A DNA stretch of 63,095 nucleotides, the filler included, from Hausera hauseri (lineage: Eukaryota), in the NCBI GenBank assembly GCA_046269625.1. It is 9 parts of 9 records of this genome, joined end to end, with 100 filler letters (N's around TTAATTAATTAA, not from the genome) between each part and the next. Parts side by side here need not be neighbours in the genome. Positions count along the whole stretch, not along the records: positions 47,334 to 63,095 come from JBJURY010388811.1; 8 more parts are not named here. One strand, written 5' to 3'. This document shows positions 1 to 63,095 of the stretch, piece after piece. Numbering within the stretch: the first letter of the stretch is position 1; each line of letters opens with the position of its first letter. A program made the translations under genes and the position numbers. The notes beneath the pieces are model-generated. The model worked only from the letters and a program-made list of their open reading frames with translations. It was not told where the DNA came from and did no database searches.

Positions 1-360
1 TCTCTATATATTCACTCAGTAATACTTGGAGCAGCCAAATATGTTTGATTGATGATTCGAAGCAATAAAACGTCTCTTCAGTATGATTTAGGAAAGGGTC
101 TCTATATTTCGGCAGATGTTGTATGTTAAATTTTTCATAATCTTTGACATCTTTTTCAGCACGTATTAAAGTCGATAAAATTATTGAATGTATGCAACAA
201 TTAAAAACATAACATCCGCTAAATGTAGTGTGTAGTGCATTTCCTGTAATTCTACTAGTTCTAACGTTGAATCTTCTATTTCCCATTTTGAAATTGAAAA
301 GTTGACTAAAATGTCACTACTTGTTACTTCATATTTAATTGGGAAATTATCCTTATCTAG

Positions 361-747
361 AAAATCATCGAAGATTTGGAAGAGGAAAGAGTACAGAAAA
401 ACTTCAAAAATCAAAATCAGTATAAGAAGTTAAATGAAATGTCATCGTCTACCGAAGATATTATGCTGGGCGAAAAGAATGATGACAACTACGATAACGA
501 CAGTGACGAGTCTGACGATGACGATGGAGACATCGATGACAATACCGAAGACTCCGACAATGTGCAATTTTCAGATCATGCTATCAAAGGTCGTACTCGT
601 CTGTATTCGACAGATGATGTTCAGGATATTGCTGAACTGTTAAAACAGCAGCAGGAGATCATTGGTGACAATGAGAGACTTGAAAAAGAAAACGTCGACC
701 TTCTGGAACAAATTATTCAAGAAAGAAGTCATTGTTTGGAGCTGAAG
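361..747 (+). CDS. Probable exon of a RalA-binding protein 1 (RALBP1/RLIP76)-like gene: acidic stretch plus C-terminal coiled coil
   Basis: Open frame bounded by ...cttatctAG (ends 360) and AAG|GTagct (747/748), 129 codons. The acidic tract is followed by LLKQQQEIIGDNERLEKENVDLLEQIIQERSHCLELKV, which resembles the RALBP1 C-terminal coiled coil (L..Q...N..L..N..L...I..ER...EL.V). Confidence 0.45.
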
Positions 748-1054
748 GTAGCTCTGAAAACCCATACATTTAACATAACACTATTCGAGTTCAAAAAGAT
801 TTTTTTCGAAAAATTTTTTCCAATAATACCATCGTGTATAGAAGTCAAAAATATACATTTTTCATTTTTTCGAAAATTTTCGAAATTTTCACCGAATTCG
901 AATGGTGCTGTACACTTTCAAAGTGCTAAAATCAATAGTACACTTTGAAAAAAGAAATGTGAAAATTTTAAAATTTAAAAAAATTGATTATTAAATATTG
1001 ATCATCGATCCTGGGGGAGGGTTGGCCTCATGTGCTCCTTTCCTTCTATTGTTA

Positions 1055-1733
1055 AAACACGGAAATAAACTTCTTTTGTGACATTTTCCCCTTTGTTAAA
1101 GAAATTCGGTGGCATGACATCACCCTCACTGTATACAACATATAACACGTAAAAATTCGCCGGAAATTTCGTTGTTGCAACAATGGAAACATCTTCAGGG
1201 TCGTGGACGAGTCAGCGGTCATTCTTTCGATTGATTTTCGCATCAACAGTAAAAATTTTCGCGTCAGAAAAAAACCTGAGTCATCCGGCAGCATTGTTTT
1301 TTAAGGAACACAAAAGCAGGTTGCAGCGTTCAACTCGCTTTGTCCTGGCGGCTTGTGAAAGCATCTGTCTCGCTTTAAGTGTATAAGAAATGTAGCAGTG
1401 GTCCTCCTCGACGATTCGACGCATAGTTTTCTAGCTCACACCAACAACCGACAACAATTTTCGGATCAAGTGCCCTGGATTCTCAAAAGCCAGCTCCTAA
1501 GCCTGTTGAATGATGTACGGCGTCCTGACAAAGCGCTCCTTCGAGTGGGTTTTCCTCGCCGATGTTTTAAAACCTTCGCTGGACTTCTCCGACTGATTAT
1601 ACTTTACGATAATATCATATACAGTCGATCTGGAGTACCCGAAGAACCTAATGGTTTCTGTCACCGAGCGTCCAGCGCTACCACTTTCGTTCATCGTGTC
1701 TCTTCGGTTATACTCCGCACTTGATTTCAACAT
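1055..1733 (-). mobile_element. Decayed Tc1/mariner-superfamily transposase, maT/DD37D-like (5' part)
   Basis: MLKSSAEYNRR..AGRSVTETIRFFGYSRSTVYDI (HTH), then SYTLKARQMLS..RFFSDAKIFTVDAKINRKNDR*..TKFPA..EGDVMPPNFF, with stops and frameshifts. Confidence 0.8.
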
Positions 1734-1849
1734 TGCCACTGTTTCGAGATTATGGTGGTTTAGTGCATGCGTCAAGCTATTTGAATGCACTTGACAGGAC
1801 AAGGACTGTAACGCCAGCTCTGGTTGCTGCAGGCGTTGATGTGACCTAG

Positions 1850-3190
1850 TTGGCATTATCACGAACCTCATTCATGGAAGCACGGAAAACATCACGTGAA
1901 GAACTTGCAGGCTTAGATCGACAAAATTTCCAGCCAAGGGTTACACTTATTGAACATTTCGATGGCAAACTCCTGTCAGATTTAAATGGTGCTAAGCGTG
2001 ACTGTTTATCCATTGTCTTTTCTGGACAAAACATTGAGAAACTACTGGGCATCTCCAGACTGCCAGCTGGGTCAGAAAGTGGTAGAGTTTCTACACGAGT
2101 GGCACGGTGTCAAGGAAAACTTAGCTGGTATTTGTTTTGACTCCACGTATAGCAATATTGGAATCTACGTTGTGCGTTCAATAAGTACATGGACTATACA
2201 AGAAAGCAGCAGACAACAAACGTGATATTTTAACACAATAATAACCAGAGTATGGACAAATTATTTTTTACTATGTGCCACCGTTCTCTATGCACTTCTT
2301 CCAACGTGCAACTAATTCGAGAAACGCATTCTTGTACAAAAGTTTGGACTGTTCACCGAAGAAAGTGACCACGTTGTCCCTCAGCTCATCTGGATTATCA
2401 AAGATTTCGCCTCGAAAATGACTCTTAATGGACGTACACAGGGGCTATAAATATTGTTCAGCAAGCATTCAGTCGACGGCTGCTGTTTCTGGCTTGTAGA
2501 TATCACATGCTGAAAATTTGTGCAACTGCTGTTTTCGATGCTTTCTTTCTTTCAAAGGGACCTGATATACAGATCTTCAGTCGGCTGAAGTCTCAGTGGG
2601 AGTTAATTGACAAGTCAAAGTTTGATCCACTTGATAGAGATGAGACTGGCCATCCACTTGGCTTGACACTCGACGAGATTCTGTGGTCTACAGCTTGCGG
2701 CGACACCTGAAAGAAGTACAACCCCGAGAAGAATCGTGAACTTACAAGGTTTGCCTTTCGTCTCCTAGGAGAAAATGAGGATGTTGGTTCAGAGTTTTGT
2801 GCTCCAGGCGCATATCACTGTGAACGATGGATGGCGAAGGAAATTTACTGCATGACGATCTTTGTCTTTCGACAACAGTTCAGCATGAGAAAGCATGAGA
2901 AAAGTTCACTTCGAAGGATCTGTTTATTTGTTACAACAGTTTATGCTAGCTTCTGCTTTGCAGCCCCCATAACATCAGATGCCCCAATGAATGACTTGAT
3001 GATGCTGCGACTGACTGAACAATATACTGACGTTGACAAGGAAACTGCAGCAGTCGCTGACCGAAAGATGAGGGTACATTTATCGTATATCAGTGAAGAT
3101 CGTGCTGCACTACCATTGTTTAGTGGTAGCGCCAGTGACGACATCAAGGAGGAAATCATTAATGTCTTGCGAAAGAACCATTTGGTGTTG
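1850..3190 (+). mobile_element. Decayed DDE transposase, hAT/hATm-like
   Basis: HFDGKLL, EKLLGI, ICFDSTYSNIG, ACRYHML, PGAYHCERWMAKEIYC..FRQQF motifs spread across broken ORFs 1850-2140, 1986-2225, 2507-2710 and 2831-3220. Confidence 0.65.
2166..2430 (-). mobile_element. Mariner 3'-end fragment nested in the hAT-like transposase
   Basis: The minus strand reads KSHFRGEIFDNPDELRDNVVTFFGEQSKLLYKNAFLELVARWKKCIENGG (mariner C-terminus). A mariner-like TIR, tacgttgtgcgttcaataagt, starts at 2166. Confidence 0.7.
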
Positions 3191-4302
3191 ATCTCCGAGC
3201 TCAAATTGCTGCTTTGTTAGAGGATGACATCTCAAGAGCTGAGCTGGCCAGACGATTCAACGTTAGCTGGACTGCTATTTTTAAAATTGTGATGAAGCAC
3301 AAAATTCATGGTGATGTTGAAAGACTTCCTGGGTTTGCCCGGCCAAGATTAACATCTGTGCGACAAGACACACACCTATGTCGAATGTCTCTGCGTAGCC
3401 CTACACCTGTGAATCGCTAGCTAACACAGGAATTCAACCAGCAGATGCAAATTAAAATCAGTTCTCTCATAGTCCGATGAAGACTGCTTTAATCTCGATT
3501 GAAAACAAAGGTCGCAAAGCGAGAGCCACTCCTTACAACTCGTCACAAAACTCGACGTCTTGATTTCGCAACGTATAATCGTAATTGGACTGTCAACGAA
3601 TGACACAATGCAGTATTCTCCGATGAAGTACCATTTCACCTTGTCCAACGACAGCAGCGGCGTTATGTTTGGTGGCGCGCTAATGTACACAGGCAACCAG
3701 ATGTCTTTTGTTCAACGACTCAGGCTGTTGGTGGTATTACGGGGCATTATTCACTTAACTGGTGCTCTGCCCTTACAGCGAGTTCGTAGCACCCTAAACA
3801 GCGCAGCATACACTAAGAGCTCCAGAACGTTCTTTTGCCTCATTTACAACAACATCCTGCCCAAATTTTCCAACAGGATAACGCTCCATCACATTCAGCA
3901 AGGGGTACCAATGCATAGCTTGAGGCTAATAACATCGAGGTCCTCAGATGGCCACCTATGAGTCCAGACCTTAATTTGATCGAAAATCTGTGGTTTAATC
4001 TGCAGTCCAAACTGGACCAGTACAATCTTCTCAATCTCAACGGCGTTTTCCAGTGAGCCAAAGATCTCTGATTGGAAACGCCTCAGAACCTATTAGACTC
4101 ACTCTGAGTCTATGCCTAGACGAATCCACGAAGTTATCCAGAAGTGTGGTGGCATCACATTATTAATCATTGCACGTTTCGTAATTTATTTACATTTTGT
4201 ACATACAGAACATTTACATTTGTGGCGTTAAAATCAGTGATCATACTTTTTTAATCAATAAAAATTAAAATTCTTGAAAAAAACTTTTCAATTTTCAGGG
4301 GT
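3190..4302 (+). mobile_element. Decayed Tc1-like (DD34E) transposon
   Basis: HTH SRAELARRFNVSWTAI..RPRLTSVRQD; catalytic-region motifs FQQDNAPSH and WPPMSPDLNLIENLW; ends in a TIR-like ...ttcaggggTA followed by (TA)n. Confidence 0.85.
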
Positions 4303-4433
4303 ATATATATATATATATTAGCTTTACACATGAACGATTATATGTTATGAATCAAGTATTAGATGGATATTTATTAGGTCGACAAAACATCAACAAAACA
4401 CATTTAGTCAAATATTAGATGGATATTTATTAG

Positions 4434-4533
4434 NNNNNNNNNNNNNNNNNNNNNNNNNNNNNNNNNNNNNNNNNNNNTTAATTAATTAANNNNNNNNNNN
4501 NNNNNNNNNNNNNNNNNNNNNNNNNNNNNNNNN
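4434..4533. other. Artificial contig spacer N44-TTAATTAATTAA-N44
   Basis: Identical 100-bp spacer with stops in all six frames; it occurs 8 times in the window. Confidence 0.98.
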
Positions 4534-4599
4534 GTGTCGTAAGTGCCATTGACGCAGAAACTTCGGGTGACGGATTGGCAAAGTCTATCTCTGTCCTGT

Positions 4600-5287
4600 A
4601 TGCGTGTTATTGGATTAGATATTGTACGTGACATCAAAGCTTCGACAGTTGGACGCTGTTTCTCAAGATGTGGTTTTCAAGACAGTGCAGACCATAGAGT
4701 AAGGATCAGGGTGATCTCAAGCCGACAGAACTGAACATGAATCTTGACTGAATCTTGAACATGACAACTCGATGACGGCCGAAGAATTCATGGCCATAGA
4801 CAGTGATGCATCTGCTAATGAAGAGTTGCCATATGAATGGGAAGCGACCGTACTGTAAGAAACTATATTGGAGGAACTGGATATCGATGAAGACGAACAA
4901 CCCGCCTGTCTCGTCCAAATGCATTATATTGTCTATCTTCAAAGAAAGCATGTCAAATGTGGTGTCTTATGTGCAATCACAATAAAATATGCGGCATCGC
5001 ATTATCCAGATGGCAGATTCTGTACAAGCAGAAATAGAAAAACATGACAGAAAAATCTTAAGTAAGCATACGACTCTGGAATCGTTTATTCTCTAATTTA
5101 TTATACTGTACCGAAATAGGAAATTTTTTAATAAATTATTGTGCAGTTACCGAACACAAAAGGCCGGTGAACATTAGAAAACCCATAAAACTCAAAATCA
5201 ACGTTGAATCTCCCTAAAGCTCCACTTCGCTTAATGTCGCCATTTAATTAGAACGGTGAGACGTCGACATTAGCGAGGTTTGTGTGT
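4600..5287 (+). mobile_element. pogo/Tigger-like transposon 3' remnant
   Basis: IKASTVGRCFSRCGF (cf. the Tigger C-terminal I.P.TI..CF.KCGF motif) and a Tigger-like terminal ...cgacattagcgaggtttgtgtg. Confidence 0.5.
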
Positions 5288-5922
5288 CTTCATTAGTCTA
5301 TGAATTTGAAATCAATCGTTAAGCGCTGACCTTTAAATTGCATATGAATTAAGACTCAAAGGAACTCTGAATGAATTATTTAAATAAATTTGAACTACTT
5401 TATCGAATTTGTTATTGTGTCATGTTCGTTTTAACAGGATTAATTGCAGAACCAAACGCGATTATAATCGCAATCCATTAAAATCCATTTTTTACTCTTT
5501 GTTCACCAAGAGCGCTTTAATGCGCTCATGTTGAAAAACAATTTACTGATTACTATTACTTGTAATTACTGAAAAATGACAGTTTGTTAAATTTATGATA
5601 CGTTTTTGGCTCACTTTAACAGACTGAAAGTCGGGCTAGTCTTAGCCTTATAGTGAGTTTGATTTCAAAACTGAAACGACCTGAGTGATACCAGCGAGTC
5701 TATTATCAAAAATCTCCTGTCAAGATACAAATGGTATAATAAGGGGTGACGCGAGCTAAAAACACGATTTATATAGGTTATCTTATTATTCGTTAGATTA
5801 TTTGGAATCGATAATTTTAGTGAGTCGCCAAGAATCGACTTAACAACCCGTCTTCAGGTAATATCACAAGGATAAAGCCTGAGATCCAAGAATTTTATTT
5901 ACTTAATTCACAGACGTAATCG

Positions 5923-6147
5923 GACAGTGGGGGTTACTCAATTTTGAATACTGAACTTTAATTTAAGAATCAAAATTTAGTAGGTAATGCTGCAAGAACA
6001 AAACCTTTATCGTGAAATTTCACTTCTGATTTTGGTAAGTAATGCCACAGGGACAAAACCTCTATTATAAAAGTTTACTTCTAATTTTAGTAGGTAATGC
6101 CACTAGGACAAAACCTTTATCGTAAAAATTTTACAACCCCAACTGTC
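5923..6147. repeat. Three 55-bp tandem units enclosed by 13-bp inverted repeats
   Basis: Units ttt(a/g)gta(g/a)gtaatgc..acaaaacct start at 5976, 6031 and 6086. Flanks are gacagtgggggtt (5923-5935) and aaccccaactgtc (6135-6147), with 1 mismatch. Confidence 0.75.
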
Positions 6148-7264
6148 AGACTTTCTATTTTATTATTTTGATAACCGACGAAATAGAATAAAACAACGAC
6201 ATTCAAAACAAAATAACTCACTCATAAGAAAATTTATATTTTTCACACAATGTTCTCAAAACAATATTCTCTTCTCCTTTAACTTTATATTTTCATTTAT
6301 TTATACTATTTTTCAATCAGATAATTAATAGTCTCAATATCATATCTAATAATATGCATAACTAATAAATATCCGCTAAAATTATTCTATAGCACTGTTT
6401 TATCACTGATATCTCTATTGTCATCGTTATGTCTGTCAGAGATACTCATTTACATCATTTGGCGACTGTGCGGCGGCGCCAACTGTCAAAATATTCGCCG
6501 CAGGCTTCATCAATATGGTCTGGCAGTTAAGTTCCTGGATTTTTTCAGTGTATACAGGTGGAACTTAATTGGCAGACCGCATATGGTATACAATTATGTT
6601 TACAATGCAACGTGAGTCAAAGGACCATATAAATAACTACAAATATTGGAATATTCGTGGTGTTTGTTGTCGGCTCTCCAGAGGGACGGATGAGTTGCTG
6701 AGCAGAGCCCTAGAAGAGGGTGGAAGGAACTGAATCATGGATGATGATTTACCTCAGCTGTTGATTTTCCAGAGCTTAATTACCGAACTTCTTCAATTTT
6801 ATATTTCCGAATCTGAAAATAGAGATGGGGAATTCCCGAAGTGAGGAGAATATTCATATAGTCATCGAGTATCTCACAGTCAAGCATCAGAATGACGATT
6901 GAAATATGGAGACTCAGAATTAAGTTGATTGTGAACGTTAAATATCTAAAGGGGGAAGTTTATTCAGTCACTGGAACCCACTCACTACTTGGAAAACCTA
7001 ATTGGGCTTGAATAGTGTTTGAAACCAACTAACTGGCTGCAGGCAATAAAGGTTTGAATGTTGATATTAATTTGGGTTATAGACTATATTTGGGACCAGC
7101 TTACTTATTATTGCATAATAATGCTTTAGATGGGGTTGTTGTATAATCTATAAATACTTATTTTTAATATCAGTCAAAACTCAATCCATTATACATGGAC
7201 ATAGATATTCATATATACGAAACAAATGCAGCGATTTAAAATTCTTTTGGACAATTATAGAACT

Positions 7265-8260
7265 TTGATAGATACAGAATTTTTGACAAAATTCTACAGG
7301 TTCTCGATTGGGTTTAAATTAGGAGAATTTTCTGGCCAATCTAGAACCTGGATACTGTTGCTTCTAAACTAGTTTTGGCAAACTGGCTGTATGACATGGT
7401 GCACCATCTTGCATAAAGATGGTTCAACTATGAATCCCCATAAACGTGATGAGTTTTCTTGCAAAAGCTGCAAATACCTGTTCACATTCATATGCTCATT
7501 AGCTTCCAAAAAGTTAGTGGCCCTGTCCCCTTCGCTCTAAATTAACGCCACACCATCAAGCTTGGTGAATGTTTGACACTTAACCCTACATTGATCGTTG
7601 TATCTGTCATCTAATGGCCTTCTACCAAACTGTAATTTAAAACCAAATTGTTGAAAGGTGGATTCATCTGACCAAAGAACTTTTGCCCATTGTTCACTGG
7701 TCCAATCTTTATATTTTTTGACAAAACCAAGGCGCTTGTTCTTCATGCTATCACTTAACATGGGCTTGATTGCAGGATGATAAGCATACAAGTCAAATTC
7801 TTACAGTCTATTTCTAATTGTAGTCAATCTTACAGCAACACCAACAGCATTCTAACTATTTTTAATTTCAGGGACTGAACTAAAAGGGTTACGAAGGACC
7901 TGTCTGCGTATCATTCTGTCATCTTGTTGACTTGTTTTCCGTTGAGCGCCTGGTGAAGTCGGTCTGTAAACTTTCCTGACTCCTTAAAGAGAACAGTTGC
8001 ATTGTGAACTGCTGTTTTGGAAATTTTAAACTTCTTCGCAATTTCTTTTTCAGATGAGCCATGTTCAAAATAAGACTAAATATGAACACATTTTTCAGGT
8101 GACAAACTTTGTTTTCGACCCATGTCTATAAAGCGACAAAATATGTTTCAATTACTAAGATAAGATAAATAATTCAAAGTTTGTATGACTTTTTAACTTT
8201 TATTCATGAGAAAAAAAGATAATTATATAAGTGGTCTTATTGCGATTGAAGGGACAGTAT
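7265..8260 (-). mobile_element. Decayed Tc1-like transposon
   Basis: ATG at 8123: MGRKQSLSPEK..EKEIAKKFKISKTAVHNA; later KPMLS..KRLGFVKKYKDWTSEQWAKVLWSDESTF, FMQDGAPCH and NLNPIENL. A TIR-like tactgtccc lies near 8260. Confidence 0.85.
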
Positions 8261-8269
8261 CATGTACAA

Positions 8270-8660
8270 ATGGTGTCTATCGATTTATATCAATGAAAGC
8301 TGGAACCTTCTCTTGATACAATTTTTGTGTTAATTTCTGTATGGGGGAGGTCTGGTATAATCTTACTGAAATATATTGTCATCACCGAACATTTTTGTTC
8401 CATACTTAAAAGTCACCGGGAATACTTGTTCGATGTACTTTTCATAATTAACTATTCCGTTGTCAAGACATCCCCCAGTGTTGTCAAGAACATTGATCAG
8501 TCCAAACCATAACTTTTTATTGGAATTTGCTTTGTTGATTTGTTCCCTTTTAACTAGCTTCCAGATTATTTACACCCCATACATATTGATTCTGAGCGTT
8601 GTACACTTCATTCAAATCAAACATTTTCGCGTACGATGAAAATTTCTTCTTCCACTTTTA
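8270..8660 (-). mobile_element. maT/DD37D-like transposase fragment
   Basis: KMFDLNEVYNAQNQYVW..KFQ*KVMVW..VNYEKYIEQVFPVTFKYGTKMFGDDNIFQ. Confidence 0.65.
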
Positions 8661-11600
8661 GACTTGTTTCACATTCTGAATAATAGTTTTTGTCCGAATG
8701 ACACATTCTGAATTGTATACTCCACTACCAGAGGTGTGTCCAGGATTTCTTAGCGGCTAGTATTACATAATACTGCAAGCTTCTCGAATATATGATTCCC
8801 GTACATGGCACTTCTTTCATAAGTAGTTCACAATATGACATTTTTATAAATTTGTACACTGCAAGACTTAGATGTAACCTTCTTATAGAAAAAAATTGGT
8901 TGAAATTCGTGTTAAAATAACTCCGGTATCTAAATCTTTTTACAACATTTGTATCAAAAAAACAACCCAAAAAAGAAGCGATAAAATTTAGGACATCTAA
9001 GGTCACAAAATGAATCAGTAATTTCAAATGAATTATTCGCAATAGTGTTTGATCGTAAAACTTACATTTTTAAGTGAAGATAGATAACTAATGTAAATGA
9101 CTAATAAGGAAGATAATAATTAAGTAACATTCAGTGCTATATATTTTCGAACTGTCAATTTGTGGACAATTTTTTAACAAATTTTAATTTTGTTTCTGGT
9201 CGATAGAGATATTTTAATGGCGGATGATTAATAAAATACTAAACCACTTTGTTTAAATAATATTTGAAGGTCATTTGCATAATGTAATTTTTCAGGTTGT
9301 TAGTGACCTTGAGATATTATTTAAACAAAAGTAAATGGAAGTTAAAAATTGTTAGAGAAGACAAATTTAAAAATTACGGCAATGTTAACTTGATCATTAC
9401 GAATTTCAGAAATATTTGTAATAGATTTTCAAACATTATTCGTTATAGTAAATCTTTATCTCCCGCCTTTAATTTCAGTAGTATGATGATCTGTTACAAT
9501 ATCTGGAATTCTAAAGTGATAAAGTTCAATTTTGAAGATTTGAGATTGGGTTACGTTTTTATTTTTCTGCTCCAATATGTGGTACGACGTTTGTAGATAT
9601 ACCTTATGCATGAGTACAATATGGATGGGACAGTGGTCAAAAGTAGCGTTAGCCTGTTGTAAGAGATTTAAATGTTTTTACGACAAAGGTTTTTTAAAGA
9701 TGGTTATCCAGCAATCTCTATATTCTCATCATGTTTAGTAAGCCTTATACTGTGTTGAATGAAGGTCAGACTTTGAACTTCTCAAACTAAATCAAATGTG
9801 ACTCAAAACGATTGGTGAGTCAGTAAGAGTGGTCGGAAGAGTGGAAATTATAGTCGTTTGATGAACGGAACCTTACTGCTAGTCGGAGTTTCACGTTCTA
9901 CAGGTTCTAAAAGTACATTTTGCACTCGCATTATGAACAATTTTGAAATTTCACAAAATTTTCATTTCTTTTCCCATCTATATTTTATTAAGGTCGGATT
10001 TTCAGTTTGTCGATCATGTTATGTCAAAGTACAATGTATTTATCTAATTATCAGACACATCACTAAAACTTCTTCCTTCTATATAAAAATTAGCTTTCCA
10101 CATGAACAAATATTAAACGGATATTTATTGGGCCGACAAAACATAAAGAAAATATAAATAGTCAAACATTAATGGTCGAAAACTTGGCAAAAGAGTCATT
10201 AAATTATAAAATTCCTTTACATGCTAGGAGCAAAGTTGAAGAAGTGTGATGTGGAGCTCACATTGACCCGTACATGAGAGTTGGACAAACTGGATAGTGA
10301 TGTTTTTAATGTTTGTTTTAAGATTTGAATAAATTATATGCTTCTTTGAATTATCCATGATGCACACAACTTTTATGTCAAGACTTTCACAAATACTTTT
10401 TAAGGTTGAATCGGAACGTTCTGTAGACATTTATATCGATTTTAAATACATTCTGTTGTGTAAGACATGAATTATATTTATTGACCAGAAATATTCATAT
10501 GACAACTTGGAAAGACCTAATGACCAATATATCAGAAATATTTCTAGCGACGAAGATCAAGATCTATATATTTCCGACTTCAATCGGGAAGTAAATTCCC
10601 AAGGCAATGTTTCTAATGATTCAAACAGGAAGAAGGTAAATTATTTTGAAATTGTCGGAACAGCTCTTAATATTACGATTATCGTTTCCGATGTTTTAAT
10701 ATTACAATCGTGGATCGTTATCAGAGGAGACAGAATCGGATACATCATGAAAGGATTAAGTACCATTGGACACAGTTTACGGTCGTTCCTGTTGTGTTGA
10801 AATTAAATACAAGTCAAGGTATTAAATCACTGTGGAAGGAAACGAGAAGTAGCATTTGTATTCGTTTGTTGAATCTCGGTCGTTAATCGGTGCCCAGTGA
10901 AGTTCTCAGTTTGACAAATGATATTTCAAAGTACAGTTCTATGAAGAAGTTGATTCACTTGGACACTTGACACCGTTCTATGCTGCAAATTTAGTCGAAA
11001 CAGTCCAAACAAATCCAACGACCGTTTTTAATTTCTTCGTTGAAGGATTTAGACGAATGATAACATTCCAGCGGGAACCCCTTTCTTGAATGTTACCAAA
11101 TTGGAAAATTATGCAGGTTGTTGTTGTGTTTGGTGTCAGTCGATATGTCATTAAGTCTATGGAGGAATTTGCGTCCAGTAGCTACATGAATTATGATCAG
11201 ATAGATATTGCATCACAAAATCGGCAAGAAATTCAAATGGATTACATTACAAATATTATTCCGAATTATTTTCTTCTGTCATGGGGTCATGTATATTACT
11301 GACATCATTCTTTATCCATTGCAAGATATTGTAGTAAGGAAGTCCGTACGAACTACGACATCATCAGTTTGATATAGTAGTTAGGCATCAGGTTCACTGT
11401 ATTCCCAAGACAGTAGAATAGCACAGGAATATTTAATTATAAGTCGACAGGCATCTTTAGCTCGGACATAGTATGCAGATAGTTACGACCCAACAAATGA
11501 TTTTTCTTAAGCAAAAAATGCGTCCGATAGAACAATTGACGTAGCATTAGCAAAATTGTTTTCATATTATTAATCAGAATAAACTTTTATACTTGTTGAA

Positions 11601-11785
11601 CGTGTAGAACTTATAAAATTCCGGACGGTAGTAAGGTTCTGATCCTTATGAGCACCAGGTATTCTGTAGCAATAACAATGCAAATTTTTTAAATAAAGTT
11701 TTTGAATTTTTGTGCTGTTATTAAAATAATTATACCAAACATTAGGTGTCTGAATCATAGCCATTGAATACGAGTCTGTTTCTAA

Positions 11786-11968
11786 ATTAGGCTGAGTCAT
11801 AAGTTCGTGGACATAGTGTACTTTACATACACAGTTTAATCATGTTATGATATTCTTAAAAAGCGCTATCCAGCATTAGTGAATCGCAATCGGGCACTCC
11901 TTCAGCATGACAATGCCCCAGCACACCTGTTTTGTGGAAATGTCCACTAACTTATGACTCACCCTAAT
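11786..11968 (+). mobile_element. Internally deleted mariner (MITE-like) with ~29-bp TIRs
   Basis: attaggctgagtcataagttcgtggacat ... atgtccactaacttatgactcaccctaat; the interior encodes KKRYPALVNRNRALLQHDNAPAH. Confidence 0.8.
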
Positions 11969-12073
11969 ATAAGGTTTCTTAATAAATGTCCTTAAATGCA
12001 ATTAGTTCAAAAAATATAATCGGGATTTGTTTCACTTATGTATCTTATTAAATACAACATGAGGTAGAAGAAC

Positions 12074-12173
12074 NNNNNNNNNNNNNNNNNNNNNNNNNNN
12101 NNNNNNNNNNNNNNNNNTTAATTAATTAANNNNNNNNNNNNNNNNNNNNNNNNNNNNNNNNNNNNNNNNNNNN
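12074..12173. other. Artificial contig spacer
   Basis: N44-TTAATTAATTAA-N44. Confidence 0.98.
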
Positions 12174-12862
12174 CAGTTGGAAGACCGGGATATTTGCTGC
12201 CCGCTGAGGCCTTTGAATCGTTTTAGCTTGCGGGTGTGTCAGTCAAGGATGTTGACGAACTTTTCACCGAGCTGAAGTTGGCTTCCGATTTGGGGAATTT
12301 ACTACCTCAGCCGTATTTAATCTCCTCCAGCTCCAAAACCACAACACCTGGACTCATCAAACCAGGACTACATTATTCTACAGTATTAAGAAAATGTTTT
12401 AAACTAAGTTGGCTTAAAAAGTATATAAAACTAATCATCAATAACCTGTGTATAAAAATACCCCTTACTTAATGTATGACTTTTAGGGTTACATTTCTAG
12501 TATTATACATGAATAAGTACAGTATGTGTTTGTAAGTTGTTAACTTTCCCTTACTGCTTTCTATAACATAGCATAGGTGTTCATGTCATGGGAGAGTGAC
12601 CCTGGGTATGACAGTAACGCCCCACTGCCTCTTATATGTGTCCCATCTTTGTATGAATGTGATTTAAAGCACTGATCAGTCTGCATAGAATTATTTGTAT
12701 ATGTCAGCTTTTTATAGACACAGTAGAGTGTTTAATTCTGTATGTGAGTGGTTAAATGATGGCACAGATTGTAGTGAAAAGAGCTTTGAGTATCCTCTTT
12801 GTATAGAAAGTGTCCTGAATGCAGTTTGAAAATTGATTGACAGTATACTTCATGTTCAACAG

Positions 12863-13095
12863 GGTTGCCAGCATGGTTCTCCAGTTTCAGGAGGGGCTGG
12901 ATTCATGTGGCCAGTTCTGGCAAGTGGTGAAGAGGTCATGGAAGCAGTTCCTTCCTTTCTTTTGCACAGATGGGCGGCGGCTAACAAGGAACTGCTTCCT
13001 TTTTGAAGTCGTGTGGAGTCCTGCAGGCAGCAACAAATGAGAGAAAGTAGAGGCAACTATCTTTCTGTGGGAGTGGGGGCTTCTAGCTATTGAAG
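12863..13095 (+). pseudogene. G2E3-type HECT ubiquitin ligase exon (disrupted)
   Basis: AG/GT-bounded; QFQEGLDSCGQFWQVVK..FLPFF..LFEVVWSPAGSNK*EKVEATIFLWE with an in-frame TGA. Confidence 0.65.
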
Positions 13096-13855
13096 GTGTG
13101 TTCGTGGGAGGTTGATAGTTAAATCAGGTCCTCAGCTTCGTTTTTGAAACGTTTCAGGTTTTATCTGAAAGACTTCTTCAGTTTGAGTCAGTGACACCCA
13201 GAAGTGATAGTTCCTATGCTAAAGTAAGCCCATCAGACTAAAGACTGGTCAATTGTGTCCTGATGGCCAATGGCAATAACAGTATTGTAAGAGGGGGACA
13301 ATTGGACACAGAGCCCTCCAACCCTGTTTGTTGTTTGTATCATGGTCTTAGTGTATTTTTATATTTGTTTTTCTGGTGTTTCTGTTTTTTTTCTACCCCA
13401 GGTGTTTCCAATCAGTCCCTCGTTAGCTCACCTTTATATTTGTATTGTCTTCAGTTCCTTGTGCTGCCAACCCCAGCCAGTGTTGTGTCCTCCTGTGTTT
13501 CTGTTCCTTGTGGTTTGCTCAGAGTTTTTACAGTATTTTTAAGCTGCCTCTACAGCATTTTTATGTTTATTAAAGCCTTTGCATTATGATTTTTTGCCTG
13601 TGCCCTGGGTGTACTCCTCCACCAAACCTCAAATAATGAGTGGATGGTCCTCACAAAGTTGGCTTCTCTCACTCTTCAATTAAATAAATATCCCTCCCAA
13701 TCAAGCAAATGATCCCATATGACATAACAACCAGTCAGCTATTTGAATTTTAAAAAATTTTTACATAGTTATTTAAGGTTATTGATTATGAATGGCTTTA
13801 CTTGAATAGCTTTAAAAATATAGGTTTATTTCTTTATGCTTTGTATTTTTTTCAG

Positions 13856-14082
13856 AGAAAGAGGTGGACCACACATTCGAGGAGGTGTTGGTATTTGTGA
13901 GCGGTGCTGACTGTGTTCCGCCACTCAGATTTCTCCAGTCCTGTACAATAGAGTTTTATGATCAGGAGCCAGGGACCTGCAGCATGTGCCTGTTCCTCCC
14001 ACGAGGTGTGGAAGAAGAGGCAAAGTTCAAAGAACTTTTAAGTACATCACTGAAAGGCTCAGTGGGGTTTGGTAAAGCCTAA
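13856..14082 (+). pseudogene. Terminal exon of the G2E3-type HECT ligase
   Basis: Preceded by a polypyrimidine/AG acceptor; FEEVLVFVSGADCVPPL.F..TCSMCLFLP..GSVGFGKA* (HECT C-lobe with the catalytic Cys in TC). Confidence 0.7.
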
Positions 14083-14439
14083 GTGCGTGTTCACTATAAT
14101 CATTGTGTTGTGTCTGTTTGTTTTATGTACATTATAATATTGTTCTGACTTGTTTGCATTTTTGTAGTAAAGTTTATGAGTGTACCAGCTGCCTCCTTAT
14201 GTTTTTTAAATCTGTCACTGCAACATTCATTTTTGTGAACTTCTGTTGTAGTTTGCACAGAGATTCACCATAAAATTATGACCCCTGTCCTTGACAAAGC
14301 CGTCATTTGACTATATAAAAATAAATATTGAGGTACATTGAGGGGCGTTTTTATGTTTAGTTTTCTGAAGGACAAGGTGTTAGCTGGAAGTTACTTTAAA
14401 AGGAGCAAACTACTTAAGATACCTAAAGTGTGGAAAGAT

Positions 14440-14784
14440 CAGTGGTGGGACGTAACAAAGTACAAGTACTTTGTTACTGTACTTAAGTGGATTTTTCATG
14501 TATCTGTAGTTTACTTAAGTAGTTTGAATCATGGGTAATTCTGACATTTACTTCACTACATTTTACATTAAGAATCTGTACTTTCTACTCCACTACATTT
14601 CTGTAATGTGTTGAAGTACAAGTTACATTCACGTCTGTAATACTGTAAGTCATTTTAAAACAAAGTACTTACTTACTTTTACTCAAGTAAAAATGTTGAT
14701 GTGGTAATTTTACTAGGGTACATATTGGTCTGTTTATCTGTACTTTGACTTAAGTACAGTGTTTGAGTACTTTCTCCACCACTG
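14440..14784. mobile_element. Teleost-type non-autonomous hAT element (MITE)
   Basis: TIRs CAGTGGTGG...CCACCACTG; perfect 8-bp TSD GGAAAGAT at 14432-14439 and 14785-14792; AGTAC-rich interior. Confidence 0.9.
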
Positions 14785-15171
14785 GGAAAGATGCAATTAT
14801 AGTTCCAATTCTAAAACCAGGAAAAGAGCAATCAGAAGCAGGAAGTTACAGACCTATGGCATTAACTGAACAACTATGGAGAGGACGATAAATGAAGGAC
14901 TGAAATAGGCTGCCTTTGTAGAAAAGAAAGGGAGTTTATCAAAATTTCAAAGTGGAGTAAGGAAAGGTAGAATACAAACAATGGACCCTATCTTCAGTTT
15001 TGAACATGTAATTAGAAAAGCACAAGTCAATAAGGAAAGTGTCGTGGCTAAACTTACAGTGAGTCCATTGCTTTTGTTTTTTCTATTATGATTAATGATA
15101 TGTTTGAAAATGAACAGAATGGAATGTGTTTCTCTTTATTTGCTGATGATGGAGCGATATGGAAGAGGGGT

Positions 15172-15589
15172 TGTTGTGGAATTCTTTATTTAACGAACAC
15201 AGAAATACGTGGTCCAGGAATGAAGGTACTCCGTTGAAGGTTCAGCTGAGTTTTATTGCAACAACAACAGGAACACAGAGAACAACAAAGAGCCATCAGA
15301 CTGTCCCCCTGCTCTCTGCTCCTGTCTCTGTTACCCACTCTCTCCCTTCACTGGCAGTCAAGGCCTAATATATACTGTTTTACAAACACCATTATGTCAT
15401 CTTAATTAAGCATCCTAAGGAAATGCTGGGTCAAGAGAAAACACAAAGATAAACACAAGTGATATCTAAGAATGATATTTATCAAATCTTGTTCTGACTT
15501 TTCTATCTACTGATAAACAGCATGTCATGAAAACCTGGGTCATTAAAGTATGTCATGAATAAACCTGGAAAAGTAATATTACCATCACA
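15172..15589. mobile_element. Solo LTR inserted in the LINE
   Basis: TG...CA ends and a 5-bp TSD GGGGT (15167-15171 and 15590-15594). Removing it rejoins the RT-like sequence. Confidence 0.8.
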
Positions 15590-17819
15590 GGGGTAAAATA
15601 TACCCTATTGTTAAAAACTTACATGAACCTAATGATATAATAGAAGACTGGTCCTTTAAATGGGGATTCAAATTTTATTTAAATAAATCAAAGAATATTT
15701 TTTAAGGAAAATAGGTTCTAAAAAAATAAAATTTTTAATCTATAATCATGATTTGTAAAAGGTAAAATAATTTCAGTTTTTGGTTTGTTGAAAGACTTGG
15801 AAAGTGCATATTTAAAAAGTGGTAGATAAATGCAAGAGGGTTTTAAATGTAAACAAGTGTCTGACGGGGAGCTAAAAGAAAAGTGTTGAAGTCAGTATAT
15901 ACAGGCTTCATTTGATTTGTATTTGATTATGGCAGTATAGCATCAGTATCAATGTGTCAACTGTCACACCCACAACTACAAAGGCTTCACGCTAACATTG
16001 ATGCTAAAAGAGACAATACAAGCTATGATAAGGGTCACTTTGTTTGTTTCTGTTGTTGATGTGATGAAAATGAAACTTAAACTCAGCTTTTTGATGATAA
16101 AGCTTTCACATAACCATGAATGAAAGAAACGTTTAAACATTTTAATTTCAACTTTCATTTTCTTTATTTGGTGGACATTCTGTGAACTTACATTTAGATG
16201 AAAACATCAGAGGTGTCAGAGCTGGATGATAAAAAATGCAATAGAGAGTAGATGTGCAAACTACAAACTGATGTCACGATACAGAAGAACTCAGATTTTG
16301 TTTTTATTTTCAACTTTGAATAATGCAATATGTGATGTTTTTCAGGAGCAAAGTTGGTGGAACTGATCCGTCCTGTCAGTGATGGAGGTGACGGGATGTG
16401 GCTGTATGGAGATGCTGTCAAAATAATATTCAAATCAAAGTGATCAGAAATTAATTTGTCACACACTAAAGCTAATGCTGCATGACAACATTTTTCTTAA
16501 ATTTCCTGACGATGCCAAGGCTGAATACAATGTAATGTAAGGATATGTGATGGTGTTTGGTGGACATGTGGTTAAAGATGCTGACTGCTATTTGTATTTT
16601 TTGGTCTGTTTTTTACTTTTAGATGTCCTGCATTGGACATCACTTTTTCATTAAAAACATGTTCTATTATTAGTATCAGCCAGAAGAATCCAGCAAGTTT
16701 TAGTTGTTTCCCATCTCTTCTGCAGAAGCTTGACGATCAGTGATTTCTTTAAATCAGGTGTGCCATAGCAGGTAATAACTACACATGCAGCACAGTGGGT
16801 CATGATGAGCAGAAATGAGAAGCACAGGGTTCTACAGGTACTCATTTCACATGGTAAATCAGAAACGAAATATAGAACTATTTTTATTCTACAGAAAAGA
16901 CTTCATCTTTGTTGTCCAGTCAAAGCATTTACAGACACATATTTCCTTAGTCTATTAAATTTTTAAAAGTATATATGATTTATTTATTTTAACTCTTGCA
17001 TCCTGGTCTTTATATCTGACAGCAAGCAGAAAGAGCAGACAGACTGACATCTACAAAACAGGGTTTATATGATACAATCAATCCTGGAAACGGTAGGATT
17101 GGATCATTTGGAGACTTGAGGATGAGCTCTCAGTAGGGTGGACAATCTGACATGAAGACGCCATCTGGTGGTGAAGGAAAGTACTACTGTCACAACTCCG
17201 ATGTATGCTGTTTTACATAAAGGAGGGGAAAATGAAGCAATTTAGCTGACAAGTTGTTAATATGATCATGTCTGAAGTCTGTTAGGAACAGTGCAATTTG
17301 ATCAAGTAGAGCAGAACTGCATTTTAATATAAATGTAGATGCTTACTTGTTTAAACTTAAATATTGTGTATAATATTTGCTTTACTGGACTTTAAAGACA
17401 TTAAAATTAATAACTGGATAAGTACAGAGGCCAAAATTCAAATTCTAATAAATTCTCATTATAACTCTTTTTACTAAGTGCAGCAGAATATGATTTTCCC
17501 CCGAAAAAGGAAGAAAAAACATCAGTCTCTTTGCAGCAGAGCTGATCTGTGTTGAATTAGTGTGGTCTGCAGTTCTAGTTATCTTATTGGATGAGTGGAG
17601 ATAATCTAACTGGGTGAGAAAAGTGTGGGCAGGGCTTTTAGTTTAATAAAACTTCGTTTTGGACGGCGTTATAGGTGTCAAAAAACATCGTAAAATACAT
17701 TGTTAATTCTTTTTTAATGTTTTAGTTTATTCCTTATATAAAACACTTCGAAACAAAAAAGTATCGTATTTTTTTATATTAGAATAGGCTTTAGTTTCAT
17801 CATTAAATGACAGCTGTTT

Positions 17820-19200
17820 GCCGGTCGGGACTGACGTCTGATAGCGTGATGACGTATTGAATAGACGCAGCGGCGTCCTAACGTTGCTAGGCAACGTCGA
17901 AAATCAAGCCAAAATAGGCTAGTTTAGCTAATTACATGACGTTGCTAAGCAACGTCCTTAACGTATTCAAATTTCAAAACACTTGAAAGGCTAAATATCT
18001 TTTACTATTTTTTTTTGATGGCCTCCCTTCTCCCCTTATAGCCATCCTCTCCACACCATTATGATTTTTTTAGTTAACACAAAGGAAAAAAAGAAGAGAA
18101 AAGTAAGAAAGTCACAACACTGAACATATTTTAACTGTTTTTGTTTATTTTGTTTTTTAAGTTTTTTTAGGGGTGGTGGGGAAAAAACCCAGGGTTTTCT
18201 GAGAATATCCCACCGCATATACTAGCGACCCCCAATGCACCCGCACGGTTGGTTACTTCCCCCTATTGGTTTTTCACCCTAAGCTATACGCAGCATCTAC
18301 CTGCGCTTATGGTTTACTAAGCTATGTGCAGGTGTCCGGGAATCGAAGTATAGCTCGCTGCACACAGAGCAGCCGAAAGACCGAGCTGGTATTGCGGGAG
18401 ATAAAACCAGAGTCCCTGGAGAAAAACCCACTGTTGCAGAAGTCTGGAGCAAGGCAGACACGAGTGAATTGGCTGCAACGTTTCACATCCGACTCACCTG
18501 TTGAGGGCTGGATTTCCATGTCTGGGCAGTTTTTAAATGAATGCGAAGCTGTCATGTGAATCGCTTCTGTTTTTCCAACAAGCAAACTGTCAAATAGTTG
18601 TAGAACAATAGAACAAAATACTTGCCAGCAGCTGAGCGCAGGTCTGCTTCCAGCTGAGATCTGAGAGAGAAGTGAATGACGTATCTATGATGTCACATCA
18701 AATCAAACGATCCGAGGCTTTTGAGCAAAGCACGTCATAATGACGTCACTTCGGAGGCGAAATGAGAGCGAGTCTGCTGATTCTTTGGGGAACGCGCCCT
18801 GAGCGAGCACGCGCACGTGCAGACTGAAGCTGAACAGAAGTTACGTTTTGTTTCTGATTCTAAACGTGAATTTTCTTCTTGACCACGTGACCAGAATAGC
18901 AAAGCGTCCAGATATATCATGACTCTATTTCTAGTTCAGATGAAGCGCTCACTTTGCCTAAAAAGATCCATCTCCGCCTATTTTCGTGTTTTTCTTCTTC
19001 CATTGAGAAGCTGCACAGGTGCTGCGTGCAGAGCTGATCGTTCCTGTCAATCAGCTGTCCGTGCTGCGCCTGCAGCAGCGTGAGACGAGACCTCAGCTCA
19101 GCTCGAGCCTTTCCACCTGCATACGCGCACAAAGGATGTTTTTATCAGAGTTAAAACTCTTTTCTCATGAGGAGGCGCTGCGCATGCGGCAGATCACCTG
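17820..19200. promoter_or_regulatory. CpG-enriched, vertebrate-style promoter region
   Basis: Two RFX X-box-like palindromes, GTTGCTAGGCAAC (17883) and GTTGCTAAGCAAC (17941); a CRE, TGACGTCA (18741); an NRF1-like TGCGCATGCG (~19179); locally raised CpG density. Confidence 0.45.
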
Positions 19201-19351
19201 CTAATGTCTGGATCAGCGTCAGAGCTGCTGAATAAAGCCGCTGTTTTTCAAACAGTGTTGCAGCTCAACATTTATGACAAAGACTTCCCAGGAAGTTCAT
19301 CTACTTGTTGGAGGAAGTTGGTTTTTAATAAGGGGCAGATATTCCTTTTTT

Positions 19352-19353
<2 letters not shown>

Positions 19354-19415
<62 letters not shown>
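19354..19415. repeat. (CT)n microsatellite at the contig end
   Basis: Visible directly. Confidence 0.95.
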
Positions 19416-19418
<3 letters not shown>

Positions 19419-19518
19419 NNNNNNNNNNNNNNNNNNNNNNNNNNNNNNNNNNNNNNNNNNNNTTAATTAATTAANNNNNNNNNNNNNNNNNNNNNNNNNN
19501 NNNNNNNNNNNNNNNNNN
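19419..19518. other. Artificial contig spacer
   Basis: N44-TTAATTAATTAA-N44. Confidence 0.98.
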
Positions 19519-19519
19519 A

Positions 19520-20191
19520 GATTTATCAAACGGACGAATTAACGGTGACATCGAACTGCTATCTACCATAGGCAGTGTAAAACATATGAAAACCATATGG
19601 TCAGTTGAACAGAAAAATGGTAATGTTATGGGAAATCTTGAAATTCAATACAATTTCCAAAATGCTTTACAAATGGCGATTAAGGGATTTTATAAAAAAG
19701 AAGACCAGACCAATAAACTGGATCTAAATGGCTTTACCAAACCTCTGGAACCACCATCAATCAAAGTTGTGAATGAATTTGTCTCTAGTCTAAAATTCTT
19801 TACAAAACGTTTATCAATTAAAAAAGACCCAAATCTGATCTATTTACATGATGCTTTATTAAGTCCACGAGATTATAAGATTAAAAGCAAATTACCGAAA
19901 ATGACATTCAAAACTATTGTTATTGAATTGACTTGGGAAAATGAGGAGAAAACTACAATCACGAATTCTGGGATACAATTAGATGACAAGTATATCGTTA
20001 AAGAAACAAGCGTTATCAAGTTCAATCCACTGACAGGACATGCAAATTTCGAACTGGAAACCAATTCGAATTATTATTCCAATTATTTAAATATGAAAAC
20101 GATATCTGTCTATAAGAAAGTCGTATTAAATGACGTTATAATGATGGAACTCGAAGTGGAACAGTCGACCACCCCGAAGTTTCTGTTTTGA
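19520..20191 (+). CDS. 5'-truncated ORF rich in amphipathic beta-strands, possibly from a large lipid-transfer protein (apolipophorin/ApoB-like)
   Basis: Open from the contig edge for more than 220 codons, with alternating hydrophobic/polar strand patterns. The 3' end runs into an LTR-like sequence. The family call is a guess. Confidence 0.3.
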   Translation, partial: DLSNGRINGDIELLSTIGSVKHMKTIWSVEQKNGNVMGNLEIQYNFQNALQMAIKGFYKKEDQTNKLDLNGFTKPLEPPSIKVVNEFVSSLKFFTKRLSIKKDPNLIYLHDALLSPRDYKIKSKLPKMTFKTIVIELTWENEEKTTITNSGIQLDDKYIVKETSVIKFNPLTGHANFELETNSNYYSNYLNMKTISVYKKVVLNDVIMMELEVEQSTTPKFLF

Positions 20192-21945
20192 CGCGGCAGC
20201 GCTGAATTTCCGTCCGCCCACCCTAGGTCATTGGGTCGGACGGCACTGCATCGCACCCCTGGCAACACACCAACCCCAATTTCCCTTTTCTTTTTTTAAA
20301 TAACACACATTTGCACCATCAAGACATCGCAAATAAACAACACACAAATTTATAACATTGTCTGTGTCTTCATCTGTTCATCTGACTTCTACATTACGCA
20401 CAACGGCTCTAACGTACCTATCTCTGGGATCCTAAATCCTTCGCCTCATATCCACTTCCATATGCACTTTCGCAACCGTGGCGGCATGAATTCTTCGGCA
20501 ACCGTAGACACCACGGATAAAGCTACTACGAAACCAAAGCCCATTATACTATTCCAAAAATCCACTACTACTTCTGCTAATAACCATTCAACCCCTACTT
20601 CTTCCGCTCCTTTCCCTCGCTGCACTAAATTTTTTATCGACAAACAAGGCTCTAGCAAAACTTGGTTGCAATTTCACCAACTGTGGCTACAAGCAAACAA
20701 CGCTACTGATTCCTTAACTAAAGCACACAACCTCCTTTTCTTTCTCCCTAACAATATCAAAACACGAATTCATAAAATCATTGAAATCTTCGAACTTCCT
20801 GATCCGTATTGACAACTCTTCGATGCCGTTCTTAAGATCACAGAACCCTCAATGGACAGTATAGTACAACACTTCTTTCAAGACAACGCCATAGGTACAC
20901 AACGACCATTACACTTTTTAAGTACTTTGACACACCTACAAACCCTCGGCGTCACGAAAGAACATAATGCAGAATTGCTTCACCACTACTTCCTCAACGC
21001 GTTGCCCACTGAAATTCGGGTCCTACTTACCGTCATGAAGGACTCCACGGTTCGTGAAAAATTGGCCGAATTCGCCGACAAGACACATGACGTTTTGCAC
21101 TTAAACTTTCCACCAATAGTTTTGGCGGCAGTCGCTGCAAGTGGTAATCAAAATAACAACGCAACGATATAACAACAGCTGAATCAGCTACGTGCTGAAA
21201 ATACAACATTGTACGCAACAATTAACAATATTAATAATAAATTGAATGAACTTTCGCTGTCCCGCCGAAGGAATTTTGTCACTGATCGCACCAATTCTGT
21301 ACCTAGAAACCGATCACAGTTGCCTGCGCGGTCATCTATGTGTTATAGTCACAGCAGATGCAATAAAAGTGCCAAAAAATGCTGCCTAGATGCACATTTT
21401 ACAATAAAAGTTTTTTCAAACATCGTTGTTTGCATTTACCACGCGAAGTTTAAAAATCAAGTTCGTAAATGCATTCCAGGCTGTACTTTCAAGACGGATA
21501 CAAACGACGGACGTGCTACTTTTTCTTCTAAGAGTCTTCCTAGTTCACCTTTCCAAAAAAACTAAATTTGCCGCCAGAAGTCACGGCAAACTCTGGCAAA
21601 GACATTGTTTCACCTTCTGAATGCCGACATGCCTCATTTGCGGTCTTTACTCTAAAGGCTGCAATCACTGGTTCCACAACGCAATCCGTTGATTTCCTCA
21701 TTGATACAGGTGCAGCGAGTTCTTTATTACCACAAACCTTTACTGTTCAAAATTTGCCATTCAAAATCAAATCTTTATACACCCCTTCGGATCAATCGTT
21801 GCACGTTTCTGGCATGGCTAAATTATCTTTTACCCTACCAAAATTTCCTTCACTTTTCCACGGGACGTTCACAGTTGCTAATGTCAAGACGGCAATTTTA
21901 TGTTCTGATTTTTTATCACATTATAATTTATTGGTGTCTGAGGAG
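20142..21945 (+). mobile_element. Truncated Gypsy LTR retrotransposon, CsRn1/Kabuki-like (possible 5' LTR, gag, protease)
   Basis: gag pieces at 20462-21565 with CYSHSRCNKSAKKC and CIYHAKFKNQVRKCIPGC knuckles. gag ends A AAA AAC TAA. The protease FLIDTGAASSLLP..AILCSDFL follows in the -1 frame. A candidate TG..CA LTR at 20142-20393 is weakly supported. Confidence 0.8.
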
Positions 21946-23099
21946 TGGTATCACTGGCAGCGTTAGTGAGCATATAAATAGCCTTTCGACTACCGCGCAG
22001 TCGATTGGGACGCGGCTATCAATTTTGAGGAAATCACAAGTTCTGACACCATTTATAGATATCTGTATTGTCCATGAACATATTTAACGCAAAAGACTGT
22101 GGCGAAGAATTCTGATCCAATTTCCCAATACTTCATCGGCTATTTTGTCTGTTTTGTTTTCGAAATAATAATACTCGGGCATTTTAATAAGATCCAGAAA
22201 ACGCCATTTTTTACCATGTTATATATATTTTTTAAAACAATTTTTTTAAACAAAACTTTAAAAAGATTCTTTTTATAAATTTTGGTAATACGGGTAAATG
22301 TGAGCAGACCGGTTGTTTTGCACATCAGAATAAACCGCATATAAAATAAAATTATTTGCGTTTTCTGTACAATATTCTCCTGCATTGTATTTAATTACAA
22401 TAAGTATGATATTTGCAAATTCGTATAATTAATTACAAACTAGCAAAACCGAAAATAAGTCCATTGCATTATTGTATGTACATACATCGATAATATCGTT
22501 TTGATAAATGCACTATTTTACAAACAAAATAGGATAAGGAATACAAGAAAATAAATCTGGAATCTACAAAACACATGTGTAGGATTTGAACTTCATGTCC
22601 AATTCGCTCTGACTCAAATCAGACTTGAATATTATCAACAAATTACCCGCATTTGTAAGGAGTTCTAACCTACCCCGAAAAAGGTAATGAATTTCCCAGA
22701 GTTTCTACAAAAGATCGTCAAGGGGATTTTAAAACATTACGCAAATGACGAAAATCAGTAATTTCTTCTAACCGAAATATTGATTCGAAAAGTCCAAAGA
22801 AATAATTTAATTTTTCAATATTCAGTTTCTGTACAGTTCAAAATGACAGTTTGAAACCGAAAATATTTTATTTATTAAAGTTTAAAAAAATTGACATTGA
22901 AAATTCAATCATTTCATATTAAATTTTTTATAGCATTAAAACAACACCAGATTGGTGGGCATGGCCCAATCTGCAATTTCGGTACAATCATTTTTTGTAA
23001 ACAAATCGACATTTTATATTTAGTTATTATTACGTTATTAGACAAAAAGTTGTCAGTAAATCCATCATTCGATTATTTGCTGCATGAATTTCATAAATC

Positions 23100-24190
23100 G
23101 TTTCGCATAGTGTTCTGGCCGAAGAGTTTAAAAGACTCCAGCTTTAATACTTTCAAAGTTTTGGTTAGAATTAATCGAAATCCATGATCGGAATCAAACC
23201 ATTCAATCCGTTTGCAATACGTTGATATAGTCCCAAGATGTTCATCAGACAATGTTTTAAATCCATTCAAAATCCATGTTTTAATTTTAGGACAAGCCTC
23301 GGCCAGTACTCAAATGCAGCAACGGACAGCTGATTACATCTGGATAAATCGATGTACACTAGTTTTGTAATGAATCTTCCGCTAAAGAGACATTCAAATC
23401 CTTGATCGGTAATTCTGTGGCCGTAAGCTAAGCTTAGGCACTAGATTATGGCTGTACCTAGCTAACCATGGTGGAGCGTTATCTTGGATTGAACTGTTTG
23501 TCAGATTCAATTAAGTTAAAATCAGTTCGTCCGTACGACTGGCACATTCTGACAGATTGAGGTCCTGTCGATTTCGACATTCGCTAATCGCCGTGAATGT
23601 TTCATTGCCTAAATTTGTACGCGATCGTAAGTTCAAATGACAGAGACTGGTTCGTGCTCGCTGTAGAATTCGTTATGCAACTCCGTCATTCAATGTGTCT
23701 CGTATGTCTTCAAAATTCAATCTATTCCACAGTGAATCATTCTGCGCTATGACATTCCATGACCTACAAACTGGGGTATTTATTGCTCTGCAGGCAATGG
23801 AAAGTTCGGTGAAAATATTCAAGGAAAGCTGAATAGAACGTGATAATAGATCATCACGAACTTTGCCGTCACCAATGCTGAATACGTCTTTAATCTTCTC
23901 CAACTCCCCTTGTTCCAATCTCTCGAAATACTCTGATTTTAATATCTTCTTTGGTGAGTTTATCCTAGGAATGAAAAATCCTCTGGCAAGTGTTTTTAAA
24001 CTTAAGTTGCTGCAAAATTTCATAGGCAACTTCTTGCCTTCTGAGACGTTGCACAATCCAATTTCTCCAGATATTAAACGTTTGTTTAATCCAAACATTT
24101 TTGTAGTGTTTCAGTGCCGTTTCCTCGAGTATCATTGATCGATGAACTTTTTCACGTTTCATTACGTGATATATTACCCGTGTATTAAAA
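23100..24190 (-). pseudogene. FBXL13: F-box/LRR protein FBXL13 (DRC6)-like, intronless and disrupted
   Basis: EYFERLEQGEL..RDD..VCRSWNVIAQNDSLWNRLNF..CHLNLRS..ISECRNRQDLNLSEC..LAEACPKIKTWILNGFKTLSD, with frameshifts and stops. Confidence 0.7.
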
Positions 24191-24441
24191 CAGCCCCTTT
24201 TGATTCCATGAATGATAAAGATATTTCAATAGAGATAAATATTAACAGGAAATCGATTTTATTTCTAAGCAATATTCATTTAACATCATTTAACTCATTA
24301 AAACAATACAAATATAAAAAAACAAAATAATAAAAACAATCTCAAAATATCTTTCAACCTGTACAAATCAAGATAGGAAAATAAAACATTTCATCGCTAT
24401 TTATCACGTGGTATTATTGAAGATGAACTATGCGTTACCAA

Positions 24442-24541
24442 NNNNNNNNNNNNNNNNNNNNNNNNNNNNNNNNNNNNNNNNNNNNTTAATTAATTAANNN
24501 NNNNNNNNNNNNNNNNNNNNNNNNNNNNNNNNNNNNNNNNN
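24442..24541. other. Artificial contig spacer
   Basis: N44-TTAATTAATTAA-N44. Confidence 0.98.
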
Positions 24542-26102
24542 GGAGCAATTGGACGCAATTGAACATTTCAAATGTTACAGCATTTCTCATTTGTTCCTTC
24601 AGCCTAGTATACTTCAATTTGATTTTTTTCCTCTTTCCTGATGCTTCTTTTCTGGAGTCATTTATGGATGTTAAACTTCGACTTTTTACATTTTTATTAG
24701 AATTGTGACAACTGTATAACTTCATATGAAAAGTAGTTGTTGGTTACAATTTTCAATGACCTTACAAATTCTGATTAATATTATTTAAATATTATAGTGT
24801 TTTTTAAGACTTCCTAGTAACAAAAATTCATATTTTCATTTGCAGTTCAAATTTGCATAGCAGTGAAGGCCATGTTTGTGTCCATATTCTATGTTAAAAT
24901 TTAATTGGATAAAATTATTACACACATCCATCAATTTTATTGGGACTACGAAGTCTTAAAAACACTTTTTTGTCCTGAGTACATATTTCGATCATCCTCC
25001 ATCTCTTTCACCATTCATTACTAATTCTTTAAGATTCATGAAACATTACTTTCTACTATCAGAGGGCGACTGGTTGTCTCATTTCATGTATTTGGCAAAA
25101 GACGAATTAAGTGTAAAAGTGACAGGTACTCAATTAAAATGTTCTGACGAATGATAGTCATATTAACACAAATCAGATTATTCCAAAATGAAACTGGAAT
25201 CTGTGTTAGATGTTACCGTTCAAGCTGGATGTTCTGTCAACGAATCTCTGAAAGATAATCTCAAGTAATCTTTTGGCAATTGAACTTACTCTTATATTTC
25301 TTATGAATTAATAAATATACAAAATTAAAATTGAACTCGAAATCTGAGGGCACTGAAGACAGTAATATCCCGAAAAGATTTTTGGAAGAGTTTCGGCGGT
25401 TGTTCGCCAAGGAAATATGTGACTGTGATCTTCAGAATTGGGGTGTAGGAGAAAAGATTGATTCTATATCCATCAATGGCAGGATGCTGCGATTGATGTA
25501 GGGATTGTCTTGTTTGAGGGATTTGAATCCAAAATTCAGTCTATAAGTATAATTAAGATCATCAGGTTCTTCCCATAAATTCCATATGTTTAGGAGACAG
25601 GAAATTAAGGAAGAACTTGGTAATCACCCTGTACATTTTAGTTTCATTTAGTTTCATTAGTAACAATTATCAAAGTTTTATCTGTCAATGCTAAAAACAC
25701 TGAAAACAGTTGTCAACAGCTGTTAGGGCAATCTGGCAAATACAATTACTGTATGTTAACAGCTGCCGTAGTTTAGATCAAATGTCATCTGTCTGGATCG
25801 GACTGCAGTATGTCCATTCAGTCGCCAGTTACTATATTGGTGATCTCTTCTGTTAATCACTCTCAATGAGAGTTGCAATGAAAATGTGTATACTGCAAAG
25901 CCTTGCGTACCGTTGATGGAAGACTGTTTCCTGAACTGGGGGTGTTGATCAATGAGCTCTATCTGATTAATCTTTAGTCCACAGATTTTTGGTTGGAGGA
26001 GTTTAAATTATTTATGGACTTTTTTTTTGCCTACACCTGATAGCATACTTTTCTCTGTCAACCCAGATTATGAGCAGGAACAGGTCATTTACTTGGCAAT
26101 GA

Positions 26103-26657
26103 CTAAGCTTGTATATTTTCTACTGTATTATCGATTGTATAGACTATGTGTGCTGGTATTACTTCATCATACTTAGTGTCCGGATCCAGATCAGGTCTTT
26201 TAACAAATGTGTCGATGAGTGGTATATTGCTTACGTCCACATTCAACGAGTAAGGACAAGTTGGGCGCAGTTTCTTATGTTTTTCCTTGGGTCGATCCTT
26301 TATCTGCTCATATTGGAATTCTCCCTGACAATATAGGCATTTTATTTGTCCCATTGAAGTTCGGAATAGTCCGGCATTGGCATATATTTGCGCCAATTCC
26401 CCTGGGACAGGTGAATTTGGGTATTCAAGGAATGGTATTTTTCTGTTCTGTGTATCTCTCATGGAGTTGTCCAACACCGTCATTCTAGAGTAACTTGTCC
26501 GTCTTTTAATGAATGCTGCTGGTCCAAGTTGTCTATTCTGATAATATAACAGGTACTGTACTGTATTAGGTTGTACTGTTCTGGTATATTCGCAATATCT
26601 GGGGGTTTGAAATTTGAGCTCTCTTATCCTCTGCATTTCAGCTAAAATGTAACCCAA
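26103..26657 (-). CDS. Single-BIR (IAP repeat) protein
   Basis: R..F..P..A.AGLF..IKCLYC-x16-H-x6-C (CLYCQGEFQYEQIKDRPKEKHKKLRPTC) followed by SNIPL, which is the exact BIR CX2CX16HX6C spacing. Confidence 0.85.
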   Translation of the reverse strand: MGYILAEMQRIRELKFQTPRYCEYTRTVQPNTVQYLLYYQNRQLGPAAFIKRRTSYSRMTVLDNSMRDTQNRKIPFLEYPNSPVPGELAQIYANAGLFRTSMGQIKCLYCQGEFQYEQIKDRPKEKHKKLRPTCPYSLNVDVSNIPLIDTFVKRPDLDPDTKYDEVIPAHIVYTIDNTVENIQA

Positions 26658-26679
26658 TCAAATAAGAACACTATTTTAT

Positions 26680-26973
26680 TCACAAATTTTTTATGGTATA
26701 ATAACTATGTTTGTATCGAAATAGTTTATTGTTAGTACGACACACTGGGCATGAAGCTCCAATGGAGAACCATTCCCTTAGACACTGTCTGCAAAACTGA
26801 TGCCTACAAGGGACCAACTCCACTGGGTCTACCGAATACTCGTTTAGACAAATTGTACATTGAGCTCCCACAGGAGTAAAATTTCCACATGGGTTGTATG
26901 TCGTATATTCACTTATATCGTCGATCTGGCAAAATGCTGGGAACCCGTGACTCAGTATGGTCGATGAATTCAC
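26680..26973 (-). CDS. Small C3HC4 RING-finger protein
   Basis: CTICLNEYSVDPVELVPCRHQFCRQCLREWFSIGASCPVCR. Confidence 0.88.
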   Translation of the reverse strand: MNSSTILSHGFPAFCQIDDISEYTTYNPCGNFTPVGAQCTICLNEYSVDPVELVPCRHQFCRQCLREWFSIGASCPVCRTNNKLFRYKHSYYTIKNL

Positions 26974-27042
26974 AATACGGGGTAAACCTTAAGAAAATGA
27001 AATAAACAATTTGCTACAATTAATTTTATTGATAATTTAATT

Positions 27043-27465
27043 TTATTCTATGTCCAATATTGTATAGGGTTGTGGGTTTCTCCACGCTTCCGGCCAGCTG
27101 CCGTCGACCTTATCGATCACTAGTACTATAGAGGATTGACTATCCGAGTTCAAGTATGTAATCAGTCCTTCCGTAATATAAAAGTCCACCGTTTCCAGGC
27201 AGTAGGGGCATAATTGACAACACGTTAAATATTCAAGGATGCATGACTGGCAAAATATATGCCTACACGACAGAGTGGCCAGATCGTCAGCTACTAGTTT
27301 GGAGCACACCCAACAAAATGTGCAAACTCTTCTGCAGCAAGGACAATTGTTATGTTCCCCCAACCAGATATTGATACAGTGACTGCAGTATTTGTTTTTA
27401 CATGGTAGTATTGTCCTTTCGCCCATTATTTCTTCAAGGCAGATGGGGCATTTTTCGGTTTCCAT
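27043..27465 (-). CDS. Tandem double-RING protein
   Basis: CPICLEE..LPCKNKYCSHCINIWL..CPCCR (His replaced by Asn) and CWVC..LSCRHIFCQSCILEYL..CPYC. Confidence 0.85.
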   Translation of the reverse strand: METEKCPICLEEIMGERTILPCKNKYCSHCINIWLGEHNNCPCCRRVCTFCWVCSKLVADDLATLSCRHIFCQSCILEYLTCCQLCPYCLETVDFYITEGLITYLNSDSQSSIVLVIDKVDGSWPEAWRNPQPYTILDIE

Positions 27466-27612
27466 CCGTCTTCATTTCTGCTTCCATTTCTGTTTCCATT
27501 TCCTTAAACAGTAATAGTTTATTCCAGTTATATTTTATATTCGTTTATAAATAATTTCTTCCAATTAATAAAACAAATTTTTAAATGCTAAAATTTATTA
27601 GGTTATAACTAT

Positions 27613-27999
27613 TCACAGGTCAGCGATTCCTGTTAATTTTCTAATTTCTTGTATATCAACGTCTGTCAAGGCACATATAGGACATAACAAAAAACACCCA
27701 TCGTCTATGGTCATCACGTCCAATTTCGCGTCCTGTCCACAATAGGCGCATATAAATGAATCTTCTATCTGGTCCAATCTCCTGATAAAATCGCACAGTG
27801 GGCATTGGATTCTTTCGTTTTGATCTCCGTCAATCTTCTGACATATGATACACCCTTAATATGTCCCACATTAATACCATCGACTCTGATTCTCGTTATC
27901 AATTAAATATTCTTTGGTTATGTTAAAACAACTTTTGTATTAAAGTTTATTATGATCATCAAATGGGCATGTAAACCAGTCCGTTGGGCCCAAACACAT
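27613..27999 (-). pseudogene. Decayed small Zn-binding protein with four CxxC pairs (not in the ORF track)
   Basis: One frame from ATG(27999) to TGA(27613), with three internal TAA: ..GCIICQK..QCPLCDF..ICAYCGQ..LCPICAL.. Confidence 0.6.
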
Positions 28000-28009
28000 A
28001 TAAATCGTG

Positions 28010-28309
28010 TTAATCCCCTTCTACCGGATTCTCGTCCTCCTCTGTTTCACTTTCTTCTTCGTCTGGGATCACCACTACGGTGGTTCCCCAACACTGATAG
28101 GATGTAGTTTTTCTCCTACAAAACGGGCACGACTGATTCTTCGCTAGCCATCTGTCTGCACAGTGGGTGCACATTATGTGAGTGCATCTTAATAATGCGT
28201 ATTTCCGTCCAAGTGAGCCAAAACATATATCACACTGTGCTGATTCATTTCGATCACCTGAAATTATCTGGGGTAATAAACTTGTTATTATTCCAAGCGT
28301 ATTTTGCAA
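28010..28309 (-). CDS. Small C3HC4 RING-finger protein with an acidic tail
   Basis: CDICFGSLGRKYALLRCTHIMCTHCADRWLAKNQSCPFCR..DEEESETEEDE. Confidence 0.88.
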   Translation of the reverse strand: MQNTLGIITSLLPQIISGDRNESAQCDICFGSLGRKYALLRCTHIMCTHCADRWLAKNQSCPFCRRKTTSYQCWGTTVVVIPDEEESETEEDENPVEGD

Positions 28310-28434
28310 TAAAGTGAAATCCCCTTATTCAACTATTTGTCAATCAAAGATATTTCTTAATATTTTATTCTCTAAATTGAAGTTCTTTTTGTTTTTCATA
28401 TTACTGTGCTCCTCACTCGGGGTACCAGTTTATA

Positions 28435-29125
28435 TGTTTTGATACAGGGGTCTTTACCTACGGCTGACCTTAAGTCGTATCCACATATAAAGGATTTATT
28501 TGTCAGATGTGCATACACGATAATCTCCGTCTTAGGATATCCCGATGTACATGCCATAAACACCATTTCTTCTCGAAATCATCTCATATCTGAAGGTGTG
28601 TATGTGAGTTAAATTCAATATAAATGCCAAACATTTTTAAGTGCTTGCTGTATATCCACACGGCTAGAATTTACCCTAATATTTTGTCTATTCCGTATAG
28701 TCTCATTAGAGTTAGATATTCTTTGCATATTCTCAATAGTTATATAAATGTTTCTTTCTAGATTTAAGTCTCTGTTTATTCTCGATGACAATGTTTCTTC
28801 TAATGTTTACTCCTTTCTTTATCTTTCGTATACACATAAATATACACATGCTTATCTTTCTGTTAGTATGTTTAAGATGATACTCCTCAATGGTTCAATA
28901 TGCTTTTCTTCCATTACTTCTCGCTCCCTATCAAATTTGTTATTATTATTAAACATTAACTACCGTAATGATCCTTTTCAAAAACTATAAGGGGTATATT
29001 TGTCAAATTAATCACTGCCTACCTATATGTGTCAATATGATCAACAGATATTCATTACAAAAGCATTATTACGTTAACTTTTGGTTCAAATACAATAACG
29101 AATTATACCAAATATAATAAGTAAA
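28435..29125. repeat. Left arm of a ~690-bp diverged inverted repeat
   Basis: Reverse complement of 29518-30210 (e.g. gatacaggggtctttaccta / taggtaaagacccctgtatc). Confidence 0.9.
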
Positions 29126-29387
29126 GGGATAATCATTGTATGTACTAGTTTATGACAATAAAATTTAGATTACAATAAAGAATATTAATCAATTTAGTTA
29201 TCATAATCCAAACAATTTCTATGAACAAAACAACAGTTACACCGGCGCCCTCTAAAAGGAGAAAAAATCGTTTCTAAGTAATGTGTATATTGTATCATCC
29301 ATTGGGTAATTCTCTAATCAAATAGTTTGTGCCACCTAGGCTATTCACTCTATCTTAGCCCTATCAATATTACCACCATCCGGGAAT

Positions 29388-29615
29388 TCAATCTATCAAC
29401 TCAACGATCACCGTTCTCCAATTAGGATACATTATACATTTCTCTAAACAACGCATGGTATGCACGTCAGTAAACAATAAATTCCGTCGGTCCTCATCCG
29501 TTATTCGAATATAGAATTTTACTTGTTGTATTTGGTACAATTCTTCGTCGTATTTAAACCAAACGTTAACGTTATGATGTTCTGGCAATGAGTATCTGTT
29601 GATCCTGTGACACAT
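29388..29615 (-). CDS. Small hypothetical ORF starting in the right repeat arm
   Basis: 75 aa. A frameshifted paralogous start lies on the + strand at ~29026 (..INRYSLQKHYYVNFWFKYNNELYQI*). Confidence 0.4.
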   Translation of the reverse strand: MCHRINRYSLPEHHNVNVWFKYDEELYQIQQVKFYIRITDEDRRNLLFTDVHTMRCLEKCIMYPNWRTVIVELID

Positions 29616-30210
29616 ATAGGTAGGCAGAAATTAATTTAACAAATATACTCCTTATAGTTTTGAAAGGGATTGTTGAAGTAGCTGATGCATAATAATAACA
29701 ATAACATAAATTTGATATAAGCAAGAAATAATGGAAGAAAAGCATAAGGGACCATTGAGGAGCATCATCTTAAACATACTAACACAAAGATAAGCATGCG
29801 TATATTTACGTGTATACGAAAAATGAAGAAAGGAGTAAACATTAGAAAAAACATTGCCATCGAGATAAACAGAGATTTAAATCTAGAAAGAAACGTTTAC
29901 ATGACTATTGAGAATGTGCAAAGAATATCCAACTTCAACGAGACTATATGGAAAAGACGAAAATAATAAAGTAAATTCTAGCAGTGTAAATGTACAGTAA
30001 GCACTTAAAATGTTTGGCATTTATATCGAATCTAACTCACATACACGCCTTCAGTTATGAGATGATATTTGAGAAGAAATGGTGTTTACGGTGTTTACAT
30101 TATGGTATCTTGAGACAGAAATTACCGTGGAAACACATCTGAAAAATGATTCCTTTATATGTGGATACAACTTAAGGTCAGCATTAGGTAAAGACCCCTG
30201 TATCACAACA
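29518..30210. repeat. Right arm of the ~690-bp diverged inverted repeat
   Basis: Reverse complement of 28435-29125. Confidence 0.9.
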
Positions 30211-31069
30211 TTATTAATAACCTGGTGATTTATTATTATTTAAAGAAATCTTAAAAAAGTCTCTTTGATTGATAACTCAGAATCAATACTGAACTTCCAA
30301 AATAATAGAATCCGGATTAGACCTATTATCGATTACAAGTAATATTTCGATTAAATTGTCGATGAAATTTTCATGATTTTAGAAATGAACAGACGAAATG
30401 AATTAAATAATGCCATGGATAACCATATTGGTGCTCGAGGAGAAATATTTGCGCTAAATGAATAGTTCACTCAGATTGGTAAATAATTTTTTAAATTCAA
30501 ATTTATGCCGCTATTTGTTTATTGATGTTAGATTTGTTGCCTTAATAGAATTTTTATTCGGAATAATAATTGTTGTGTATCTTTGATGGTTTGAAGAGTT
30601 GAGTTATTTTGATTATTTAATATTAATATGGTAAATTAATATAGGTATAATATTAAATAATTAATATAAGTTTTACATTATTCATATAATAAACATTGAA
30701 TTATTTAAGTGCGTCAGTGAGAGCTTGGTTCCAACTGCATTTAACTGATGTGAAATATTTAAACAGGTGCAGGTAAACTTGAGGTTTATCCGACCACCCG
30801 TGGAACACGTAAAAATAAGTTGCACAAGCGCAGCTTCCGTAAATAAAATGTTACATTGATAACAACATGAACGATGACATGTTATTAGTGAAATATTAAA
30901 CGAATATTTATTAGTTCAGCAAAATATCCAGAAGGCACAATTAATGAAATATTAACGATGAAAAAACGGCAAAAATTTTGATAATTCATAAAAATTCTTT
31001 TGCACGTTAAAGGGAAAATTGAAGATGCGCAAATGACGTAAGTAGGGGGAAAAAGCCGTTTCTGGCACA

Positions 31070-31398
31070 AAGGGGGAGGGGGTCCGCCCACGCATCACGT
31101 GATTGGTCACGTGATCCACCTACGCGTCACGTTATATCCGCCCACGCGTCACGTGATTGGTCACGCGATGCGTGCGAAAAGTCACGTGATATTGTCCAGA
31201 CATTTGTTATTCTCACATGACTTCGTTTATTCTCACGTGACATTGTCTAGACTCACACGTGACATTGTCTAGACTCACGTGACATTGTCTAGACTCACTT
31301 TACATTGTCTAGACATTTTTATATGCACCATTGTCAAGATATTTATTTGCACCATTTTGACATTGTCTAGACGCACTTTACATTATCTAGACATTTTT
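31070..31398. repeat. CACGTG/CCGCCC/ATTGG-rich repeat block with 20-bp tandem units
   Basis: tccgcccacgc(a/g)tcacgtgattggtcacg(t/c)gat at 31083 and 31137; about four copies of cacgtgacattgtctagact at 31234-31315, decaying towards the contig end. Confidence 0.85.
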
Positions 31399-31498
31399 NN
31401 NNNNNNNNNNNNNNNNNNNNNNNNNNNNNNNNNNNNNNNNNNTTAATTAATTAANNNNNNNNNNNNNNNNNNNNNNNNNNNNNNNNNNNNNNNNNNNN
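31399..31498. other. Artificial contig spacer
   Basis: N44-TTAATTAATTAA-N44. Confidence 0.98.
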
Positions 31499-33625
31499 AA
31501 GTCCAAACACAAACGTATGTCCTTCTTGTCCTTTTTCCAAACACAGACCAGTGGAGTGTTCCACGGTGACTCGCATGTCTTAATGATGCCACTTTCTTCC
31601 AGGTCGGCTATCAGTTCTTCTACCTTTGGTTCCAAATTACGTGGTTGTCTTCTGCGGTTGATGGATATTGGTCCGCCGTTAGTACTTATCTTATGTTTCG
31701 TGATATGTGTGAGTCCAGTGTCCCATTTGAGCCATGAAGATGCTCTTGTATTTTTCCATTATCTTCCCGAACCGTTAGTTCTGTCCGGTGTTGAAGGCAT
31801 CCAAAGCGGCTTGTAGTCTCTGATCAGCGTTCCCTTGTTTGTGTAAGTATGCATCAATTTGACAGATACTACGGTTTGTTTCTATTTCTGACTGTTGGTC
31901 TTTTGTTTCAATCCTCTTGGTCAACCACATATCCCATTTTCTCAACATGTCGATTCCTACTATTACCTCTGGTCTTAGATCTTTAACCACATAAAACGTT
32001 GTCATTTCTGTTTCTATAAAAATGGTTACCGCAACCGTCGTTTTCCCGTACACTATAATTGCATTTTGGTTCGCGCATAATATTGTGCAATCGTTTGTTT
32101 TTATCAGCTTTGCCGTTTTTATTTTGTCGAAGACTCTTTTGTCCATAACGTTTGTGCCAGGTCCCGCATCCAGTAAACCTTTAAATTTCTGGCCGTTCAT
32201 TTTTAACCATACGCTAGGCCTTCCTTGAAAATCATCGTAGTCGATTTTTTGAGTTGAAATTGCACTTAGCACTCTTTCATTGATGTTTTCATAGTCCTTG
32301 GTCTGAACTTCAATGATTTCCCTGTTATCAGATTCTCTAGGAAATTCTTCAGTAATATTTGTAATGTATACGCTACTACAATAGTTTAACACTTGAGGTC
32401 ATTTGGGGTTCGGTTCATAAACTCTACTACAACTACTACTATTATTTTTACTATATTTACAGTTAACTACACTACTTTTACTATTTATTTGGTTAACTAC
32501 ACTACAATTTTTTCTACACTACGATAAGGATCAATAATTGAGTTACTTAGCATGCCCCCTCTGTCTTTCTTGACAGGGGAGCACGGTTGTTTCCCGATCG
32601 GTTCGTTTCGCTGTCGGATGTACAGTCGTACGACGAAACACTAAGTGGCCGTGGATACCGTTCGACGATCGACTCTTTTGTGAGTCTGCCGGACCCTGTA
32701 TATTCATCGTATTGCATATCGTGATAGATCGCATTCGTTGTTTATTCTCGTTGTTCGCGGCGTTTTTGGTAGCACTGCGATCCCAGATGCCCGTTTCTTC
32801 TGCAGTGCGGGAATTTCACATATGGGCAATCTTTTCGAATGTGGCCTTCTTCGTGGCATGCGTGGCAGTGTCTGTCTATGCCCTTTGTCTTGTTTACTGT
32901 TGGGCAGTCTCTTCTGATATGCCCTTTTCTGTGGCAATGCCAGCATTCTGTCGGTTTTTGGAACATGATTTGTGTTTTCTGTTTCTCGTCCGGCTGTCAT
33001 CTTGTTGTTTGTTTGTTGTTCCAACCATATAAGTTATGCGCTTTTTGTTGGGCCACACTTGCGTATGACAGCGGTGTATGACTTTGTCCAAAATTCGCAC
33101 TCCGATGTGTCCTTTCTGTACTTCGATGTTTAAAAGGTCGCGACTTCCTCGTTATCCACTTCGCGAAGTTTTTCGATCTTTCGCATGACGTCTCAAAAGT
33201 TGTCTACGGATTTTACTTCACATGTAGTGAATTCTTTCTTGGTTTCCCTGTCGTCCATGCAATGGACTAAAAAGGTTTTCACCAGTTCCTCTTTCGACAT
33301 CGTGTTGCAAAAGTTTCTCAACCAGCTCTTGTACTTTCATCAGGTATACTTTAATGTCGTCTGTGCCTTTCCGGTAACTCAGCAGTTTTGATATATCTTC
33401 TGTGACCGATAACGGTTTGCCGCAGGTTTTGCGCAGTCTATCTTCCCAATTTGTTATTTTCCTTGCCTCTTTGGTCTCTATTTGAAACAATCTGCCGTAT
33501 TCCGGTGAGAGTATTTTGTACACGATCCAATATTTCTCTTAGTTGGATAGCGTTATTCTATTTACTGACTCGGTGAAATCGATCCATTCATGAAAGTCTT
33601 TAATAAATTTTTCCAGACATGAGGA
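31499..33625 (-). mobile_element. Decayed Gypsy LTR retrotransposon: gag (three CCHC-type knuckles), protease, start of RT
   Basis: CWHCHRKGHIRRDC, CHACHEEGHIRKDC and PHCRRNGHLGSQC; protease GLLDAGPGTNVM..VIVGIDML; RT N-terminus GIIKTCESPWNTPLVCVWKKDKKDIRLCLD. Confidence 0.88.
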
Positions 33626-33837
33626 ATCGAATGATATTGTTATATTTTTCGAAAAGTTCGATATTCGGTATTCGAGCCAAAAAATGTTCTAATTTCGAAT
33701 ATTCGGCTTGATATTCGAGATCGCCATACTCGACTTCCTATCTGTCCCCGCTAAATGTTGTACCGAATTTTGACTCCTTAGGACCTAAAAAACCTATTGG
33801 AAGTCTGCACCAGTTGCGCTTTGGATCGATATTATTC

Positions 33838-34480
33838 GAAAATCAATCGATAGATTTAAATTCTATTTGCACATTCATATAGTGCATCGTATTTCCAATC
33901 GATTGCACCCGGTCACATGTCCTAATCATCAATATTGGAAATATTGGAAATCCGATATTATTGATTTTAGCACAGTTGCACATGTGCATGTGTAGTGCAC
34001 CGCATACAGGTCGATTCACCTCGACATGCTCTATCCATTAGCACTTGGTCCCGATCAATTCCATCAATCCTAGGCTGTACAGCAACAAATATGTGAAAAG
34101 TGTAAAGGTGCCATGGCAACCGTGCCCAAAGATACCCCAGCATCGGGCATTTCTCGTTTGGTAGTGCACCGTATGTACTACTGAGCAGTACTTGCCCCAG
34201 ATCGAAATTATCGATTTTTATTTTATACCGGAAAGGCCTGTGGTTGTTCTGTCTCAGTTGGCATTTTATTGAAAACCAATCGATCGATTTAAATTCTAAT
34301 TGCACATTCACATAGTGCATCGTATTTCCAATCGATTGCACTCGGTGCCTGGTGCTAATCATCAATATTGGCAATATCGGAAATCCGATATTATTGATTT
34401 TCGCACACTTGTACATGTGCTGCGCACCTGCACTATGCACCAATCGATGGGCACTAATGTGCACTATCCATTAACACTTT
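33838..34480. repeat. Diverged ~150-200-bp direct repeat (offset 433 bp) rich in ATCGAT/TGCAC
   Basis: gaaaa(t/c)caatcgat.gatttaaattcta..ttgcacattca.atagtgcatcgtatttccaatcgattgcac at 33838 and 34271. Confidence 0.75.
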
Positions 34481-34779
34481 GTCCCGATCGATTCGATCAA
34501 TTGTGCAATGTGCTGCGATCGATTTGTAAAATTTGCAAAAATGTACATAGCAACGGTGCCTAGCGGCACCGTCGCCTAGCAACTACCAATCGATAGTGCA
34601 CCATGTGCACTATCGACTGGCACGTGCACTATTGATTTTGCACTGTGCGACCCCCTCCTCGCATGGGGGTGATGCAGAACATACATTTTTACCCTACTGC
34701 GCGTATTACTTAGAATGATTCTATGTTTCAGGTTCTCTCTGTTTTTGCAGGAAGCGTACAAGTTTTGCATCAACTTTAT

Positions 34780-35495
34780 TGCACGCTCAGCTATATGATT
34801 ATGTCGTGTGTGTCAATGACGGATAACTCTTTCCATTGATTTTTGAATAACTACAGTGCCTTTTTGTAAGGCTTCAATGTATCAGATAAATTCTTAAATT
34901 CATTCTCATTGTACTTCTGATTACTAAACCACTGTTCTGTCCACTCATAAGAAATGAATCTGCAAATCTTCTCCAAATTCTTTCTCGCTTTATGTATATG
35001 AATGAGCGCCAGAAGAGCCAGAATGGTTCTTTAATTCCATCTGGCATTGTTCATATTTGGAATGTTCTGAAAATTAATCAATGGGAAATTCCTTTGATCC
35101 TCGTAGAACCTGAACACTCGTGGTACAAAAACTTTATATCATCTCTCCACCCTAATTTATCAAGAATTTCTGCAGTTCCATTCACAAACTTATCTTTCAT
35201 TTCATCATACTTATTCAGCAGTTCAGACACAAATTAGTATTCAATATTTGGAGATTTGGTATCACCCCCAAGTTCTTCGTCCATTACCAAACGGAGAATT
35301 CTGTCCAGTGCATGATGCTGACAACCGATAAATTGTGGTTTTGTGACGCTCTTTAATTCAAGCATTTGTTGGAATTTTAAAACAACTCCATTTCTTTTCC
35401 GAGTATTGACGTTGGTTGTATCAGTAATGATCATCTTAATTCAATTCCATAAATTGTATTCATCAATAACTTTGGGAATTCCTCGACAACAGTTT
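34780..35495 (-). mobile_element. Decayed hAT/hATm-like transposase fragment
   Basis: MIITDTTNVNTRKRNGVV..QFIGCQHHALDRILRL (DTT.xNT and CxHH motifs). Confidence 0.6.
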
Positions 35496-35595
35496 NNNNN
35501 NNNNNNNNNNNNNNNNNNNNNNNNNNNNNNNNNNNNNNNTTAATTAATTAANNNNNNNNNNNNNNNNNNNNNNNNNNNNNNNNNNNNNNNNNNNN
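35496..35595. other. Artificial contig spacer
   Basis: N44-TTAATTAATTAA-N44. Confidence 0.98.
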
Positions 35596-35923
35596 TGAGT
35601 GATTGTTTCTATGTATTTTACTTCTTATTAATTTAATTATTTTAGTTTAATTATTACTTTAGTTGCTTGGTTAACAATTTCTGTACATAAATCAGGAGTG
35701 GCATAATACCCATCAGTGAGTTTAATATTGCAAAAGCAAAACCTTTACATAAACTCAAGGATTTATTACTTATACACAATATTCACAGTCTCAGTTAATT
35801 GTCTGAACTGAAAAATTTAAAATCACGAAAATGATATTGTCTTTTGATTTTTGTTCGGTTCGCGTATTCTAGGTTTGAATTTGAATTGAGAGTTTTTGAA
35901 TTTGATATTTTGGATTTTTGTAT

Positions 35924-38900
35924 TTAGGGTTGTTTATTAACGAACCCTAACATATCTCCTTTGAAAAAGGGTTCGGTTCTTCGGGTCAGTCTACTGTTTA
36001 TGTCAACATAACTGAGCAGTTTGGGTTTAATTACCAGTGTGGTGTCGTTTATCGGGTTGATCCAATGACAGACGTTGGCATCGTTCATCGTACACATATG
36101 AGAAGTGGCAGTAGAGTGAGAGTTATCGGCAATATGGGCACGATATACCACTCTGGAAGGCCACGTTGGTTGCGCCTTCTTGGTTAAGTTTTTGGATGAA
36201 ATACGATCGTAGTTTGTTGAAGCATTTTGCGCAGAGTTCATGATTACATTGGAGCTGGGCGACTGTAATACGTGATGAAAAACATGTTATACTCATGAGT
36301 GAGGAGATTAGAAAAATTCAATGATTGTATCATGGCTAGGAAATGAGGAGGGGCTAGATCAGCTATAAGATCAAGTGAACATCTGTTTAAAACAGGAAAC
36401 CATTCTTGCTGTAATGCGGTTGGTATTAGAGGACTGTATGTAATTGATGGAATGGAAGATAGTGGTAACTCTGGTAATGGGTTATCAATACGTTCAACTC
36501 GATAACGAGCCTTGGCTATACAAGATGATTGGCGTTAAGGTGTCTTAAGTGTGATAGGGGTTATCTTACATTTGTCGTATGGTGGAAACGGCATGTAGGA
36601 AATTCTATTCCAGCGGAAGATTTCTGTAATGGTAAAAAGTATAGGGTTAGTAGTAGTGGAAATTGTGTTTTGGTAACAGTAAGTAATGCACTTCTGGAGT
36701 AGGCCTCCAATACCAACCTCATTACAGCAAGAATGGTTTCCTGTTTTGAACAGATGTTCAATTGATACATATAGGGCAGAAATAGCATAAGCTGCAGATC
36801 AAATATCGATAGTGGGGTTCCATTTGATAGCAATAAGAACAGTATTCAGCATTACAACAACTAAAATGATAGGCTGTTCTATTGAGCTTGTGGCATAAGT
36901 AAAATGTATGGGGCTGGAAGTAAGGGAATGAGAAGGGTGTTTTTGGATTCCATGTATAGTAATACGTTATATTATCAATTGGTTCAAGAGTATCGAGTGT
37001 TGTAACATCGAGTAAGGATTGGTCAGCATCGGATGGATAGGCATCATATTTAAGCAGTATTTAATTTCAGACATACATGGGGCAATATGGCGTTGGATTT
37101 GCTTGTGATTTGGCTCGATCTATACAGAATAGACAACATGTGAAGACAGGGTAATTCGGTGTATTACTTCAAGAATTACTCGGCACTTCATGCATTGGGG
37201 ATAATCTGAAAATAATGAAGGTCAATTAAGGTTTAATTCAGTGATTTTAAGATCTATATTATCAGTAATATCTTGAATATAGTAAGAGTTTGTTAGATAA
37301 TTGTACAATTGTCTAAGTAAATGAGCTTCTACTAAAGATGATGTACGTATAGGAATGGCAGAAGTGTGCAACAATTGTTCACTTAGACGAATTATGAGCA
37401 TTAGATATATTGAGAAATTTATGGCGATAGGATGGTGACTAAGGTCGAAGAAACTATTGGTATGGGAGACGGGTAATTTTAGTGAACATAGAAATAGATC
37501 TAGTTGTGCCGTTATAATAAATTATGCTTCAAGATATCTCTAAGAGGTAGGAAGTCTTCATTGTCAATTTTATTTAAGGTGAGGTCGTCTGTAATGCTTG
37601 TGAATGGTGTTCTCCAATAAATACCTTTATGTCTAGGGTACATCTTTTGTATTTAAATTTCGCCTTTAAATTCTAATATGGTAATGTCGACAATAGTTTG
37701 GTTGATGGTTATTGGGCTTGGTTGGTGGTGACGTAATTATAAGCCACAAGGACGAAGGATGGTTCCGAATATGATAGAGTTAATCCTTCGGGGGTTGAAA
37801 TATAATGTTATTGGTGAAAGAGGTTTAGGAATACTTATCAATTGATTGTAGTCCTCATTATAAGTTTTGGTGGGGTTACTTCTACTGCATATGCACAATT
37901 GGTTGAGGTGGCGAATGTCTAAAATAACAATTTTACTGGAGGAATAGTAATAATCACTGGAATCTTTTGTCAATTCATGGTTAATGCCTAAAATTGAGTC
38001 GCTGTAATTGACGTTGATGGACAGTTTACCACATAATAGATGAACGACTATAATGTCTAATTTCGCGGGTTTATCGGTAATGTTGAGTTGAGATAGTATA
38101 CAGACGGTGTCGGTTGTCGTTTTCTGTAGACAAATTTATCGGGGATAAAGTTGGAGTTTTCCAGATTTTAGGATATTCGGGATAGCTGTTTGATTAGGGA
38201 ATATATTAATACAATTGATCTACGCCTAGATAGGACGGTAACGCGTTATGAATCTGAATCAGTATACGGTTCTATTTTCAGTCTTAATACAAAACAAAGA
38301 AATAAAGATTTATTTACATTAATCAAATAATCCACTAAAACTAAGACATGCAATAGTATACATCAAATGCGAGTTATATACATCGATCATAGGATATAGA
38401 ATGTCGGTAAGAATAATGATAATAATATAAATATAATGAGTCATATTGAATAAAAATATTCATGGGTACTAAGTTGATAAAATGTCTCAGATGTTTATAT
38501 AATGATCTCCGGACGTATAACATCCATTAAGTGTTAGCGTTCGAAAGAACTAATCATTAAATGATGTATTTGAATGTCACAGATTGTTAGGTTTTGGTAA
38601 TTGAGTCACAGGAAGGATGTCCGGTCGTCTCCTCAAGATGGCGACTGCTCCATAGGTTCCAGTGAAAAGCACGCTTATGAGGGTAGTTTCTTCGTATGTA
38701 CCATGGGCGTAATTTACGTAAAATAAGTAGATTTTATTTTTAAATTTTTTATTTAAGAAAGTTTCCAATAGAAGGAATTGTCTAAACACTTTCATAATGT
38801 AACTGGGTACTGTGTAACTGAGATTGGTAAATGGCTTGAAATGTTTTGTTGCCGTATGCATAACCAAAAATTATGGTTGTCAGATTGTCGACCGTGTCGT

Positions 38901-39470
38901 ATGGCGCGCAATAAAGGAATGTCTCCATCACAGGGTAAATATAAAGGTGCTTGTGACTGAATAAGCATGAGTATGAAGAAATCGTGGCACTCGCTTATGA
39001 TTGCCAGACGAATAATAGTATTACCATTAAGACCTTGAAATTTCAAGGTGTCAGATGCGTTGTCGGCTAATTGAGTCATGGCTTCCCTGACTCTCCTCGT
39101 TTTCTGATGTTACGGCTAGCCTTTATGGGGTTGTTCCGACATTTAATATTGTTGTATATTCTACTGGATTAGTCGGTTCATCGGTACATCCTAACATATA
39201 GCATTCTGCCTCTGGTAAGGTTTGTTCTTTACTTTCTACATACGGGTAATAATCATCTTTGATAATTGATAACCATTTGTTATCACCGTAAAGCTTTTAG
39301 TTGTAGTCCGGATTATTTATAAGTACTTCGATTGGTCTAGTATTAAATGTTACTTTAGGAGTACTACGGTTCATTCTTCTACGTCGGCATATATATGTAG
39401 AAAATACCAATAACAATGACCATAAATGCGAAAATATTGGGGCAAATAGTTATTATCAACATGAAAGTTA
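35924..39470 (-). pseudogene. Long decayed intronless coding-like region of unknown family (a TM segment and a Cys-rich segment)
   Basis: Chain of minus-strand ORF fragments broken by isolated stops and frameshifts; TM-like IFAFMVIVIGIFY near 39400; Cys cluster FSCCNAEYCSYC..ICSLCYFCPIC near 36770-36860. Confidence 0.35.
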
Positions 39471-40411
39471 TAATTTTATTATTTCTTTATTTTGAGCTAC
39501 AGGCTTGTCCAAGGACAACGTGGGTGTTTCCTTAAGCAATTGAATTAAATATAATGAACAGTTATCTAGTGGTTAGATTTGCTAATCTCTCTCGTAAGGG
39601 TAATTTGGATGTATCATAGTTCCTTTCGAAATGGTTACTGTCTTAAAGCCAAACCGTAATCTGGCTTCTTGGTTGGCAATTATGGCACATGCTGAGTCGT
39701 TCTTTTTAATCTGAATGTTAGCGTCCTTTATGCTTACTTTGTCGATACCTTCCATACAAATCAGACTTCGTTCGGCAGTGTTTGCACTCCACACGATTAG
39801 ATTTTTTACTGGTGAATACTTCATTTCAGTTTCGTATTGTATCTATGTCCAAATGTCGCAGTTTTACTTCTGAAATTAGAGTCGTTTATGTATCCCCATA
39901 TTGGGGATTTGACGCCGCTCCTTTCCTTGAATCATTTGAGCTTCAGGGTCAGGTAGCCTGCACTTCCTTTTAGTGGCAAAACTGCTGCTACTGTTTCTCA
40001 ACCATGTGAACTGATTATTTTTGCCATATTTTCTTTGAGAAAAATCGACGATGTGTCTCAGATATCTTTAGTCAACACCAAATCACTGTCAAATTTTCTA
40101 ATTGTGTCTTTCATTGTATCAAAATCATCGTCGCTGATCATTCTCACCAATAGACCATATTTCATCAATTTGATTTTGACCGTTTGCGTTAATGGCAATT
40201 GAATAGCGTTTTGCAGAAAATGCAAGTTGTACCCATTATACAACCGGGAATTTCTGAGCGAATATTCGCTTTACCGTGGCTTTTTTAAGAGACTGTCACC
40301 TGCTGAATTGTTTTCCAGATATTTTTAAAGAAGGCAAACGTGAAATGAAATTGCATCCATATTTATATCAAATTTGTTCATACCGGTTTGTTTTCATTGT
40401 AAACAATAGAC

Positions 40412-40511
40412 NNNNNNNNNNNNNNNNNNNNNNNNNNNNNNNNNNNNNNNNNNNNTTAATTAATTAANNNNNNNNNNNNNNNNNNNNNNNNNNNNNNNNN
40501 NNNNNNNNNNN
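40412..40511. other. Artificial contig spacer
   Basis: N44-TTAATTAATTAA-N44. Confidence 0.98.
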
Positions 40512-40569
40512 GAATGGCACCCTGAGGTGTGTTCTATTTATTTTAATTGCAAAACCTTTTACCATACTA

Positions 40570-41209
40570 ATGAGATTTGCTGTCAATCAGGAGAAACGCA
40601 ACAGTAGGCCCCGGTGGAAATGGTAAAACACACTGTAAACTATTACAAAACTACCGTGGCATATTCCATTCACCATTATTCAATCACATTTACTGGCATC
40701 AGGGTGCTGGTGGTGAGTCCGGTCTGACACCAGGAATTTTGTAAATTAAAATTGATAACATTAATAGATGGGTTTGATGAGAACTGGTTCGGGCGATTAC
40801 GCAACGAAGGCGTTATTGTCATTGATGATTTATTCCAGGAAGCCGCGAAACAAACTGACTTTAATAACCTGTTTATAAAGATTGCACGACACCGTGGTGT
40901 GACTGTTATTTTCATTACGCAAAACAGGTTCCATCAGGGAGGACAGCACTAAACACTAAATTTTACGTGCCCTATTTGGTACTGTTCAAAAATCCCCGTG
41001 GTCAGACTATCATAGATTATATTGCTCGACAAGCATTTCCTCACAACCGGACCTACTTAATCGAGGCCTATTATGATGCTACAATCACGTCACACGGATA
41101 TCTGTTCATTGACTTTACACCACAGTCTCCAGATGACATGCGTGTACAAACAGACATTTTCAATCCGAAAGGTGTGTATGTCTATAAACAAATTCGAAAA
41201 TCGACATGA
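40570..41209 (+). pseudogene. Polinton packaging ATPase (A32/FtsK-like)
   Basis: Walker A GPGGNGKT (40607), Walker B VIVIDD, ARHRGVTVIFITQN, YLVLFKNPR and HGYLFIDF. Confidence 0.9.
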
Positions 41210-41424
41210 CAGTACTGAAAAATGAAGAATTTCCCGAAAAACAATTGTTAAACGTGAACCTACGAAAAAGAAACGTGCATCAACAGCAGCATCAAAACGC
41301 AACGCTACAGTTAAGCAATTAATCAATTCAGTCCTTCGAACAACAGCAGTGAGACGCAAATTACCATCAAAGTGGCAACGATTATAAACAACTACGTCGA
41401 CGCATCAATATGCACTGATGAAAC

Positions 41425-41753
41425 ATGCGTATCGAATGTTGTCAACCGTACTTTATTGCTTTGCTTAAAGCCCTGTCGAGACATAAAGGAATCATGCTAC
41501 AATCATTACCGCAATTTCTAGTGGACGATTTAATGGAAATTTTGTACAATATTGTTGTTCGTCACGTTGACATTGGTAGTGGAAAGCGGAATTTACTAAA
41601 GTATCGAAAACGACTCATTACCTTGTCAACGCTCGTAGTAAATGACTGAAACGATAGGTCATGTACCAGCAAGACGGAGGATTCATTGGTGCAATTCTGC
41701 CTGTTGTCATGTCATTACTGGGTAGTATCATCGGTGGCAAAAGTTTAGTATAG
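41425..41753 (+). pseudogene. Small conserved Polinton protein with a C-terminal GGF-amphipathic tail (gasderminX-like in adintovirus nomenclature)
   Basis: LMEILYNIV..LLKYRKRL, then after a frameshift QQDGGFIGAILPVVMSLLGSII. Confidence 0.55.
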
Positions 41754-41899
41754 TATAAATAATGAATGTAAGTATATTATGTTTGGTAGTATTGGTGCAT
41801 AGTTTTCATCATTTTGTCCCATTTTACCGAATCTTACATTCACTTTGCGTTCAAATTGTTGCAATACAAACAAAAACCACACCGGCAACACCGACAACA

Positions 41900-42935
41900 A
41901 TGGACGTATGGTTCGGTCCACGTCATCCTGTTGGGTACACTGGAGTCACCAAAGTGGCAGAGATTATAGAAAAGAGTCGACGAAAAACCCGACAGTGCCT
42001 CGGGAAACAGTTAGCACACAGCCTGAAGAAAACAATAAAAAAACGGTTTCGAACTCGTGCATACTATGATCCACGCGTAAATAATCTACGGCAAATGGAT
42101 CTAATGGAAATGATTACATACGCTAACATTAACGATGGATATCTGTACGTGCTGACGTATATTAATGTGTTTAGTCGTTTTGCATGTGCAATTGCCGTCA
42201 AATCAAAACCCGGTAAAGAAATTGCCGACGCTGTTCATACATTAATAAAGCAACAACAACAACAACCACGAAAGCATGCAAAAACGGATTTAGGTAAAGA
42301 ATTCTACAACTCCAATGTTGCATCGGTCTTGAACCGGTTCGGTGTAAACCACTACTTTGTGTTTTCTCAATACAAGGCTGCACTCGTTGAACGATTTAAT
42401 CGACCCTGCGCAGTCGCCTAAACAAATTCTTTACTAAGCAAGACAATAAATGCTGAGTAGATATACTGCCGGATACTATCCATGCATACAATCATTTGAC
42501 ACATCATGGAATCAACAGATTACGGCCGGTTTGTGTAACCGGTGATTTGGACATGTGACTATATCCAAACCAAACACGACAAGCAACACTTAAACGTCCA
42601 AAATATAAAATTTGTGATTATGTACGTGTTTCAAACCTAAGTACAACGTCATTCATCAAAAATTTCAGAACTGGAGCGATAAAATTTTTCAAATTTTTGC
42701 AATCAACAGTATAAAATACCTGCCATGTATGTTTTGGATGATGAAACTGGTGAAAAAATACGTGGTAAATTTTACGAAAAGGAATTTGCTGATGCAGGTG
42801 CTGCCTGAGAAACCCGATGTGTATCCTATTCAGGAAATTCTGCGTTCACGCGGCAAAGGTTTGAATAAACAATATCTCGTCAAGTGGCATAGGTACACCA
42901 TACCGAATTGGATATTTACATCACAGATTGAATGA
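41900..42935 (+). pseudogene. Polinton retroviral-like (RVE) integrase with a C-terminal chromodomain
   Basis: QMDLMEM..NDGYLYVLTYINVFSRF, TDLGKEFYN, KAALVERFNR; chromodomain YPIQEILRSR..QYLVKWHRY..NWI. Confidence 0.92.
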
Positions 42936-43997
42936 GCGTTTACTTAGTACTTGACAGTAATAGAACATCACACCATGACAACAACAACAATAGCAATACG
43001 GCTGAACGGTTTATCATGTACTTGGACCAGGCATTAGATTTACGCTAGGGCGCGTGGGAAGCGGCTCTATCAGAATTTACATTTCAATTTTCACCGATAT
43101 CAATACGTGAGAACAGTGGTGTTTACTTTACTCTATTGGAGAAATCGCCTGCTTCAAGTCGTTTGCAGTTAATCCACGACTCTAAGCGAACATTTCATGT
43201 TCGCAATTATAAGCGGCAAAATTTCCCGATTTTTATTTTTTTATTTAAACAATCGTTTGTTTCTAAAACACAGATATCCGATTGAATTGCAATTTAAATC
43301 AATAGCCGATGCTCAGGCATTGGGTTTTCAATCCGCCAATGTGCGCTTGAAAGGTCCGAATCTAGGTGGACATGTCATAGCTAGTGAAAGAAAATTGAAC
43401 TTTTCCAAAAGCATGAAAACCGACATTATGGTAAACTCGCAAATGACAAAATGAACATTTTACTCGTATACTACGGCATACGGTTTACTGTTGGAATCGG
43501 AAACAGAATTGTGTGTATCCATCAGAGAAGTGGCTAAATTGACTCTGAAAACATTTAGATTAAACGCCGATGATCGTATTTCGTTTACATTACATGAAAA
43601 TATTATATATTTTGCCTTCGATGAACTAATGACACGGAATGTGAGCTTTACGAAACCTGAATCCGGTCAAACCGGCGGTGGTCGAGTTATTGTCGCTAAA
43701 TACAAGCCACGACTATATGGAGCATGTCAGCAAATCAACATTTTAACGGATCTGACCGAACTCATATTTGTTGGCGGAAAACGTAAACAACTATTGGTTT
43801 TTATTACACTGGATTCTGACACGTGCAAAACACCCGTCGAAACAGGTCATGTTAATATCATCCGGTTCATGTATTTATTGTTATCTCACAATGTTGTGCA
43901 CAGTATTTCGATGTATATACTAGATGAATTTTGGAAACCCATTAAATTTCTGTTCGGATCTACGACGCATTTGACGCTGCATTTTCGGCGTCAATAA
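42932..43997 (+). pseudogene. Polinton minor capsid (penton)-like protein, copy 1
   Basis: MSVYLVLDSN..NTAERF..LDL.*GAWEAALSEF; C-terminus ILTDLTELIFVGGKRKQLL..ILDEFWKPIKFLFGSTTHLTLHFRRQ. Confidence 0.8.
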
Positions 43998-44051
43998 TAA
44001 ACTGCGTTATCATCATCATCATTACAATCATCAGTGTGAATAAGTCTTTAC

Positions 44052-45060
44052 ATGGTGTTACCGAGTATTAGTTGCCTGACGACTCGACCGAACAATTCAG
44101 CCATTGTAGATTGGGAGAATCCGATAGATTTATCCGGACAGTGGGAGGTTGCACTGACGGAACTTAACTTTCCTTACGCACCTGTGACATTGAAAGGCAA
44201 TATGAAAATACATTACAGCACATCTCATCGGATCACGGCAAATGAACCATGTCAACTACTATTTGAAAATAATAAACTGTGGGCCAGAACCTCTTATATT
44301 GTTACGAGCGACTTTAATAAGAGCATAAAAGAAGACAAAATCCGTGTTATGCTAAAAGATGGAAAAGCACAGTTTTATTACAAAAGTAAAATTTACTGTC
44401 CACGTCAATTCCATTGAAGTGGCGAGAAATTCGGATTCAAAACTACAGAAATCCAAGCTAAAGCATCGTTGCTGATGATGCCATTGCACAAAATGCGTAC
44501 CTAGGAACATATGTGGACATTATTTCTAGTCGACAAAATATATCAACGGTGCATGATACATTGTGAATCTATTGTGAATCTGTAGCTGATCTCGTTCGGC
44601 ATTTTTAGCTAAAAAGTACCAATACATATTTAGAGCTTTAACGTCAGATACAAATGGCTACATCAAGGATGTGGTCAAAATTTCGTTGGGTAAATCTTTG
44701 ACCATGGTATTGGGTTTCGATAAACGGCAGTTTCAACCGAATAAGACACATGTTGCGACACTTAAACCAAAACTGGAAAATGGACTACATCAAATGTACA
44801 TTTACACGAACGTCACCGAACCGATTTTGGTCGGTGGAGTACGTGTACCGCTACTCCGTGCAATCTGTACGGAAAGGAACAGGTACACTGCTGGTGACAA
44901 TGTCATTGTCAAGCTCGATAATCCAATGTTCATATCCCTGGCATCTATATATATAAACAATATTGAAGTTAAGATCAAATGTGATGCAGGCTACTTTATT
45001 GAATTTCAGTACGGTACTACAACAACTCTAACGCTTCATTTATGTCGAAAATATGATTGA
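44052..45060 (+). pseudogene. Polinton minor capsid (penton)-like protein, copy 2
   Basis: MVLPS..PNN..PIDLSGQWEVALTELNFP; C-terminus MYIYTNVTEPILVGGVRVPLLR..IEFQYGTTTTLTLHLCRK. Confidence 0.85.
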
Positions 45061-45352
45061 TTCTCAAATCGTTTCCATTTCCAGTAAACCTCAGCATGGC
45101 GGTAAACTGCCGTATTTTGTCGGCAAAACTATGGTTCTGGGTGGTTGCGTGTTGAAAAGTATTGGAGCCATGGAAGCAAAAACAGCACAGGCTGTGCTAC
45201 AAGAAAACAAATCGATTTTACCATTGTTAAAGGAACACGCCTTGACCGAAATAAAGAGTGCTGCACCGGGAGTTGTTGAAACAGTCAAAAAACAATTCAA
45301 TGGCAATGGCTTGAAAAACAACGTAGAGCATCATAGAGCTTTTCAACTATAA
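45053..45352 (+). CDS. Small Polinton core-like protein between the minor and major capsid genes
   Basis: QHGGKLPYFVG motif, in the position typical of the conserved Polinton QxGG-LP-F protein. Confidence 0.5.
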   Translation: MIDSQIVSISSKPQHGGKLPYFVGKTMVLGGCVLKSIGAMEAKTAQAVLQENKSILPLLKEHALTEIKSAAPGVVETVKKQFNGNGLKNNVEHHRAFQL

Positions 45353-45380
45353 AGAAACGTCGTCGTATGATTTTATTGGA

Positions 45381-46540
45381 ATGGCATCTGCAAAATCTGA
45401 ATTAAGTAAATTTGACAAGGCCGCGCCACTAGTCGTTATTGGCAGTGCAGCATTTGAAAAAATCTATCCCGTTGATTCTGTTTCAATGGACGACAATATT
45501 GACATTCAATTACTCTACGGTTTGCGCTGCAACAGACACTGTAACACCGGCCAATTACCTTTTTCTCACTTTGTTCCAGCAGGCTTCACTGACTCTAAAC
45601 AATGTTAAAATTGAAGGCAACACCAGTCTATATAGTATCAAAGCTCTCGCTGAAACGGTGTCGAATTACATTACAGTGACGAAAACGTCTCATTTGACGA
45701 AAACCATCGGAAACAATGCTACAGCAGCAAATCGTCAGGCATGGATGGCAGAATCAAAAGCATTTACCATATGTGGACCGCTGTACTTTGACTTTTTCGA
45801 TCAGACAAAATACCTACTGCCTGGTGTTAAAGCCATGATTCAACTCAAACGCTGCGACAAGGTTTTCTGCTTGAAAGCTACAGTTGAAAATCTTAAGCCC
45901 ATAATGAAAATTACCGAGGCACGATTATACGTTCGTCGTTTAAAAGTAAAACCATCTGTGCTCATGTGACGTCGATTGGGTTTGGAAACGCAAAATGCCT
46001 GTTTTCCATTACAACAGACCGAACTCGTGTTTTACACCATACCCAAAGGTTCGACATCGTTCTATAAGGACGCGCTGTTTGGCGACATGCGATTGCCGAA
46101 ATTTGTGCATGTTACATTTCAAATGACTACTCAACAAACAGGCAGTTATACCACTGAGTCAGAAACGTTTACCCATAGCAATGTGAATGACATCAGTTTG
46201 GGCAAGAATGCAGATTTCATTGAGTCATCTGAGCAAAATTTCGAGACTGATAATAATGTTTGCACATATATGCAATCTATCGTGATAAAAATGGGTTTGC
46301 TGAACAAAAATATCAACAATGGAATATCTATGGATTTGTTCAAATCCGCCTATCCGTTCTTTACATTTGTCCTGGCTCCAGATTATGACGTTAAGCAGTC
46401 ACAACTACCTCAACAAGGAAATCTGAGGTTAGAGGTTCACATTTCGAAAGCGGTAGAAGAGTCTACCGTAATGTATATTACGGCGTATCTGATGCCGAGG
46501 TGAAAATAACGAAAAATAGAACCGTCATTGTACGAATAAA
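45381..46540 (+). pseudogene. Polinton major capsid protein (double jelly roll, PY)
   Basis: KSELSKF..EKIYP, PANYLFLTLFQQASLTLN, GPLYFDFFDQTKYLLPGV..LKR, EARLYVRR, RLPKFV and QQGNLRLEV; frameshifted, with a stop. Confidence 0.88.
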
Positions 46541-46595
46541 ATCGTATATCTCTCTTTTTCTTAGTACAACGAAGTAATTTATAATTATTGTTGTT

Positions 46596-46969
46596 ATGCT
46601 TCAATCATATTTTACGTTTAGCTCCACTGAGCTGCCTCACTATGGAAAACTGCTCTTGGGTGCAAAATTTCGCGTTGTGTTTTCACCGAACTGTGTGCCG
46701 CGTGACTTACGACAAACTGATGGTGGTGGTTTCATTGTCAATACACAAACGTCGTCATTACTTGGAGAATATTGGATTGCGTGCATCCGACCGCCGTCAG
46801 AGTATTTGACTCGCTCGGATTTTATTATCCCTCATCGTTAGTTTCTCACATTGAAAGACAATCATGTCATCATCGTGTTGAATATAATCGACTTCATTAT
46901 CAATATCCATTGACTGTATTATGTGGACATTACTATTTACTGTGGCTTATGTTACAAAAACTTACATAA
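46596..46969 (+). pseudogene. Polinton adenain-like cysteine protease
   Basis: FIVNT..GEYWIA (the catalytic His of GxHW is now Tyr), FDSLG and YQ..LCGHY. Confidence 0.8.
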
Positions 46970-47233
46970 ATTTGAAATATATTATTTCGTTATTTCACTT
47001 CGGAGTTTTTGTTAAATTTTTTTACAAATATTAGATTCTATTATTGTACTATTTACAACATTTCTCGCGACTCATTAGATTGTATCACTTATTTGATGAT
47101 GGTAGACCTTTACCACTGTAATGTGAAGCATTCTTGTGATGAGACTTATCGGATTTAATTGTTGTTGTTGTTGCTGCTGTTGTTATACAATAGAATAAAA
47201 TTTGATTTCTACACGTTTCGTTCGGATTTAAAA

Positions 47234-47333
47234 NNNNNNNNNNNNNNNNNNNNNNNNNNNNNNNNNNNNNNNNNNNNTTAATTAATTAANNNNNNNNNNN
47301 NNNNNNNNNNNNNNNNNNNNNNNNNNNNNNNNN
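47234..47333. other. Artificial contig spacer
   Basis: N44-TTAATTAATTAA-N44. Confidence 0.98.
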
Positions 47334-47598
47334 TCATATTTTCTGATAATTTCGCATAATCTCGAAATATGGTGTGTGGTCTTTGTTGATTAGAAATAGT
47401 TAAGATTAGATTTAACTTCAAATGAGGTGTTGGGGTTATTTGTGCCAATAAACATAGTTTATACATTGGTAATATACATCGGAATTTATTCTTAAATAAT
47501 GTAGTGCCCATTATGATTGTAAAAATATTGATAATTATAAGTAGAGCCTTCTCATGGCTCGTTGGAGTATACTTATTATTTTTTATTAATAAGGCATT

Positions 47599-50500
47599 TC
47601 ATGACCATATTGGATCCATTTGATTCTTTGGGTAATTCATTTGTGGAAGTGGCTGTCTAATATGATCGGTTGCTAATTTTCTTCCGGTCTCTGGGAATTT
47701 CACTGTCGATTGTACCAATACATTCGTCATACATAGCGCTAATATACGTGAAAATAATACCGCTTTACTGAGTTTTGGTTTCATGCCCTAATAGTTTATC
47801 GAAACAACTTTGATACTGCGTTGGTTATCCGGTTTGGTAGAATTTTCATTTGTAATGGGCTCTTGTTTTGGTGTGGGATTTGAAATATTTGGTTCAGTAG
47901 AGTTTTTATCTGTAGCAGATTCGTCTTTTGAGATGGACTTTGAAATGAGTTGACTTAGTTTACTAATATTTTTATCTATTTTTTATCAAGATTCCTTGTC
48001 TCTGACGGGACCTATAAATTTATTTTTCTCTTTCTTTAAATGTTGACTTATATCGGTAATTTGTTTATGTATTTTTGTTAGATATTTTAAACAAGGCATT
48101 GTAGTTACTGGAATTTCTTCCTCTGGCAGATCTATTAAATAATCTGTTAAATAACCTCCTTCGTTCTGTAACAGAACAACGTGGGTCAATCTTAAATAAG
48201 CGGTGATTCTGCTGGTCCATGTGATGTAAATTACTCCATTAGGGTTGGCTCAATATTTTTGAGCAAGTACATCTAATCTTGCATCATGTAACTGTACTGA
48301 TCGGTGGTAGATTTCTATGGTATTTAATTGTGTTATTCTAATTATTTTTTTGTCAGTTACTTTTATTCCTTTAGGTTGGTCTAGTTTCCTATTGAAACTA
48401 TGAAGGAGAATTTGGATCATATATTGTCTGATCTCTTCCGTATTGAAATCAGGTGCTAAGACAATGTTATTAATATGGAAATGATCTACCATTTGTCGTA
48501 ATAGATTTTGTTGTTCATATTCTTTAAGGTAATAAAAGTGATCCAATTAATCGTCCTTTCTGGTATATTATTATGGTTCAAACCTAGTTCCAATACAACT
48601 TAGTATATCCATCTGTTGATCTCTGGGGTTGGTTCTGATATCGTGTCTAGGCATTTACGCAGAAGTTTTGTCATAGAAACTTTTCTATCGGTAATTTTTG
48701 TTGACGGTAGTTGCATATTTTGTGATTTGTTTGTACAAAATTTTTAATTGGGATCTTCTTCTGTGATCATTCCTCTTTAGATTAAAATATCTGAATAATT
48801 ATCCGCACATCTTCTCATCATCTCATAGTAATGAAAATCATAATGTGACATGGGATTATAGCATCGGTATTTTTCCATGTCAAATAAATAATTTAGTGTA
48901 ACCTGTTTTTCTTTTGAGATTTCGAGGTTTTCTTCTTCTATACAATGGATAAACTTCCTTTGCCATTCTCTTTTTATAGTTTGTTCTCTTTCTAATTCAC
49001 TAAAATAATGTAGTACGTAAGGATCGTGTTTCGATGATTTATGAATTCGAGTTGGAGTTCTATTAAAGGTTAATGGAAAATCTTTGTTGACTTTATCCGA
49101 AGGTCGATTGAAACCTTTATTGTAGTCGCTATTTATCGTTTGTATCAACGTATTATAACGAGCACATCTCGAATAACCTTGAAATTCTAATTTATTGAAG
49201 TTTTGTTGAAGGCTATTAAACATGAATGCATTCGTACATATTGTTGAATGGTTGGTTTATATATTTTTACATGACGTAATAACCGGATAGTCCAAATTTT
49301 ATCTTTATATTCTTCTTTATTATAACCACGTCTCATGGCCCATCTAGTAATTTTCGTATCATAATACTTGCATATTCGTATTCTATAAATTGTCTCGAAG
49401 GATTGTCCTTTTTCGTAAATTTCTTTTCCCATTGGTAAATATGGGGTGACAATTTGGGTTGGTTCGGGCATTATGCACATACCTACTCTTTGCTCTCATC
49501 CATTCTCTGTCAAGGTGTATGATTCCTGATGCTATCTTATCTTCTAAGTATTAATCGTATAGCATTTCGACTTCATCTCGTAATTCTTCTAGCACTTTAA
49601 GCTTTAATTTTACCAACGTTTTGTAATATTCGGTTTTCTCGATTACATCTCTAAAGGGTTTTAACTAGTTCCTTTGTGAGGGATTCGTCTTCAATCCGGC
49701 TTCCCATAGTAACAGGTCTATCCATATGTGTTTTTTATACTCTTTTGGGTCATTTTTTACATTTTGCATTTTTCGCGTCCAAAGTCCGTTAATTACGTGG
49801 TCAGTGCCACAATCCTATACTAAGTCGTTGAGTATTTCCATGTCCTGTGTTGAAATTTCCGATTGTTTGGGTTTATGCAAAGCTATATTAAGCAGTTGGT
49901 AAACAAATGTATTCCACGTGGTAAATGATGTAAAAACGCCTGCATGTAAATTGAGAGGATTGGTTTTCATATACTGCTGAGCCTCTAAGGCGTAGGCATC
50001 GCCTTGTGCGAAGTATTGCCTATCAACGTTAAAAACGTTTGTTTTTAAATAGTGATAATCTGGAGATTGTCGTTTATCTGGGAATCTAGTAATTTCCCAT
50101 AAGAATAAACGCATTCAGGTCTGCCTATAACTCATTTCTATGTCTGGTACTATTGATATTTCTCTAGCTGGTTTTATTTTAGTGCTGTCGGTTTTCTGAT
50201 CTTGTATGTACTGTTGGCGAAGGGTGTGTATGATTTCATTTAGGTTTTGATGTGGATATTGTTCCTTTAGCGTAGTAATTTCTCGTTCAATGTTCAAATT
50301 TTGGTTTAATGGTTTGTTTAACCTTCGTAGAAAATACGTTATTTCATGTACTTCTATTGATCGGTCAACATCATTCTTCTTGTAGTGTTTAAATCTTTTT
50401 ATTATCGATGATATATTTCTGTATGATGAGTTATCCCAAGTGTTTCCTTTTGCTATTTCATTATTTCTTATTGCAGCGCATGATTTTAACAGTAATAATT

Positions 50501-50890
50501 TATCTTCTGCTGGCATTTCCTCCTAGGTTTTACCAAATTCCATTAGTATGGTGTCTATGACTGGTTTAAATGTATTGTTTCCCGAAATAATATATCGATC
50601 TATTGCTATTCGATTGAGTTCCATTTGAACTTCTTTGTTATCTATCCAAGGTAAGTAGTCGAATTCAATTCTTGGCCATGTACGAGTTTTAGCAGTTTCC
50701 TTTATTGGAACAGTCGATGGTTCCTTTAATGATTGTTGTGTACAAGAATTTTTTGACTATAGGTTCTAGGTTATTTCTACTTTGGGTATATTGTAGTTTT
50801 GAATGACCCTTGGGGCTAATATTGTAGGAATGGCGCCTAAAAACGCTTCTCTATTTGCTCGTTTTTTCTTTTCCCATGCTGTCTTTTGAA
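47599..50890 (-). pseudogene. Distal part of the 3' extension, unknown helical protein(s)
   Basis: ORF fragments 50115-50516, 49815-50114, 49187-49480, 48777-49223, 48250-48546, 47986-48189 and 47599-47784; no recognisable motif. Confidence 0.55.
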
Positions 50891-51868
50891 TCAAATTAAT
50901 TCTTTTAATTGCTCGACGACATATATTGCTAATACATGTGATATGAATTTCACATATTTTAAATAATCTTGTTTACTTGAACTGACTGGTTGTGCAGCAC
51001 AGTTTCCGATTAAACAGCATATTACCCGGGTAGATAGAAGTAATGGATTTAGTATACCGTAGTTTCCTTGGTCTTCTTCGTAATTAGGAGGAGGTAATTG
51101 TTTGGTTGTCCTTTGATAGTATCTTACTACTTTGCAACATATATAAAATGCTACTACTATTAATGCTACTACAGTGCTACTGGCTAAACCAATTATAAAC
51201 ATTAGCAATAAAAATGATTTGTAATCAACAACTGGTAAGGTAAGGATGACTGTATATTCATAATGGATTGCTTCAGTTGAAGTTACATTAAGTGCTGACA
51301 AGGCAATACGTATTGCTCTTCGTTTGTAAATGCATGGTGACTTGCCTGAAACATCTTCATACTTTGAAGGTGGTTTTTCATTTGCTGTTTCTACGTCCAG
51401 CATTAATTGCTCTCTTCTTACTTCTCTCCGTATTTTATAAGACCTTTTGATTAATATGGCGATATAACTAATTAATGCAAGGACGAATGATATTGGTAGC
51501 ATTAGTGATATTATGTCCATCGTTTGATTGTGTGCATATGCTTCTTTGTTGCATGTCCTGGCTTTAACTATGGGTATTAAGCTGCTTCCTTTCATAAATC
51601 CATTGATTGTTGGTAATATGTCTCGTCTAGTGAAATTGAATCGCTTATATCGCTTGACTTTCTTGTTGAAGAATATTATCCCTCCTATTATGAGACTAAC
51701 TAAGAGTGTCAATATTACTGCAGAAATAATGTATTCTAGTATGGATATTGAAGGGAATATTGGTTTGTTTGCTGGTACTGTTATGTTGGTAGTCGTTTTT
51801 GCGTTAGCTTTCTTAATTAGTAATGATGGTATAAGTATTGGTGCTGTTAGAGTAAAAGGTTTAGTCAT
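50891..51868 (-). CDS. Multi-pass segment with repeated signal-peptide/AxA/TM units and a PPxY motif
   Basis: ..LLIKKANA-KTT..TM-KK; ..IPIVKA-RT..TM-KR..PPSKYE; ..VTSTEA-IH..TM..PPPNYEE; ..LIGNCAA-QP.. Confidence 0.65.
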   Translation of the reverse strand: MTKPFTLTAPILIPSLLIKKANAKTTTNITVPANKPIFPSISILEYIISAVILTLLVSLIIGGIIFFNKKVKRYKRFNFTRRDILPTINGFMKGSSLIPIVKARTCNKEAYAHNQTMDIISLMLPISFVLALISYIAILIKRSYKIRREVRREQLMLDVETANEKPPSKYEDVSGKSPCIYKRRAIRIALSALNVTSTEAIHYEYTVILTLPVVDYKSFLLLMFIIGLASSTVVALIVVAFYICCKVVRYYQRTTKQLPPPNYEEDQGNYGILNPLLLSTRVICCLIGNCAAQPVSSSKQDYLKYVKFISHVLAIYVVEQLKELI

Positions 51869-51877
51869 AAATTTTAT

Positions 51878-53026
51878 CTAATCATTGATTCTGTCTCGTT
51901 CAATTGACTTTCTTTGCGCTATTATTCTTTTCCTTTCTAATTTAAAGTTTTCGGCTTTTTCATTTGGTATGAGTAGTAAACAAAAAATTAAACGGTATCG
52001 AATAGTATTTATTCGGCCAGATAATCCTTCTGCGTATACATTACAAAATGAGTATATATCTTGGTAATCCTGTTTAGAGAGTTCTTGATTTAATTTTCGT
52101 TTTAAATATTTATTCAATAAAATTTTAATTTCTTTTTCTTCTATCACTTGTAATGCTTCTTCATCGAGTTTGTCTTTTAACGCTATGATTGAATAAGCTG
52201 TGATATATTGTGTATAAATATCACCTTTACACTGTTGTCTTAGCTCTAATCCGAACCATTCATACAAGGTTAGATGGTAATTGATTACACTATACATTTC
52301 ATGGTCATCAACGTAATATTTTATGCCAGGTAATTCGTTTTTGATTTCTCTTTTAATGTGACTGACTGGCAAAGGGGCTCTATCACCTCGAAGAAATCTT
52401 GTCAAAAATGTCCGTTCAGCTTTACGTCCTATAAATAAGGGTTCATAGTCCATGCTTGATCCGATTATAAGTGACTCATCAGAATTAAAATCATGGCTTA
52501 TATTTAATAAGTCGACTGATCTTATTTTTTCCAACAATTGCGGTATAGTTGATAGTTGTAACTTATGCATAATTAACAGTTCGTGTTTTTTATTTCCAAA
52601 GTGTATAGATTTTATTCCGCATCTATAATTCCATGCCTTGGCTAATTCATGCATAGGGCTATACCATGAAAGCTTTAAACCAGATACATTCATAATTTTA
52701 TCAAATATTATTAATCCTGAGTTATAGTTGGTTCGTTCGTTTTCGTAACGTTGTCTAAATGATCTACCTTCGTGCAGTGTATCCTTAGAAAGTTGGCATT
52801 GGAAGCTGGTGATTAATAGTAAGTTATCTCTCACGAGATGAGTGGTAGGATTATATCTTGATTCTTTCTGGTATTGTTCGAAATATTTCTTGTACGTGTC
52901 GAGATATGAGGTTATAGGTTCTCTTCTAATGTGACTGGGTGTCTCCCATAAACGATTTGCGTATTGAATACTTTGATAGATAGTTGTGTTATTTCTTCGA
53001 CAGACTTGTATTCCATTCTGGTACAT
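51878..53026 (-). CDS. Unknown protein containing repeat-domain copy A
   Basis: 382-aa ORF; YEPLFIG..ERTFLTRFLRG..FGLEL..AYSIIALKDKL..KILLNKYL..GLSGRINTIRYRLIFC. Confidence 0.7.
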   Translation of the reverse strand: MYQNGIQVCRRNNTTIYQSIQYANRLWETPSHIRREPITSYLDTYKKYFEQYQKESRYNPTTHLVRDNLLLITSFQCQLSKDTLHEGRSFRQRYENERTNYNSGLIIFDKIMNVSGLKLSWYSPMHELAKAWNYRCGIKSIHFGNKKHELLIMHKLQLSTIPQLLEKIRSVDLLNISHDFNSDESLIIGSSMDYEPLFIGRKAERTFLTRFLRGDRAPLPVSHIKREIKNELPGIKYYVDDHEMYSVINYHLTLYEWFGLELRQQCKGDIYTQYITAYSIIALKDKLDEEALQVIEEKEIKILLNKYLKRKLNQELSKQDYQDIYSFCNVYAEGLSGRINTIRYRLIFCLLLIPNEKAENFKLERKRIIAQRKSIERDRIND

Positions 53027-53618
53027 TAATAGTGCAGCTCTTTTGGTTGAATCAGATTGTTTAATTTCCCTTTACAATTACAAATGAGTTACATAAGCTT
53101 GTCTGAGATCGTTAATCATCATCCTTTTGTCGGGGTTTTGTTCGAGTATTGCTACTGGGTTTCTGTTGTTTAATGGTAATTTGGCCAAACGGTTGGCTAC
53201 TGTATATAGCTCATATTCTTCAGTTGATAATTCATGACGGTCTTTGCGAAGCTTGTTTATGTCGCGAAGTATTGAAATTATTTTGTTGGTAGTTAAATAT
53301 GGATGTTCGGCTATTGATCCTACTCCTTGTTCTATCAATGTTATGATTATTTGCGTTTCCTCTGAGAGTACGTCAAATGGGGAATAAATTTTTTCCTTTG
53401 TGTAATTAATAATTTTTTCATTCTGTGATATTAGCTGTATATAATGGCGATTTAGCCTGGGCTCCTTCGCATAAGTCTCTAAGTTTAGTTGGACTGGGCT
53501 ATCTAATTTTAACCATTCTGTTGTTTAATCAAAATTCTTAATAAAGATTTGACTTTCTAGTTTATCTTCTTGTAGTCTTTTTCTTTCATAACGCTCTACT
53601 TGTTGAGATAGTGATAAG

Positions 53619-55359
53619 TGTGATGCCCACCGCGGCCGGTGCCCTTCGGCCCATTTTGGTTGGGCAAGGCCGGGCGTCCGATATAGCCGCGTCCGATCCA
53701 TAGTCGGGCCCGATCTTCCGCCTCGAGAATTTCGCCCGCTGAACTTTCAAGCGATATTCAAAATATTTTATTTTCAGTTATTTAATGCCACCGATTTGTT
53801 TGTTTGGTTAGAAATGGAACATTACTTCCAATGATTTCGTGTTTATTTCCATATTTGAAAGTCCCACGTACTCTGGGATAGTTTTGTTGTTAATAGCTTA
53901 TCCTACACCGAATTATGTTTGGCCTACATGCAACGTATCGTCGGTTGCTTTGATTTGCCAAATCACATCATTCTCGGTTTTCTTCCAAAATGTCTTTCTG
54001 TCAGTTGCATTAGTTGTATGTAGCAGTCCTGGCACTATTATGGACGACCGTAAACGATCTGCTGTTCTGTGCACTATTTACGTTAAATTGACATTTCATC
54101 CGACTGAATTCAATTTTTGTCATAAAGAATTAGTGCTCGTCAAACAAATGCACATCCATTCAATTATCAAATACGACAAACGACAAAAACAAAAATGTTG
54201 ATACATACCGAACACAACTAGAAAAGAAACTGCATAAAAATGCTTTCACCGATGCCGTTACTTTCGTTGAAGCAAAACCGGAGTCAAACGTCTCTATTTA
54301 GCTGCCTGATTAATTGCTTTTAATATTCTATATCTCATGGTTGGATACCATGCAGCATTTCTTGCTATTTTCATTGGTTTTGTTTACCCGTCTTATTGTA
54401 GTGCCAAAGCAATTGAAACAAAAGACGGTGCCACAAAACGGCTGACGTATTGGGTTGTTTACGCTACGTTCAGTCTTATAAAATTCTTTACGGACATTTT
54501 CCTGTTTTGGATTCCGTTTTATGCCTTATTGAAATGTATATTCCTTATTTATTGCATGGCAACAACAAATTGGAACGGTTCAGTTGCAATTTACTATGGA
54601 ATCATTCGACCGTTCATTCTTAGTCATGAAAAGAAAATTGATTCGGAAATTTCACACACTGCACGAGTCGTTGCAGATTCTGCTGAAGAAGCCTAGAGAT
54701 CATCCAACGAGTACAAAACGGAATAATCAAATATAGTGTTCTATTTATTTACAAACAGATAATAATGTAATAAACGGACAAAATTTTGACTCCCACTTGT
54801 CCAATTTTGTGTTCTAACGCTTGTTATTTTTTGATTATTTAAAATTAGTTTGTACTTGAATTACTTAACATTTATTGTTTTGATTTATCGTAATAAAGTC
54901 TGGCTTTACATCCAAACTATATATGTGGTCTGTAATTTCATTTAATCACCGTGTATTCCCTTTTAAGCTGCATGTGTGTATGATTATTAGAAGGTCATTG
55001 GCAAAAAAGAAAAAATTAAATTATGGAGTTTGCTTTTCAATTTAAATCTTATTTCTCCATTTTAAAAAAAATTTGTTTTCAAAGTTCATTGTGTGATCAT
55101 ATTTCGATTGTTACCAGGATCTTACGTATTCGACTCATTACGTGCCAAGTTAAAAAATAACGGAAATTTTGGATTATTTATTCTGTTATCAAATTCTACT
55201 AATCCCAATATTTTTAGTGATTGAATTCAAAATAAAAAGGACGGTTCTAATCGCGACAAATTTGTTCGGAGCTAGGTTATACACCTAATTTACTTTTCGT
55301 GGAGAAAAGAACAAGGCAACATCTGGATTTCGCTTATTCAATTAATATTATAAATAACA
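53619..55359. mobile_element. 1741-bp TGT...ACA insertion (solo-LTR-like) with 5-bp TSD ATAAG
   Basis: ATAAG at 53614-53618 and 55360-55364. Excision restores the open minus-strand frame ..QNTVPNPY|LSLSQQVERYERK.. Confidence 0.75.
54190..54696 (+). pseudogene. REEP5: Intronless REEP5/DP1/Yop1 (TB2/DP1-HVA22 family) copy
   Basis: LEKKLH.KNAFTD..GVKRLYL..IGFVYPSYCSAKAIETK..LTYWVVYATFS..LFWIPFYALLKCIFLIYCMA..NGS..IY..IIRPF; frameshifts and a stop in the N-terminus. Confidence 0.88.
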
Positions 55360-56119
55360 ATAAGTATGGGTTTGGTACGGTGTTTTGGGATTCACTTCAC
55401 CCTATTCGCCTGAAGCAATATTCGCTCGTGGGATGAATATTTTCTTTATTTCTCTCGGGTAATAGAGACTTATTAATTGATATTTCTTTTATCGTTGCCA
55501 ATGTTTGACGTTTCATATATTTCAGTTTGATAGTTGGAACTTATGTTATGGTATGTCCTTCAGTTAGGATAATCTCTTCGTCCTTACTACTATTTGATTG
55601 TTTAAATTTCTTCATGAGAAACATTAAATTTACTAGGATCAGTAATAATAACCATATAGATGAGATTTCTTGCTTAGTACCAATTGTCGTAAATGCGGCT
55701 TCAGCCGTTCCGAATAATATGAATGGTATAAAAAGTAATATTAATGTTGAGTAAGTAAACCCGTTAATAATTTTGCCAGAGTGACTTTCGTCTAGCGTTA
55801 ATAGGATGTCCGTATTACTTTCCTTGTTGATATATGAATCCTTCTGCTATATTTGCTGTGTTATGTTGATAGTTTCAGATTTATCCTGATTGATATTACT
55901 ATTGTCCATTGTCTGGTTTTTATGATTGTTGGTTTCCGTTACTACAAATGGGTTATGATCGTCATTTCTTTTTATGTCGTTACAGTTATTATCGCTATGT
56001 AGTGTATCTTCTTGTTCTTCCAATTTGGATAATTCTTCGTTACAGTGTATGGGTAGTATGTGTTTCTCAAAGGTATTCAATCGTCGTATATTTTTTGTCA
56101 ATTGTGGTGCCGTTTCTTT

Positions 56120-57631
56120 TTCATTATCTGGTTTTAGTCGGCAGACATTTATTAACCTTTCCGTTCTTCTTTAAATGGTTTATCTATTTCTTTGTCGTCG
56201 TTTAATTCGCAAAATATTAGATTGTAGCGTATGTCATTTAATTTGCCTGAAAATCCACTTGCATTCACGATGTCGAATTTATCTACATCTTCGTAATCAG
56301 AAGGGGTCAGTGGTGTTTTTTCTTCTCAATTCAGATAATTATTCCATAATATTCGTGCTTCTTCTTCATAAGCATCTATTTCATCCTGAGTAAGTTCGTC
56401 TTTTATCGCCATAAGTGTGTATGTCAACCAACAATTGATCATAAAGGAGTCTGTTTGGACCTTATTTATTAACTCTTCGCCGTAATTTTTAAATAGTCCC
56501 AGACATCTATCGACCAGTTTGGCAATTTTTTTTTGGAAGTTTATTTGCTATTAGTTCAGGGAAATTCTTTAAAGGAGATTCATTAAATACGCTGCGGGAA
56601 ATAATAATGGTATTCCTTTTAAGAAGCTAGTAATCAGCACACGTTCTCTACGGCTTCCGACGAATAAAGGTTGATATTTAGTTTTGTCTCCATACACTAT
56701 GCTTTCTTCGTGGGTTAGTCGGTATTTTTCTATTAATGGGTCGAACGACCAAAGGCAACGTATTATTTGTAATGTAGATTGGGTCTCTAGTCGAGTTTTT
56801 AACAGTGATTCATGTTTTGGACATATGGGTTTGTTGATTGGTGTCCCCATTACATCATCCCAAGTTTCTATCATTATATTGGTAGGTTGTAACCATATGG
56901 GTTGTAGGGATATTTCCATTAAAATTTGTTGAAGCAAGTAAAATCCCTCGTAGTATACCTTAGTTCGAAAATCATTCGATGTGTAGGGTAATGACGTATT
57001 GGTTGAAATTTTATAAGACGTATACAGGATGCTAGCTATCTGTAGCAATTGGTATTTATAATCCGATTCTTTAAAGTTTATTCCTGTTTCTTGTTTTATC
57101 CGATCGAAATATGGTTCATATAGGACTATATAATTTTATGAAGTCTTTCTGTTCCTCGTTGGGTAATTAATCTATACTACCTCCTAACAATAGACAATTA
57201 ATAATGTCTCTGTCCCATTCATGGGGAGTCTCTCCGAATATACAAAGTGTGGTAGTATGCTGGTCATCGTGAAGCATGGTGACGGGTTGGTCATCTTTTG
57301 GTTCGATGTCGTTTAGCCATTGTTCGGTTCCATTTGCTATAGGGTGTAACTTTATTGTGGTGTTCAAAATATATCGGTCGTGCGGATATATTTCCATTGA
57401 ATGGGTGACGAGATGCCGTATTGGTTGATATACTAACCTATGTATTACTCGGTCTAATTCCTCTATGACTGACGAGAGACTGCTTGGATTTGTTCTTAGA
57501 GTGTTTATTACCCTAGAGTAAGGAATTATCTCGTTGGCCATGGCATAATTGTAGTCACGTAGAGGATCTATTATGTTTGCTACGGTTGCTAGAATTGTGC
57601 TAGTTTCGGGTGTCATCATTACTGACGTCAT
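56120..57631 (-). pseudogene. Unknown protein containing repeat-domain copy B
   Basis: YQPLFVG..ERVLITSFLKG, then after a frameshift RCLGLFKNYGEEL..NCWLTYTLMAIKDEL..EARILWNNYL..GFSGKLNDIRYNLIFC. Confidence 0.7.
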
Positions 57632-58135
57632 GTTAAGATCCTCTTGTATTGTTTCTGTTTAATCTGATCCAAGTAATTGTCCAGTTCTATATGGTTTATA
57701 TTCGCTTCCGCTCTTGTTTAGTCCATCCATGGCGTCTTGTATGGGTTTATGTAATTATTTCCATTCTTTAGTATTAGTATAGTCTTTTGGAATATCTCTT
57801 TGGGACAGTAATATTTTTGTTTCTTTGTAGGGGGTTGATGTTTTAATTCGATATTTCTTCTATCTTTGTATTGATTTGGATATGATACCCTCTTTTCTTT
57901 ATGAGAGGAACAGTCGTGATGTACTTTTCCTTTCTGATATTCTCTTACTATTTGTATTAGACTAAAATAATTGTCATCATGTTTTACTTGTTGGTGATAT
58001 GGTTCTTCAAATGATTGTCCGTCGAGTGAAGAGTTCGGCTAGACCTTTTTGGTTACATGACCTAATATTCCATTTGTCAGTTATGTGTGTCCTATTAGGT
58101 GTCTTTGAATATTTAACATGGCGGAAGCTATATAC

Positions 58136-59883
58136 TAGGGCGAGTTGTATTTATGTTCCAAAATGGTTTTGATATAAATTAGATCTTTACGTTCTATCTT
58201 GAAAAGTTCTGCTATCTCTTGATCGTCGTCCAACATGCAAATTAGTAGTCTGTAACGCAGAGAATTTAGATTACCAGACAATCCTCCGACGTTTACTTGT
58301 TCCAATCGACTAATTCTTTTGTTATCTTTTCTAGTTAAAAGAGTGTCTCTATCTCTACGTAGATAGTCATTTTATAGTATTCGGGCTTCTTCCTTTTCCA
58401 TCTCCTCTATTTCTTCTTCTCTTAGTTCGTCCTTTAAAGTCATTAGCGTATATGTTAACCAACAATTGACTGTAAACGAATTCTTTATTTTCTGGTTTAT
58501 TAATTCTCCGCCAAAATTCTTGAATAGTCCGATGCATCTTACTCCTGCTTCATCGGCTCTTTTTTGGGATATATAGGCATCGCATAATGGGGATGTCTCT
58601 TGCAATAAGGTAAGTATACTTACAATAGGGATTTATGATATCTCTTATCTTAATAAATGAGTAAAAAAGATTCGTTGTTGTGGGCTTTCAATAAATAGGG
58701 TTTTATACCTCATTACATCTCCGTCAAGGGAACAATTCAATGTCAATGTCTTCTTAATGTAAGCATTTTTATCATCGCACGTCAGCCCGCTATTTTTCCA
58801 GTTCCAATCAAAAGTATGGACGCGATGTATCAATTCTGATAAGGTGTGTGTGCTGTGGTTTAGATTTGACATTAATTGTGTTTCGCAGATTTCCTTTAGA
58901 GTCTGTGCTAATTCTCGATAGTCTGAGTGTTCTTCTGTCGGTTGGTTAATGTAAAGGGATTCCAGTGATTTTCCTGCATTATTTTCGGGGAATTCGTTTG
59001 TTATGCAATCTGAGATGTTAAGTGTTTTAGGTTCTCTTTTATTGGGATGTCCATTCCAACTAAATGTTGGGATGCGTATTATCTTCCAGGATCCATTTGT
59101 TTTATCTTTATCACTAAAGAATTTACCTAACATTAGCAACGAGAGTAACCACAATAATACTGAGGTCCATGTGGGACTCAGGTGTTGTGATGTAGTCTCA
59201 GCTGCGTTTGCTATATTGATCATAAATAGAAAACATATTCCCATGAAAAGTAACGTTCCCAATGGGAACGTAGAATAACCCTTTATTCCTGAAGATTCTC
59301 GTTTTTTATCCTTTTCTTGAAGGGGTTGGATATGCATGGCTCTTGTCTCGTTAGAGATTTTATCCATATATTTAATTCTGTTTCCTGCAAATTGTAGTTA
59401 ATCAATTTTCATCTACTGTTTTGGAGGGAGATAGCTATCTAAGGGTTGTTCCATTTTTCTATTCCAAGCTCGTTTTACTTCTTCTACTTCATTAATGATT
59501 TCTCGACCTCCTATATTTAGATTATGGTGTTTATAAATTTTTAACACCCGGCTGGCTGCCACATAATAATGGTGTTGTGATTTTCTTGTACTGGCTAAGT
59601 CGGGAATTGTATAATATACCTCTTCACAACTTATGTTTATTAGAAGTTTATCCAGTGGGGACAATGTATTGGAATCCAATTTCGGATCTTCGCAAATTAG
59701 TTTCATTACGGGCCTATATTGTTCGTCTGTTATCCCGCACTTTTCGTGATATTTACCGAGAAAATCGCTTAATTCCATTACACTATTTATGGGTCTCTTG
59801 ACTAGTTGCAGTGCGTGATTAATAGGCTCTGAATTGGCTAGCAGAAAATTTTCCAATCGGTGTCGGTTTGCAGCCTCTCTCAT
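58136..59883 (-). pseudogene. Unknown protein: TM pair plus repeat-domain copy C
   Basis: One frame with isolated stops: ..MINIANA-AETT..TM..YKTLFIE..QRIFFTHLLR*..RCIGLFKNFGGEL..NCWLTYTLMTLKDEL..EARIL*NDYL..GLSGNLNSLRYRLLIC. Confidence 0.7.
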
Positions 59884-60572
59884 TAAAGGGAGTGGTGGTA
59901 GATTTTTCCCTTTTGTTGAGGTAATTCGAGGTAATTTTGTTCAAATAATTTGACTTTTTTGCATTGTACTCGCCCACCGCGGTCCGATCTCATTGTTCTA
60001 ATTTTGTTATTTATTAGTGGTTTATTGATTTCATCAGGCTGGTATTTTTTAATTTTTTCTTTTAGGAGTCTAATATTTTCTTCTGCCTCTTGTAATTTTT
60101 CATTTATAGTGCTATAACGTGCAGGTGTTTGGAATTTATTTGTGATTTGCAATTCTATCAAGTCGGGATAAATGGAAGTTGTTGATACTGGTCTTGGTAA
60201 GTCTTGTAAAGAATTTCGTAATGGTTTCTTCGGAATACTCGTTATGATAGATACTGAATAGGTGGCCATTTTGGTTATTGAGGGTAAGGGCACTTGTCTT
60301 CTTCTATGGTCATTCGAAGAGAGATTAACTGCTTCCTCCTCGTCGCTTGTCATATTACTTTGAAACACATAATATACATATATCAACAATAGTACAACTG
60401 CACTACTCCAAGAGTTAGTCGTGGTAGTGACTGAGGTTGGTTGGGCGTTCGCGCATCCAAATATAATGAGTAATATTAAGGTTATCAAGGTTATGGTAGA
60501 CAAATTAAAAGGATTTCCGAAGATGATTGTGGGGGTATTGGTTGAAGGTGTTTCTATTATTCGAATTTGCAT
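59883..60572 (-). CDS. Signal-peptide/TM pair followed by a coiled coil
   Basis: FNLSTITLITLILLIIFGCANA-QPTS..SSAVVLLLIYVYYVFQSN..EEE, then INEKLQEAEENIRLLKEKIKK. Confidence 0.6.
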   Translation of the reverse strand: MQIRIIETPSTNTPTIIFGNPFNLSTITLITLILLIIFGCANAQPTSVTTTTNSWSSAVVLLLIYVYYVFQSNMTSDEEEAVNLSSNDHRRRQVPLPSITKMATYSVSIITSIPKKPLRNSLQDLPRPVSTTSIYPDLIELQITNKFQTPARYSTINEKLQEAEENIRLLKEKIKKYQPDEINKPLINNKIRTMRSDRGGRVQCKKVKLFEQNYLELPQQKGKIYHHSL

Positions 60573-60602
60573 TATTCTTTGAGCTAGTGGGGATTCTGTA
60601 TT

Positions 60603-61100
60603 CTATTCAGTCGTTTGCTTTAATGTAACATAATATAATGAGGGTGGAACAGTCTCTTCCCCTGGTGCGAACCACCACTGATCATTAGTCTGAGGATTTG
60701 TATCTTGGTATCCTTCGCAATTGAATACAATTGATCTTCCAATGACTTTGAGTACTGCTCCTATCAGTTTGGGTAGTACATCTAAACCAATAATAAGATC
60801 AGAATACGACTCTTGTGGGTTGGCGTAGCAAGTAACATCAATATATCCTATGGTTAAATCTAATTTTCCGCACGCATCGGGTATATAATGAGTAATTCGT
60901 CTATATAATCGTAAATTTATGCGGGTCAATGTGGTAGTGATATCGAGTTCCGCATTAACATACTTACCGTATACTTTGACTAATATTGGTGTTAAGAGAG
61001 GGTAATCGTTATAGCTTTGAAGATAATGCATATTATATAATAATTCTAACCCTTTTATTTCGTCATCTAATTCGTTTACGTTTTTCGGTACTTCTCCCAA
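60603..61100 (-). CDS. Degenerate retropepsin-like domain 2
   Basis: ILVKVYGKYVNAELDITTTLTRI (cf. ALLDTGA)..GKLDLTIG..SDLIIGLDVL. Confidence 0.6.
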   Translation of the reverse strand: MGEVPKNVNELDDEIKGLELLYNMHYLQSYNDYPLLTPILVKVYGKYVNAELDITTTLTRINLRLYRRITHYIPDACGKLDLTIGYIDVTCYANPQESYSDLIIGLDVLPKLIGAVLKVIGRSIVFNCEGYQDTNPQTNDQWWFAPGEETVPPSLYYVTLKQTTE

Positions 61101-61109
61101 TCTTTCTTT

Positions 61110-61470
61110 TTTTCCAGTGAGTTTGTAGCTACGTCTATCACGATATCATAATATATTGGCGTATCTCTACCTATGATACAAGGGATTGTAGTATTTTGTA
61201 GTATGTGATACAGGATCTTTGATCGTTTACTTTTCAATTTAGTTAGGCAGTGACTACGCCTATTACTTTTAAATGGTTTCCGTTTATTAGCTTGTGATTT
61301 ATTTCGCTGCTTTCGATTAGTTTCAATTTCAGAGTTTCCATCGTAGTTTTGTTTAAATAATTTTTTGCGGTTCCTTTATCTACTCTTGCTTCTATTTCAC
61401 CTTTATTTATGGTTATCGTTGTGGTTACAGTATTATTTGATCCACCGCCTATGAATGTAATCGTCGTATT
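61110..61470 (-). pseudogene. Retropepsin-like domain 1, directly after the integrase (not in the ORF track)
   Basis: ITINKGEIEARVDKGTAKNYL..INGNHLKVIG; after a frameshift YHILQNTTIPCIIGRD..DIVIDVATNSL. Confidence 0.7.
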
Positions 61471-62614
61471 CTTGTCTTAAACTGCATTCTGCTCCTTAAT
61501 GGGTATTTACACGATGGTGTTTGTTCCAATTTACATTCTTTGGATGTTGGTCTACATCGTTGCGCACTTATCCAAGAAGTTTTATTAGGGTTGGATAGAT
61601 TCTGTAGTTCTAAACTTGATTCAGTTATTTGTAGTATTTTGTATGGTCCTTTGTAAGGTAATTTTAGTTTAGGGCTTTTGCCTGGTTTACAGGTCTCATC
61701 CAATATGTTGACTAGATCTCCAATTCGATATATATATATATGGGGTTTTGCCTTTTTATCATATTGATGTTTATAATTTCTTGGTGGTATTTAATTTTTA
61801 ATCCGGCTCTGATCCATGCTTCTTGTAATCTTTCTTGTAGAATTGTTACATAATCCGGTTTCTCCATCATTTGTGATTGTGGCTGTCTATATTTTAAATC
61901 AATTGGCACAATATCTCGTCTACCATACAGTAAAAAGAATGGTAATTCTCAAGTTGTTGTATGGAGACTTTGTCGGTAGGCATATACACAAGTTTTTATA
62001 TACAAATCCCAATCAGCTGGATGGTCATATGGGTAGCTAGATATCATAATTGAAAATTGTTTATTAAAGGCTTCCACTGGGCCATTGGCTTGAGTATAAG
62101 GTGAGATAAGTTTGTGATTAACTCCTAATATTGTTAGTACTTTTTCCATAAGTTCGCTGCAAAAGGTGCTTCCTCTATTGGATATCACTGTCATTGGCAC
62201 TTAATATTCAAATATTACGTCATCGACTAATCTTCTGGGCATAAAATCCGTGGTTCGATTTACTATTGGCATTACTATTGGAAATTTTGAGTGGTAATCT
62301 ATTGCTGTAAGTACACATGTATTTCCTCTGGCGGTGGTTGGTAATGGACCCACTATGTCAACACCTATACAAACAAATGGTGATGCTAAAACTGATACCG
62401 GTTTTAGTGGTGTTTTTCTTGCTTGGATATTTCCTCTTCTTTGTGAACATACGTGACAATTTTTACACCAATCATTCACGACATCTGCTATCTTTGGCCA
62501 ATAATACTTTTGCTTAAGTCTGCCTAGTGTAGCTTTATAACCTCGGTGTCCGCCGAGTTGTCCGTCATGGTAGTGTAGTAAAAGTTTTATGCGAATGTGT
62601 TTTGGTACAACCAT
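61449..62614 (-). pseudogene. Gypsy-type integrase (H2C2, core, GPY/F)
   Basis: HDGQLGGHRG..YYWP..CHVC; PFVCIGVDIVGPLP..IDYHSKF; SNRGSTF; QANGPVEAFN; KLKLPYKGPY; YPLRSR. Confidence 0.93.
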
Positions 62615-63095
62615 GAGTAAATCTTAGCTCTCTTCATAGTAGATATTTCCTCTATCCATTTTATATTTATTTTTGCTCCCTTATTTATTTTGGCTATTAT
62701 GAATTTTCCAAATTTCTTTGTCCTTTGCTTGTTCTTTGGCTATAGCTTCGTGCGTAATTGGTATTGTCAGGACTGTGTGCATCTCTTCGCTGACCTCCGC
62801 ATTATCTACTTCATCTATCATAGCTTGAATTAGGTCAGTCATTTTGTAATATTCGTATAGAATGTCTTCAACGAACGGATCTTTGTGGTCACTTTGTTTT
62901 GTGTTTCTTTGGTTATCTTTGTTCAATGTTTGAATAATTATACTTATTAACTGATCTGTATCCGTAGTGTGCTTTTTTCGTATTGTCTTAGGTACGTCCG
63001 GATTAAGTTTCTGTGAATAATATTCTTTTAAGTCGTGCATGTCATCGTATTCGGGATTAACTCAGTCATTATAGTTTTTGTCAATGTCATTTTCT

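What the first reader, a model, noticed from the sequence alone, without database searches (positions are those of the whole stretch)
26103..28309. Compact virus-like cassette of one BIR gene, three RING genes and a CxxC gene
Seen: five small intronless head-to-tail ORFs in 2.2 kb contain four RING fingers, one exact-spacing BIR and a decayed four-CxxC protein. AATAAA overlaps or closely follows three of the stops (minus strand near 26675, 27041 and 27596). Established: IAPs combine BIR and RING in one chain, and large DNA viruses carry BIR and RING genes. As I recall, some planarian Burro retroelements also carry BIR and RING ORFs. Inference: an anti-apoptosis/ubiquitination accessory module of a mobile element or endogenous virus, with BIR and RING split into separate genes.
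Basis: partly seen in the sequence, partly recalled or inferred. Interest (0 to 1): 0.72.

Follow-up and report, generated by a model that had tools for sequence, protein, structure and literature searches.

The report
Cut-off anti-apoptosis cargo of mobile DNA
This 2.2-kb stretch holds four small zinc-finger reading frames and one that matches only the front 43% of a complete cell-death-blocking (IAP) protein, it has many diverged look-alike copies, and it is likely a broken piece of the cargo of a large jumping element rather than a new kind of split gene.

Summary
The domains are real: four RINGs, one BIR and a four-CxxC frame, with AATAAA after four of five stops. The cassette has many diverged copies in two public runs, between low-depth flanks, so it is not a single-copy host gene. 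The 'split BIR and RING' reading is not supported. The closest relative of the BIR frame is a complete 403-aa BIR-RING IAP, 44% identical and colinear from Met1. The multi-copy sequence ends at 26117, four codons before the frame's stop, and no poly(A) signal follows, so this copy is probably a truncated IAP. The four RINGs are not IAP-type. The CxxC frame looks like a degenerate RING paralogue. Three of five frames have no in-frame ATG; each opens right after TAAG|G in the same phase (0 of 146 control frames begin TAAGG). They may be alternative last exons. No polymerase, capsid, RT or integrase lies on the 6.9-kb contig, so the carrier is open: Polinton-like about 0.45, giant Gypsy about 0.3, other about 0.25. 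IAP and RING cargo is known in such elements; only the possible spliced RING array would be new.

The parts
26103..26636 (-). N-terminal 43% of an IAP: beta-hairpin extension, one BIR and a linker; the last four codons and the stop lie outside the repeat
   Evidence: Pfam BIR 32.4 bits; 75/172 identical to residues 1-170 of the 403-aa BIR-RING protein P0001; BIR core pLDDT 82-94; no AATAAA for 1164 nt
26117..26117 (.). Sharp left edge of the multi-copy sequence, the likely truncation point
   Evidence: 4 of 4 listed places near the edge give 26117 in both runs; bin arithmetic gives depth about 311 (X1) and 16.6 (X2) up to it, against about 5 and 0 beyond; P0001 homology ends at 26121
26680..26988 (-). 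C3HC4 RING frame without any Met; opens after TAAG|G; AATAAA overlaps its stop
27043..27465 (-). Two-RING frame (first RING has Asn for His). In-frame ATG at 27465. An upstream TAAG|G (27506) and ATG (27499) are out of register with it, in a 12-nt tandem tract where some other copies differ in length
27613..27855 (-). Four-CxxC frame, likely a degenerate RING paralogue lacking ligands 3 and 4; no ATG before the finger; opens after TAAG|G
   Evidence: six Cys align with the RING paralogues; 9/19 identical to the 28010-28324 frame before the first Cys pair, E=4e-4; no Pfam family passes its cut-off
28010..28324 (-). C3HC4 RING frame with an acidic tail; no ATG before the RING; opens after TAAG|G. 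An in-frame ATG at 28399 is separated from it by two stops
28372..28468 (-). Short non-coding stretch as widely shared as the BIR core. Holds TATAAA (28434) with CAGT 28 nt later, and a primer-binding-site-like 18-mer starting TGG (28427-28410)
   Evidence: depth 8784 (X1) and 146 (X2) against 52-58 and 0 in the adjacent bins; motifs read from the sequence; function untested
28434..30211 (.). Low-depth inverted duplication (arms 28434-29125 and 29518-30211, 85% identical). The first arm holds a short frame (28399-28578) with a phase-1 donor-like site at 28458|28457
30865..31398 (.). Very widely shared repeat with tandem 20-22-nt units, cut by the contig end; possible terminal repeat of the carrier, link not shown
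25026..25281 (+). Host-type gamma-tubulin complex exons with a 51-nt GT-AG intron: the flank beyond the truncation
   Evidence: Pfam GCP_C_terminal E=2.1e-7, 31.2 bits; intron ends

Best explanation
The stretch carries three RING frames, one four-CxxC frame and the front part of an IAP, has many diverged look-alike copies, and is likely one truncated, decaying copy of the accessory region of a large mobile element in an invertebrate genome. Shown: the domains, the repeated nature, the edge at 26117, the match to a complete BIR-RING IAP, and that the RINGs are not IAP-type. Inferred mechanism: in intact elements the IAP gene would be one chain (BIR, degenerate second BIR, helical region, RING) that binds cell-death proteins and ubiquitylates them, keeping the cell that hosts the active element alive. 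The small RINGs, paralogues made by tandem duplication, would act as separate ubiquitin ligases against host defence proteins, each ending at its own AATAAA. This copy probably makes no full IAP. The ATG-less frames are either spliced last exons (my odds about 0.45) or have lost their starts. The carrier is most likely a Polinton/Maverick-type DNA element (about 0.45; giant Gypsy 0.3; other 0.25).
For: Repeated: run X1 lays 1937 contigs on 2.9 kb (186 at 99%+, 395 at 95-99, 747 at 90-95, 609 under 90%). Summed depth is 2700-8700 over the BIR and adjacent RING frame and 300-1500 over most other bins, against 4.7-5.8 on the left flank, where contigs match with 0 differences. Run X2 (another organism label, 350 contigs) shows the same profile. 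Truncated IAP: P0001 is the only hit below 1e-30 among 525 hits at E<=0.001. It is colinear from Met1 and carries a C-terminal RING. Of the 5 relatives that share the N-terminal extension, 3 have a RING; the other 2 (198 and 158 aa) lie on contigs of 2386 and 861 bp and may be cut. The window frame is sister to P0001 (SH-aLRT 90). No trace of the missing C-terminal part lies downstream (best E 0.13-0.42). The BIR frame is the only 1 of 5 with no AATAAA. RINGs unrelated to the IAP: 86 of 90 IAP RINGs have 11/6 spacing; the cassette RINGs have 10 residues in the last loop and score 5-21 bits against 61-70 for the relatives' own RINGs. None of the 60 shown (of 69) or 59 PDB hits is an IAP RING. 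Past selection on the BIR frame: 1 of 16 listed variable places is at codon position 2, P=0.014. Precedent: IAP and paired-CxxC accessory genes in adintoviruses (PMC8502044); accessory regions flanking the core in Mavericks (PMC8097293).
Against: No core gene of any element was found in the six frames of 28330-31398 or 24542-26120, so 'mobile element' rests on repetition and architecture. The tool warns that summed depth is no copy number; both runs are of unrecorded type, and X1 may be the source of the window. A loose end at 26117 was not among the 12 rows shown (364 not shown), so I did not see other copies continue into IAP sequence; all copies could end there. P0001 is only 44% identical and its DNA context could not be fetched. 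The six-sequence group has support 78 only, on a quick tree of 92 columns. The codon bias rests on 16 of the best-supported rows (40 of 380 shown) and is absent in the RING and CxxC frames (5 of 18 at position 2). A dispersed host IAP family is not excluded: bivalves hold many intronless IAP copies (PMC7831173).
Confidence: 0.68

Rival explanations
1. One reading: a module in which BIR and RING are separate, complete genes whose products assemble into an IAP-like ligase in trans.
For: The BIR frame has an ATG and 177 open codons directly after three RING frames. I could not see the family's continuation beyond 26117. BIR genes and RING genes both occur in malacoherpesviruses (PMC5552708 passages).
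Against: The closest relative is one chain. The repeat ends before the stop. There is no poly(A) signal, and the RINGs are not IAP-type.
Confidence: 0.12
2. The carrier is a giant Gypsy-like (Burro-like) LTR retrotransposon: the conserved stretch at 28372-28468 is the LTR end plus primer-binding site, and these are accessory frames upstream of gag.
For: The TGG-initiated 18-mer at 28427-28410 fits a tRNA 3' end pattern (by inspection; its likeness to a leucine tRNA is recalled, not tested). It lies in a stretch shared as widely as the BIR core. Burro elements carry BIR and RING motifs and can have upstream accessory ORFs (PMC6431247 section 7). The assembly holds large Gypsy-like fragments.
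Against: Four sense-strand AATAAA signals would be expected to cut the full-length RNA short (inference). The DNA upstream of the site has low depth (9-52), whereas an LTR should be at least as common as the interior. The Burro BIR is inside the polyprotein. The same stretch fits a TATA+CAGT promoter. No gag or pol is on the contig.
Confidence: 0.3
3. An endogenous large DNA virus (nudivirus-, nimavirus- or herpes-like) fragment, with TAAG as a baculovirus-type late promoter (motif recalled) and start codons lost by decay.
For: TAAG precedes all four RING-family frames. The compact head-to-tail frames have AATAAA on the stops. Such viruses carry BIR and RING genes.
Against: TAAG occurs 15 times on the minus strand of 26050-28600, so it is not rare here. 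A promoter would not explain the shared phase. No viral core gene and no hit in viral contigs.
Confidence: 0.12
4. A host-derived, dispersed or tandem IAP/RING gene family (retrocopies or passive cargo of DNA transposons), with no selfish function.
For: Intronless IAP expansions are described in bivalves, enriched near DNA transposons (PMC7831173 passages). The left flank is a host-type gene.
Against: Five units are packed into 2.2 kb with their own poly(A) signals. A wide spread of identities is seen in two organisms. The nearest relatives are unnamed, mostly single-contig proteins rather than the annotated host IAPs.
Confidence: 0.13

Closest known systems
Accessory genes of Polintons/Mavericks (adintoviruses): IAP and Bcl2 homologues, paired-CxxC 'Oncoid' genes (PMC8502044, section 3.2 read whole; PMC8097293, passages)
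   Same: Small, compact, host-manipulating genes including an IAP and CxxC proteins, in a repeated element; most copies are degraded (96% of vertebrate loci).
   Different: No polymerase, integrase, ATPase or capsid gene and no end motif on this contig; no LxCxE in the CxxC frame (by inspection); 'RING' has 0 hits in the adintovirus main text or in the one, cut, supplement file; three frames lack ATG.
Burro/GYPSM1 giant Gypsy elements of planarians (PMC6431247, section 7 read whole)
   Same: BIR and RING-type motifs in a high-copy element; accessory ORFs can lie upstream of the polyprotein.
   Different: The Burro BIR is a domain of a 4,873-aa gag-env-pol chain. Here it starts at its own Met and matches a free 403-aa IAP; no gag, pol or proven LTR.
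Canonical BIR-RING IAPs; nearest is the unnamed P0001/P0009/P0011 group
   Same: BIR with exact zinc spacing, shared N-terminal extension, 44% identity to P0001.
   Different: This copy stops after residue 173 of the homology, without the second BIR-like part or the RING.
Malacoherpesvirus BIR and RING genes (PMC5552708, passages)
   Same: BIR genes and zf-RING genes in one invertebrate-associated DNA genome.
   Different: No herpesvirus core gene here; many diverged copies within the host DNA.

Membership tests
IAP (BIR-RING) | BIR domain with C-x2-C-x16-H-x6-C | tested here: met
   Pfam 32.4 bits over cut-off 22.9; confident model of residues 61-130
IAP (BIR-RING) | C-terminal IAP-type RING in the same chain | tested here: not met
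   Absent in this copy; present in P0001, P0009 and P0011
IAP (BIR-RING) | Binds caspases or antagonists, blocks cell death | not testable with these tools
   No assay; best PDB stretches are the first BIR of NAIP, not a peptide-binding BIR3
C3HC4 RING E3 ligase | Eight zinc ligands in RING spacing | tested here: met
   3 of 4 RINGs complete; 1 has Asn for His; Pfam passes. The CxxC frame does not meet it.
Polinton/Maverick (adintovirus) | Protein-primed polymerase, integrase, ATPase, capsid genes | tested here: inconclusive
   None in the rest of the 6.9-kb contig by Pfam, but the element is cut at 26117 and the contig ends at 31398
Polinton/Maverick (adintovirus) | Terminal inverted repeats with 6-bp end motif and 6-bp target duplication | not testable with these tools
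   Neither end of the carrier is on the contig; no whole genome held
Burro-type giant Gypsy | BIR inside a gag-env-pol polyprotein | tested here: not met
   The BIR frame starts at a Met colinear with a free IAP
Burro-type giant Gypsy | LTRs and primer-binding site | tested here: inconclusive
   PBS-like 18-mer in a widely shared stretch; upstream DNA low in depth; no host tRNA available
Burro-type giant Gypsy | Planarian host | not tested
   Organism names are coded; host group not determined
Endogenous large dsDNA virus | Viral core genes linked to the cassette | tested here: inconclusive
   None on the contig; no related viral contig
Single-copy spliced host gene | One copy, depth equal to flanks | tested here: not met
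   Many diverged contigs, depth tens to over a thousand times that of the left flank

The most novel reading that the evidence does not exclude
A large animal mobile element makes a family of ubiquitin ligases by splicing one shared first exon onto any of four tandem RING-type last exons, each with a phase-1 acceptor and its own poly(A) signal, next to an IAP of an unnamed subfamily: a combinatorial host-manipulation module I did not find described for Polintons or giant Gypsy elements in the searches.
Probability: 0.3. Interest if true: 0.62.

Novelty: new member of a known kind. Interest (0 to 1): 0.36.

Why it matters
As it most likely stands, it adds one more case of a mobile element carrying IAP and RING cargo, and shows how a truncation can fake a 'split gene'. 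It also points to an unnamed IAP group (six sequences here) that may mark such elements. If the spliced last-exon reading holds, it would show that these elements diversify ubiquitin ligases by RNA processing, and it would make the open question of whether giant transposons manipulate host cell death (raised in PMC6431247) testable with one RNA data set.

Tried and rejected
No whole genome is held, so copy number and linkage could not be measured directly. Word-index protein searches found nothing for the BIR frame or the two-RING frame, and only P0001 itself for P0001; only near lengths were searched. Locus scans gave no usable locus: viral contigs (one search had 1 confirmed stretch but 0 loci), metagenome contigs, prokaryote genomes. 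No RNA holder was listed; this is no evidence on expression. Rfam: 2 weak snoRNA matches far below threshold, no ribozyme. No tRNA gene in the window. The conserved stretch 28370-28460 does not fold better than shuffles, z=-0.51. The Atlas gave BIR clusters for the BIR frame and only weak unnamed hits for the CxxC frame, both below the recognition level. A Bro-N-like reading of 28399-28578, from recall, got no Pfam or PHROGs support. No fold search was obtained. The edge at 26117 shows no transposon-end motif by inspection. A splice donor at the BIR frame's end (26123) is possible, but P0001 runs through that point and the DNA beyond is host-type flank. A trans-spliced leader supplying the ATG (recalled for flatworms) would put the three frames out of register, so I rejected it. 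The Burro primary paper was not held. One hit was dropped from the tree (150 of 151 rows, no BIR pattern found), and the careful tree did not finish. Look-ups of earlier findings by place and sequence were empty.

Full report
Context. The window is nine contigs joined by N44-TTAATTAATTAA-N44 linkers. The finding lies in the 6,857-bp contig 24542-31398, so nothing else in the window is linked to it. No whole genome is held. The DNA is eukaryotic by its content: gamma-tubulin complex exons with a 51-nt GT-AG intron, Gypsy-type and integrase fragments.

Observation. Five minus-strand open frames lie head to tail between 28324 and 26103. Pfam confirms RINGs in three frames (four domains) and one BIR. 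The fourth frame has four CxxC pairs and no family above cut-off. AATAAA starts at -2, +2, +16 and +61 nt from four stops and is enriched on that strand, 9 against 2.9 expected, P=0.003. Only 2 of 5 frames have an in-frame ATG before the domain. One RING has Asn in place of His.

Repetition. Two public runs hold the stretch (shares 0.37 and 0.06; type not on record; X1 may be the source). On 25850-28750, X1 lays 1937 contigs spread from 99%+ to under 90% identity, and X2 lays 350. X1 summed depth is 4.7-5.8 on the left flank, where contigs are identical to the window. It is 3200-8700 over the BIR frame, 2660-6340 over the next RING frame and spacer, 300-1460 over the remaining frames, and 28-58 to the right except one bin of 8784 at 28372-28468. 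X2 has the same shape. The tool warns that depth is no copy number. I take the contrast and the spread of identities as showing many diverged copies, with the BIR core shared more widely than the RING units.

The BIR frame is probably a cut IAP. An exhaustive search of 1.84 billion representatives gave 525 hits; one stands out, P0001 (E 1.9e-39). It is 44% identical over residues 1-172, colinear from Met1, 403 aa long and ends in a RING. P0009 and P0011 share the N-terminal extension and also end in RINGs. P0054 and P0071 share it but are short and lie on short contigs. On a quick tree of 150 BIR regions the window frame is sister to P0001 (support 90). The six form one side of a branch at support 78 (0 of 500 shuffles); I chose the group before building the tree. 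P0001 homology ends at 26121. The multi-copy sequence ends at 26117 in both runs, four codons before the stop. No remnant of the C-terminal part follows, there is no AATAAA for 1164 nt, and the DNA beyond is host-type flank. Against this: I did not see other copies continue, since only 12 loose ends were shown, and all copies ending at 26117 is not excluded. The model is confident only over the BIR core (mean pLDDT 69, residues 61-130 at 82-94) and adds a hairpin at 28-48. One of 16 listed variable places falls on codon position 2 (P=0.014), a hint of past selection; the other frames show none, 5 of 18.

The RINGs are not the IAP's missing half. Among the 168 stored proteins, 90 had a C-terminal RING, 86 with 11/6 spacing. 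The cassette RINGs have a 10-residue last loop and score 5-21 bits on that profile against 61-70 for the relatives' own RINGs, which were in the training set. Their PDB matches are RNF4, RLIM, Arkadia-type and similar. They are 30-35% identical to the first of them. The CxxC frame keeps six aligned Cys and a short shared lead-in, so it is likely a degenerate paralogue.

An unexplained regularity. The three ATG-less frames each open directly after TAAG|G, with the AG in phase 1. None of 146 other frames of 75+ codons in the window begins TAAGG, 9 begin TAAG and 21 have any phase-1 AG at the stop, which gives 0.003 for three of three on the loosest count. The test is post hoc and the units are paralogues, but the motif lies 1, 30 and 43 codons before the first Cys pair, so it is not simple alignment. 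The only AG between the BIR frame's upstream stop and its ATG is also phase 1. A phase-1 donor-like site lies at 28458 in a short ATG-bearing frame. The host intron nearby has no pyrimidine tract either, so weak tracts are no objection. Against splicing: AAG is an uncommon acceptor (recalled), the two-RING frame is out of register with its TAAG|G in this copy, and the candidate first exon has low depth (28-52 in X1, 0 in X2). No RNA run was listed, so this stays a hypothesis.

Carrier. Six-frame scans of the rest of the contig found no mobility gene, and no related locus could be fetched. One poly(A) signal per unit favours a DNA element of Polinton type (inference); adintoviruses carry IAP and paired-CxxC accessory genes (PMC8502044, section 3.2 and passages). 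Two earlier AI notes describe IAP-bearing Polinton derivatives in other genomes; these are unchecked leads, not support. A giant Gypsy is the main rival: a PBS-like 18-mer lies in the widely shared stretch, and Burro elements carry BIR and RING motifs (PMC6431247, section 7). The same stretch also fits TATAAA with CAGT 28 nt later. The tandem-motif repeat at 30865-31398 is very widely shared and recurs at two other places in the window; it could be a terminal repeat, but its link to the cassette is not shown.

Mechanism, inferred. Intact elements would express a one-chain IAP that protects the cell carrying the active element, and small RING ligases that redirect host ubiquitylation. This copy has lost the IAP's C-terminal half and is probably inactive. 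None of these functions was tested.

Literature seen. Named sections whole: PMC6431247 section 7, PMC8502044 section 3.2. Passages: those two, PMC8097293, PMC5552708, PMC7831173, and, with nothing bearing on the case, PMC8532177, PMC4061559, PMC8905726. One supplement file of PMC8502044 was searched; it was cut when stored and its maps are figures, so RING genes in adintoviruses may be missed. Nine searches gave no description of a spliced RING array in such elements; subscription papers and Repbase were not searched.

Verdict. A real feature of a known kind, with the headline novelty (split BIR and RING) most likely an artefact of truncation. Interest 0.36. The alternative-last-exon reading has probability about 0.3 overall and would deserve about 0.62.

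Noticed in passing
window, whole: Nine contigs joined by N44-TTAATTAATTAA-N44 linkers; features in different contigs are not neighbours.
   Followed up: yes
window 12174-19418: CpG observed/expected is 0.45, against 0.83-1.19 in the other eight contigs; possibly DNA of another organism.
   Followed up: no
window 40512-47233: Decayed contig with an rve integrase (E 1.6e-11) and frames that resemble Maverick ATPase and capsid proteins from recall only; Pfam, PHROGs, PDB and viral-contig searches gave no support for those.
   Followed up: partly
window 47334-63095: Integrase zinc-binding domain at 62204-62623 (E 3.6e-19) followed by about 13 kb of decayed co-oriented frames, like a very large Gypsy element; an unbroken TB2/DP1/HVA22 frame lies on the other strand at 54310-54693.
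   Followed up: partly
window 28434-30211: Inverted duplication with 700-bp arms at 85% identity and low depth; its outer end meets the widely shared stretch at 28372-28468.
   Followed up: partly
window 30865-31398, 4328-4417, 10108-10242: A very common dispersed repeat; the first copy has tandem 20-22-nt units rich in CACGTG and GC-box-like motifs.
   Followed up: partly
window 25026-26050: Gamma-tubulin complex gene fragment on the plus strand with stops in the downstream frames; two X1 contigs join across the 51-nt intron, suggesting another copy.
   Followed up: partly
window 31778-33033 and 21544-21963; 23676-24110; 1500-1871: Retro-type aspartic protease fragments, an F-box frame and a helix-turn-helix transposase-like frame.
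   Followed up: no
proteins P0001, P0009, P0011, P0054, P0071: Unnamed IAP group with a shared extension before a single good BIR and a degenerate second BIR; could be a marker for this type of element.
   Followed up: partly

Follow-up and report, generated by a model that had tools for sequence, protein, structure and literature searches.

Retroviruses have their closest kin in the Gypsy elements, ordinary members of which carry, to our knowledge, at most one envelope gene. Several larger or differently equipped relatives have been described. The planarian element Burro (GYPSM1), as portrayed in the accessible text of PMC6431247, encodes a polyprotein of ~4,900–5,100 residues with accessory domains and is present in thousands of copies; its MATH, BCL2, BIR, ankyrin and SUMO-like domains are placed, together with an F-type env, in ORF1 between Gag and protease. 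Errantiviruses, by the available portion of PMC13524379, have membrane-protein coding behind pol for one Env of the F or gB type, which has a signal peptide, a transmembrane helix and a large ectodomain. In the MDG1 group, env-less Gypsy elements have the FAST-like sORF2, which the accessible part of bioRxiv 10.1101/2025.03.14.642691 presents as a single stand-alone 63–107-residue myristoylated protein with a small ectodomain, a transmembrane helix and a basic patch. Bdelloid LTR elements have captured non-env and transmembrane ORFs behind pol, and the available text of PMC5408684 gives these as single ORF3s, ~200–600 residues long, whose folds are known (DEDDy, GDSL, env).

The Hausera hauseri locus we describe here would resemble Burro in being a very large Gypsy-type element with a multi-domain polyprotein and accessory domains, but its extra coding lies behind the integrase and has no env (3' ORFs in Burro are possible, going by the accessible description in PMC6431247). 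No Pfam match to a MATH, BCL2, BIR, ankyrin or SUMO-like domain was found in the extension, the region upstream of RT lying beyond the window. Like the errantiviruses it has predicted membrane-protein coding behind pol, with signal-like and transmembrane helices, but it has 4–7 hairpins and >4,000 codons in place of one Env. It shares with the sORF2 elements the small predicted ectodomains, transmembrane helices and basic patches; here, in contrast, the helices are repeated in long frames with large soluble domains, and the bdelloid ORF3s are an order of magnitude shorter. In known cases one Env or one short ORF has been added behind pol or, for Burro, further domains precede the protease; here >4,100 codons follow the integrase, which bears on how Gypsy elements acquire accessory and cell-entry functions. 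We found no description of such an element in the literature searched; Repbase, Dfam, subscription papers and supplements (e.g., the element list of PMC13524379, which may hold relatives) were outside this search.

We conclude that the locus is probably what decay has left of one copy of a multicopy Ty3/Gypsy-type element, and that at least 4,100 codons of the element's own lie behind its integrase. They are likely translated into one or two giant polyproteins, from which signal peptidase would release membrane-anchored proteins, likely accessory factors and not a classical envelope.

An integrase followed by a long coding extension

The window, i.e., the whole stretch of 63,095 nucleotides that we analysed, consists of short contigs joined by N44-TTAATTAATTAA-N44 spacers, and the finding is confined to the last of these contigs (47334-63095). 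BIR and RING ORFs at 26–28 kb sit on a different contig of the window, with nothing there to link them to the element. On the minus strand of the last contig a Ty3/Gypsy integrase (62623-61452) is followed by same-strand coding DNA that continues as far as position 47335, the edge of the contig. Since coding passes 47599 and reaches that edge, the 3' end of the extension is outside our view, and its coding length without a 1,741-bp insertion (12,368 nt, or 4,122 codons) is a lower bound. We compared the cheapest reading path through each half of the extension with that through 30 dinucleotide-matched random sequences per half, and found costs of 29 and 26 vs 102 ± 6.5 and 102 ± 6.6 (z = −11.3 and −11.5); the same test gave z-scores of −2.2 and 0.5 on the plus strand and of 1.4 and −1.1 for the insertion. 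The sequence-only reading had proposed 12 kb of uninterrupted same-strand coding sequence behind the integrase; the coding is there, but it is not uninterrupted, as the path crosses 35 stops and 10 frame changes (17 + 6 and 18 + 4 in the two halves). The density of these breaks (3.8 and 3.7 per kb) is the same as in the integrase (3.1 per kb) and far below chance, and the composition of the coding strand is also alike in extension and integrase (A 40–41%).

The zinc finger and catalytic core of the integrase (61715..62623, minus strand; PF17921, E = 3.6e-19; rve, E = 0.023) are decayed, with two stops and one catalytic acidic residue not conserved. The C-terminal GPY module (61452..61790, minus strand) has the motif YKGPY and a YPLRSR end, and matches residues 312–400 of the metagenomic integrase P0006 at 41% (E = 6e-16). 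The H2C2 zinc finger, the rve core and a tail of GPY/F type identify it as a Ty3/Gypsy integrase, decayed in this copy. The window ends 470 bases upstream of it, and RT, RNase H and Gag would fall beyond; the intervening stretch (62627..63095, minus strand; ORF 62684-63061) had no Pfam match of note and is called a Pol linker from its position. A long direct repeat was sought within the contig, which cuts off both ends of the element, and none was found.

The closest integrases found were P0006 (45%) and a second metagenomic sequence, L001 (43%), and the window sequence grouped with both (100/93) in an integrase tree that held no known Burro sequence. In P0006 and L001 the frame continues past ...RYNLRS into a signal-like helix, a 330–470-residue domain and a transmembrane helix, a likeness to our locus in that an in-frame continuation of Pol leads from the end of the integrase to a predicted signal-peptide membrane protein. 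Their extensions differ, however, in being ~420–530 residues long and type I, with one lumenal domain, and they have no similarity to the window extension and none detectable to each other. In L001, where RNase H precedes the integrase, the extended Pol is followed by a separate ORF of 709 codons. An in-frame extension led by a signal peptide may, as the two sister integrases suggest, be a trait of the whole small clade, with the cargo exchanged.

Copies and decay of the element

In one sequencing run, possibly from the source sample, 25,162 contigs matched along the element, most of them 80–95% alike, and all 30 bins were covered. The element is thus present in dispersed multiple copies with its extension repeated along the whole length, in agreement with the earlier proposal, which assigned the extension to a Gypsy element. 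Depth in the extension bins exceeded that in the insertion's interior by a factor of 10 to 1,579, and where a bin takes in the second protease-like domain and the first hairpin, M1, it (1,579x) was as high as in the integrase bins (895–2,181x). Depth drops to 10–28x in parts of 55.2–58.9 kb, which suggests that many family members lack these modules or have different ones. Only one in 100 matching records continues into unlike sequence. Among the matching contig pieces listed none was longer than ~700 bases, so that for other copies the link from the integrase to the distal extension is pieced together from short overlapping records, with none spanning it.

Supporting that the breaks in the extension are largely copy-specific decay, a related sequence, P0001, is a single open frame spanning five stops and the insertion of the window copy, and seven stops in the first two of the three repeats described below align with amino acids in other repeats. 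In addition, other copies differ from this one by indels, and of 12 such differences listed (of 19) six fall at frame junctions, vs 1.3 expected (P = 7e-4, with junction windows padded by 35 bases), one of them at the junction of the integrase and the first protease-like domain. Many breaks are thus supported as copy-specific decay; ~23 of the 35 stops lie outside this evidence.

Protease-like domains, predicted membrane hairpins and a threefold repeat

The extension opens with two domains that had been read as protease-like, of which the first was well corroborated and the second weakly. The first (61079..61476, minus strand), which is split by a frame change, matched Pfam gag-asp_proteas (E = 0.045), and against a profile of eight Gypsy proteases its first half beat 500 of 500 shuffles and its second half 494 of 500; it reads D-K-G in place of the usual D-[TS]-G. 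For the second (60666..61028, minus strand) the first Atlas match scored 0.95 and the ten best named matches were all to retropepsin families, but the local profile of Gypsy proteases was negative (232 of 500 shuffles as good). The canonical D-[TS]-G is absent from both domains in this decayed copy, while each keeps an Asp.

Behind the protease-like domains come the predicted membrane modules and the soluble segments, all on the minus strand. Hairpin M1 (60360..60515) has a signal-like helix, an A-N-A site, a 10-residue Thr/Ser loop and a transmembrane helix; M2 (59115..59270) has an A-N-A site and a 12-residue loop; and M3 (55610..55775), conserved in P0001, has an A-E-A site and a 10-residue loop. 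M4–M7 form a cluster (50894..51877) in which M4 is clear, with an A-N-A site and a 27-residue loop carrying a sequon, and M5–M7 are weaker; the tail of M6 has a Cys-Cys pair and a PPxY motif, the only one in the whole extension (0.4 expected by chance), a count that does not establish the budding system suggested in the sequence-only reading. By our hydropathy-plus-motif rule M1–M4 pass, each having a small-x-Ala site 10–27 residues before the transmembrane helix (chance about 0.19 each), and the proposed sites of M5–M7 fail. A basic patch (at least 3 K/R within 15 residues after the helix) was present in five of six tails. The membrane modules look like signal-peptidase substrates, and the predicted hairpins fit the idea, put forward in the sequence-only reading, of a processed polyprotein with membrane products.

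The soluble segment between M1 and M2 (59300..60360) has a predicted short coiled coil and a helical domain without a family; an HR1 match (E = 0.006) did not reach our cut-off, and a search with 61145-59886 found no homologue among 4,191 candidates. Three copies of one domain had been claimed farther along, and all three are indeed related, but repeat 1 (58138..58719) lacks all but the C-terminal ~190 of ~550 residues. Repeat 2 (56155..57664) is a whole helical unit, for whose N-terminal part 0 of 1000 shuffles were as good against repeat 3 and P0001, and repeat 3 (51881..53524) is a whole unit of ~550 residues that matches P0001 at 44% over 348 residues. BlastP between ORF pieces of the copies gave E-values of 1e-9 to 1e-16, and copies read through with X gave 1e-19 to 1e-42. 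The values of pN and pS (0.33 vs 0.74 for repeats 1 and 2, and 0.33–0.48 vs 0.69–0.75 among the repeats) indicate that the three are paralogous copies of one helical domain on which purifying selection has acted. The best extra matches for a fourth repeat (iE 0.03–0.12) were not accepted.

Searching with ORF 51881-53071 identified one match among 2,586 candidates, and 899 residues of 53590-50894 found the same single match among 1.84 billion proteins; for this part that is the one homologue, and beyond retropepsin no known family was found in the extension. A metagenome scan with the repeat gave 344 pattern matches, of which none was confirmed. AlphaFold models of the repeat were all-helical and unreliable (pLDDT 38.5 with a 4-row and 45 with a 3-row alignment), and Foldseek and VIA-align searches with the pLDDT 45 model, which is too poor to inform, gave no E < 0.001 and a best Z of 6.2 over 56 residues. 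An Atlas assignment of the repeat as Aq_aa04/transposase-fragment (0.92–0.93) was rejected for low recognition and few shared features, and a BCL2-like reading, prompted by a motif likeness, found no support. The C-terminal span of the extension (47335..50870, minus strand), open at the contig edge, consists of ~1,100 mostly hydrophilic residues and a hydrophobic helix near 47550; its coding signal was clear (z = −8.0), with 1.3% Cys and 11 sequons (9.3 expected), and family searches gave no match of note.

Proposed processing and rival explanations

No Pfam match to an F- or gB-type Env or to a fusion protein was found in the extension. Its loops are 10–27 residues long, and its large domains have 1.1–2.2% Cys, sequons at expectation and no R-x-[KR]-R, although for the last 1,100 residues the topology hinges on the weak M7. 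In the reading we prefer, translation that began in Pol would go on past the integrase tail to include the extension, as in P0006 and L001, and a retropepsin would free the integrase. Each signal-like helix would then enter the ER and host signal peptidase would cut after the A-x-A site, so that each product would have a stub of 10–27 residues in the lumen, a membrane-spanning anchor and a large domain in the cytosol; the paralogous helical domains would account for three of the latter. The most speculative step is the role of the products, which might be in assembly, egress, passage between cells or host control. If this processing model is true, a retrotransposon has arrived by convergence at a strategy used by RNA viruses, a polyprotein cut by signal peptidase, and the extension holds several new protein domains kept under selection. 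A bolder form of the model, to which we give only tentative credence, is an undescribed giant-Gypsy lineage with a single polyprotein of >5,000 residues, cut by its own tandem retropepsins and host signal peptidase into membrane-tethered proteins of new fold that would build a membrane compartment or an envelope-free cell-to-cell route.

We think it unlikely that the extension is instead a row of separate accessory ORFs expressed from spliced or subgenomic RNAs, with the signal-like helices serving as ordinary N-terminal or internal anchors; the ORF3 genes of rotifer LTR elements and Burro's accessory ORFs would be the parallels. Such an arrangement would suit the stop that is followed by a Met at 51868 and a 23-residue signal-like peptide, a Met that may be the start of a second ORF, as well as the ~23 stops outside the decay evidence, the module-by-module differences in depth and the 709-codon ORF of L001; separate ORF3s are also the rule in bdelloid elements, as far as the available text of PMC5408684 goes. 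However, a single frame of P0001 takes in a soluble segment, M3 and repeat 3, M1 and M2 are internal to open frames of 239 and 250 codons, respectively, and the indel differences cluster at frame junctions.

Improbable, in our estimate, is that the hairpins represent small FAST/sORF2-like fusogens, arrayed along the polyprotein and set free from it for envelope-free spread from cell to cell. The 10–27-residue stubs and basic patches do fit the size and charge criteria in the accessible part of bioRxiv 10.1101/2025.03.14.642691 (a 10–50-residue ectodomain and at least 3 K/R within 15 residues, features that are not fusogen-specific), but the M1–M3 products would have cytosolic domains of 350–1,000 residues, over the 150-residue limit used there. 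The M4–M6 products would be short (about 60–100 residues) and M6 has its Cys-Cys pair; against this, signal-peptidase cleavage leaves no possible MGxxxS/T myristoylation start, and the basic residues after the helix are equally explained by the positive-inside rule. No stand-alone ORF of 60–210 residues with an N-terminal MGxxxS/T was found for the hairpins.

Capture of the extension as a whole polyprotein gene from an RNA or DNA virus seems to us very improbable. Hairpins cut by signal peptidase are typical of flavivirus and bunyavirus polyproteins, and the extension is without host-like domains or introns, but it gave no polymerase, helicase, capsid or glycoprotein match, and there was no relative in the viral contigs scanned. 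Searches of PHROGs, NCBIfam and PDB sequences and a phage tblastn returned nothing of note. The extension also opens with retropepsin-like domains and shares the composition of the integrase, and the internal triplication, in which synonymous sites are saturated, argues for a long residence. Finally, an accident of nested unrelated insertions, or of a host gene beside a truncated Gypsy integrase, is scarcely credible even in a repeat-rich genome with nested elements (one insertion proven) and with no single record spanning integrase to distal extension, as strand, composition and decay level are the same throughout, every extension bin is far above single-copy coverage, contigs with differences bridge the integrase/protease junction, and no TSD or termini were found besides those of the one insertion.

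That insertion (53619..55359, plus strand) is a later, solo-LTR-like one with TG...CA ends and a 5-bp duplication, ATAAG. It is skipped by three contigs of run X1, P0001 is open across the site, and inside it lies a piece of a REEP/TB2_DP1 gene (54310-54693; PF03134, E = 4.9e-22).

Coding signal and repetition of the extension

The host is a repeat-rich eukaryote, probably an invertebrate animal judging by the transposon types and a REEP piece described below. Eight artificial spacers (N44-TTAATTAATTAA-N44, at 4434, 12074, 19419, 24442, 31399, 35496, 40412 and 47234) separate the nine short contigs of the window, so adjacent contigs are not necessarily adjacent in the genome. The giant-element stretch is confined to the last contig (47334-63095, minus strand), where the integrase (62623-61452, minus strand) comprises a zinc finger (PF17921, E-value 3.6e-19) and a broken core, followed by a GPY module and a terminal YPLRSR. 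From there to the contig edge, same-strand ORF pieces tile 12,368 bases (4,122 codons) when the insertion at 53619-55359 is left out. Using a lowest-cost reading path that tolerates stops and frame changes, we obtained costs of 29 and 26 for the two halves of this extension versus ~102 in controls (30 dinucleotide-matched sequences per half; z -11.3 and -11.5); the same test gave z of -2.2 and 0.5 on the opposite strand and 1.4 and -1.1 in the insertion. The A content of the coding strand was 40–41% in the integrase and both extension halves, and 35% in the insertion. The long coding stretch claimed in the sequence-only reading is therefore real, but it is not uninterrupted as claimed, since it contains 35 stops and 10 frame changes (3.7–3.8 breaks per kb; integrase 3.1 per kb). 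The extension is an unusual feature, seen as one decayed copy and in one source run.

Evidence for other copies came from contigs of that one run, X1, which is possibly the source sample. We aligned 25,162 X1 contigs across the stretch, mostly 80–95% alike and covering 30 of 30 bins. With the bin of lowest coverage, which lies within the insertion, taken as the unit, summed depth (not a copy number) was 895–2,181x in the integrase, 94–1,579x at 58.9–61.5 kb, 10–69x at 55.2–58.9 kb and 24–161x at 47.3–53.6 kb. Every part of the stretch is thus repeated, and the unevenness indicates modules common to differing numbers of family members. Continuation into unlike sequence occurred in 1 of 100 aligned records. 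Because none of the X1 pieces listed exceeded ~700 bases, linkage of integrase to distal extension in other copies is indirect; membership of the extension in a Gypsy element rests on the integrase and the repetition, the contig stopping short of LTRs, Gag and RT.

Bounded by TG...CA and by a 5-bp duplication, and missing from three X1 contigs that cross its site, the insertion is later and solo-LTR-like. It carries a REEP/TB2_DP1 piece (plus strand, E-value 4.9e-22); X1 depth was 1,339 over its first ~550 bases (highly repeated) and 18–34, near single-copy, from this piece onward, which seems to be a host mRNA fragment captured inside the LTR.

Domains and membrane hairpins

Two protease-like domains had been proposed behind the integrase, and we scored both against a profile of eight Gypsy proteases (our own search matches and the window). 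Domain 1 stood up, its first half scoring above 500 of 500 shuffles and its second half above 494 of 500. For domain 2 the profile gave no support (232 of 500 shuffles were equally good); in Atlas, though, this domain fell among retropepsin clusters (first match 0.95, 151 of 256 features shared, with cut-offs not established for part proteins). The full D-[TS]-G is missing from both in the window copy. The protease-2/M1 region had no matches among 4,191 candidates.

The membrane hairpins M1–M4 share one layout, in which a first, hydrophobic helix is followed by a small-x-Ala site and a Thr/Ser-rich loop of 10–27 residues that leads to another helix. By chance, 26 positions ahead of a helix would contain such a site with probability 0.19, and all four hairpins would have one with probability 0.0014. 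The weaker M5–M7 resemble them by eye, and their proposed cleavage sites fail the motif rule. The end of M6 has a Cys-Cys pair and a PPxY motif, of which 0.4 would be expected over the whole extension. M3 is kept in P0001, a 622-residue open frame that was the sole phmmer match of 899 residues of the repeat-3/M4–M7 region against 1.84 billion representatives.

The unknown domain noted earlier in three copies does have three paralogues, of which repeat 1 (58138..58719) is only the last ~190 residues, while repeats 2 (56155..57664) and 3 (51881..53524) hold the whole ~500–550-residue unit. Nonsynonymous differences (pN 0.33–0.48) lay well below synonymous ones (pS 0.69–0.75) and second codon positions were best kept, so the repeat protein was under selection. 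Structure models were all-helical and of low reliability (pLDDT 38.5 and 45), and fold searches gave no informative match. In a single X1 contig, repeat 1 runs into repeat 2 (58363 / 56297), in register within one codon, which represents either a family variant with another repeat number or an additional paralogue. The ~1,100 C-terminal residues (1.3% Cys, sequons at expectation) had no family match in the searches made and no furin-type site; one further hydrophobic helix lies beyond them, near the contig edge.

Reading frames and proposed processing

P0001 matches both M3 (31%) and repeat 3 (44% over 348 residues), so its frame spans five window stops and the insertion. Within repeats 1 and 2, seven stops aligned opposite amino acids of other repeats, and 6 of the 12 listed indel differences of other copies (19 found) coincided with frame junctions widened by 35 bases (against 1.3 expected; P 7e-4), one of them between the integrase tail and the first protease-like domain. 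Decay thus accounts for at least 12 of the 35 stops and several frame changes. On our best reading the extension was originally one or two long frames, which favors the earlier proposal of one or a few very long ORFs. The stop directly ahead of 51868, where a Met opens a signal-like peptide, could be a true ORF end. That the extension is a set of separate accessory ORFs is unlikely.

Signal peptidase cuts where positions -3 and -1 hold small residues, and flavivirus-type polyproteins are a precedent for ER-inserted hairpins cut by this enzyme. From these we infer a scheme, building on the established coding, repetition, selection and hairpin motifs, that we consider probable as part of the element: every hairpin would enter the ER and be cleaved behind its first helix, leaving products that begin with a short lumenal stub, cross the membrane by an anchor and continue as a large cytosolic domain up to a signal anchor at the C-terminus, and a retropepsin would free the integrase. 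Since a large ectodomain is missing, the products would not be a classical Env; most likely they would work as accessory factors on the cytosolic side of membranes, and assembly, egress or host control as their task is a guess. It is doubtful that the hairpins are instead an array of FAST-like fusogens, and a captured viral polyprotein is more improbable still. Accidental stacking of the stretch is scarcely credible.

Relatives and other features of the window

An integrase search found 26 long proteins and 12 metagenome loci. In a tree of 34 integrases (five short loci, L008–L012, excluded), the window integrase clustered with protein P0006 and locus L001 (support 100/93). In both, the frame stays open beyond ...RYNLRS and encodes a signal-like helix, then a 330–470-residue domain and an anchor; tblastn of these tails against the window extension gave no match. 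An in-frame membrane-bound extension thus seems to be a trait of the clade, and the giant cargo particular to the window element. L001 (2-5437) looks intact; it has RNase H and integrase, and the same frame goes on to encode a signal peptide, a domain of ~470 residues and an anchor. Behind its extended Pol come a 709-codon ORF (no match in Pfam or PDB; part of it may be exonuclease-like), a tandem array of ten 64-bp units and, on the opposite strand, a Gag-like ORF. Proteins P0019 (Tetranychus urticae), P0030 and P0031 are Gypsy Pols with 630–790-residue in-frame tails behind the integrase, with hydrophobic helices inside. Judging from such sequences, Pol may be fused in frame to membrane proteins more often than has been described.

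Burro elements had been credited with multi-ORF 3' extensions; however, the relevant section of PMC6431247 places their extra domains and env ahead of the protease, in an ORF1 of 4,873–5,140 residues, and none of the extra domains described there is in the window extension. Errantiviruses, in the part of PMC13524379 consulted, have a single F- or gB-type Env, unlike the predicted products of the extension, which are without a large ectodomain. In the portions consulted, sORF2 is a small stand-alone protein (bioRxiv 10.1101/2025.03.14.642691) and bdelloid ORF3s are short (PMC5408684). Our literature searches found no such element; an earlier annotation, for instance in a repeat database or a supplement, is possible.

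Elsewhere in the window (40868-46503, plus strand), a decayed integrase (rve E-value 1.6e-11) precedes ORFs that contain an internal duplication; this may be a Polinton/Maverick, with genes for ATPase and capsid. Two more gag/protease fragments of Gypsy type, both decayed, from other families and with Pfam protease matches, lie at 31450-33538 (minus strand) and 20300-22084 (plus strand). On a different contig from the giant element, clustered intronless ORFs (26106-28324, minus strand) encode a BIR domain and at least four RING fingers; the cluster adjoins an inverted-repeat element (28434-30211) and is possibly viral or transposon cargo.

What the first reader, a model, noticed from the sequence alone, without database searches (positions are those of the whole stretch)
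50891..60520. Repeated internal signal peptide + AxA + TM modules, one with a PPxY motif
Seen: about seven hydrophobic stretches end in small-residue -3/-1 sites: GCANA (~60450), NIANA (~59205), GTAEA (~55700, hidden behind a TAG), and KKANA, IVKA, STEA and NCAA in 50891-51868. Most are followed by a short, often Thr/Ser-rich ectodomain, a TM helix and a polar or basic tail. The ~60450 and ~55700 modules are clear paralogs (F..ST..L..FG.A.A..SS..LL..QSN..EE). Tails carry PPPNY (51080-51094) and PPSKY. Established: viral polyproteins are cut by signal peptidase at such internal sites, and PPxY binds Nedd4-family WW domains. Inference: the element produces several small type-I membrane proteins that anchor the repeated domain or recruit ubiquitin/ESCRT machinery. 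This is not a classical env.
Basis: partly seen in the sequence, partly recalled or inferred. Interest (0 to 1): 0.75.

Follow-up and report, generated by a model that had tools for sequence, protein, structure and literature searches.

The report
Retroelement's chain of membrane-anchor modules
Behind its integrase gene, a decayed gypsy-like jumping gene carries at least 12 kb of extra protein code with eight signal-like-plus-membrane-anchor modules, which the host's signal peptidase likely cuts into a set of membrane-tethered accessory proteins.

Summary
The modules are real. They lie on the minus strand of a decayed, multi-copy element, downstream of a Ty3/gypsy-type integrase and two retropepsin-like domains. 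The extra coding region is at least 12 kb and runs off the contig end.

- **Layout:** eight modules (one outside the finding) read hydrophobic segment, small-X-Ala/Ser site, 10-53 aa loop, membrane helix, tail. They are interleaved with three copies of an orphan ~550-aa domain.
- **Support:** M1 and M3 are paralogs. The one database homolog keeps module and domain in one open frame. Signal-like sites precede 3 of 4 helices in 50894-51877 (null mean 0.09). The M6-M7 stretch is under purifying selection among copies.
- **PPxY:** PPPNY shows no listed difference between copies, which is suggestive only. PPSKY is not a PPxY motif.
- **Weak points:** the IVKA site lacks a good h-region, the M1/M2 second helices are short, and SignalP could not be run.

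Best reading: flavivirus-style signal-peptidase processing of a retroelement accessory polyprotein (0.55). M4 and M5 resemble FAST/sORF2 fusogens in shape but lack the myristoylation motif. This is not a classical env. It is a new variant of giant gypsy-like elements.

The parts
61452..63094 (-). Ty3/gypsy-type integrase (H2C2 zinc finger, rve core, GPY tail), broken by stops and a frame switch; the contig ends upstream, so RT, RNase H, gag and 5' LTR are not in the window
   Evidence: Pfam Integrase_H2C2 E 1.2e-18, rve E 5.4e-08; best PDB match Ty3-G Gag-Pol E 1.7e-09; GPY read from the sequence
61079..61476 (-). Retropepsin-like domain 1, split over two frames, no DTG/DSG triad in this copy
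   Evidence: Pfam gag-asp_proteas E 0.045 and Asp_protease_2 E 0.051, both below cut-off; motif pattern by eye
60672..61100 (-). Retropepsin-like domain 2, no DTG/DSG triad in this copy
   Evidence: ESM Atlas score 0.93, recognition 2819, 10 of the 10 best family-bearing hits in one family or clan of retroviral aspartyl proteases; no Pfam hit; single-sequence fold failed, pLDDT 34
60363..60509 (-). Module M1: hydrophobic segment, candidate cut after 60444, 12-aa Ser/Thr loop, short second helix, acidic tail, then a coiled-coil-like stretch
59416..59880 (-). Unknown domain after M1; weak likeness to 50280-50573 after M7
   Evidence: no Pfam hit above cut-off; phmmer iE 0.11-0.18 in both directions, a lead only
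59125..59268 (-). Module M2: candidate cut after 59203, 11-aa loop, short second helix
58159..58746 (-). Orphan domain D, copy 1 (C-terminal third only)
   Evidence: tblastn 44% to copy 2 and 33% to copy 3; profile search
56158..57796 (-). Orphan domain D, copy 2 (full length, two frames)
55613..55765 (-). Module M3, paralog of M1: candidate cut after 55697, 10-aa loop, helix
53619..55359 (.). Nested 1741-bp insertion (TG...CA ends, 5-bp target duplication) holding a TB2/DP1 (REEP5-like) intronless copy at 54319-54693 (+); separates M3 from D copy 3 in this copy only
   Evidence: ends and duplication; contigs of run X1 join across it (table 5); Pfam TB2_DP1_HVA22 E 5e-22
51881..53539 (-). Orphan domain D, copy 3 (best preserved, ~550 aa)
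   Evidence: one homolog, P0011, 44-46% identical; no PDB match; fold pLDDT 39
51668..51868 (-). Module M4: Met 23 codons before the candidate cut after 51800, 22-aa loop with a sequon, 22-aa helix, tail with 8 Lys/Arg in 15
51359..51595 (-). Module M5: weak signal, candidate cut after 51560, 15-aa loop with a sequon, 22-aa helix, 7 Lys/Arg in 15; PPSKY at 51359-51373 (not PPxY)
51080..51320 (-). Module M6: candidate cut after 51269, 18-aa loop, 25-aa helix, basic amphipathic tail, PPxY motif at 51080-51094
50915..51050 (-). Module M7: candidate cut after 50993, 15-aa loop, helix cut short by a frame break in this copy
47790..50890 (-). About 1000 codons of further unknown coding sequence, several frames
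   Evidence: one low-stop minus frame at a time; no Pfam or PHROG hit above cut-off
47494..47787 (-). Module M8 (outside the finding): signal-like segment, candidate cut after 47707, 53-aa loop, helix; coding runs on to the contig end at 47335

Best explanation
This is the accessory region of a decayed, multi-copy gypsy-like retroelement: at least 12 kb of code behind the integrase, likely made as one or a few long polyproteins that host signal peptidase would cut at internal signal sequences. Each signal would reopen the ER translocon after a cytosolic stretch. The peptidase would cut after the small-X-Ala site, the 10-50 aa loop would lie in the lumen, and the next helix would stop transfer. 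The products would be type-I membrane proteins with a tiny outer loop and a cytosolic part, ending in the next signal remnant. M1-M3 and M7 would tether large cytosolic domains (among them the repeated orphan domain D) to membranes. M4-M6 would be ~90-aa proteins with basic tails, and M6 may bind Nedd4-type WW domains through its PPxY. The likely role is to stage particle assembly or traffic on membranes, or to steer host membrane traffic. Shown: the layout, paralogy, selection on the M6-M7 frame, and the same strand and contiguity with the integrase. Inferred: cleavage, topology, number of frames and function.
For: - Integrase identity.
- One low-stop minus frame at a time from 63095 to 47335, with no gap after the integrase.
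- Signal-like sites before 3 of 4 helices, against 0.09 by shuffling.
- M6 and M7 have no Met within 45 and 70 codons of the cut and sit in an unbroken frame, and M3 has no Met back to the stop, so these signals are internal. By eye their first segments are too short or polar for membrane spans (no 19-aa window >=1.6 at M4-M7).
- Unbroken homolog P0011 has 140 aa in frame before an M3-like module with the -3/-1 small residues kept, followed by domain D.
- Among copies, 19 of 40 listed differences in 50985-51290 are silent, against 10.9 expected (P 0.002); the other two frames give 9 and 10.
- 4 of 10 listed frame-changing length differences between copies fall where this copy switches frame (7.9% of the sequence, P 0.006), so at least some frame breaks are decay.
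- Signal-peptidase processing of flavivirus and bunyavirus polyproteins is recalled knowledge.
Against: - No real signal-peptide predictor was run. My rule is crude and permissive (29 sites, 10 followed by a helix).
- M5 fails the h-region test. M4 has two lysines just before its site.
- In M1 and M2 the first segment is the stronger helix and the second is short, which also fits an uncut hairpin.
- M4 and M8 each begin at a Met a few codons after an in-frame stop, so they may start separate frames with ordinary N-terminal signals. 5 of 8 modules have a stop within ~65 codons upstream, though that is not above background (P 0.25).
- 8 of 12 frame switches have no listed length difference (the table was cut).
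- Conservation of the cut sites among copies was not resolved: they lie at the low-cover edges.
- Only one homolog and one run were found, and the run may be the source sample.
Confidence: 0.55

Rival explanations
1. The hydrophobic pairs are uncut helical hairpins or multi-spanning segments that pin long cytosolic domains to membranes or lipid droplets. Only the frame-starting segments (M4, M8, perhaps M1) are ordinary N-terminal signal peptides of separate frames.
For: M1-M3 first segments are 15-19 aa and strongly hydrophobic, loops are 10-14 aa, and second helices are short. A stop then a Met sits just before M4 and M8. Extra ORFs of LTR elements are typically separate, spliced units (PMC5408684, passage).
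Against: A small-X-Ala site is kept at the same register in M1, M2, M3 and the homolog. M6 and M7 first segments are too short to span a membrane, yet are enriched over the null.
Confidence: 0.25
2. M4-M6 are FAST/sORF2-like cell-cell fusogens released from a precursor by signal peptidase instead of being myristoylated, giving the element envelope-free spread between cells.
For: Loops of 15-22 aa, one strong helix, 8 and 7 Lys/Arg in the 15 residues after the helix for M4 and M5, and amphipathic tails (moment 0.58-0.80). These match the hallmarks listed for MDG1 sORF2, some of which lie downstream of pol (PMC11952523, passages).
Against: No N-terminal myristoylation motif. Loops are shorter than the ~30 aa reported. 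Basic tails follow most type-I helices (positive-inside rule, recalled), and the moments had no null. The Cys-Cys after the M6 helix is not shared by most copies (82% differ). No fusion assay exists.
Confidence: 0.15
3. The extra region is a separately captured viral or host segment that merely lies next to the integrase, and the modules have no role in the element's cycle.
For: Depth is far higher over the integrase end (6,000-38,000) than over most of the extra region (about 170-3,800; 9,000 in one bin). No contig spans the whole stretch. Domain D has no known relative.
Against: Same strand, no gap or terminal repeat after the integrase, and retroviral-type protease folds directly behind it. 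The region is itself multi-copy and under selection.
Confidence: 0.08

Closest known systems
Burro/GYPSM1 giant gypsy-like LTR retrotransposons of planarians (PMC6431247, passages)
   Same: Gypsy-like element with a very large coding region, many extra domains, and accessory ORFs that can be polyprotein subdomains
   Different: In Burro the extra domains (MATH, BIR, BCL2, SUMO-like, ankyrin, an env-like region) lie between gag and pol. Here they follow the integrase, none of those domains was hit in the region, and repeated signal+helix modules are not mentioned in the passages read.
MDG1-group sORF2 / reovirus FAST proteins (PMC11952523, passages)
   Same: Small single-helix membrane proteins of a Ty3/gypsy element, with a short outer part, polybasic juxtamembrane patch and amphipathic tail
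   Different: sORF2 is one free-standing 63-107 aa ORF, mostly with an N-myristoylation motif. Here three such units sit in tandem in one frame behind signal-like segments, without that motif.
Signal-peptidase-processed polyproteins of flaviviruses, hepaciviruses and bunyaviruses (recalled)
   Same: Alternating internal signal and stop-transfer helix with small residues at -3/-1
   Different: Those release large luminal glycoproteins. Here luminal parts are 10-53 aa and the bulk would be cytosolic, the carrier is a retroelement, and there is no sequence homology.
ORF3/env of errantiviruses and rotifer LTR elements (PMC13524379, PMC5408684, passages)
   Same: Extra coding region downstream of pol with signal and transmembrane segments
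   Different: No large F-type or gB-type ectodomain. The region is at least 4000 codons rather than one 200-600 aa ORF, and carries internal domain repeats and two protease-like folds.

Membership tests
Ty3/gypsy LTR retrotransposon (Metaviridae) | Integrase with H2C2 finger, rve core and GPY/F tail | tested here: met
Ty3/gypsy LTR retrotransposon (Metaviridae) | gag and PR-RT-RNase H upstream of the integrase | not testable with these tools
   the contig ends at 63095; no genome held; no related loci found
Ty3/gypsy LTR retrotransposon (Metaviridae) | Flanking LTRs and target duplication | not testable with these tools
   both ends of the element lie beyond the contig 47334-63095
Ty3/gypsy LTR retrotransposon (Metaviridae) | Dispersed, diverged multi-copy family | tested here: met
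   25,153 contigs of run X1 lay on the stretch at >=80%, 10,834 of them under 90%; one run, possibly the source
Classical env (F-type, gB-type, retroviral) | One large ectodomain between signal and C-terminal anchor | tested here: not met
   loops 10-53 aa; no env family in Pfam scans of the region
FAST / sORF2-like fusogen | Single helix, short outer part, polybasic patch after the helix | tested here: met
   M4 and M5 (8 and 7 Lys/Arg in 15), weaker for M6 (4); loops 15-22 aa
FAST / sORF2-like fusogen | N-terminal myristoylation motif on a free-standing short ORF | tested here: not met
   units lie inside one 328-codon frame behind signal-like segments
FAST / sORF2-like fusogen | Cell-cell fusion activity | not testable with these tools
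   needs an assay
Signal-peptidase-processed polyprotein | h-region plus small residues at -3/-1 ahead of each stop-transfer helix | tested here: met
   7 of 8 modules pass a crude rule, M5 fails; above the shuffle null in 50894-51877
Signal-peptidase-processed polyprotein | All modules in one open frame | tested here: inconclusive
   M4-M7 share a frame; P0011 joins an M3-like module to D; this copy has 42 in-frame stops and 12 frame switches
Signal-peptidase-processed polyprotein | Demonstrated cleavage | not testable with these tools
   no SignalP-type predictor, no proteomics
PPxY late domain / WW ligand | PPxY in a cytosolic tail, conserved among copies | tested here: inconclusive
   one motif; no listed difference over PPPNYE, 9 of 49 rows hidden, 6% of 15-nt windows equally empty
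Active retropepsin | DTG/DSG catalytic triad | tested here: not met
   absent from both post-integrase domains in this copy; state in other copies unknown

The most novel reading that the evidence does not exclude
A giant gypsy-like element extends its pol frame by 4000+ codons past the integrase: two pseudo-protease folds, then a flavivirus-style cassette that host signal peptidase cuts into eight or more membrane proteins, among them tandem non-myristoylated FAST-like fusogens and a PPxY-bearing ESCRT adaptor. That would give an envelope-free route for budding or cell-to-cell spread and a new orphan domain family.
Probability: 0.2. Interest if true: 0.85.

Novelty: new variant of a known kind. 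Interest (0 to 1): 0.62.

Why it matters
Extra coding regions of LTR elements are usually filed as 'env-like' on the basis of a hydrophobic stretch. This one is organised differently: many tiny-loop membrane modules and an orphan repeated domain, kept by selection in a high-copy family. If the cuts are real, a retrotransposon uses the RNA-virus trick of host signal-peptidase processing to make a suite of accessory membrane proteins. It would also widen the search space for envelope-free spread beyond myristoylated sORF2, a limit that the sORF2 authors state for their own screen (PMC11952523). I found no description of such a layout in the literature searches, but that library lacks most subscription papers and Repbase was not searched.

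Tried and rejected
**Homolog and locus searches**
- D copy 3: 1 hit among 2586 candidates, 0 among 3688 longer proteins, 1 in 1.84 billion representatives.
- M4-M7 frame: 0 of 3514 candidates at E<=1.
- No related loci in viral or metagenome contigs. Alignment-based locus scans could not run because conservation was too low.

**Family and structure searches**
- PDB sequence searches were blank for D.
- PHROGs was blank for 7 of 8 proteins, with two marginal unknown-function hits on P0011.
- The ESM Atlas result for D had low recognition (1692) and mixed hits, so it was not used.
- Both folds failed (pLDDT 34 and 39), so no fold search was run.
- Rfam was blank on the contig.

**Other**
- No RNA holder was listed.
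- No whole genome is held.
- The Burro primary paper is not held. Supplements of the papers read were not opened.
- Earlier-findings look-ups were blank except one loosely related note.
- One search was a wrong-frame translation and was discarded.

**Rejected**
- PPSKY as PPxY: it does not fit the pattern.
- A FAST-type dicysteine at M6: not shared by most copies.
- A fourth D copy after M7: the profile finds none.
- M4-M7 as paralogs of each other: not above shuffles.
- Classical env.
Full report
Setting. The window is a string of short contigs joined by N spacers. The finding lies in the last one, 47334-63095. No whole genome is held. The host is an AT-rich eukaryote, probably an invertebrate animal; this is an inference from the TB2/DP1, BIR and RING pieces and the retroelement content. 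One minus-strand frame at a time is nearly free of stops along the whole contig, except in 53619-55359. A least-stop path has 42 stops in 4668 codons and 12 frame switches, so this copy is decayed.

The element. 63094-61452 is an integrase with H2C2 finger (E 1e-18), rve core (E 5e-8) and GPY tail, closest in PDB to Ty3 Gag-Pol. RT, gag and LTRs lie beyond the contig, so gypsy membership rests on the integrase. Directly behind it come two retropepsin-like domains without a catalytic triad in this copy. The first has only sub-threshold Pfam hits (E 0.045). The second has no Pfam hit but a consistent ESM Atlas call (0.93, recognition 2819). Coding then continues to the contig end, about 12 kb once the nested insertion is left out. 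One run holds the stretch. 25,153 of its contigs lay on it, 10,834 at under 90% identity, so this is a diverged multi-copy family. The run may be the source sample, and its depth is not a copy number.

The repeated domain. Domain D occurs three times: partial at 58746-58159, and full at 57796-56158 and 53539-51881 (27-44% identity). It has one relative, P0011, in both protein collections. It has no Pfam, PHROG or PDB match above cut-off, and the fold failed (pLDDT 39). Its function is not determined.

The nested insertion. A 1741-bp TG...CA insertion with a 5-bp target duplication parts M3 from D copy 3. Contigs of other copies join across it. P0011 carries an M3-like module and D in one unbroken 622-aa frame. 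So M3 belongs with D copy 3.

The modules. M1 and M3 are paralogs (3 of 1000 layout-keeping shuffles reach the score). M3 and the P0011 module are closer still (0 of 1000). M2 is borderline, and M4-M7 are unrelated to each other in sequence. In the unbroken frame 50894-51877, 3 of 4 helices have a strict signal-like site upstream (null mean 0.09, 0 of 400 shuffles); without the hydrophobicity cut-off it is 4 of 4 against 1.27. The cut-off was chosen after seeing the data, and the shuffle tests clustering, not cleavage.

Against the reading. M5 lacks a proper h-region. M1 and M2 have short second helices. The small-residue rule alone fires 29 times in 10 proteins, 19 of them without a following helix. 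M6, M7 and M3 have no nearby Met and must be internal. M4 and M8 start at a Met just after a stop and may open frames of their own. Stops near modules are not above background (5 of 8, P 0.25). 4 of 10 listed frame-changing length differences between copies coincide with this copy's frame switches (P 0.006); 8 of 12 switches have none listed, and the table was cut. The number of original frames stays open.

Selection and PPxY. In 50985-51290 the run lists 40 of 49 differences. 19 are silent against 10.9 expected (P 0.002); the other two frames give 9 and 10. Counted by hand from that listing, differences seen in under 70% of the depth are silent in 17 of 26. Those seen in over 70%, where this copy is the odd one, are silent in 2 of 14. 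This fits selection during the family's spread and neutral decay afterwards. The two longest stretches without a listed difference are part of the M6 helix (25 nt) and PPPNYE (17 nt). With 9 rows hidden and 6% of 15-nt windows empty, this is suggestive only. PPSKY is not a PPxY. The cut sites lay at the thinly covered edges, so their conservation was not resolved. The cysteine pair after the M6 helix is not shared by most copies.

Mechanism. The layout reads most simply as alternating internal signal and stop-transfer, as in flavivirus polyproteins (recalled), but inverted in bulk: 10-53 aa in the lumen and the large domains in the cytosol. Cleavage would give membrane-tethered accessory proteins, three of them ~90 aa with basic tails. 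Layout, paralogy, selection and linkage are shown. Cleavage, topology and function are inferred (0.55). Rivals are uncut hairpins in separate frames (0.25), FAST-like fusogens as the function of M4-M6 (0.15), and an unrelated neighbour (0.08).

Comparison. Burro elements show that gypsy-like elements can carry giant multi-domain polyproteins, but with the extras ahead of pol (PMC6431247, passages; primary paper not held). MDG1 sORF2 proteins share the short outer part, helix, polybasic patch and amphipathic tail, but are free, mostly myristoylated ORFs (PMC11952523, passages). Errantivirus env and rotifer ORF3 have one ectodomain or one short ORF (PMC13524379 and PMC5408684, passages). No supplements were read. 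Eight literature searches (listings only) showed no title or abstract start describing this layout. The library is incomplete and Repbase was not searched.

Verdict. This is a new variant of giant gypsy-like elements, interest 0.62.

Noticed in passing
window 53619-55359: Nested TG...CA insertion with a 5-bp target duplication. Its ends are high-depth and its core is low-depth (17.7), with an intronless, 5'-truncated TB2/DP1 (REEP5-like) copy. It looks like a retrocopy flanked by LTR-element sequence, as in LTR-mediated retroposition (PMC5131818, abstract), or a retrocopy inside a solo LTR.
   Followed up: partly
window 60672-61476 (-): Two retropepsin-like folds in tandem after the integrase, neither with a catalytic triad in this copy. 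The position is unusual for a gypsy-like element; they could form a single-chain pseudo-dimer.
   Followed up: partly
window 56297-58363: One contig of run X1 joins D copy 1 to the matching place of D copy 2, which hints that the number of D repeats differs between copies (one contig, depth 6).
   Followed up: no
window 59428-59721 and 50280-50573 (-): Weak reciprocal likeness (iE 0.11-0.18) between the domains that follow M1 and M7; possibly a second repeated domain.
   Followed up: partly
window 26106-27471 (-): A BIR domain and a double RING finger in neighbouring intronless frames on another contig; may belong to a mobile element or virus-like insert.
   Followed up: no
window 40868-46500 (+): Run of decayed frames with an integrase-like piece and capsid/ATPase-like pieces, by eye Polinton/adintovirus-like; not tested.
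   Followed up: no
window 20300-22084 (+) and 31778-32398 (-): Gag/protease remnants of other LTR elements; Pfam aspartyl protease hits E 4e-3 and 4e-6.
   Followed up: partly
window 28434-30211: Nested inverted repeats of 144-146 nt (83-91% complementary), MITE or foldback-like.
   Followed up: no
window 31083-31398 and 5970-6130: Short tandem arrays of 20-22 nt and 55 nt units.
   Followed up: no

Follow-up and report, generated by a model that had tools for sequence, protein, structure and literature searches.

Three copies of an orphan domain behind a Ty3/Gypsy-type integrase in a probable giant LTR retrotransposon of Hausera hauseri

A giant Gypsy-type element of Hausera hauseri carries, on the coding strand behind its integrase, three diverged copies of an orphan protein domain. 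The triplicated domain had been recognised in an initial annotation of this DNA, and its setting has proved more unusual than that first reading suggested: copies A and B belong to a larger repeat unit of about 570 aa, three hairpins related to one another in sequence lie on the same strand, and a secondary insertion splits copy A from its hairpin. The element is probably a giant Gypsy-like LTR retrotransposon, and on balance we favour a reading in which the three copies are paralogous accessory domains of a polyprotein tail that would be cut by host signal peptidase.

The window, by which we mean the whole stretch of DNA that was analysed (63,095 nucleotides), is eukaryotic and rich in mobile elements, and its BIR/RING, Gypsy and Polinton-like content suggests an invertebrate animal as host. 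Its nine contigs are separated at eight places, for example 47234-47333, by artificial spacers of 100 bases (N44-TTAATTAATTAA-N44), and sequences on the two sides of a spacer are therefore unlinked. The region described here is the last contig, 47334 to 63095, which exits the window at 63095 and ends at 47334, with both ends of the element, and any RT, RNase H, Gag and LTRs, lying beyond it. Its features follow in minus-strand order from 63095.

61460..62623, minus strand: Ty3/Gypsy-type integrase with H2C2 zinc finger, core and GPY/F-type motif (Pfam, PDB, GPY/F by eye)
61170..61425, minus strand: retropepsin-like piece behind the integrase, with a degenerate active-site motif
60726..60995, minus strand: possible second retropepsin-like piece, more degenerate (motif by eye)
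60360..60530, minus strand: membrane hairpin 1 (two hydrophobic helices, the first followed by AxA and an S/T-rich spacer)
59413..60300, minus strand: unit D, which follows hairpin 1 for about 300 aa and has no detectable core
59100..59286, minus strand: membrane hairpin 2
58153..58722, minus strand: core copy C (tblastn, alignment A2, shuffles)
56689..57787, minus strand: upstream and N-terminal regions of unit B, homologous to those of A
56158..56688, minus strand: core copy B (tblastn, alignment A2, shuffles)
55595..55780, minus strand: membrane hairpin 3, anchoring unit A at its N terminus
53619..55359, no strand assigned: secondary insertion, solo-LTR-like
54310..54696, plus strand: intronless REEP/DP1/Yop1 (TB2/DP1/HVA22) fragment within the insertion
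52463..53596, minus strand: upstream and N-terminal regions of unit A
51920..52462, minus strand: core copy A (tblastn, alignment A2, shuffles)
50891..51877, minus strand: TM-rich stretch, in frame behind A
47337..50890, minus strand: decayed coding sequence without an assigned family, about 1,190 codons to the contig end (frame path)

Copy A lies inside a stop-free ORF (51878-53071). In tblastn the 397-aa product of this ORF, P0001, recovers both other copies, B with 27% identity over 328 aa (E=4e-33) and C with 33% over 189 aa (E=3e-24); beyond these two, the best match in the window has E=0.47. Identity between the cores is 57/171 (33%) for A and B, 61/181 (34%) for A and C and 77/174 (44%) for B and C, with z-scores of 35, 38 and 66 respectively, and in no pair did any of 1000 shuffles reach the observed score. 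The three-core alignment, A2, has 42 invariant columns and holds every motif quoted in the initial annotation, whose claim of three diverged homologous copies stands. Past purifying selection, which it had also proposed, is borne out. Core pairs are identical at 0.40-0.63, 0.60-0.68 and 0.40-0.44 of first, second and third codon positions; by the Nei-Gojobori method dN is 0.44-0.76 and dS 1.4-1.9, the latter unreliable with silent sites near saturation, giving dN/dS of about 0.23-0.5, below one in all three pairs. Second codon positions being the best kept and dN/dS below one, the cores diverged while still coding. Copies B and C had been described as visible only through stops and frameshifts; stops are indeed present (four in B, three in C), but each core aligns in one frame, and a possible short local frameshift in B (near 56570-56530) scores 15 against 14, which is not significant.

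Ahead of the cores, A and B have about 390 aa in common, as had been noticed from shorter matches (upstream regions, z=8.4 and 0/300 shuffles; N-terminal regions, z=10.5 and 0/1000); a frameshift at about 57130 parts the upstream portion of B from the remainder. The repeat unit of A and B comes to about 570 aa, against the 200 aa or so first given. These regions also have a counterpart outside this stretch in P0002, an unbroken natural protein of 622 aa and the sole database relative among 2,586 candidates, which matches unit A with 42% identity over 361 aa (E=1e-78) and unit B by tblastn at E=2e-18. Hairpin, upstream and N regions stand in one chain in P0002, which stops before the core, and in the searches made the core has no relative outside this stretch. 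Unit B lacks a hairpin. The suggestion that ORF 59413-59883, in unit D, is a fourth partial copy found no support: ORF 59413-59940 gave z<=1.5 against each of the six segments compared, and profiles A2 and A5, run over all six frames of the window, found no further core copies, their next matches being at E=5.2 and 1.4.

Everything from the integrase to the contig end lies on one coding strand. A frame-path model, its codon model trained on the very ORFs to which it was applied, places about 4,630 codons on a single minus-strand path with 40 stops and 12 frame changes, about 4,000-4,100 of these codons, decayed, lying behind the integrase. The copy seen here is dead. The 1,741-bp insertion is the sole non-coding break in the path, with no other non-coding spacers; AT skew is alike on its two flanks (-0.24 and -0.22) and is -0.09 inside it. 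With the insertion subtracted the element is at least 14 kb long. Directly behind copy A there is a stop at 51878, past which the reading frame continues into the TM-rich stretch, 328 aa without stops. Hydropathy and flanking residues give it three strong TM segments with a K/R cluster after each; its similarity to hairpins 1-3 is not significant save for one piece (z 3.3-4.1), and no Pfam family scores above cut-off. The decayed sequence that follows has no Pfam match, and 48549-50795, read in a single frame, has no PDB match. Near the contig end, at 47600-47800 on the minus strand, is a hydrophobic, signal-like segment that could mark the start of another secreted or Env-like product, truncated where the assembled contig stops.

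The element is a dispersed, multi-copy repeat family. Of the contigs of run X1, 25,162 map to the stretch, 20,209 being less than 95% alike, and together they reach all 30 of 30 bins; depth, which is not copy number, falls to 18-34 within the insertion alone. X1, the one public run found to contain the stretch, is perhaps the window's own source. Among the contigs listed, the longest pieces measure about 700 nt and none covers the whole stretch, which leaves the association of integrase with cores in other copies indirect. The other copies also differ in length from this one at 11 distinct places (drawn from the 12 entries listed out of 47), six of which fall within 75 nt of a switch in the frame path (random mean 1.5, P=0.0013) and five away from the switches. 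Length differences at the switches are expected if the switches are lesions of this copy and the others are single-frame. One X1 contig joins core C to core B (56297 / 58363), roughly in register and at depth 6, which may reflect a copy with a single core there or cross-mapping of paralogues that are 70% identical in DNA.

From this broken copy we infer that active copies probably encode a single long polyprotein. The best surviving alternative, to which we give a small but appreciable chance, is a set of separate accessory genes, co-directional behind pol and similar to ORF3, expressed from spliced or subgenomic messages, with the hairpins as N-terminal signal peptides or anchors. Every hairpin could begin a protein, the stop at 51878 falls right behind A, and rotifer LTR elements, in the sections of the source at hand, usually have their extra ORFs behind pol as separate units (PMC5408684). 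However, the frame runs on across that stop, the coding path has no non-coding spacers apart from the insertion, P0002 is open for about 140 aa ahead of its hairpin, and the length differences of other copies coincide with the frame switches.

The insertion has TG..CA ends and a 5-bp target duplication (ATAAG). It splits unit A from hairpin 3, with the flanks in the same frame, and X1 contigs bridge the site from 53616 to 55366. The REEP/DP1/Yop1 fragment within it, from an ER-shaping gene, matches Pfam PF03134 at E=4.9e-22. In run X1 the first 550 bp or so of the insertion are deep and the REEP part is shallow, a pattern as for a captured host retrocopy.

Other contigs of the window hold further mobile sequence. 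A separate contig, 40512-47233 (plus strand), encodes an rve integrase (Pfam E=1.6e-11), and the ORFs on either side of it resemble, by eye, a packaging ATPase and capsid proteins; we take the whole to be probably a decayed Polinton/adintovirus-like element. At 26103-27471 (minus strand) short ORFs encoding BIR and RING domains are clustered. Further RING-like sequence occurs near 28200, and there is an inverted repeat of 690 bp (28434-29125 / 29518-30211, 85%); the cluster is possibly IAP-like cargo belonging to some other mobile element or a virus. Gag-protease fragments, with CCHC knuckles by eye and Pfam retropepsin matches, lie on separate contigs at 31499-35495 (minus) and 20300-22087 (plus); the coding strand of the former is A-rich much as that of the giant element is, a likeness of composition.

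The integrase places the element among known types. It matches Integrase_H2C2 (E=3.6e-19) and rve (E=3.7e-7) in Pfam, its best PDB match is the Ty3-G Gag-Pol (E=2.5e-15), and it combines H2C2, DDE core and GPY/F, the combination by which Ty3/Gypsy LTR retrotransposons are recognised. In this copy stops and, near 61790, a frameshift interrupt it, and its catalytic triad is damaged, the position of the second Asp being Asn by eye. Behind it, at 61170..61425, the first retropepsin-like piece scores z=7.2 (0/1000 shuffles) against one of two retropepsins elsewhere in the window and z=2.8 against the other; Pfam gives no match, and PDB sequences yield just an unrelated demethylase (E=0.005). The possible second piece is weak (best z=2.0, 47/1000 shuffles). 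A position 3' of the integrase is unusual for such pieces, whether there are one or two.

An integrase-bearing DNA transposon, a very large Ginger1 relative or some other, with the cores as C-terminal cargo, would accommodate the absence of RNase H from at least 100 aa ahead of the integrase; some 160 codons before H2C2 the window comes to its end. Ginger1 transposases likewise have a Gypsy-like integrase with H2C2, DDE and GPY/F and C-terminal extra domains, but in the available text of their description these elements are 2.6-7 kb long, with a YPYY motif, OTU, Ulp1 or PHD domains, TIRs and a 4-bp CCGG/CCGT target duplication (PMC2836005). The element here is at least 14 kb with its ends beyond the contig, OTU, Ulp1 and PHD have no Pfam match in its minus-strand frames (X at stops), the Y-P half of YPYY is absent by eye, and a retropepsin-like piece is present, all of which makes a DNA transposon improbable.

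The membrane hairpins, that of P0002 included, share one layout: a hydrophobic helix ending in AxA or TxA, an S/T-rich spacer of 12-15 residues and a second hydrophobic helix. By sequence comparison the three are homologous to one another, with z of 5.9-9.6 in five of the six pairs formed with P0002, scores which shuffling exaggerates for segments as hydrophobic as these. Hairpin 1 gives z 6.8-6.9 against hairpins 2 and 3 and P0002 (0/500 shuffles), hairpin 2 gives 5.9-6.8 against hairpins 1 and 3 and 0.3 against P0002, the remaining pair, and hairpin 3 gives 9.6 against the hairpin of P0002, which also finds it by tblastn at E=2e-7. A profile of the four found no further match better than E=0.11 in the whole window. 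In P0002 and in hairpins 2 and 3 the second helix is followed by K/R residues; in hairpin 1, which has no core behind it, no K/R cluster stands right after that helix.

Two established rules give predictions here, the -3,-1 rule for cleavage by signal peptidase and the positive-inside rule for orientation. By the former, signal peptidase would cut after AxA, leaving a lumenal stub of 12-15 residues and a stop-transfer helix; by the latter, the cores and large helical regions are predicted to lie on the cytosolic side. Whether the tail is processed by signal peptidase at all we regard as an even question on these motifs. An Env fusion glycoprotein (F-type or gB-type) was considered and rejected: the paired helices are 12-15 residues apart with no long Cys-bridged ectodomain between them, Cys is 1-2.5% and RxKR absent in the units of A, B (N and core) and C, and there are no Pfam or PDB matches. 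The cores have 3-4 Cys each and no RxKR site, which argues against an Env ectodomain.

Processing of multi-pass polyproteins by signal peptidase is typical of RNA viruses, and the tail might instead be a block captured from a virus with a flavi-like polyprotein, its cores being viral non-structural or envelope-related proteins. The Burro elements discussed below do carry an in-frame Env, going by the accessible part of their description (PMC6431247). Such capture is nonetheless unlikely: BFVD (searched with a weak model), viral contigs and 1.84 billion cluster representatives gave no match, the Pfam scan of the contig found no RdRp, helicase or fusion-protein family, and no long Cys-rich ectodomain separates signal helix from TM helix.

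The core itself matches no known family, as first stated, in Pfam, PHROGs, NCBIfam or PDB sequences, nor has it a match among the 1.84 billion cluster representatives; the ESM Atlas and four contig scans, viral contigs included, were also blank. The searched collections are mostly microbial and animal repeat proteins are therefore thinly covered in them. Its helical character, as first proposed, rests solely on AlphaFold models of 3-row and 5-row alignments, which are all-helical and unreliable (pLDDT 42.9 and 40.9); fold searches with both were uninformative, that of BFVD giving no match at E<=0.001. Two patterns in the core recall known modules, which we take as resemblance only: LxxIxxxL...R-x-x-L with a spacing of about 63 residues recalls a DED, and F-x-x-(F/Y)-G-x-E-L recalls a BH3 motif. 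That the core is a remote death-fold (DED-like) or Bcl-2-like module acting against host apoptosis is quite unlikely: neither fold had a match in Pfam or PDB at E<=10 with the full core or its C-terminal 100 aa, in searches whose HMMER filters drop weak matches, nor appeared among the fold-search matches listed, from poor models, even if Burro cargo, in the part of the paper available, includes BIR and BCL2-like domains thought to interfere with host apoptosis (PMC6431247).

Returning to the polyprotein tail cut by signal peptidase, the part behind the integrase would be passed through the ER membrane, where cleavage would yield products tethered to it, carrying unit D, core C with unit B, and unit A respectively. 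A and B would stem from duplication of an ancestral module of hairpin, upstream region, N region and core, and C from a later duplication that took in the core of B, this order being proposed because B and C are the closest pair. The weakest step concerns the role of the core, for which we tentatively suggest a membrane-anchored helical scaffold for protein interactions, not an envelope; such a scaffold would tie particle assembly, or interference with a host pathway, to the ER.

Among known systems the closest in scale are Burro and GYPSM1, giant Gypsy-like LTR retrotransposons of planarians with polyproteins of 4,873 and 5,140 aa, whose extra domains are recognisable (MATH, BIR, ankyrin, BCL2-like and an Env between gag and pol), as far as the consulted sections of the source go (PMC6431247). 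Burro shares with the present element its Gypsy type and, given the putative single ORF here, would also share a polyprotein of several thousand residues with accessory domains in frame with the enzymes; in contrast, the extension here follows the integrase and has no recognisable family, a triplicated domain and membrane hairpins. MATH, BIR, ankyrin and BCL2-like domains are absent by Pfam from the part seen, the gag-pol region lying beyond the window. The element also resembles Ty3/Gypsy elements with an ORF3 behind pol, namely the env of errantiviruses and the ORF3s of rotifer Vesta, Juno and TelKA, in that the env position holds additional coding sequence with TM segments. In the excerpts available, however, these are separate ORFs of about 210-600 aa, or an Env with signal peptide, ectodomain and TM (PMC5408684, PMC13524379), whereas here some 4,100 codons are apparently in frame and 12-15 residues separate the paired helices. 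No such element was found in open-access full text; Repbase, Dfam and most subscription papers were outside the search, as were supplements, whose element libraries could hold this family, and an earlier description is possible.

A bolder reading, which we hold to be possible though rather doubtful, is of an undescribed giant Gypsy lineage whose Pol is extended by more than 4,000 residues past the integrase and cut, as a multi-pass polyprotein, by host signal peptidase in the manner of RNA viruses. It would yield paralogous ER-anchored proteins, each with a new helical domain that may build a membrane compartment for particle assembly or disarm a host pathway.

Giant LTR elements with polyproteins of several thousand residues are described, in the parts of the literature available, from planarians, with recognisable cargo and an Env before pol (PMC6431247). 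A second architecture, in which a triplicated orphan domain and recurring membrane hairpins lie behind the integrase, would widen the known coding range of retroelements and would add a new protein family with three paralogues kept under selection. It would also open a simple question, that of the processing of a retrotransposon polyprotein by signal peptidase.

Follow-up and report, generated by a model that had tools for sequence, protein, structure and literature searches.

Retropepsins need two aspartates, which are supplied by a dimer, and a dimer-to-pepsin fusion is the proposed hypothesis for the origin of pepsins. In the pepsin family (A1), two protease lobes are found in one chain, the second with a reduced flap. 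To our knowledge, few features of LTR-retroelements are as fixed as the position of the protease and its activation through dimerization.

The Burro/GYPSM1 elements of planarians are giant, cargo-laden Gypsy elements with many copies, and the accessible parts of their description give them one protease with the polyprotein cargo upstream of it (PMC6431247). GAG-ENV-POL errantiviruses are known from flatworms, nematodes, and bryozoans, and non-canonical ORF orders have been described for them in the accessible text of PMC13524379. That text uses the word "protease" a single time, the seven supplements searched do not contain it, and none of these parts describes a tandem or post-integrase protease. 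In the accessible text of the LTR-element literature, including PMC6431247, PMC13524379, PMC5408684, and PMC11410931, no tandem, extra, or post-integrase proteases were found; this refers to text and not to figures, and a prior annotation is possible.

Layout of the element from integrase to tail

The window, the whole stretch of 63,095 nucleotides from Hausera hauseri (GCA_046269625.1) that was analyzed here, is AT-rich and animal-like and contains eight N gaps, and its last contig spans positions 47335-63095. An earlier note on this DNA had reported two tandem retropepsin-like domains after an integrase, which was borne out, with the motifs at their minus-strand sites and the integrase directly upstream. 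Stops and five frame changes interrupt the stretch from the integrase to position 59900, and this copy of the element is dead. In the strand-bias profile, an A-rich coding strand (minus) runs unbroken across the protease pair and the tail.

The H2C2 zinc finger and the core of a Gypsy integrase are located at 61778..62740 (minus strand), with 4 stops in 317 codons. They were recognized by Pfam (H2C2, PF17921, E 3.6e-19; rve core, E 7e-08) and by similarity to P0035, a polyprotein described below (36% identity, E 3e-66); with its C-terminal domain, the integrase occupies 62740-61490. The C-terminal domain (GPY/F, SH3-like) at 61488..61832 (minus strand) has a frame change near 61780, matches P0035 residues 3189-3297 at 34% (E 5e-11), and ends in YPLRSR. 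The element in the window carries all parts that define a Gypsy-type integrase, namely H2C2, DDE core, and GPY/F. The best integrase match was P0004 with 253 bits, compared with at most 170 bits for the other 30 of the 31 matches. In a tree of 33 rows, the integrase is sister to that of P0035 (support 100/99) and groups with this Gag-Env-Pol polyprotein; the tree had no named Burro sequence. A search for the integrase among proteins of 2090-6650 residues gave one match among 349 candidates, which was unrelated. Homologue searches yielded none of two candidate stretches in viral contigs and two of 396 candidates in metagenome contigs, both of them distant.

Upstream of the integrase lies a spacer of at least 110 codons (62740..63095, minus strand; open frame 63061-62684), for which about 25 codons are counted in P0035. 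Homology to P0035 begins only at 62737 and the pol profile at 62779; neither revealed an RNase H in this spacer up to the window end at 63095, and the spacer matched no family. RT and RNase H would fall beyond position 63095, where the contig stops, and any upstream protease or Env would likewise lie outside the window.

Behind the protease pair, a signal-peptide-like segment with an A-x-A end is followed by a second hydrophobic segment (60360..60512, minus strand), as seen in the hydropathy profile with the signal peptide judged by eye; its placement matches the post-integrase signal peptide of P0035. The long decayed coding tail then covers about 13 kb (47335..60359, minus strand), as judged from self-comparison and the A-rich coding strand. 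Including the segment at 60360..60512, four hydrophobic modules are present, the other three being at ~59270, ~55750, and 51870-51200, and several of them end in A-x-A sequences that resemble signal-peptidase sites by eye. Self-comparison also revealed three paralogous helical modules (58722-58024, 57150-56158, and 52924-51740, minus strand; E 3e-31 and 2e-12, 28-29% identity), each adjoining a signal-peptide/membrane module before or after it. These modules fit no known family in Pfam, gave 0 matches in a PDB profile search, and had weak ESM matches (recognition 1692), and their model (pLDDT 44.9) matched nothing at E 0.001 in a viral library. A derivation of the three modules from decayed integrases was rejected, as the profile scores were negative and 28 of 60 column shuffles scored as well. 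No LTR was recognized before the contig gap, and no long direct repeat was found in contig 47335-63095.

On the opposite strand within the tail, an intronless ORF of the REEP/DP1 family was noted at 54310-54696 (plus strand; PF03134, E 4.9e-22), which is either a retrocopy insertion or a captured gene. The surrounding stretch of ~53600-55450 has a weaker strand bias and shows no clear target-site duplication.

The two protease-like domains

Domain 1 begins about 25 codons past the integrase C terminus and occupies 61109..61422 (minus strand), where a frame change near 61245 interrupts it. Its triad reads DKG at 61380-61372, thereby departing from D[TS]G in the window copy. The glycine of its IIGRD motif lies at 61171, 70 codons after the aspartate and across one frame change, which is a normal spacing, and the flap is present, as it aligns without gaps to the flap of P0035. 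Against a profile built from 16 proteases of other, unrelated Gypsy matches, domain 1, with X at the frame break, scored 33.2 bits over profile positions 3-104, a value reached by none of 2000 shuffles (best shuffle 8.6), in agreement with the retropepsin origin that the earlier note had assigned to it. Its halves score separately with 19.2 and 13.4 bits, and in a six-frame scan of 846 segments of the window these halves were outranked only by ordinary Gypsy proteases at ~32200 and ~21700. In the Pfam check recommended earlier, neither protease domain reached the cut-off; the piece of domain 1 yielded 14.8 bits and 28.2 are required. The best match of domain 1 is the DTG protease of P0035, with a score of 110 compared with at most 69 for 16 others and 32 for the DTA domain of P0035, so that the protease indicates the same clade as the integrase does.

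A linker of about 35 codons (61005..61108, minus strand, from translation), with a frame change near 61085, separates the two domains; its counterpart in P0035 has about 58 residues. Domain 2 (60642..61004, minus strand; open frame 61145-60603) has weak support from profile, hhalign, and ESM Atlas. Its aspartate lies at 60944 within ELDIT, and DLIIGLD starts at 60800. The triad reads D-I-T, without the triad glycine, and neither D[TS]G nor a full flap is present. The spacing between Asp and Gly is 52, compared with 66-87 in all 20 references, and the domain is about 18 residues short, with the gap mapping to the flap. The profile of 16 proteases gave it a weak score of 4.0 bits, which 6 of 2000 shuffles matched. 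With a profile of 20 sequences including the P0035 pair, it scored 6.8 bits (1 of 3000 shuffles) and, in hhalign, E 0.0025 with a probability of 12% (0 of 150 shuffles). In the ESM Atlas, domain 2 has a value of 0.94 to RVP/gag-asp clusters; it shares 154 of 256 features with them, whereas matches within one family typically share 170. The description of domain 2 as the more degenerate of the two is upheld by the missing triad glycine, the shortened flap, and the weak profile scores.

No Pfam match was obtained for domain 2, and PDB sequence searches gave no protease match for either domain. An AlphaFold model of domain 2 alone, from a single sequence, was unusable (pLDDT 31.5). Homologue searches with domain 2 at longer lengths returned none of 508 candidates, and when 1.84 billion representatives were searched at E 0.001, domain 2 with the next 240 residues had 0 homologues. 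The tail of domain 2 resembles the start of the dUTPase-like segment of P0035 (EETVPP/EETVLP). Against the DTG domain of P0035, domain 2 scores 55 with this tail and 49 without it, and the best outsider, cut without a tail like all outsiders, scores 45, which makes for a weak tie between domain 2 and P0035. The residue after the aspartate of domain 2 is private to the window copy, as 99% of the local depth has another letter that is nearer to the usual triad; the per-residue copy differences comprise 1056 rows, and the 40 listed include this residue but no other triad position of either domain.

Domain 1 shares the fold motifs, the flap, and the spacing of retropepsins (clan AA, family A2; Pfam RVP, gag-asp_proteas). 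The pair differs from usual retropepsins in being two in tandem, placed after the integrase, with triads that are non-canonical in the window copy and a shortened domain 2. It is similar to pepsins (A1) in having two protease lobes in one chain and a reduced flap in the second, but proteases of LTR elements are the nearer relatives of both domains, two intact triads are lacking, and the order differs from that in P0035. Because its flap and spacing are kept, domain 1 is likely to be the enzyme of the family, as far as can be read from its sequence. Domain 2, which has no triad glycine and a much reduced flap, is likely a pseudo-protease and a dead partner.

The closest relative and other copies of the element

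P0035 is a 3735-residue member of the cluster of P0004, both being unnamed ENA proteins, and represents an intact Gag-Env-Pol polyprotein. Its order is Gag, CCHC knuckles, Env (PF24664, E 1e-91), RVP in two stretches, RT, RH, and IN, and the integrase is followed by a signal-peptide-like segment and then a membrane segment. Its tandem proteases upstream of RT have DTA at residue 2024 and DTG at residue 2180, that is, one intact triad of two, and the DTA domain keeps a normal Asp-to-Gly spacing of 71. The distance from aspartate to aspartate is 156 residues in this pair and 145 codons in the pair of the window. By eye, the segment behind the second protease is dUTPase-like. Among the 31 integrase matches, two protease motifs were found in the P0035/P0004 cluster only, which is no survey, as most of the others start at or after their protease.

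The element in the window and P0035/P0004 are alike in the integrase, in tandem retropepsins with one degenerate triad and similar spacing, and in a post-integrase signal peptide and membrane segment. In P0035, on the other hand, the pair stands ahead of RT with the degenerate domain first and both flap spacings normal, whereas in the window it stands after the integrase with the degenerate domain second. The post-integrase tail of P0035 comprises about 440 residues and that of the window element 13 kb, and no match between these tails was found. As an observation of its own, residues 2005-2275 of P0035 (DTA, then DTG) are of interest as a candidate for a natural protease/pseudo-protease pair in an intact polyprotein.

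P0035 follows the Burro plan as given in the accessible parts of PMC6431247, with Gag, CCHC, an in-frame Env between Gag and Pol, a protease, a segment that is dUTPase-like by eye, and RT-RH-IN. GAG-ENV-POL errantiviruses have the same plan in the accessible parts of PMC13524379, and the Env of P0035 resembles, by eye, that of the planarian Smed_errantivirus_1 in its supplement. The window element shares giant size, many copies, and a cargo-laden polyprotein with Burro, and differs from it in having two proteases and a 13-kb coding tail, both downstream of the integrase. BIR, AIR1, and BCL2 are absent from contig 47335-63095. The term "Burro-like" refers to layout and not to a direct comparison with a named Burro protein.

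The evidence from other copies comes from a single run (X1), possibly of the window's own sample; no RNA run was listed as containing the stretch. In this run, 12,736 contigs fell on 59300-63095 and covered all 30 bins; 757 of them were at least 99% identical to the window, 2113 were 95-99%, 5157 were 90-95%, and 4709 were under 90%. Among the 8 contigs listed, one that is ~81% alike (record 7) connects the integrase with the triad of domain 1, another crosses the frame change of domain 1, and two that are ~81-83% alike (records 3 and 5) join domain 2 to the downstream hydrophobic module. The inter-domain linker is spanned by none of these 8, beside which there are 12,760 further contigs. At all five frame changes between the integrase and 59900, other copies differ in length, at 5-40% of the local depth. 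When the 7 listed places of length difference were distributed at random, none of 200,000 placements hit all five frame changes, with intervals that were drawn after the table had been seen. These differences suggest that in the family one frame runs from the integrase through both domains. The diverged copies with shared flanking junctions, together with the five length differences, make the layout look family-wide and not like a one-off nested fragment, in line with the earlier view that the pair belongs to the element itself and not to a separate nested retrotransposon. Over domain 2, the summed contig depth was about ten times that over domain 1, although contig depth cannot rank genes.

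Origin and possible role of the pair

Domain 1 is homologous to retropepsins and domain 2 probably so, both are positioned after the integrase, the integrase is the sister of that of P0035, and P0035 has a tandem pair of its own. Judged from these sequences, a tandem pair is not unique to the post-integrase site, the closest relative having one upstream of RT. The two domains of the window are not alike (z 0.9), whereas the two of P0035 are (z 10.4). A quick tree of the proteases contained no starred group, and the DTG domain of P0035 was nearest by path to both domains of the window. The cassette sits between the end of the integrase and the signal-peptide-like segment, which in P0035 directly adjoins the integrase. 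We see a somewhat better than even chance that the pair is a duplicate of the tandem cassette kept ahead of RT in this clade, with an enzyme and a dead partner. The copied cassette, which would end where the dUTPase-like segment begins, would have been inserted between the integrase and the post-integrase signal peptide. As one live and one dead domain occur in reverse order in P0035, an ancestral tandem pair whose members decayed reciprocally fits better than a fixed two-lobed enzyme.

If the cassette had been moved and not copied, the order would be (Gag-Env)-RT-RH-IN-PR-PR', and the post-integrase pair, as the sole protease, would process Gag and Pol from the opposite end of the polyprotein. 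The pair does look lifted from the canonical spot with its tail included, diverged copies keep it next to the integrase, the region upstream of the integrase departs from P0035 in the length of its spacer and in showing no RNase H there, and a variable ORF order is described for env-carrying Gypsy lineages in the accessible text of PMC13524379. A move is nevertheless regarded as unlikely: it requires a loss in addition to a duplication, duplication is the habit of this element according to the internal duplications of its tail, and PR-RT-RH-IN is given as the order in the accessible parts of PMC5408684 and PMC6431247. Non-canonical triads in both domains of the window copy, the high divergence of domain 2, and the abrupt stop of the cassette at the start of the dUTPase-like segment would also agree with a jobless passenger, that is, a protease-region fragment of a related element that arrived by template switching or nested insertion and was fixed early. 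We consider such an event quite improbable, given that only ~25 codons separate the integrase from domain 1, that no LTR, Gag, or RT adjoins the pair, that the strand bias is continuous, and that ~81%-alike copies retain the junctions while the frame changes look private to the window copy.

The earlier note had also raised the possibility of a single-chain, two-lobed enzyme. Such an active pepsin-like enzyme, in which the full flap would come from domain 1 and a second lobe with no flap from domain 2, could be accommodated by the plausible linker, by the two retained aspartates, by the private nature of the variant after the aspartate of domain 2, and by the fact that pepsins use one flap only. 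It is made less likely by the dissimilarity of the two domains, by the loss of about 18 flap residues, and by the absence of the triad glycine from domain 2 in the window copy; pepsin homologues with alanine or threonine at this glycine, the pregnancy-associated glycoproteins and Bla g 2, are inactive. The degenerate domain is second here and first in P0035, where the DTA domain has normal spacing, which argues against a fixed lobe plan, and a single active chain appears very unlikely. Least credible to us is an element without RT, in which a Gypsy integrase would form the basis of a Ginger-like DNA transposon and the retropepsins would be C-terminal cargo. The missing RNase H within 110 codons upstream of the integrase would fit, and Ginger integrases bear C-terminal protease domains of other classes, but the integrase is sister to that of an RT-bearing Gag-Env-Pol element and the post-integrase layout with signal peptide and membrane modules parallels P0035. 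It is also doubtful, to much the same degree as the passenger, that a giant env-type Gypsy family has both a moved cassette (RT-RH-IN-PR-PR') and a pair that works as a natural single-chain retropepsin with a full-flap and a short-flap lobe. If true, a retroelement would have repeated the duplication and fusion from which pepsins are proposed to have arisen.

For the duplicated cassette, a mechanism may be proposed in which the integrase and both protease domains are likely read as one polyprotein. Domain 1 would be activated in the retroviral way, by dimerization between polyproteins, with domain 2, tethered through ~35 residues, as a non-catalytic partner that damps or times this activation. 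The protease would then free the integrase and cut up the long tail protein, and the downstream hydrophobic A-x-A modules could be cleaved by the host signal peptidase. A clade with tandem proteases, one of them degenerate, that can also be placed after the integrase would show that the layout is flexible. Such pairs would offer natural tethered protease/pseudo-protease systems for the timing of giant-polyprotein processing, and the pair would be a present-day counterpart of the fusion that is proposed to have led from a dimer to pepsin. The intact P0035 makes the tandem pair testable without the dead copy of the window.

Other elements were noted elsewhere in the window. A cluster of RING-finger ORFs with a BIR domain (E 1.5e-07), a Burro-type cargo, lies at 28324-26106 (minus strand) on a separate contig, which has no similarity to the last contig, and long inverted arms were observed near this cluster at 28434-30211. 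At 41759-46503 (plus strand), an rve integrase (E 1.6e-11) is followed by ORFs that resemble Polinton capsid genes by eye and have no Pfam match. Two further stretches, 33125-31501 (minus strand), with the triad DAG, and 21544-21966 (plus strand), hold gag-protease(-RT) fragments of ordinary Gypsy elements, each with one protease.
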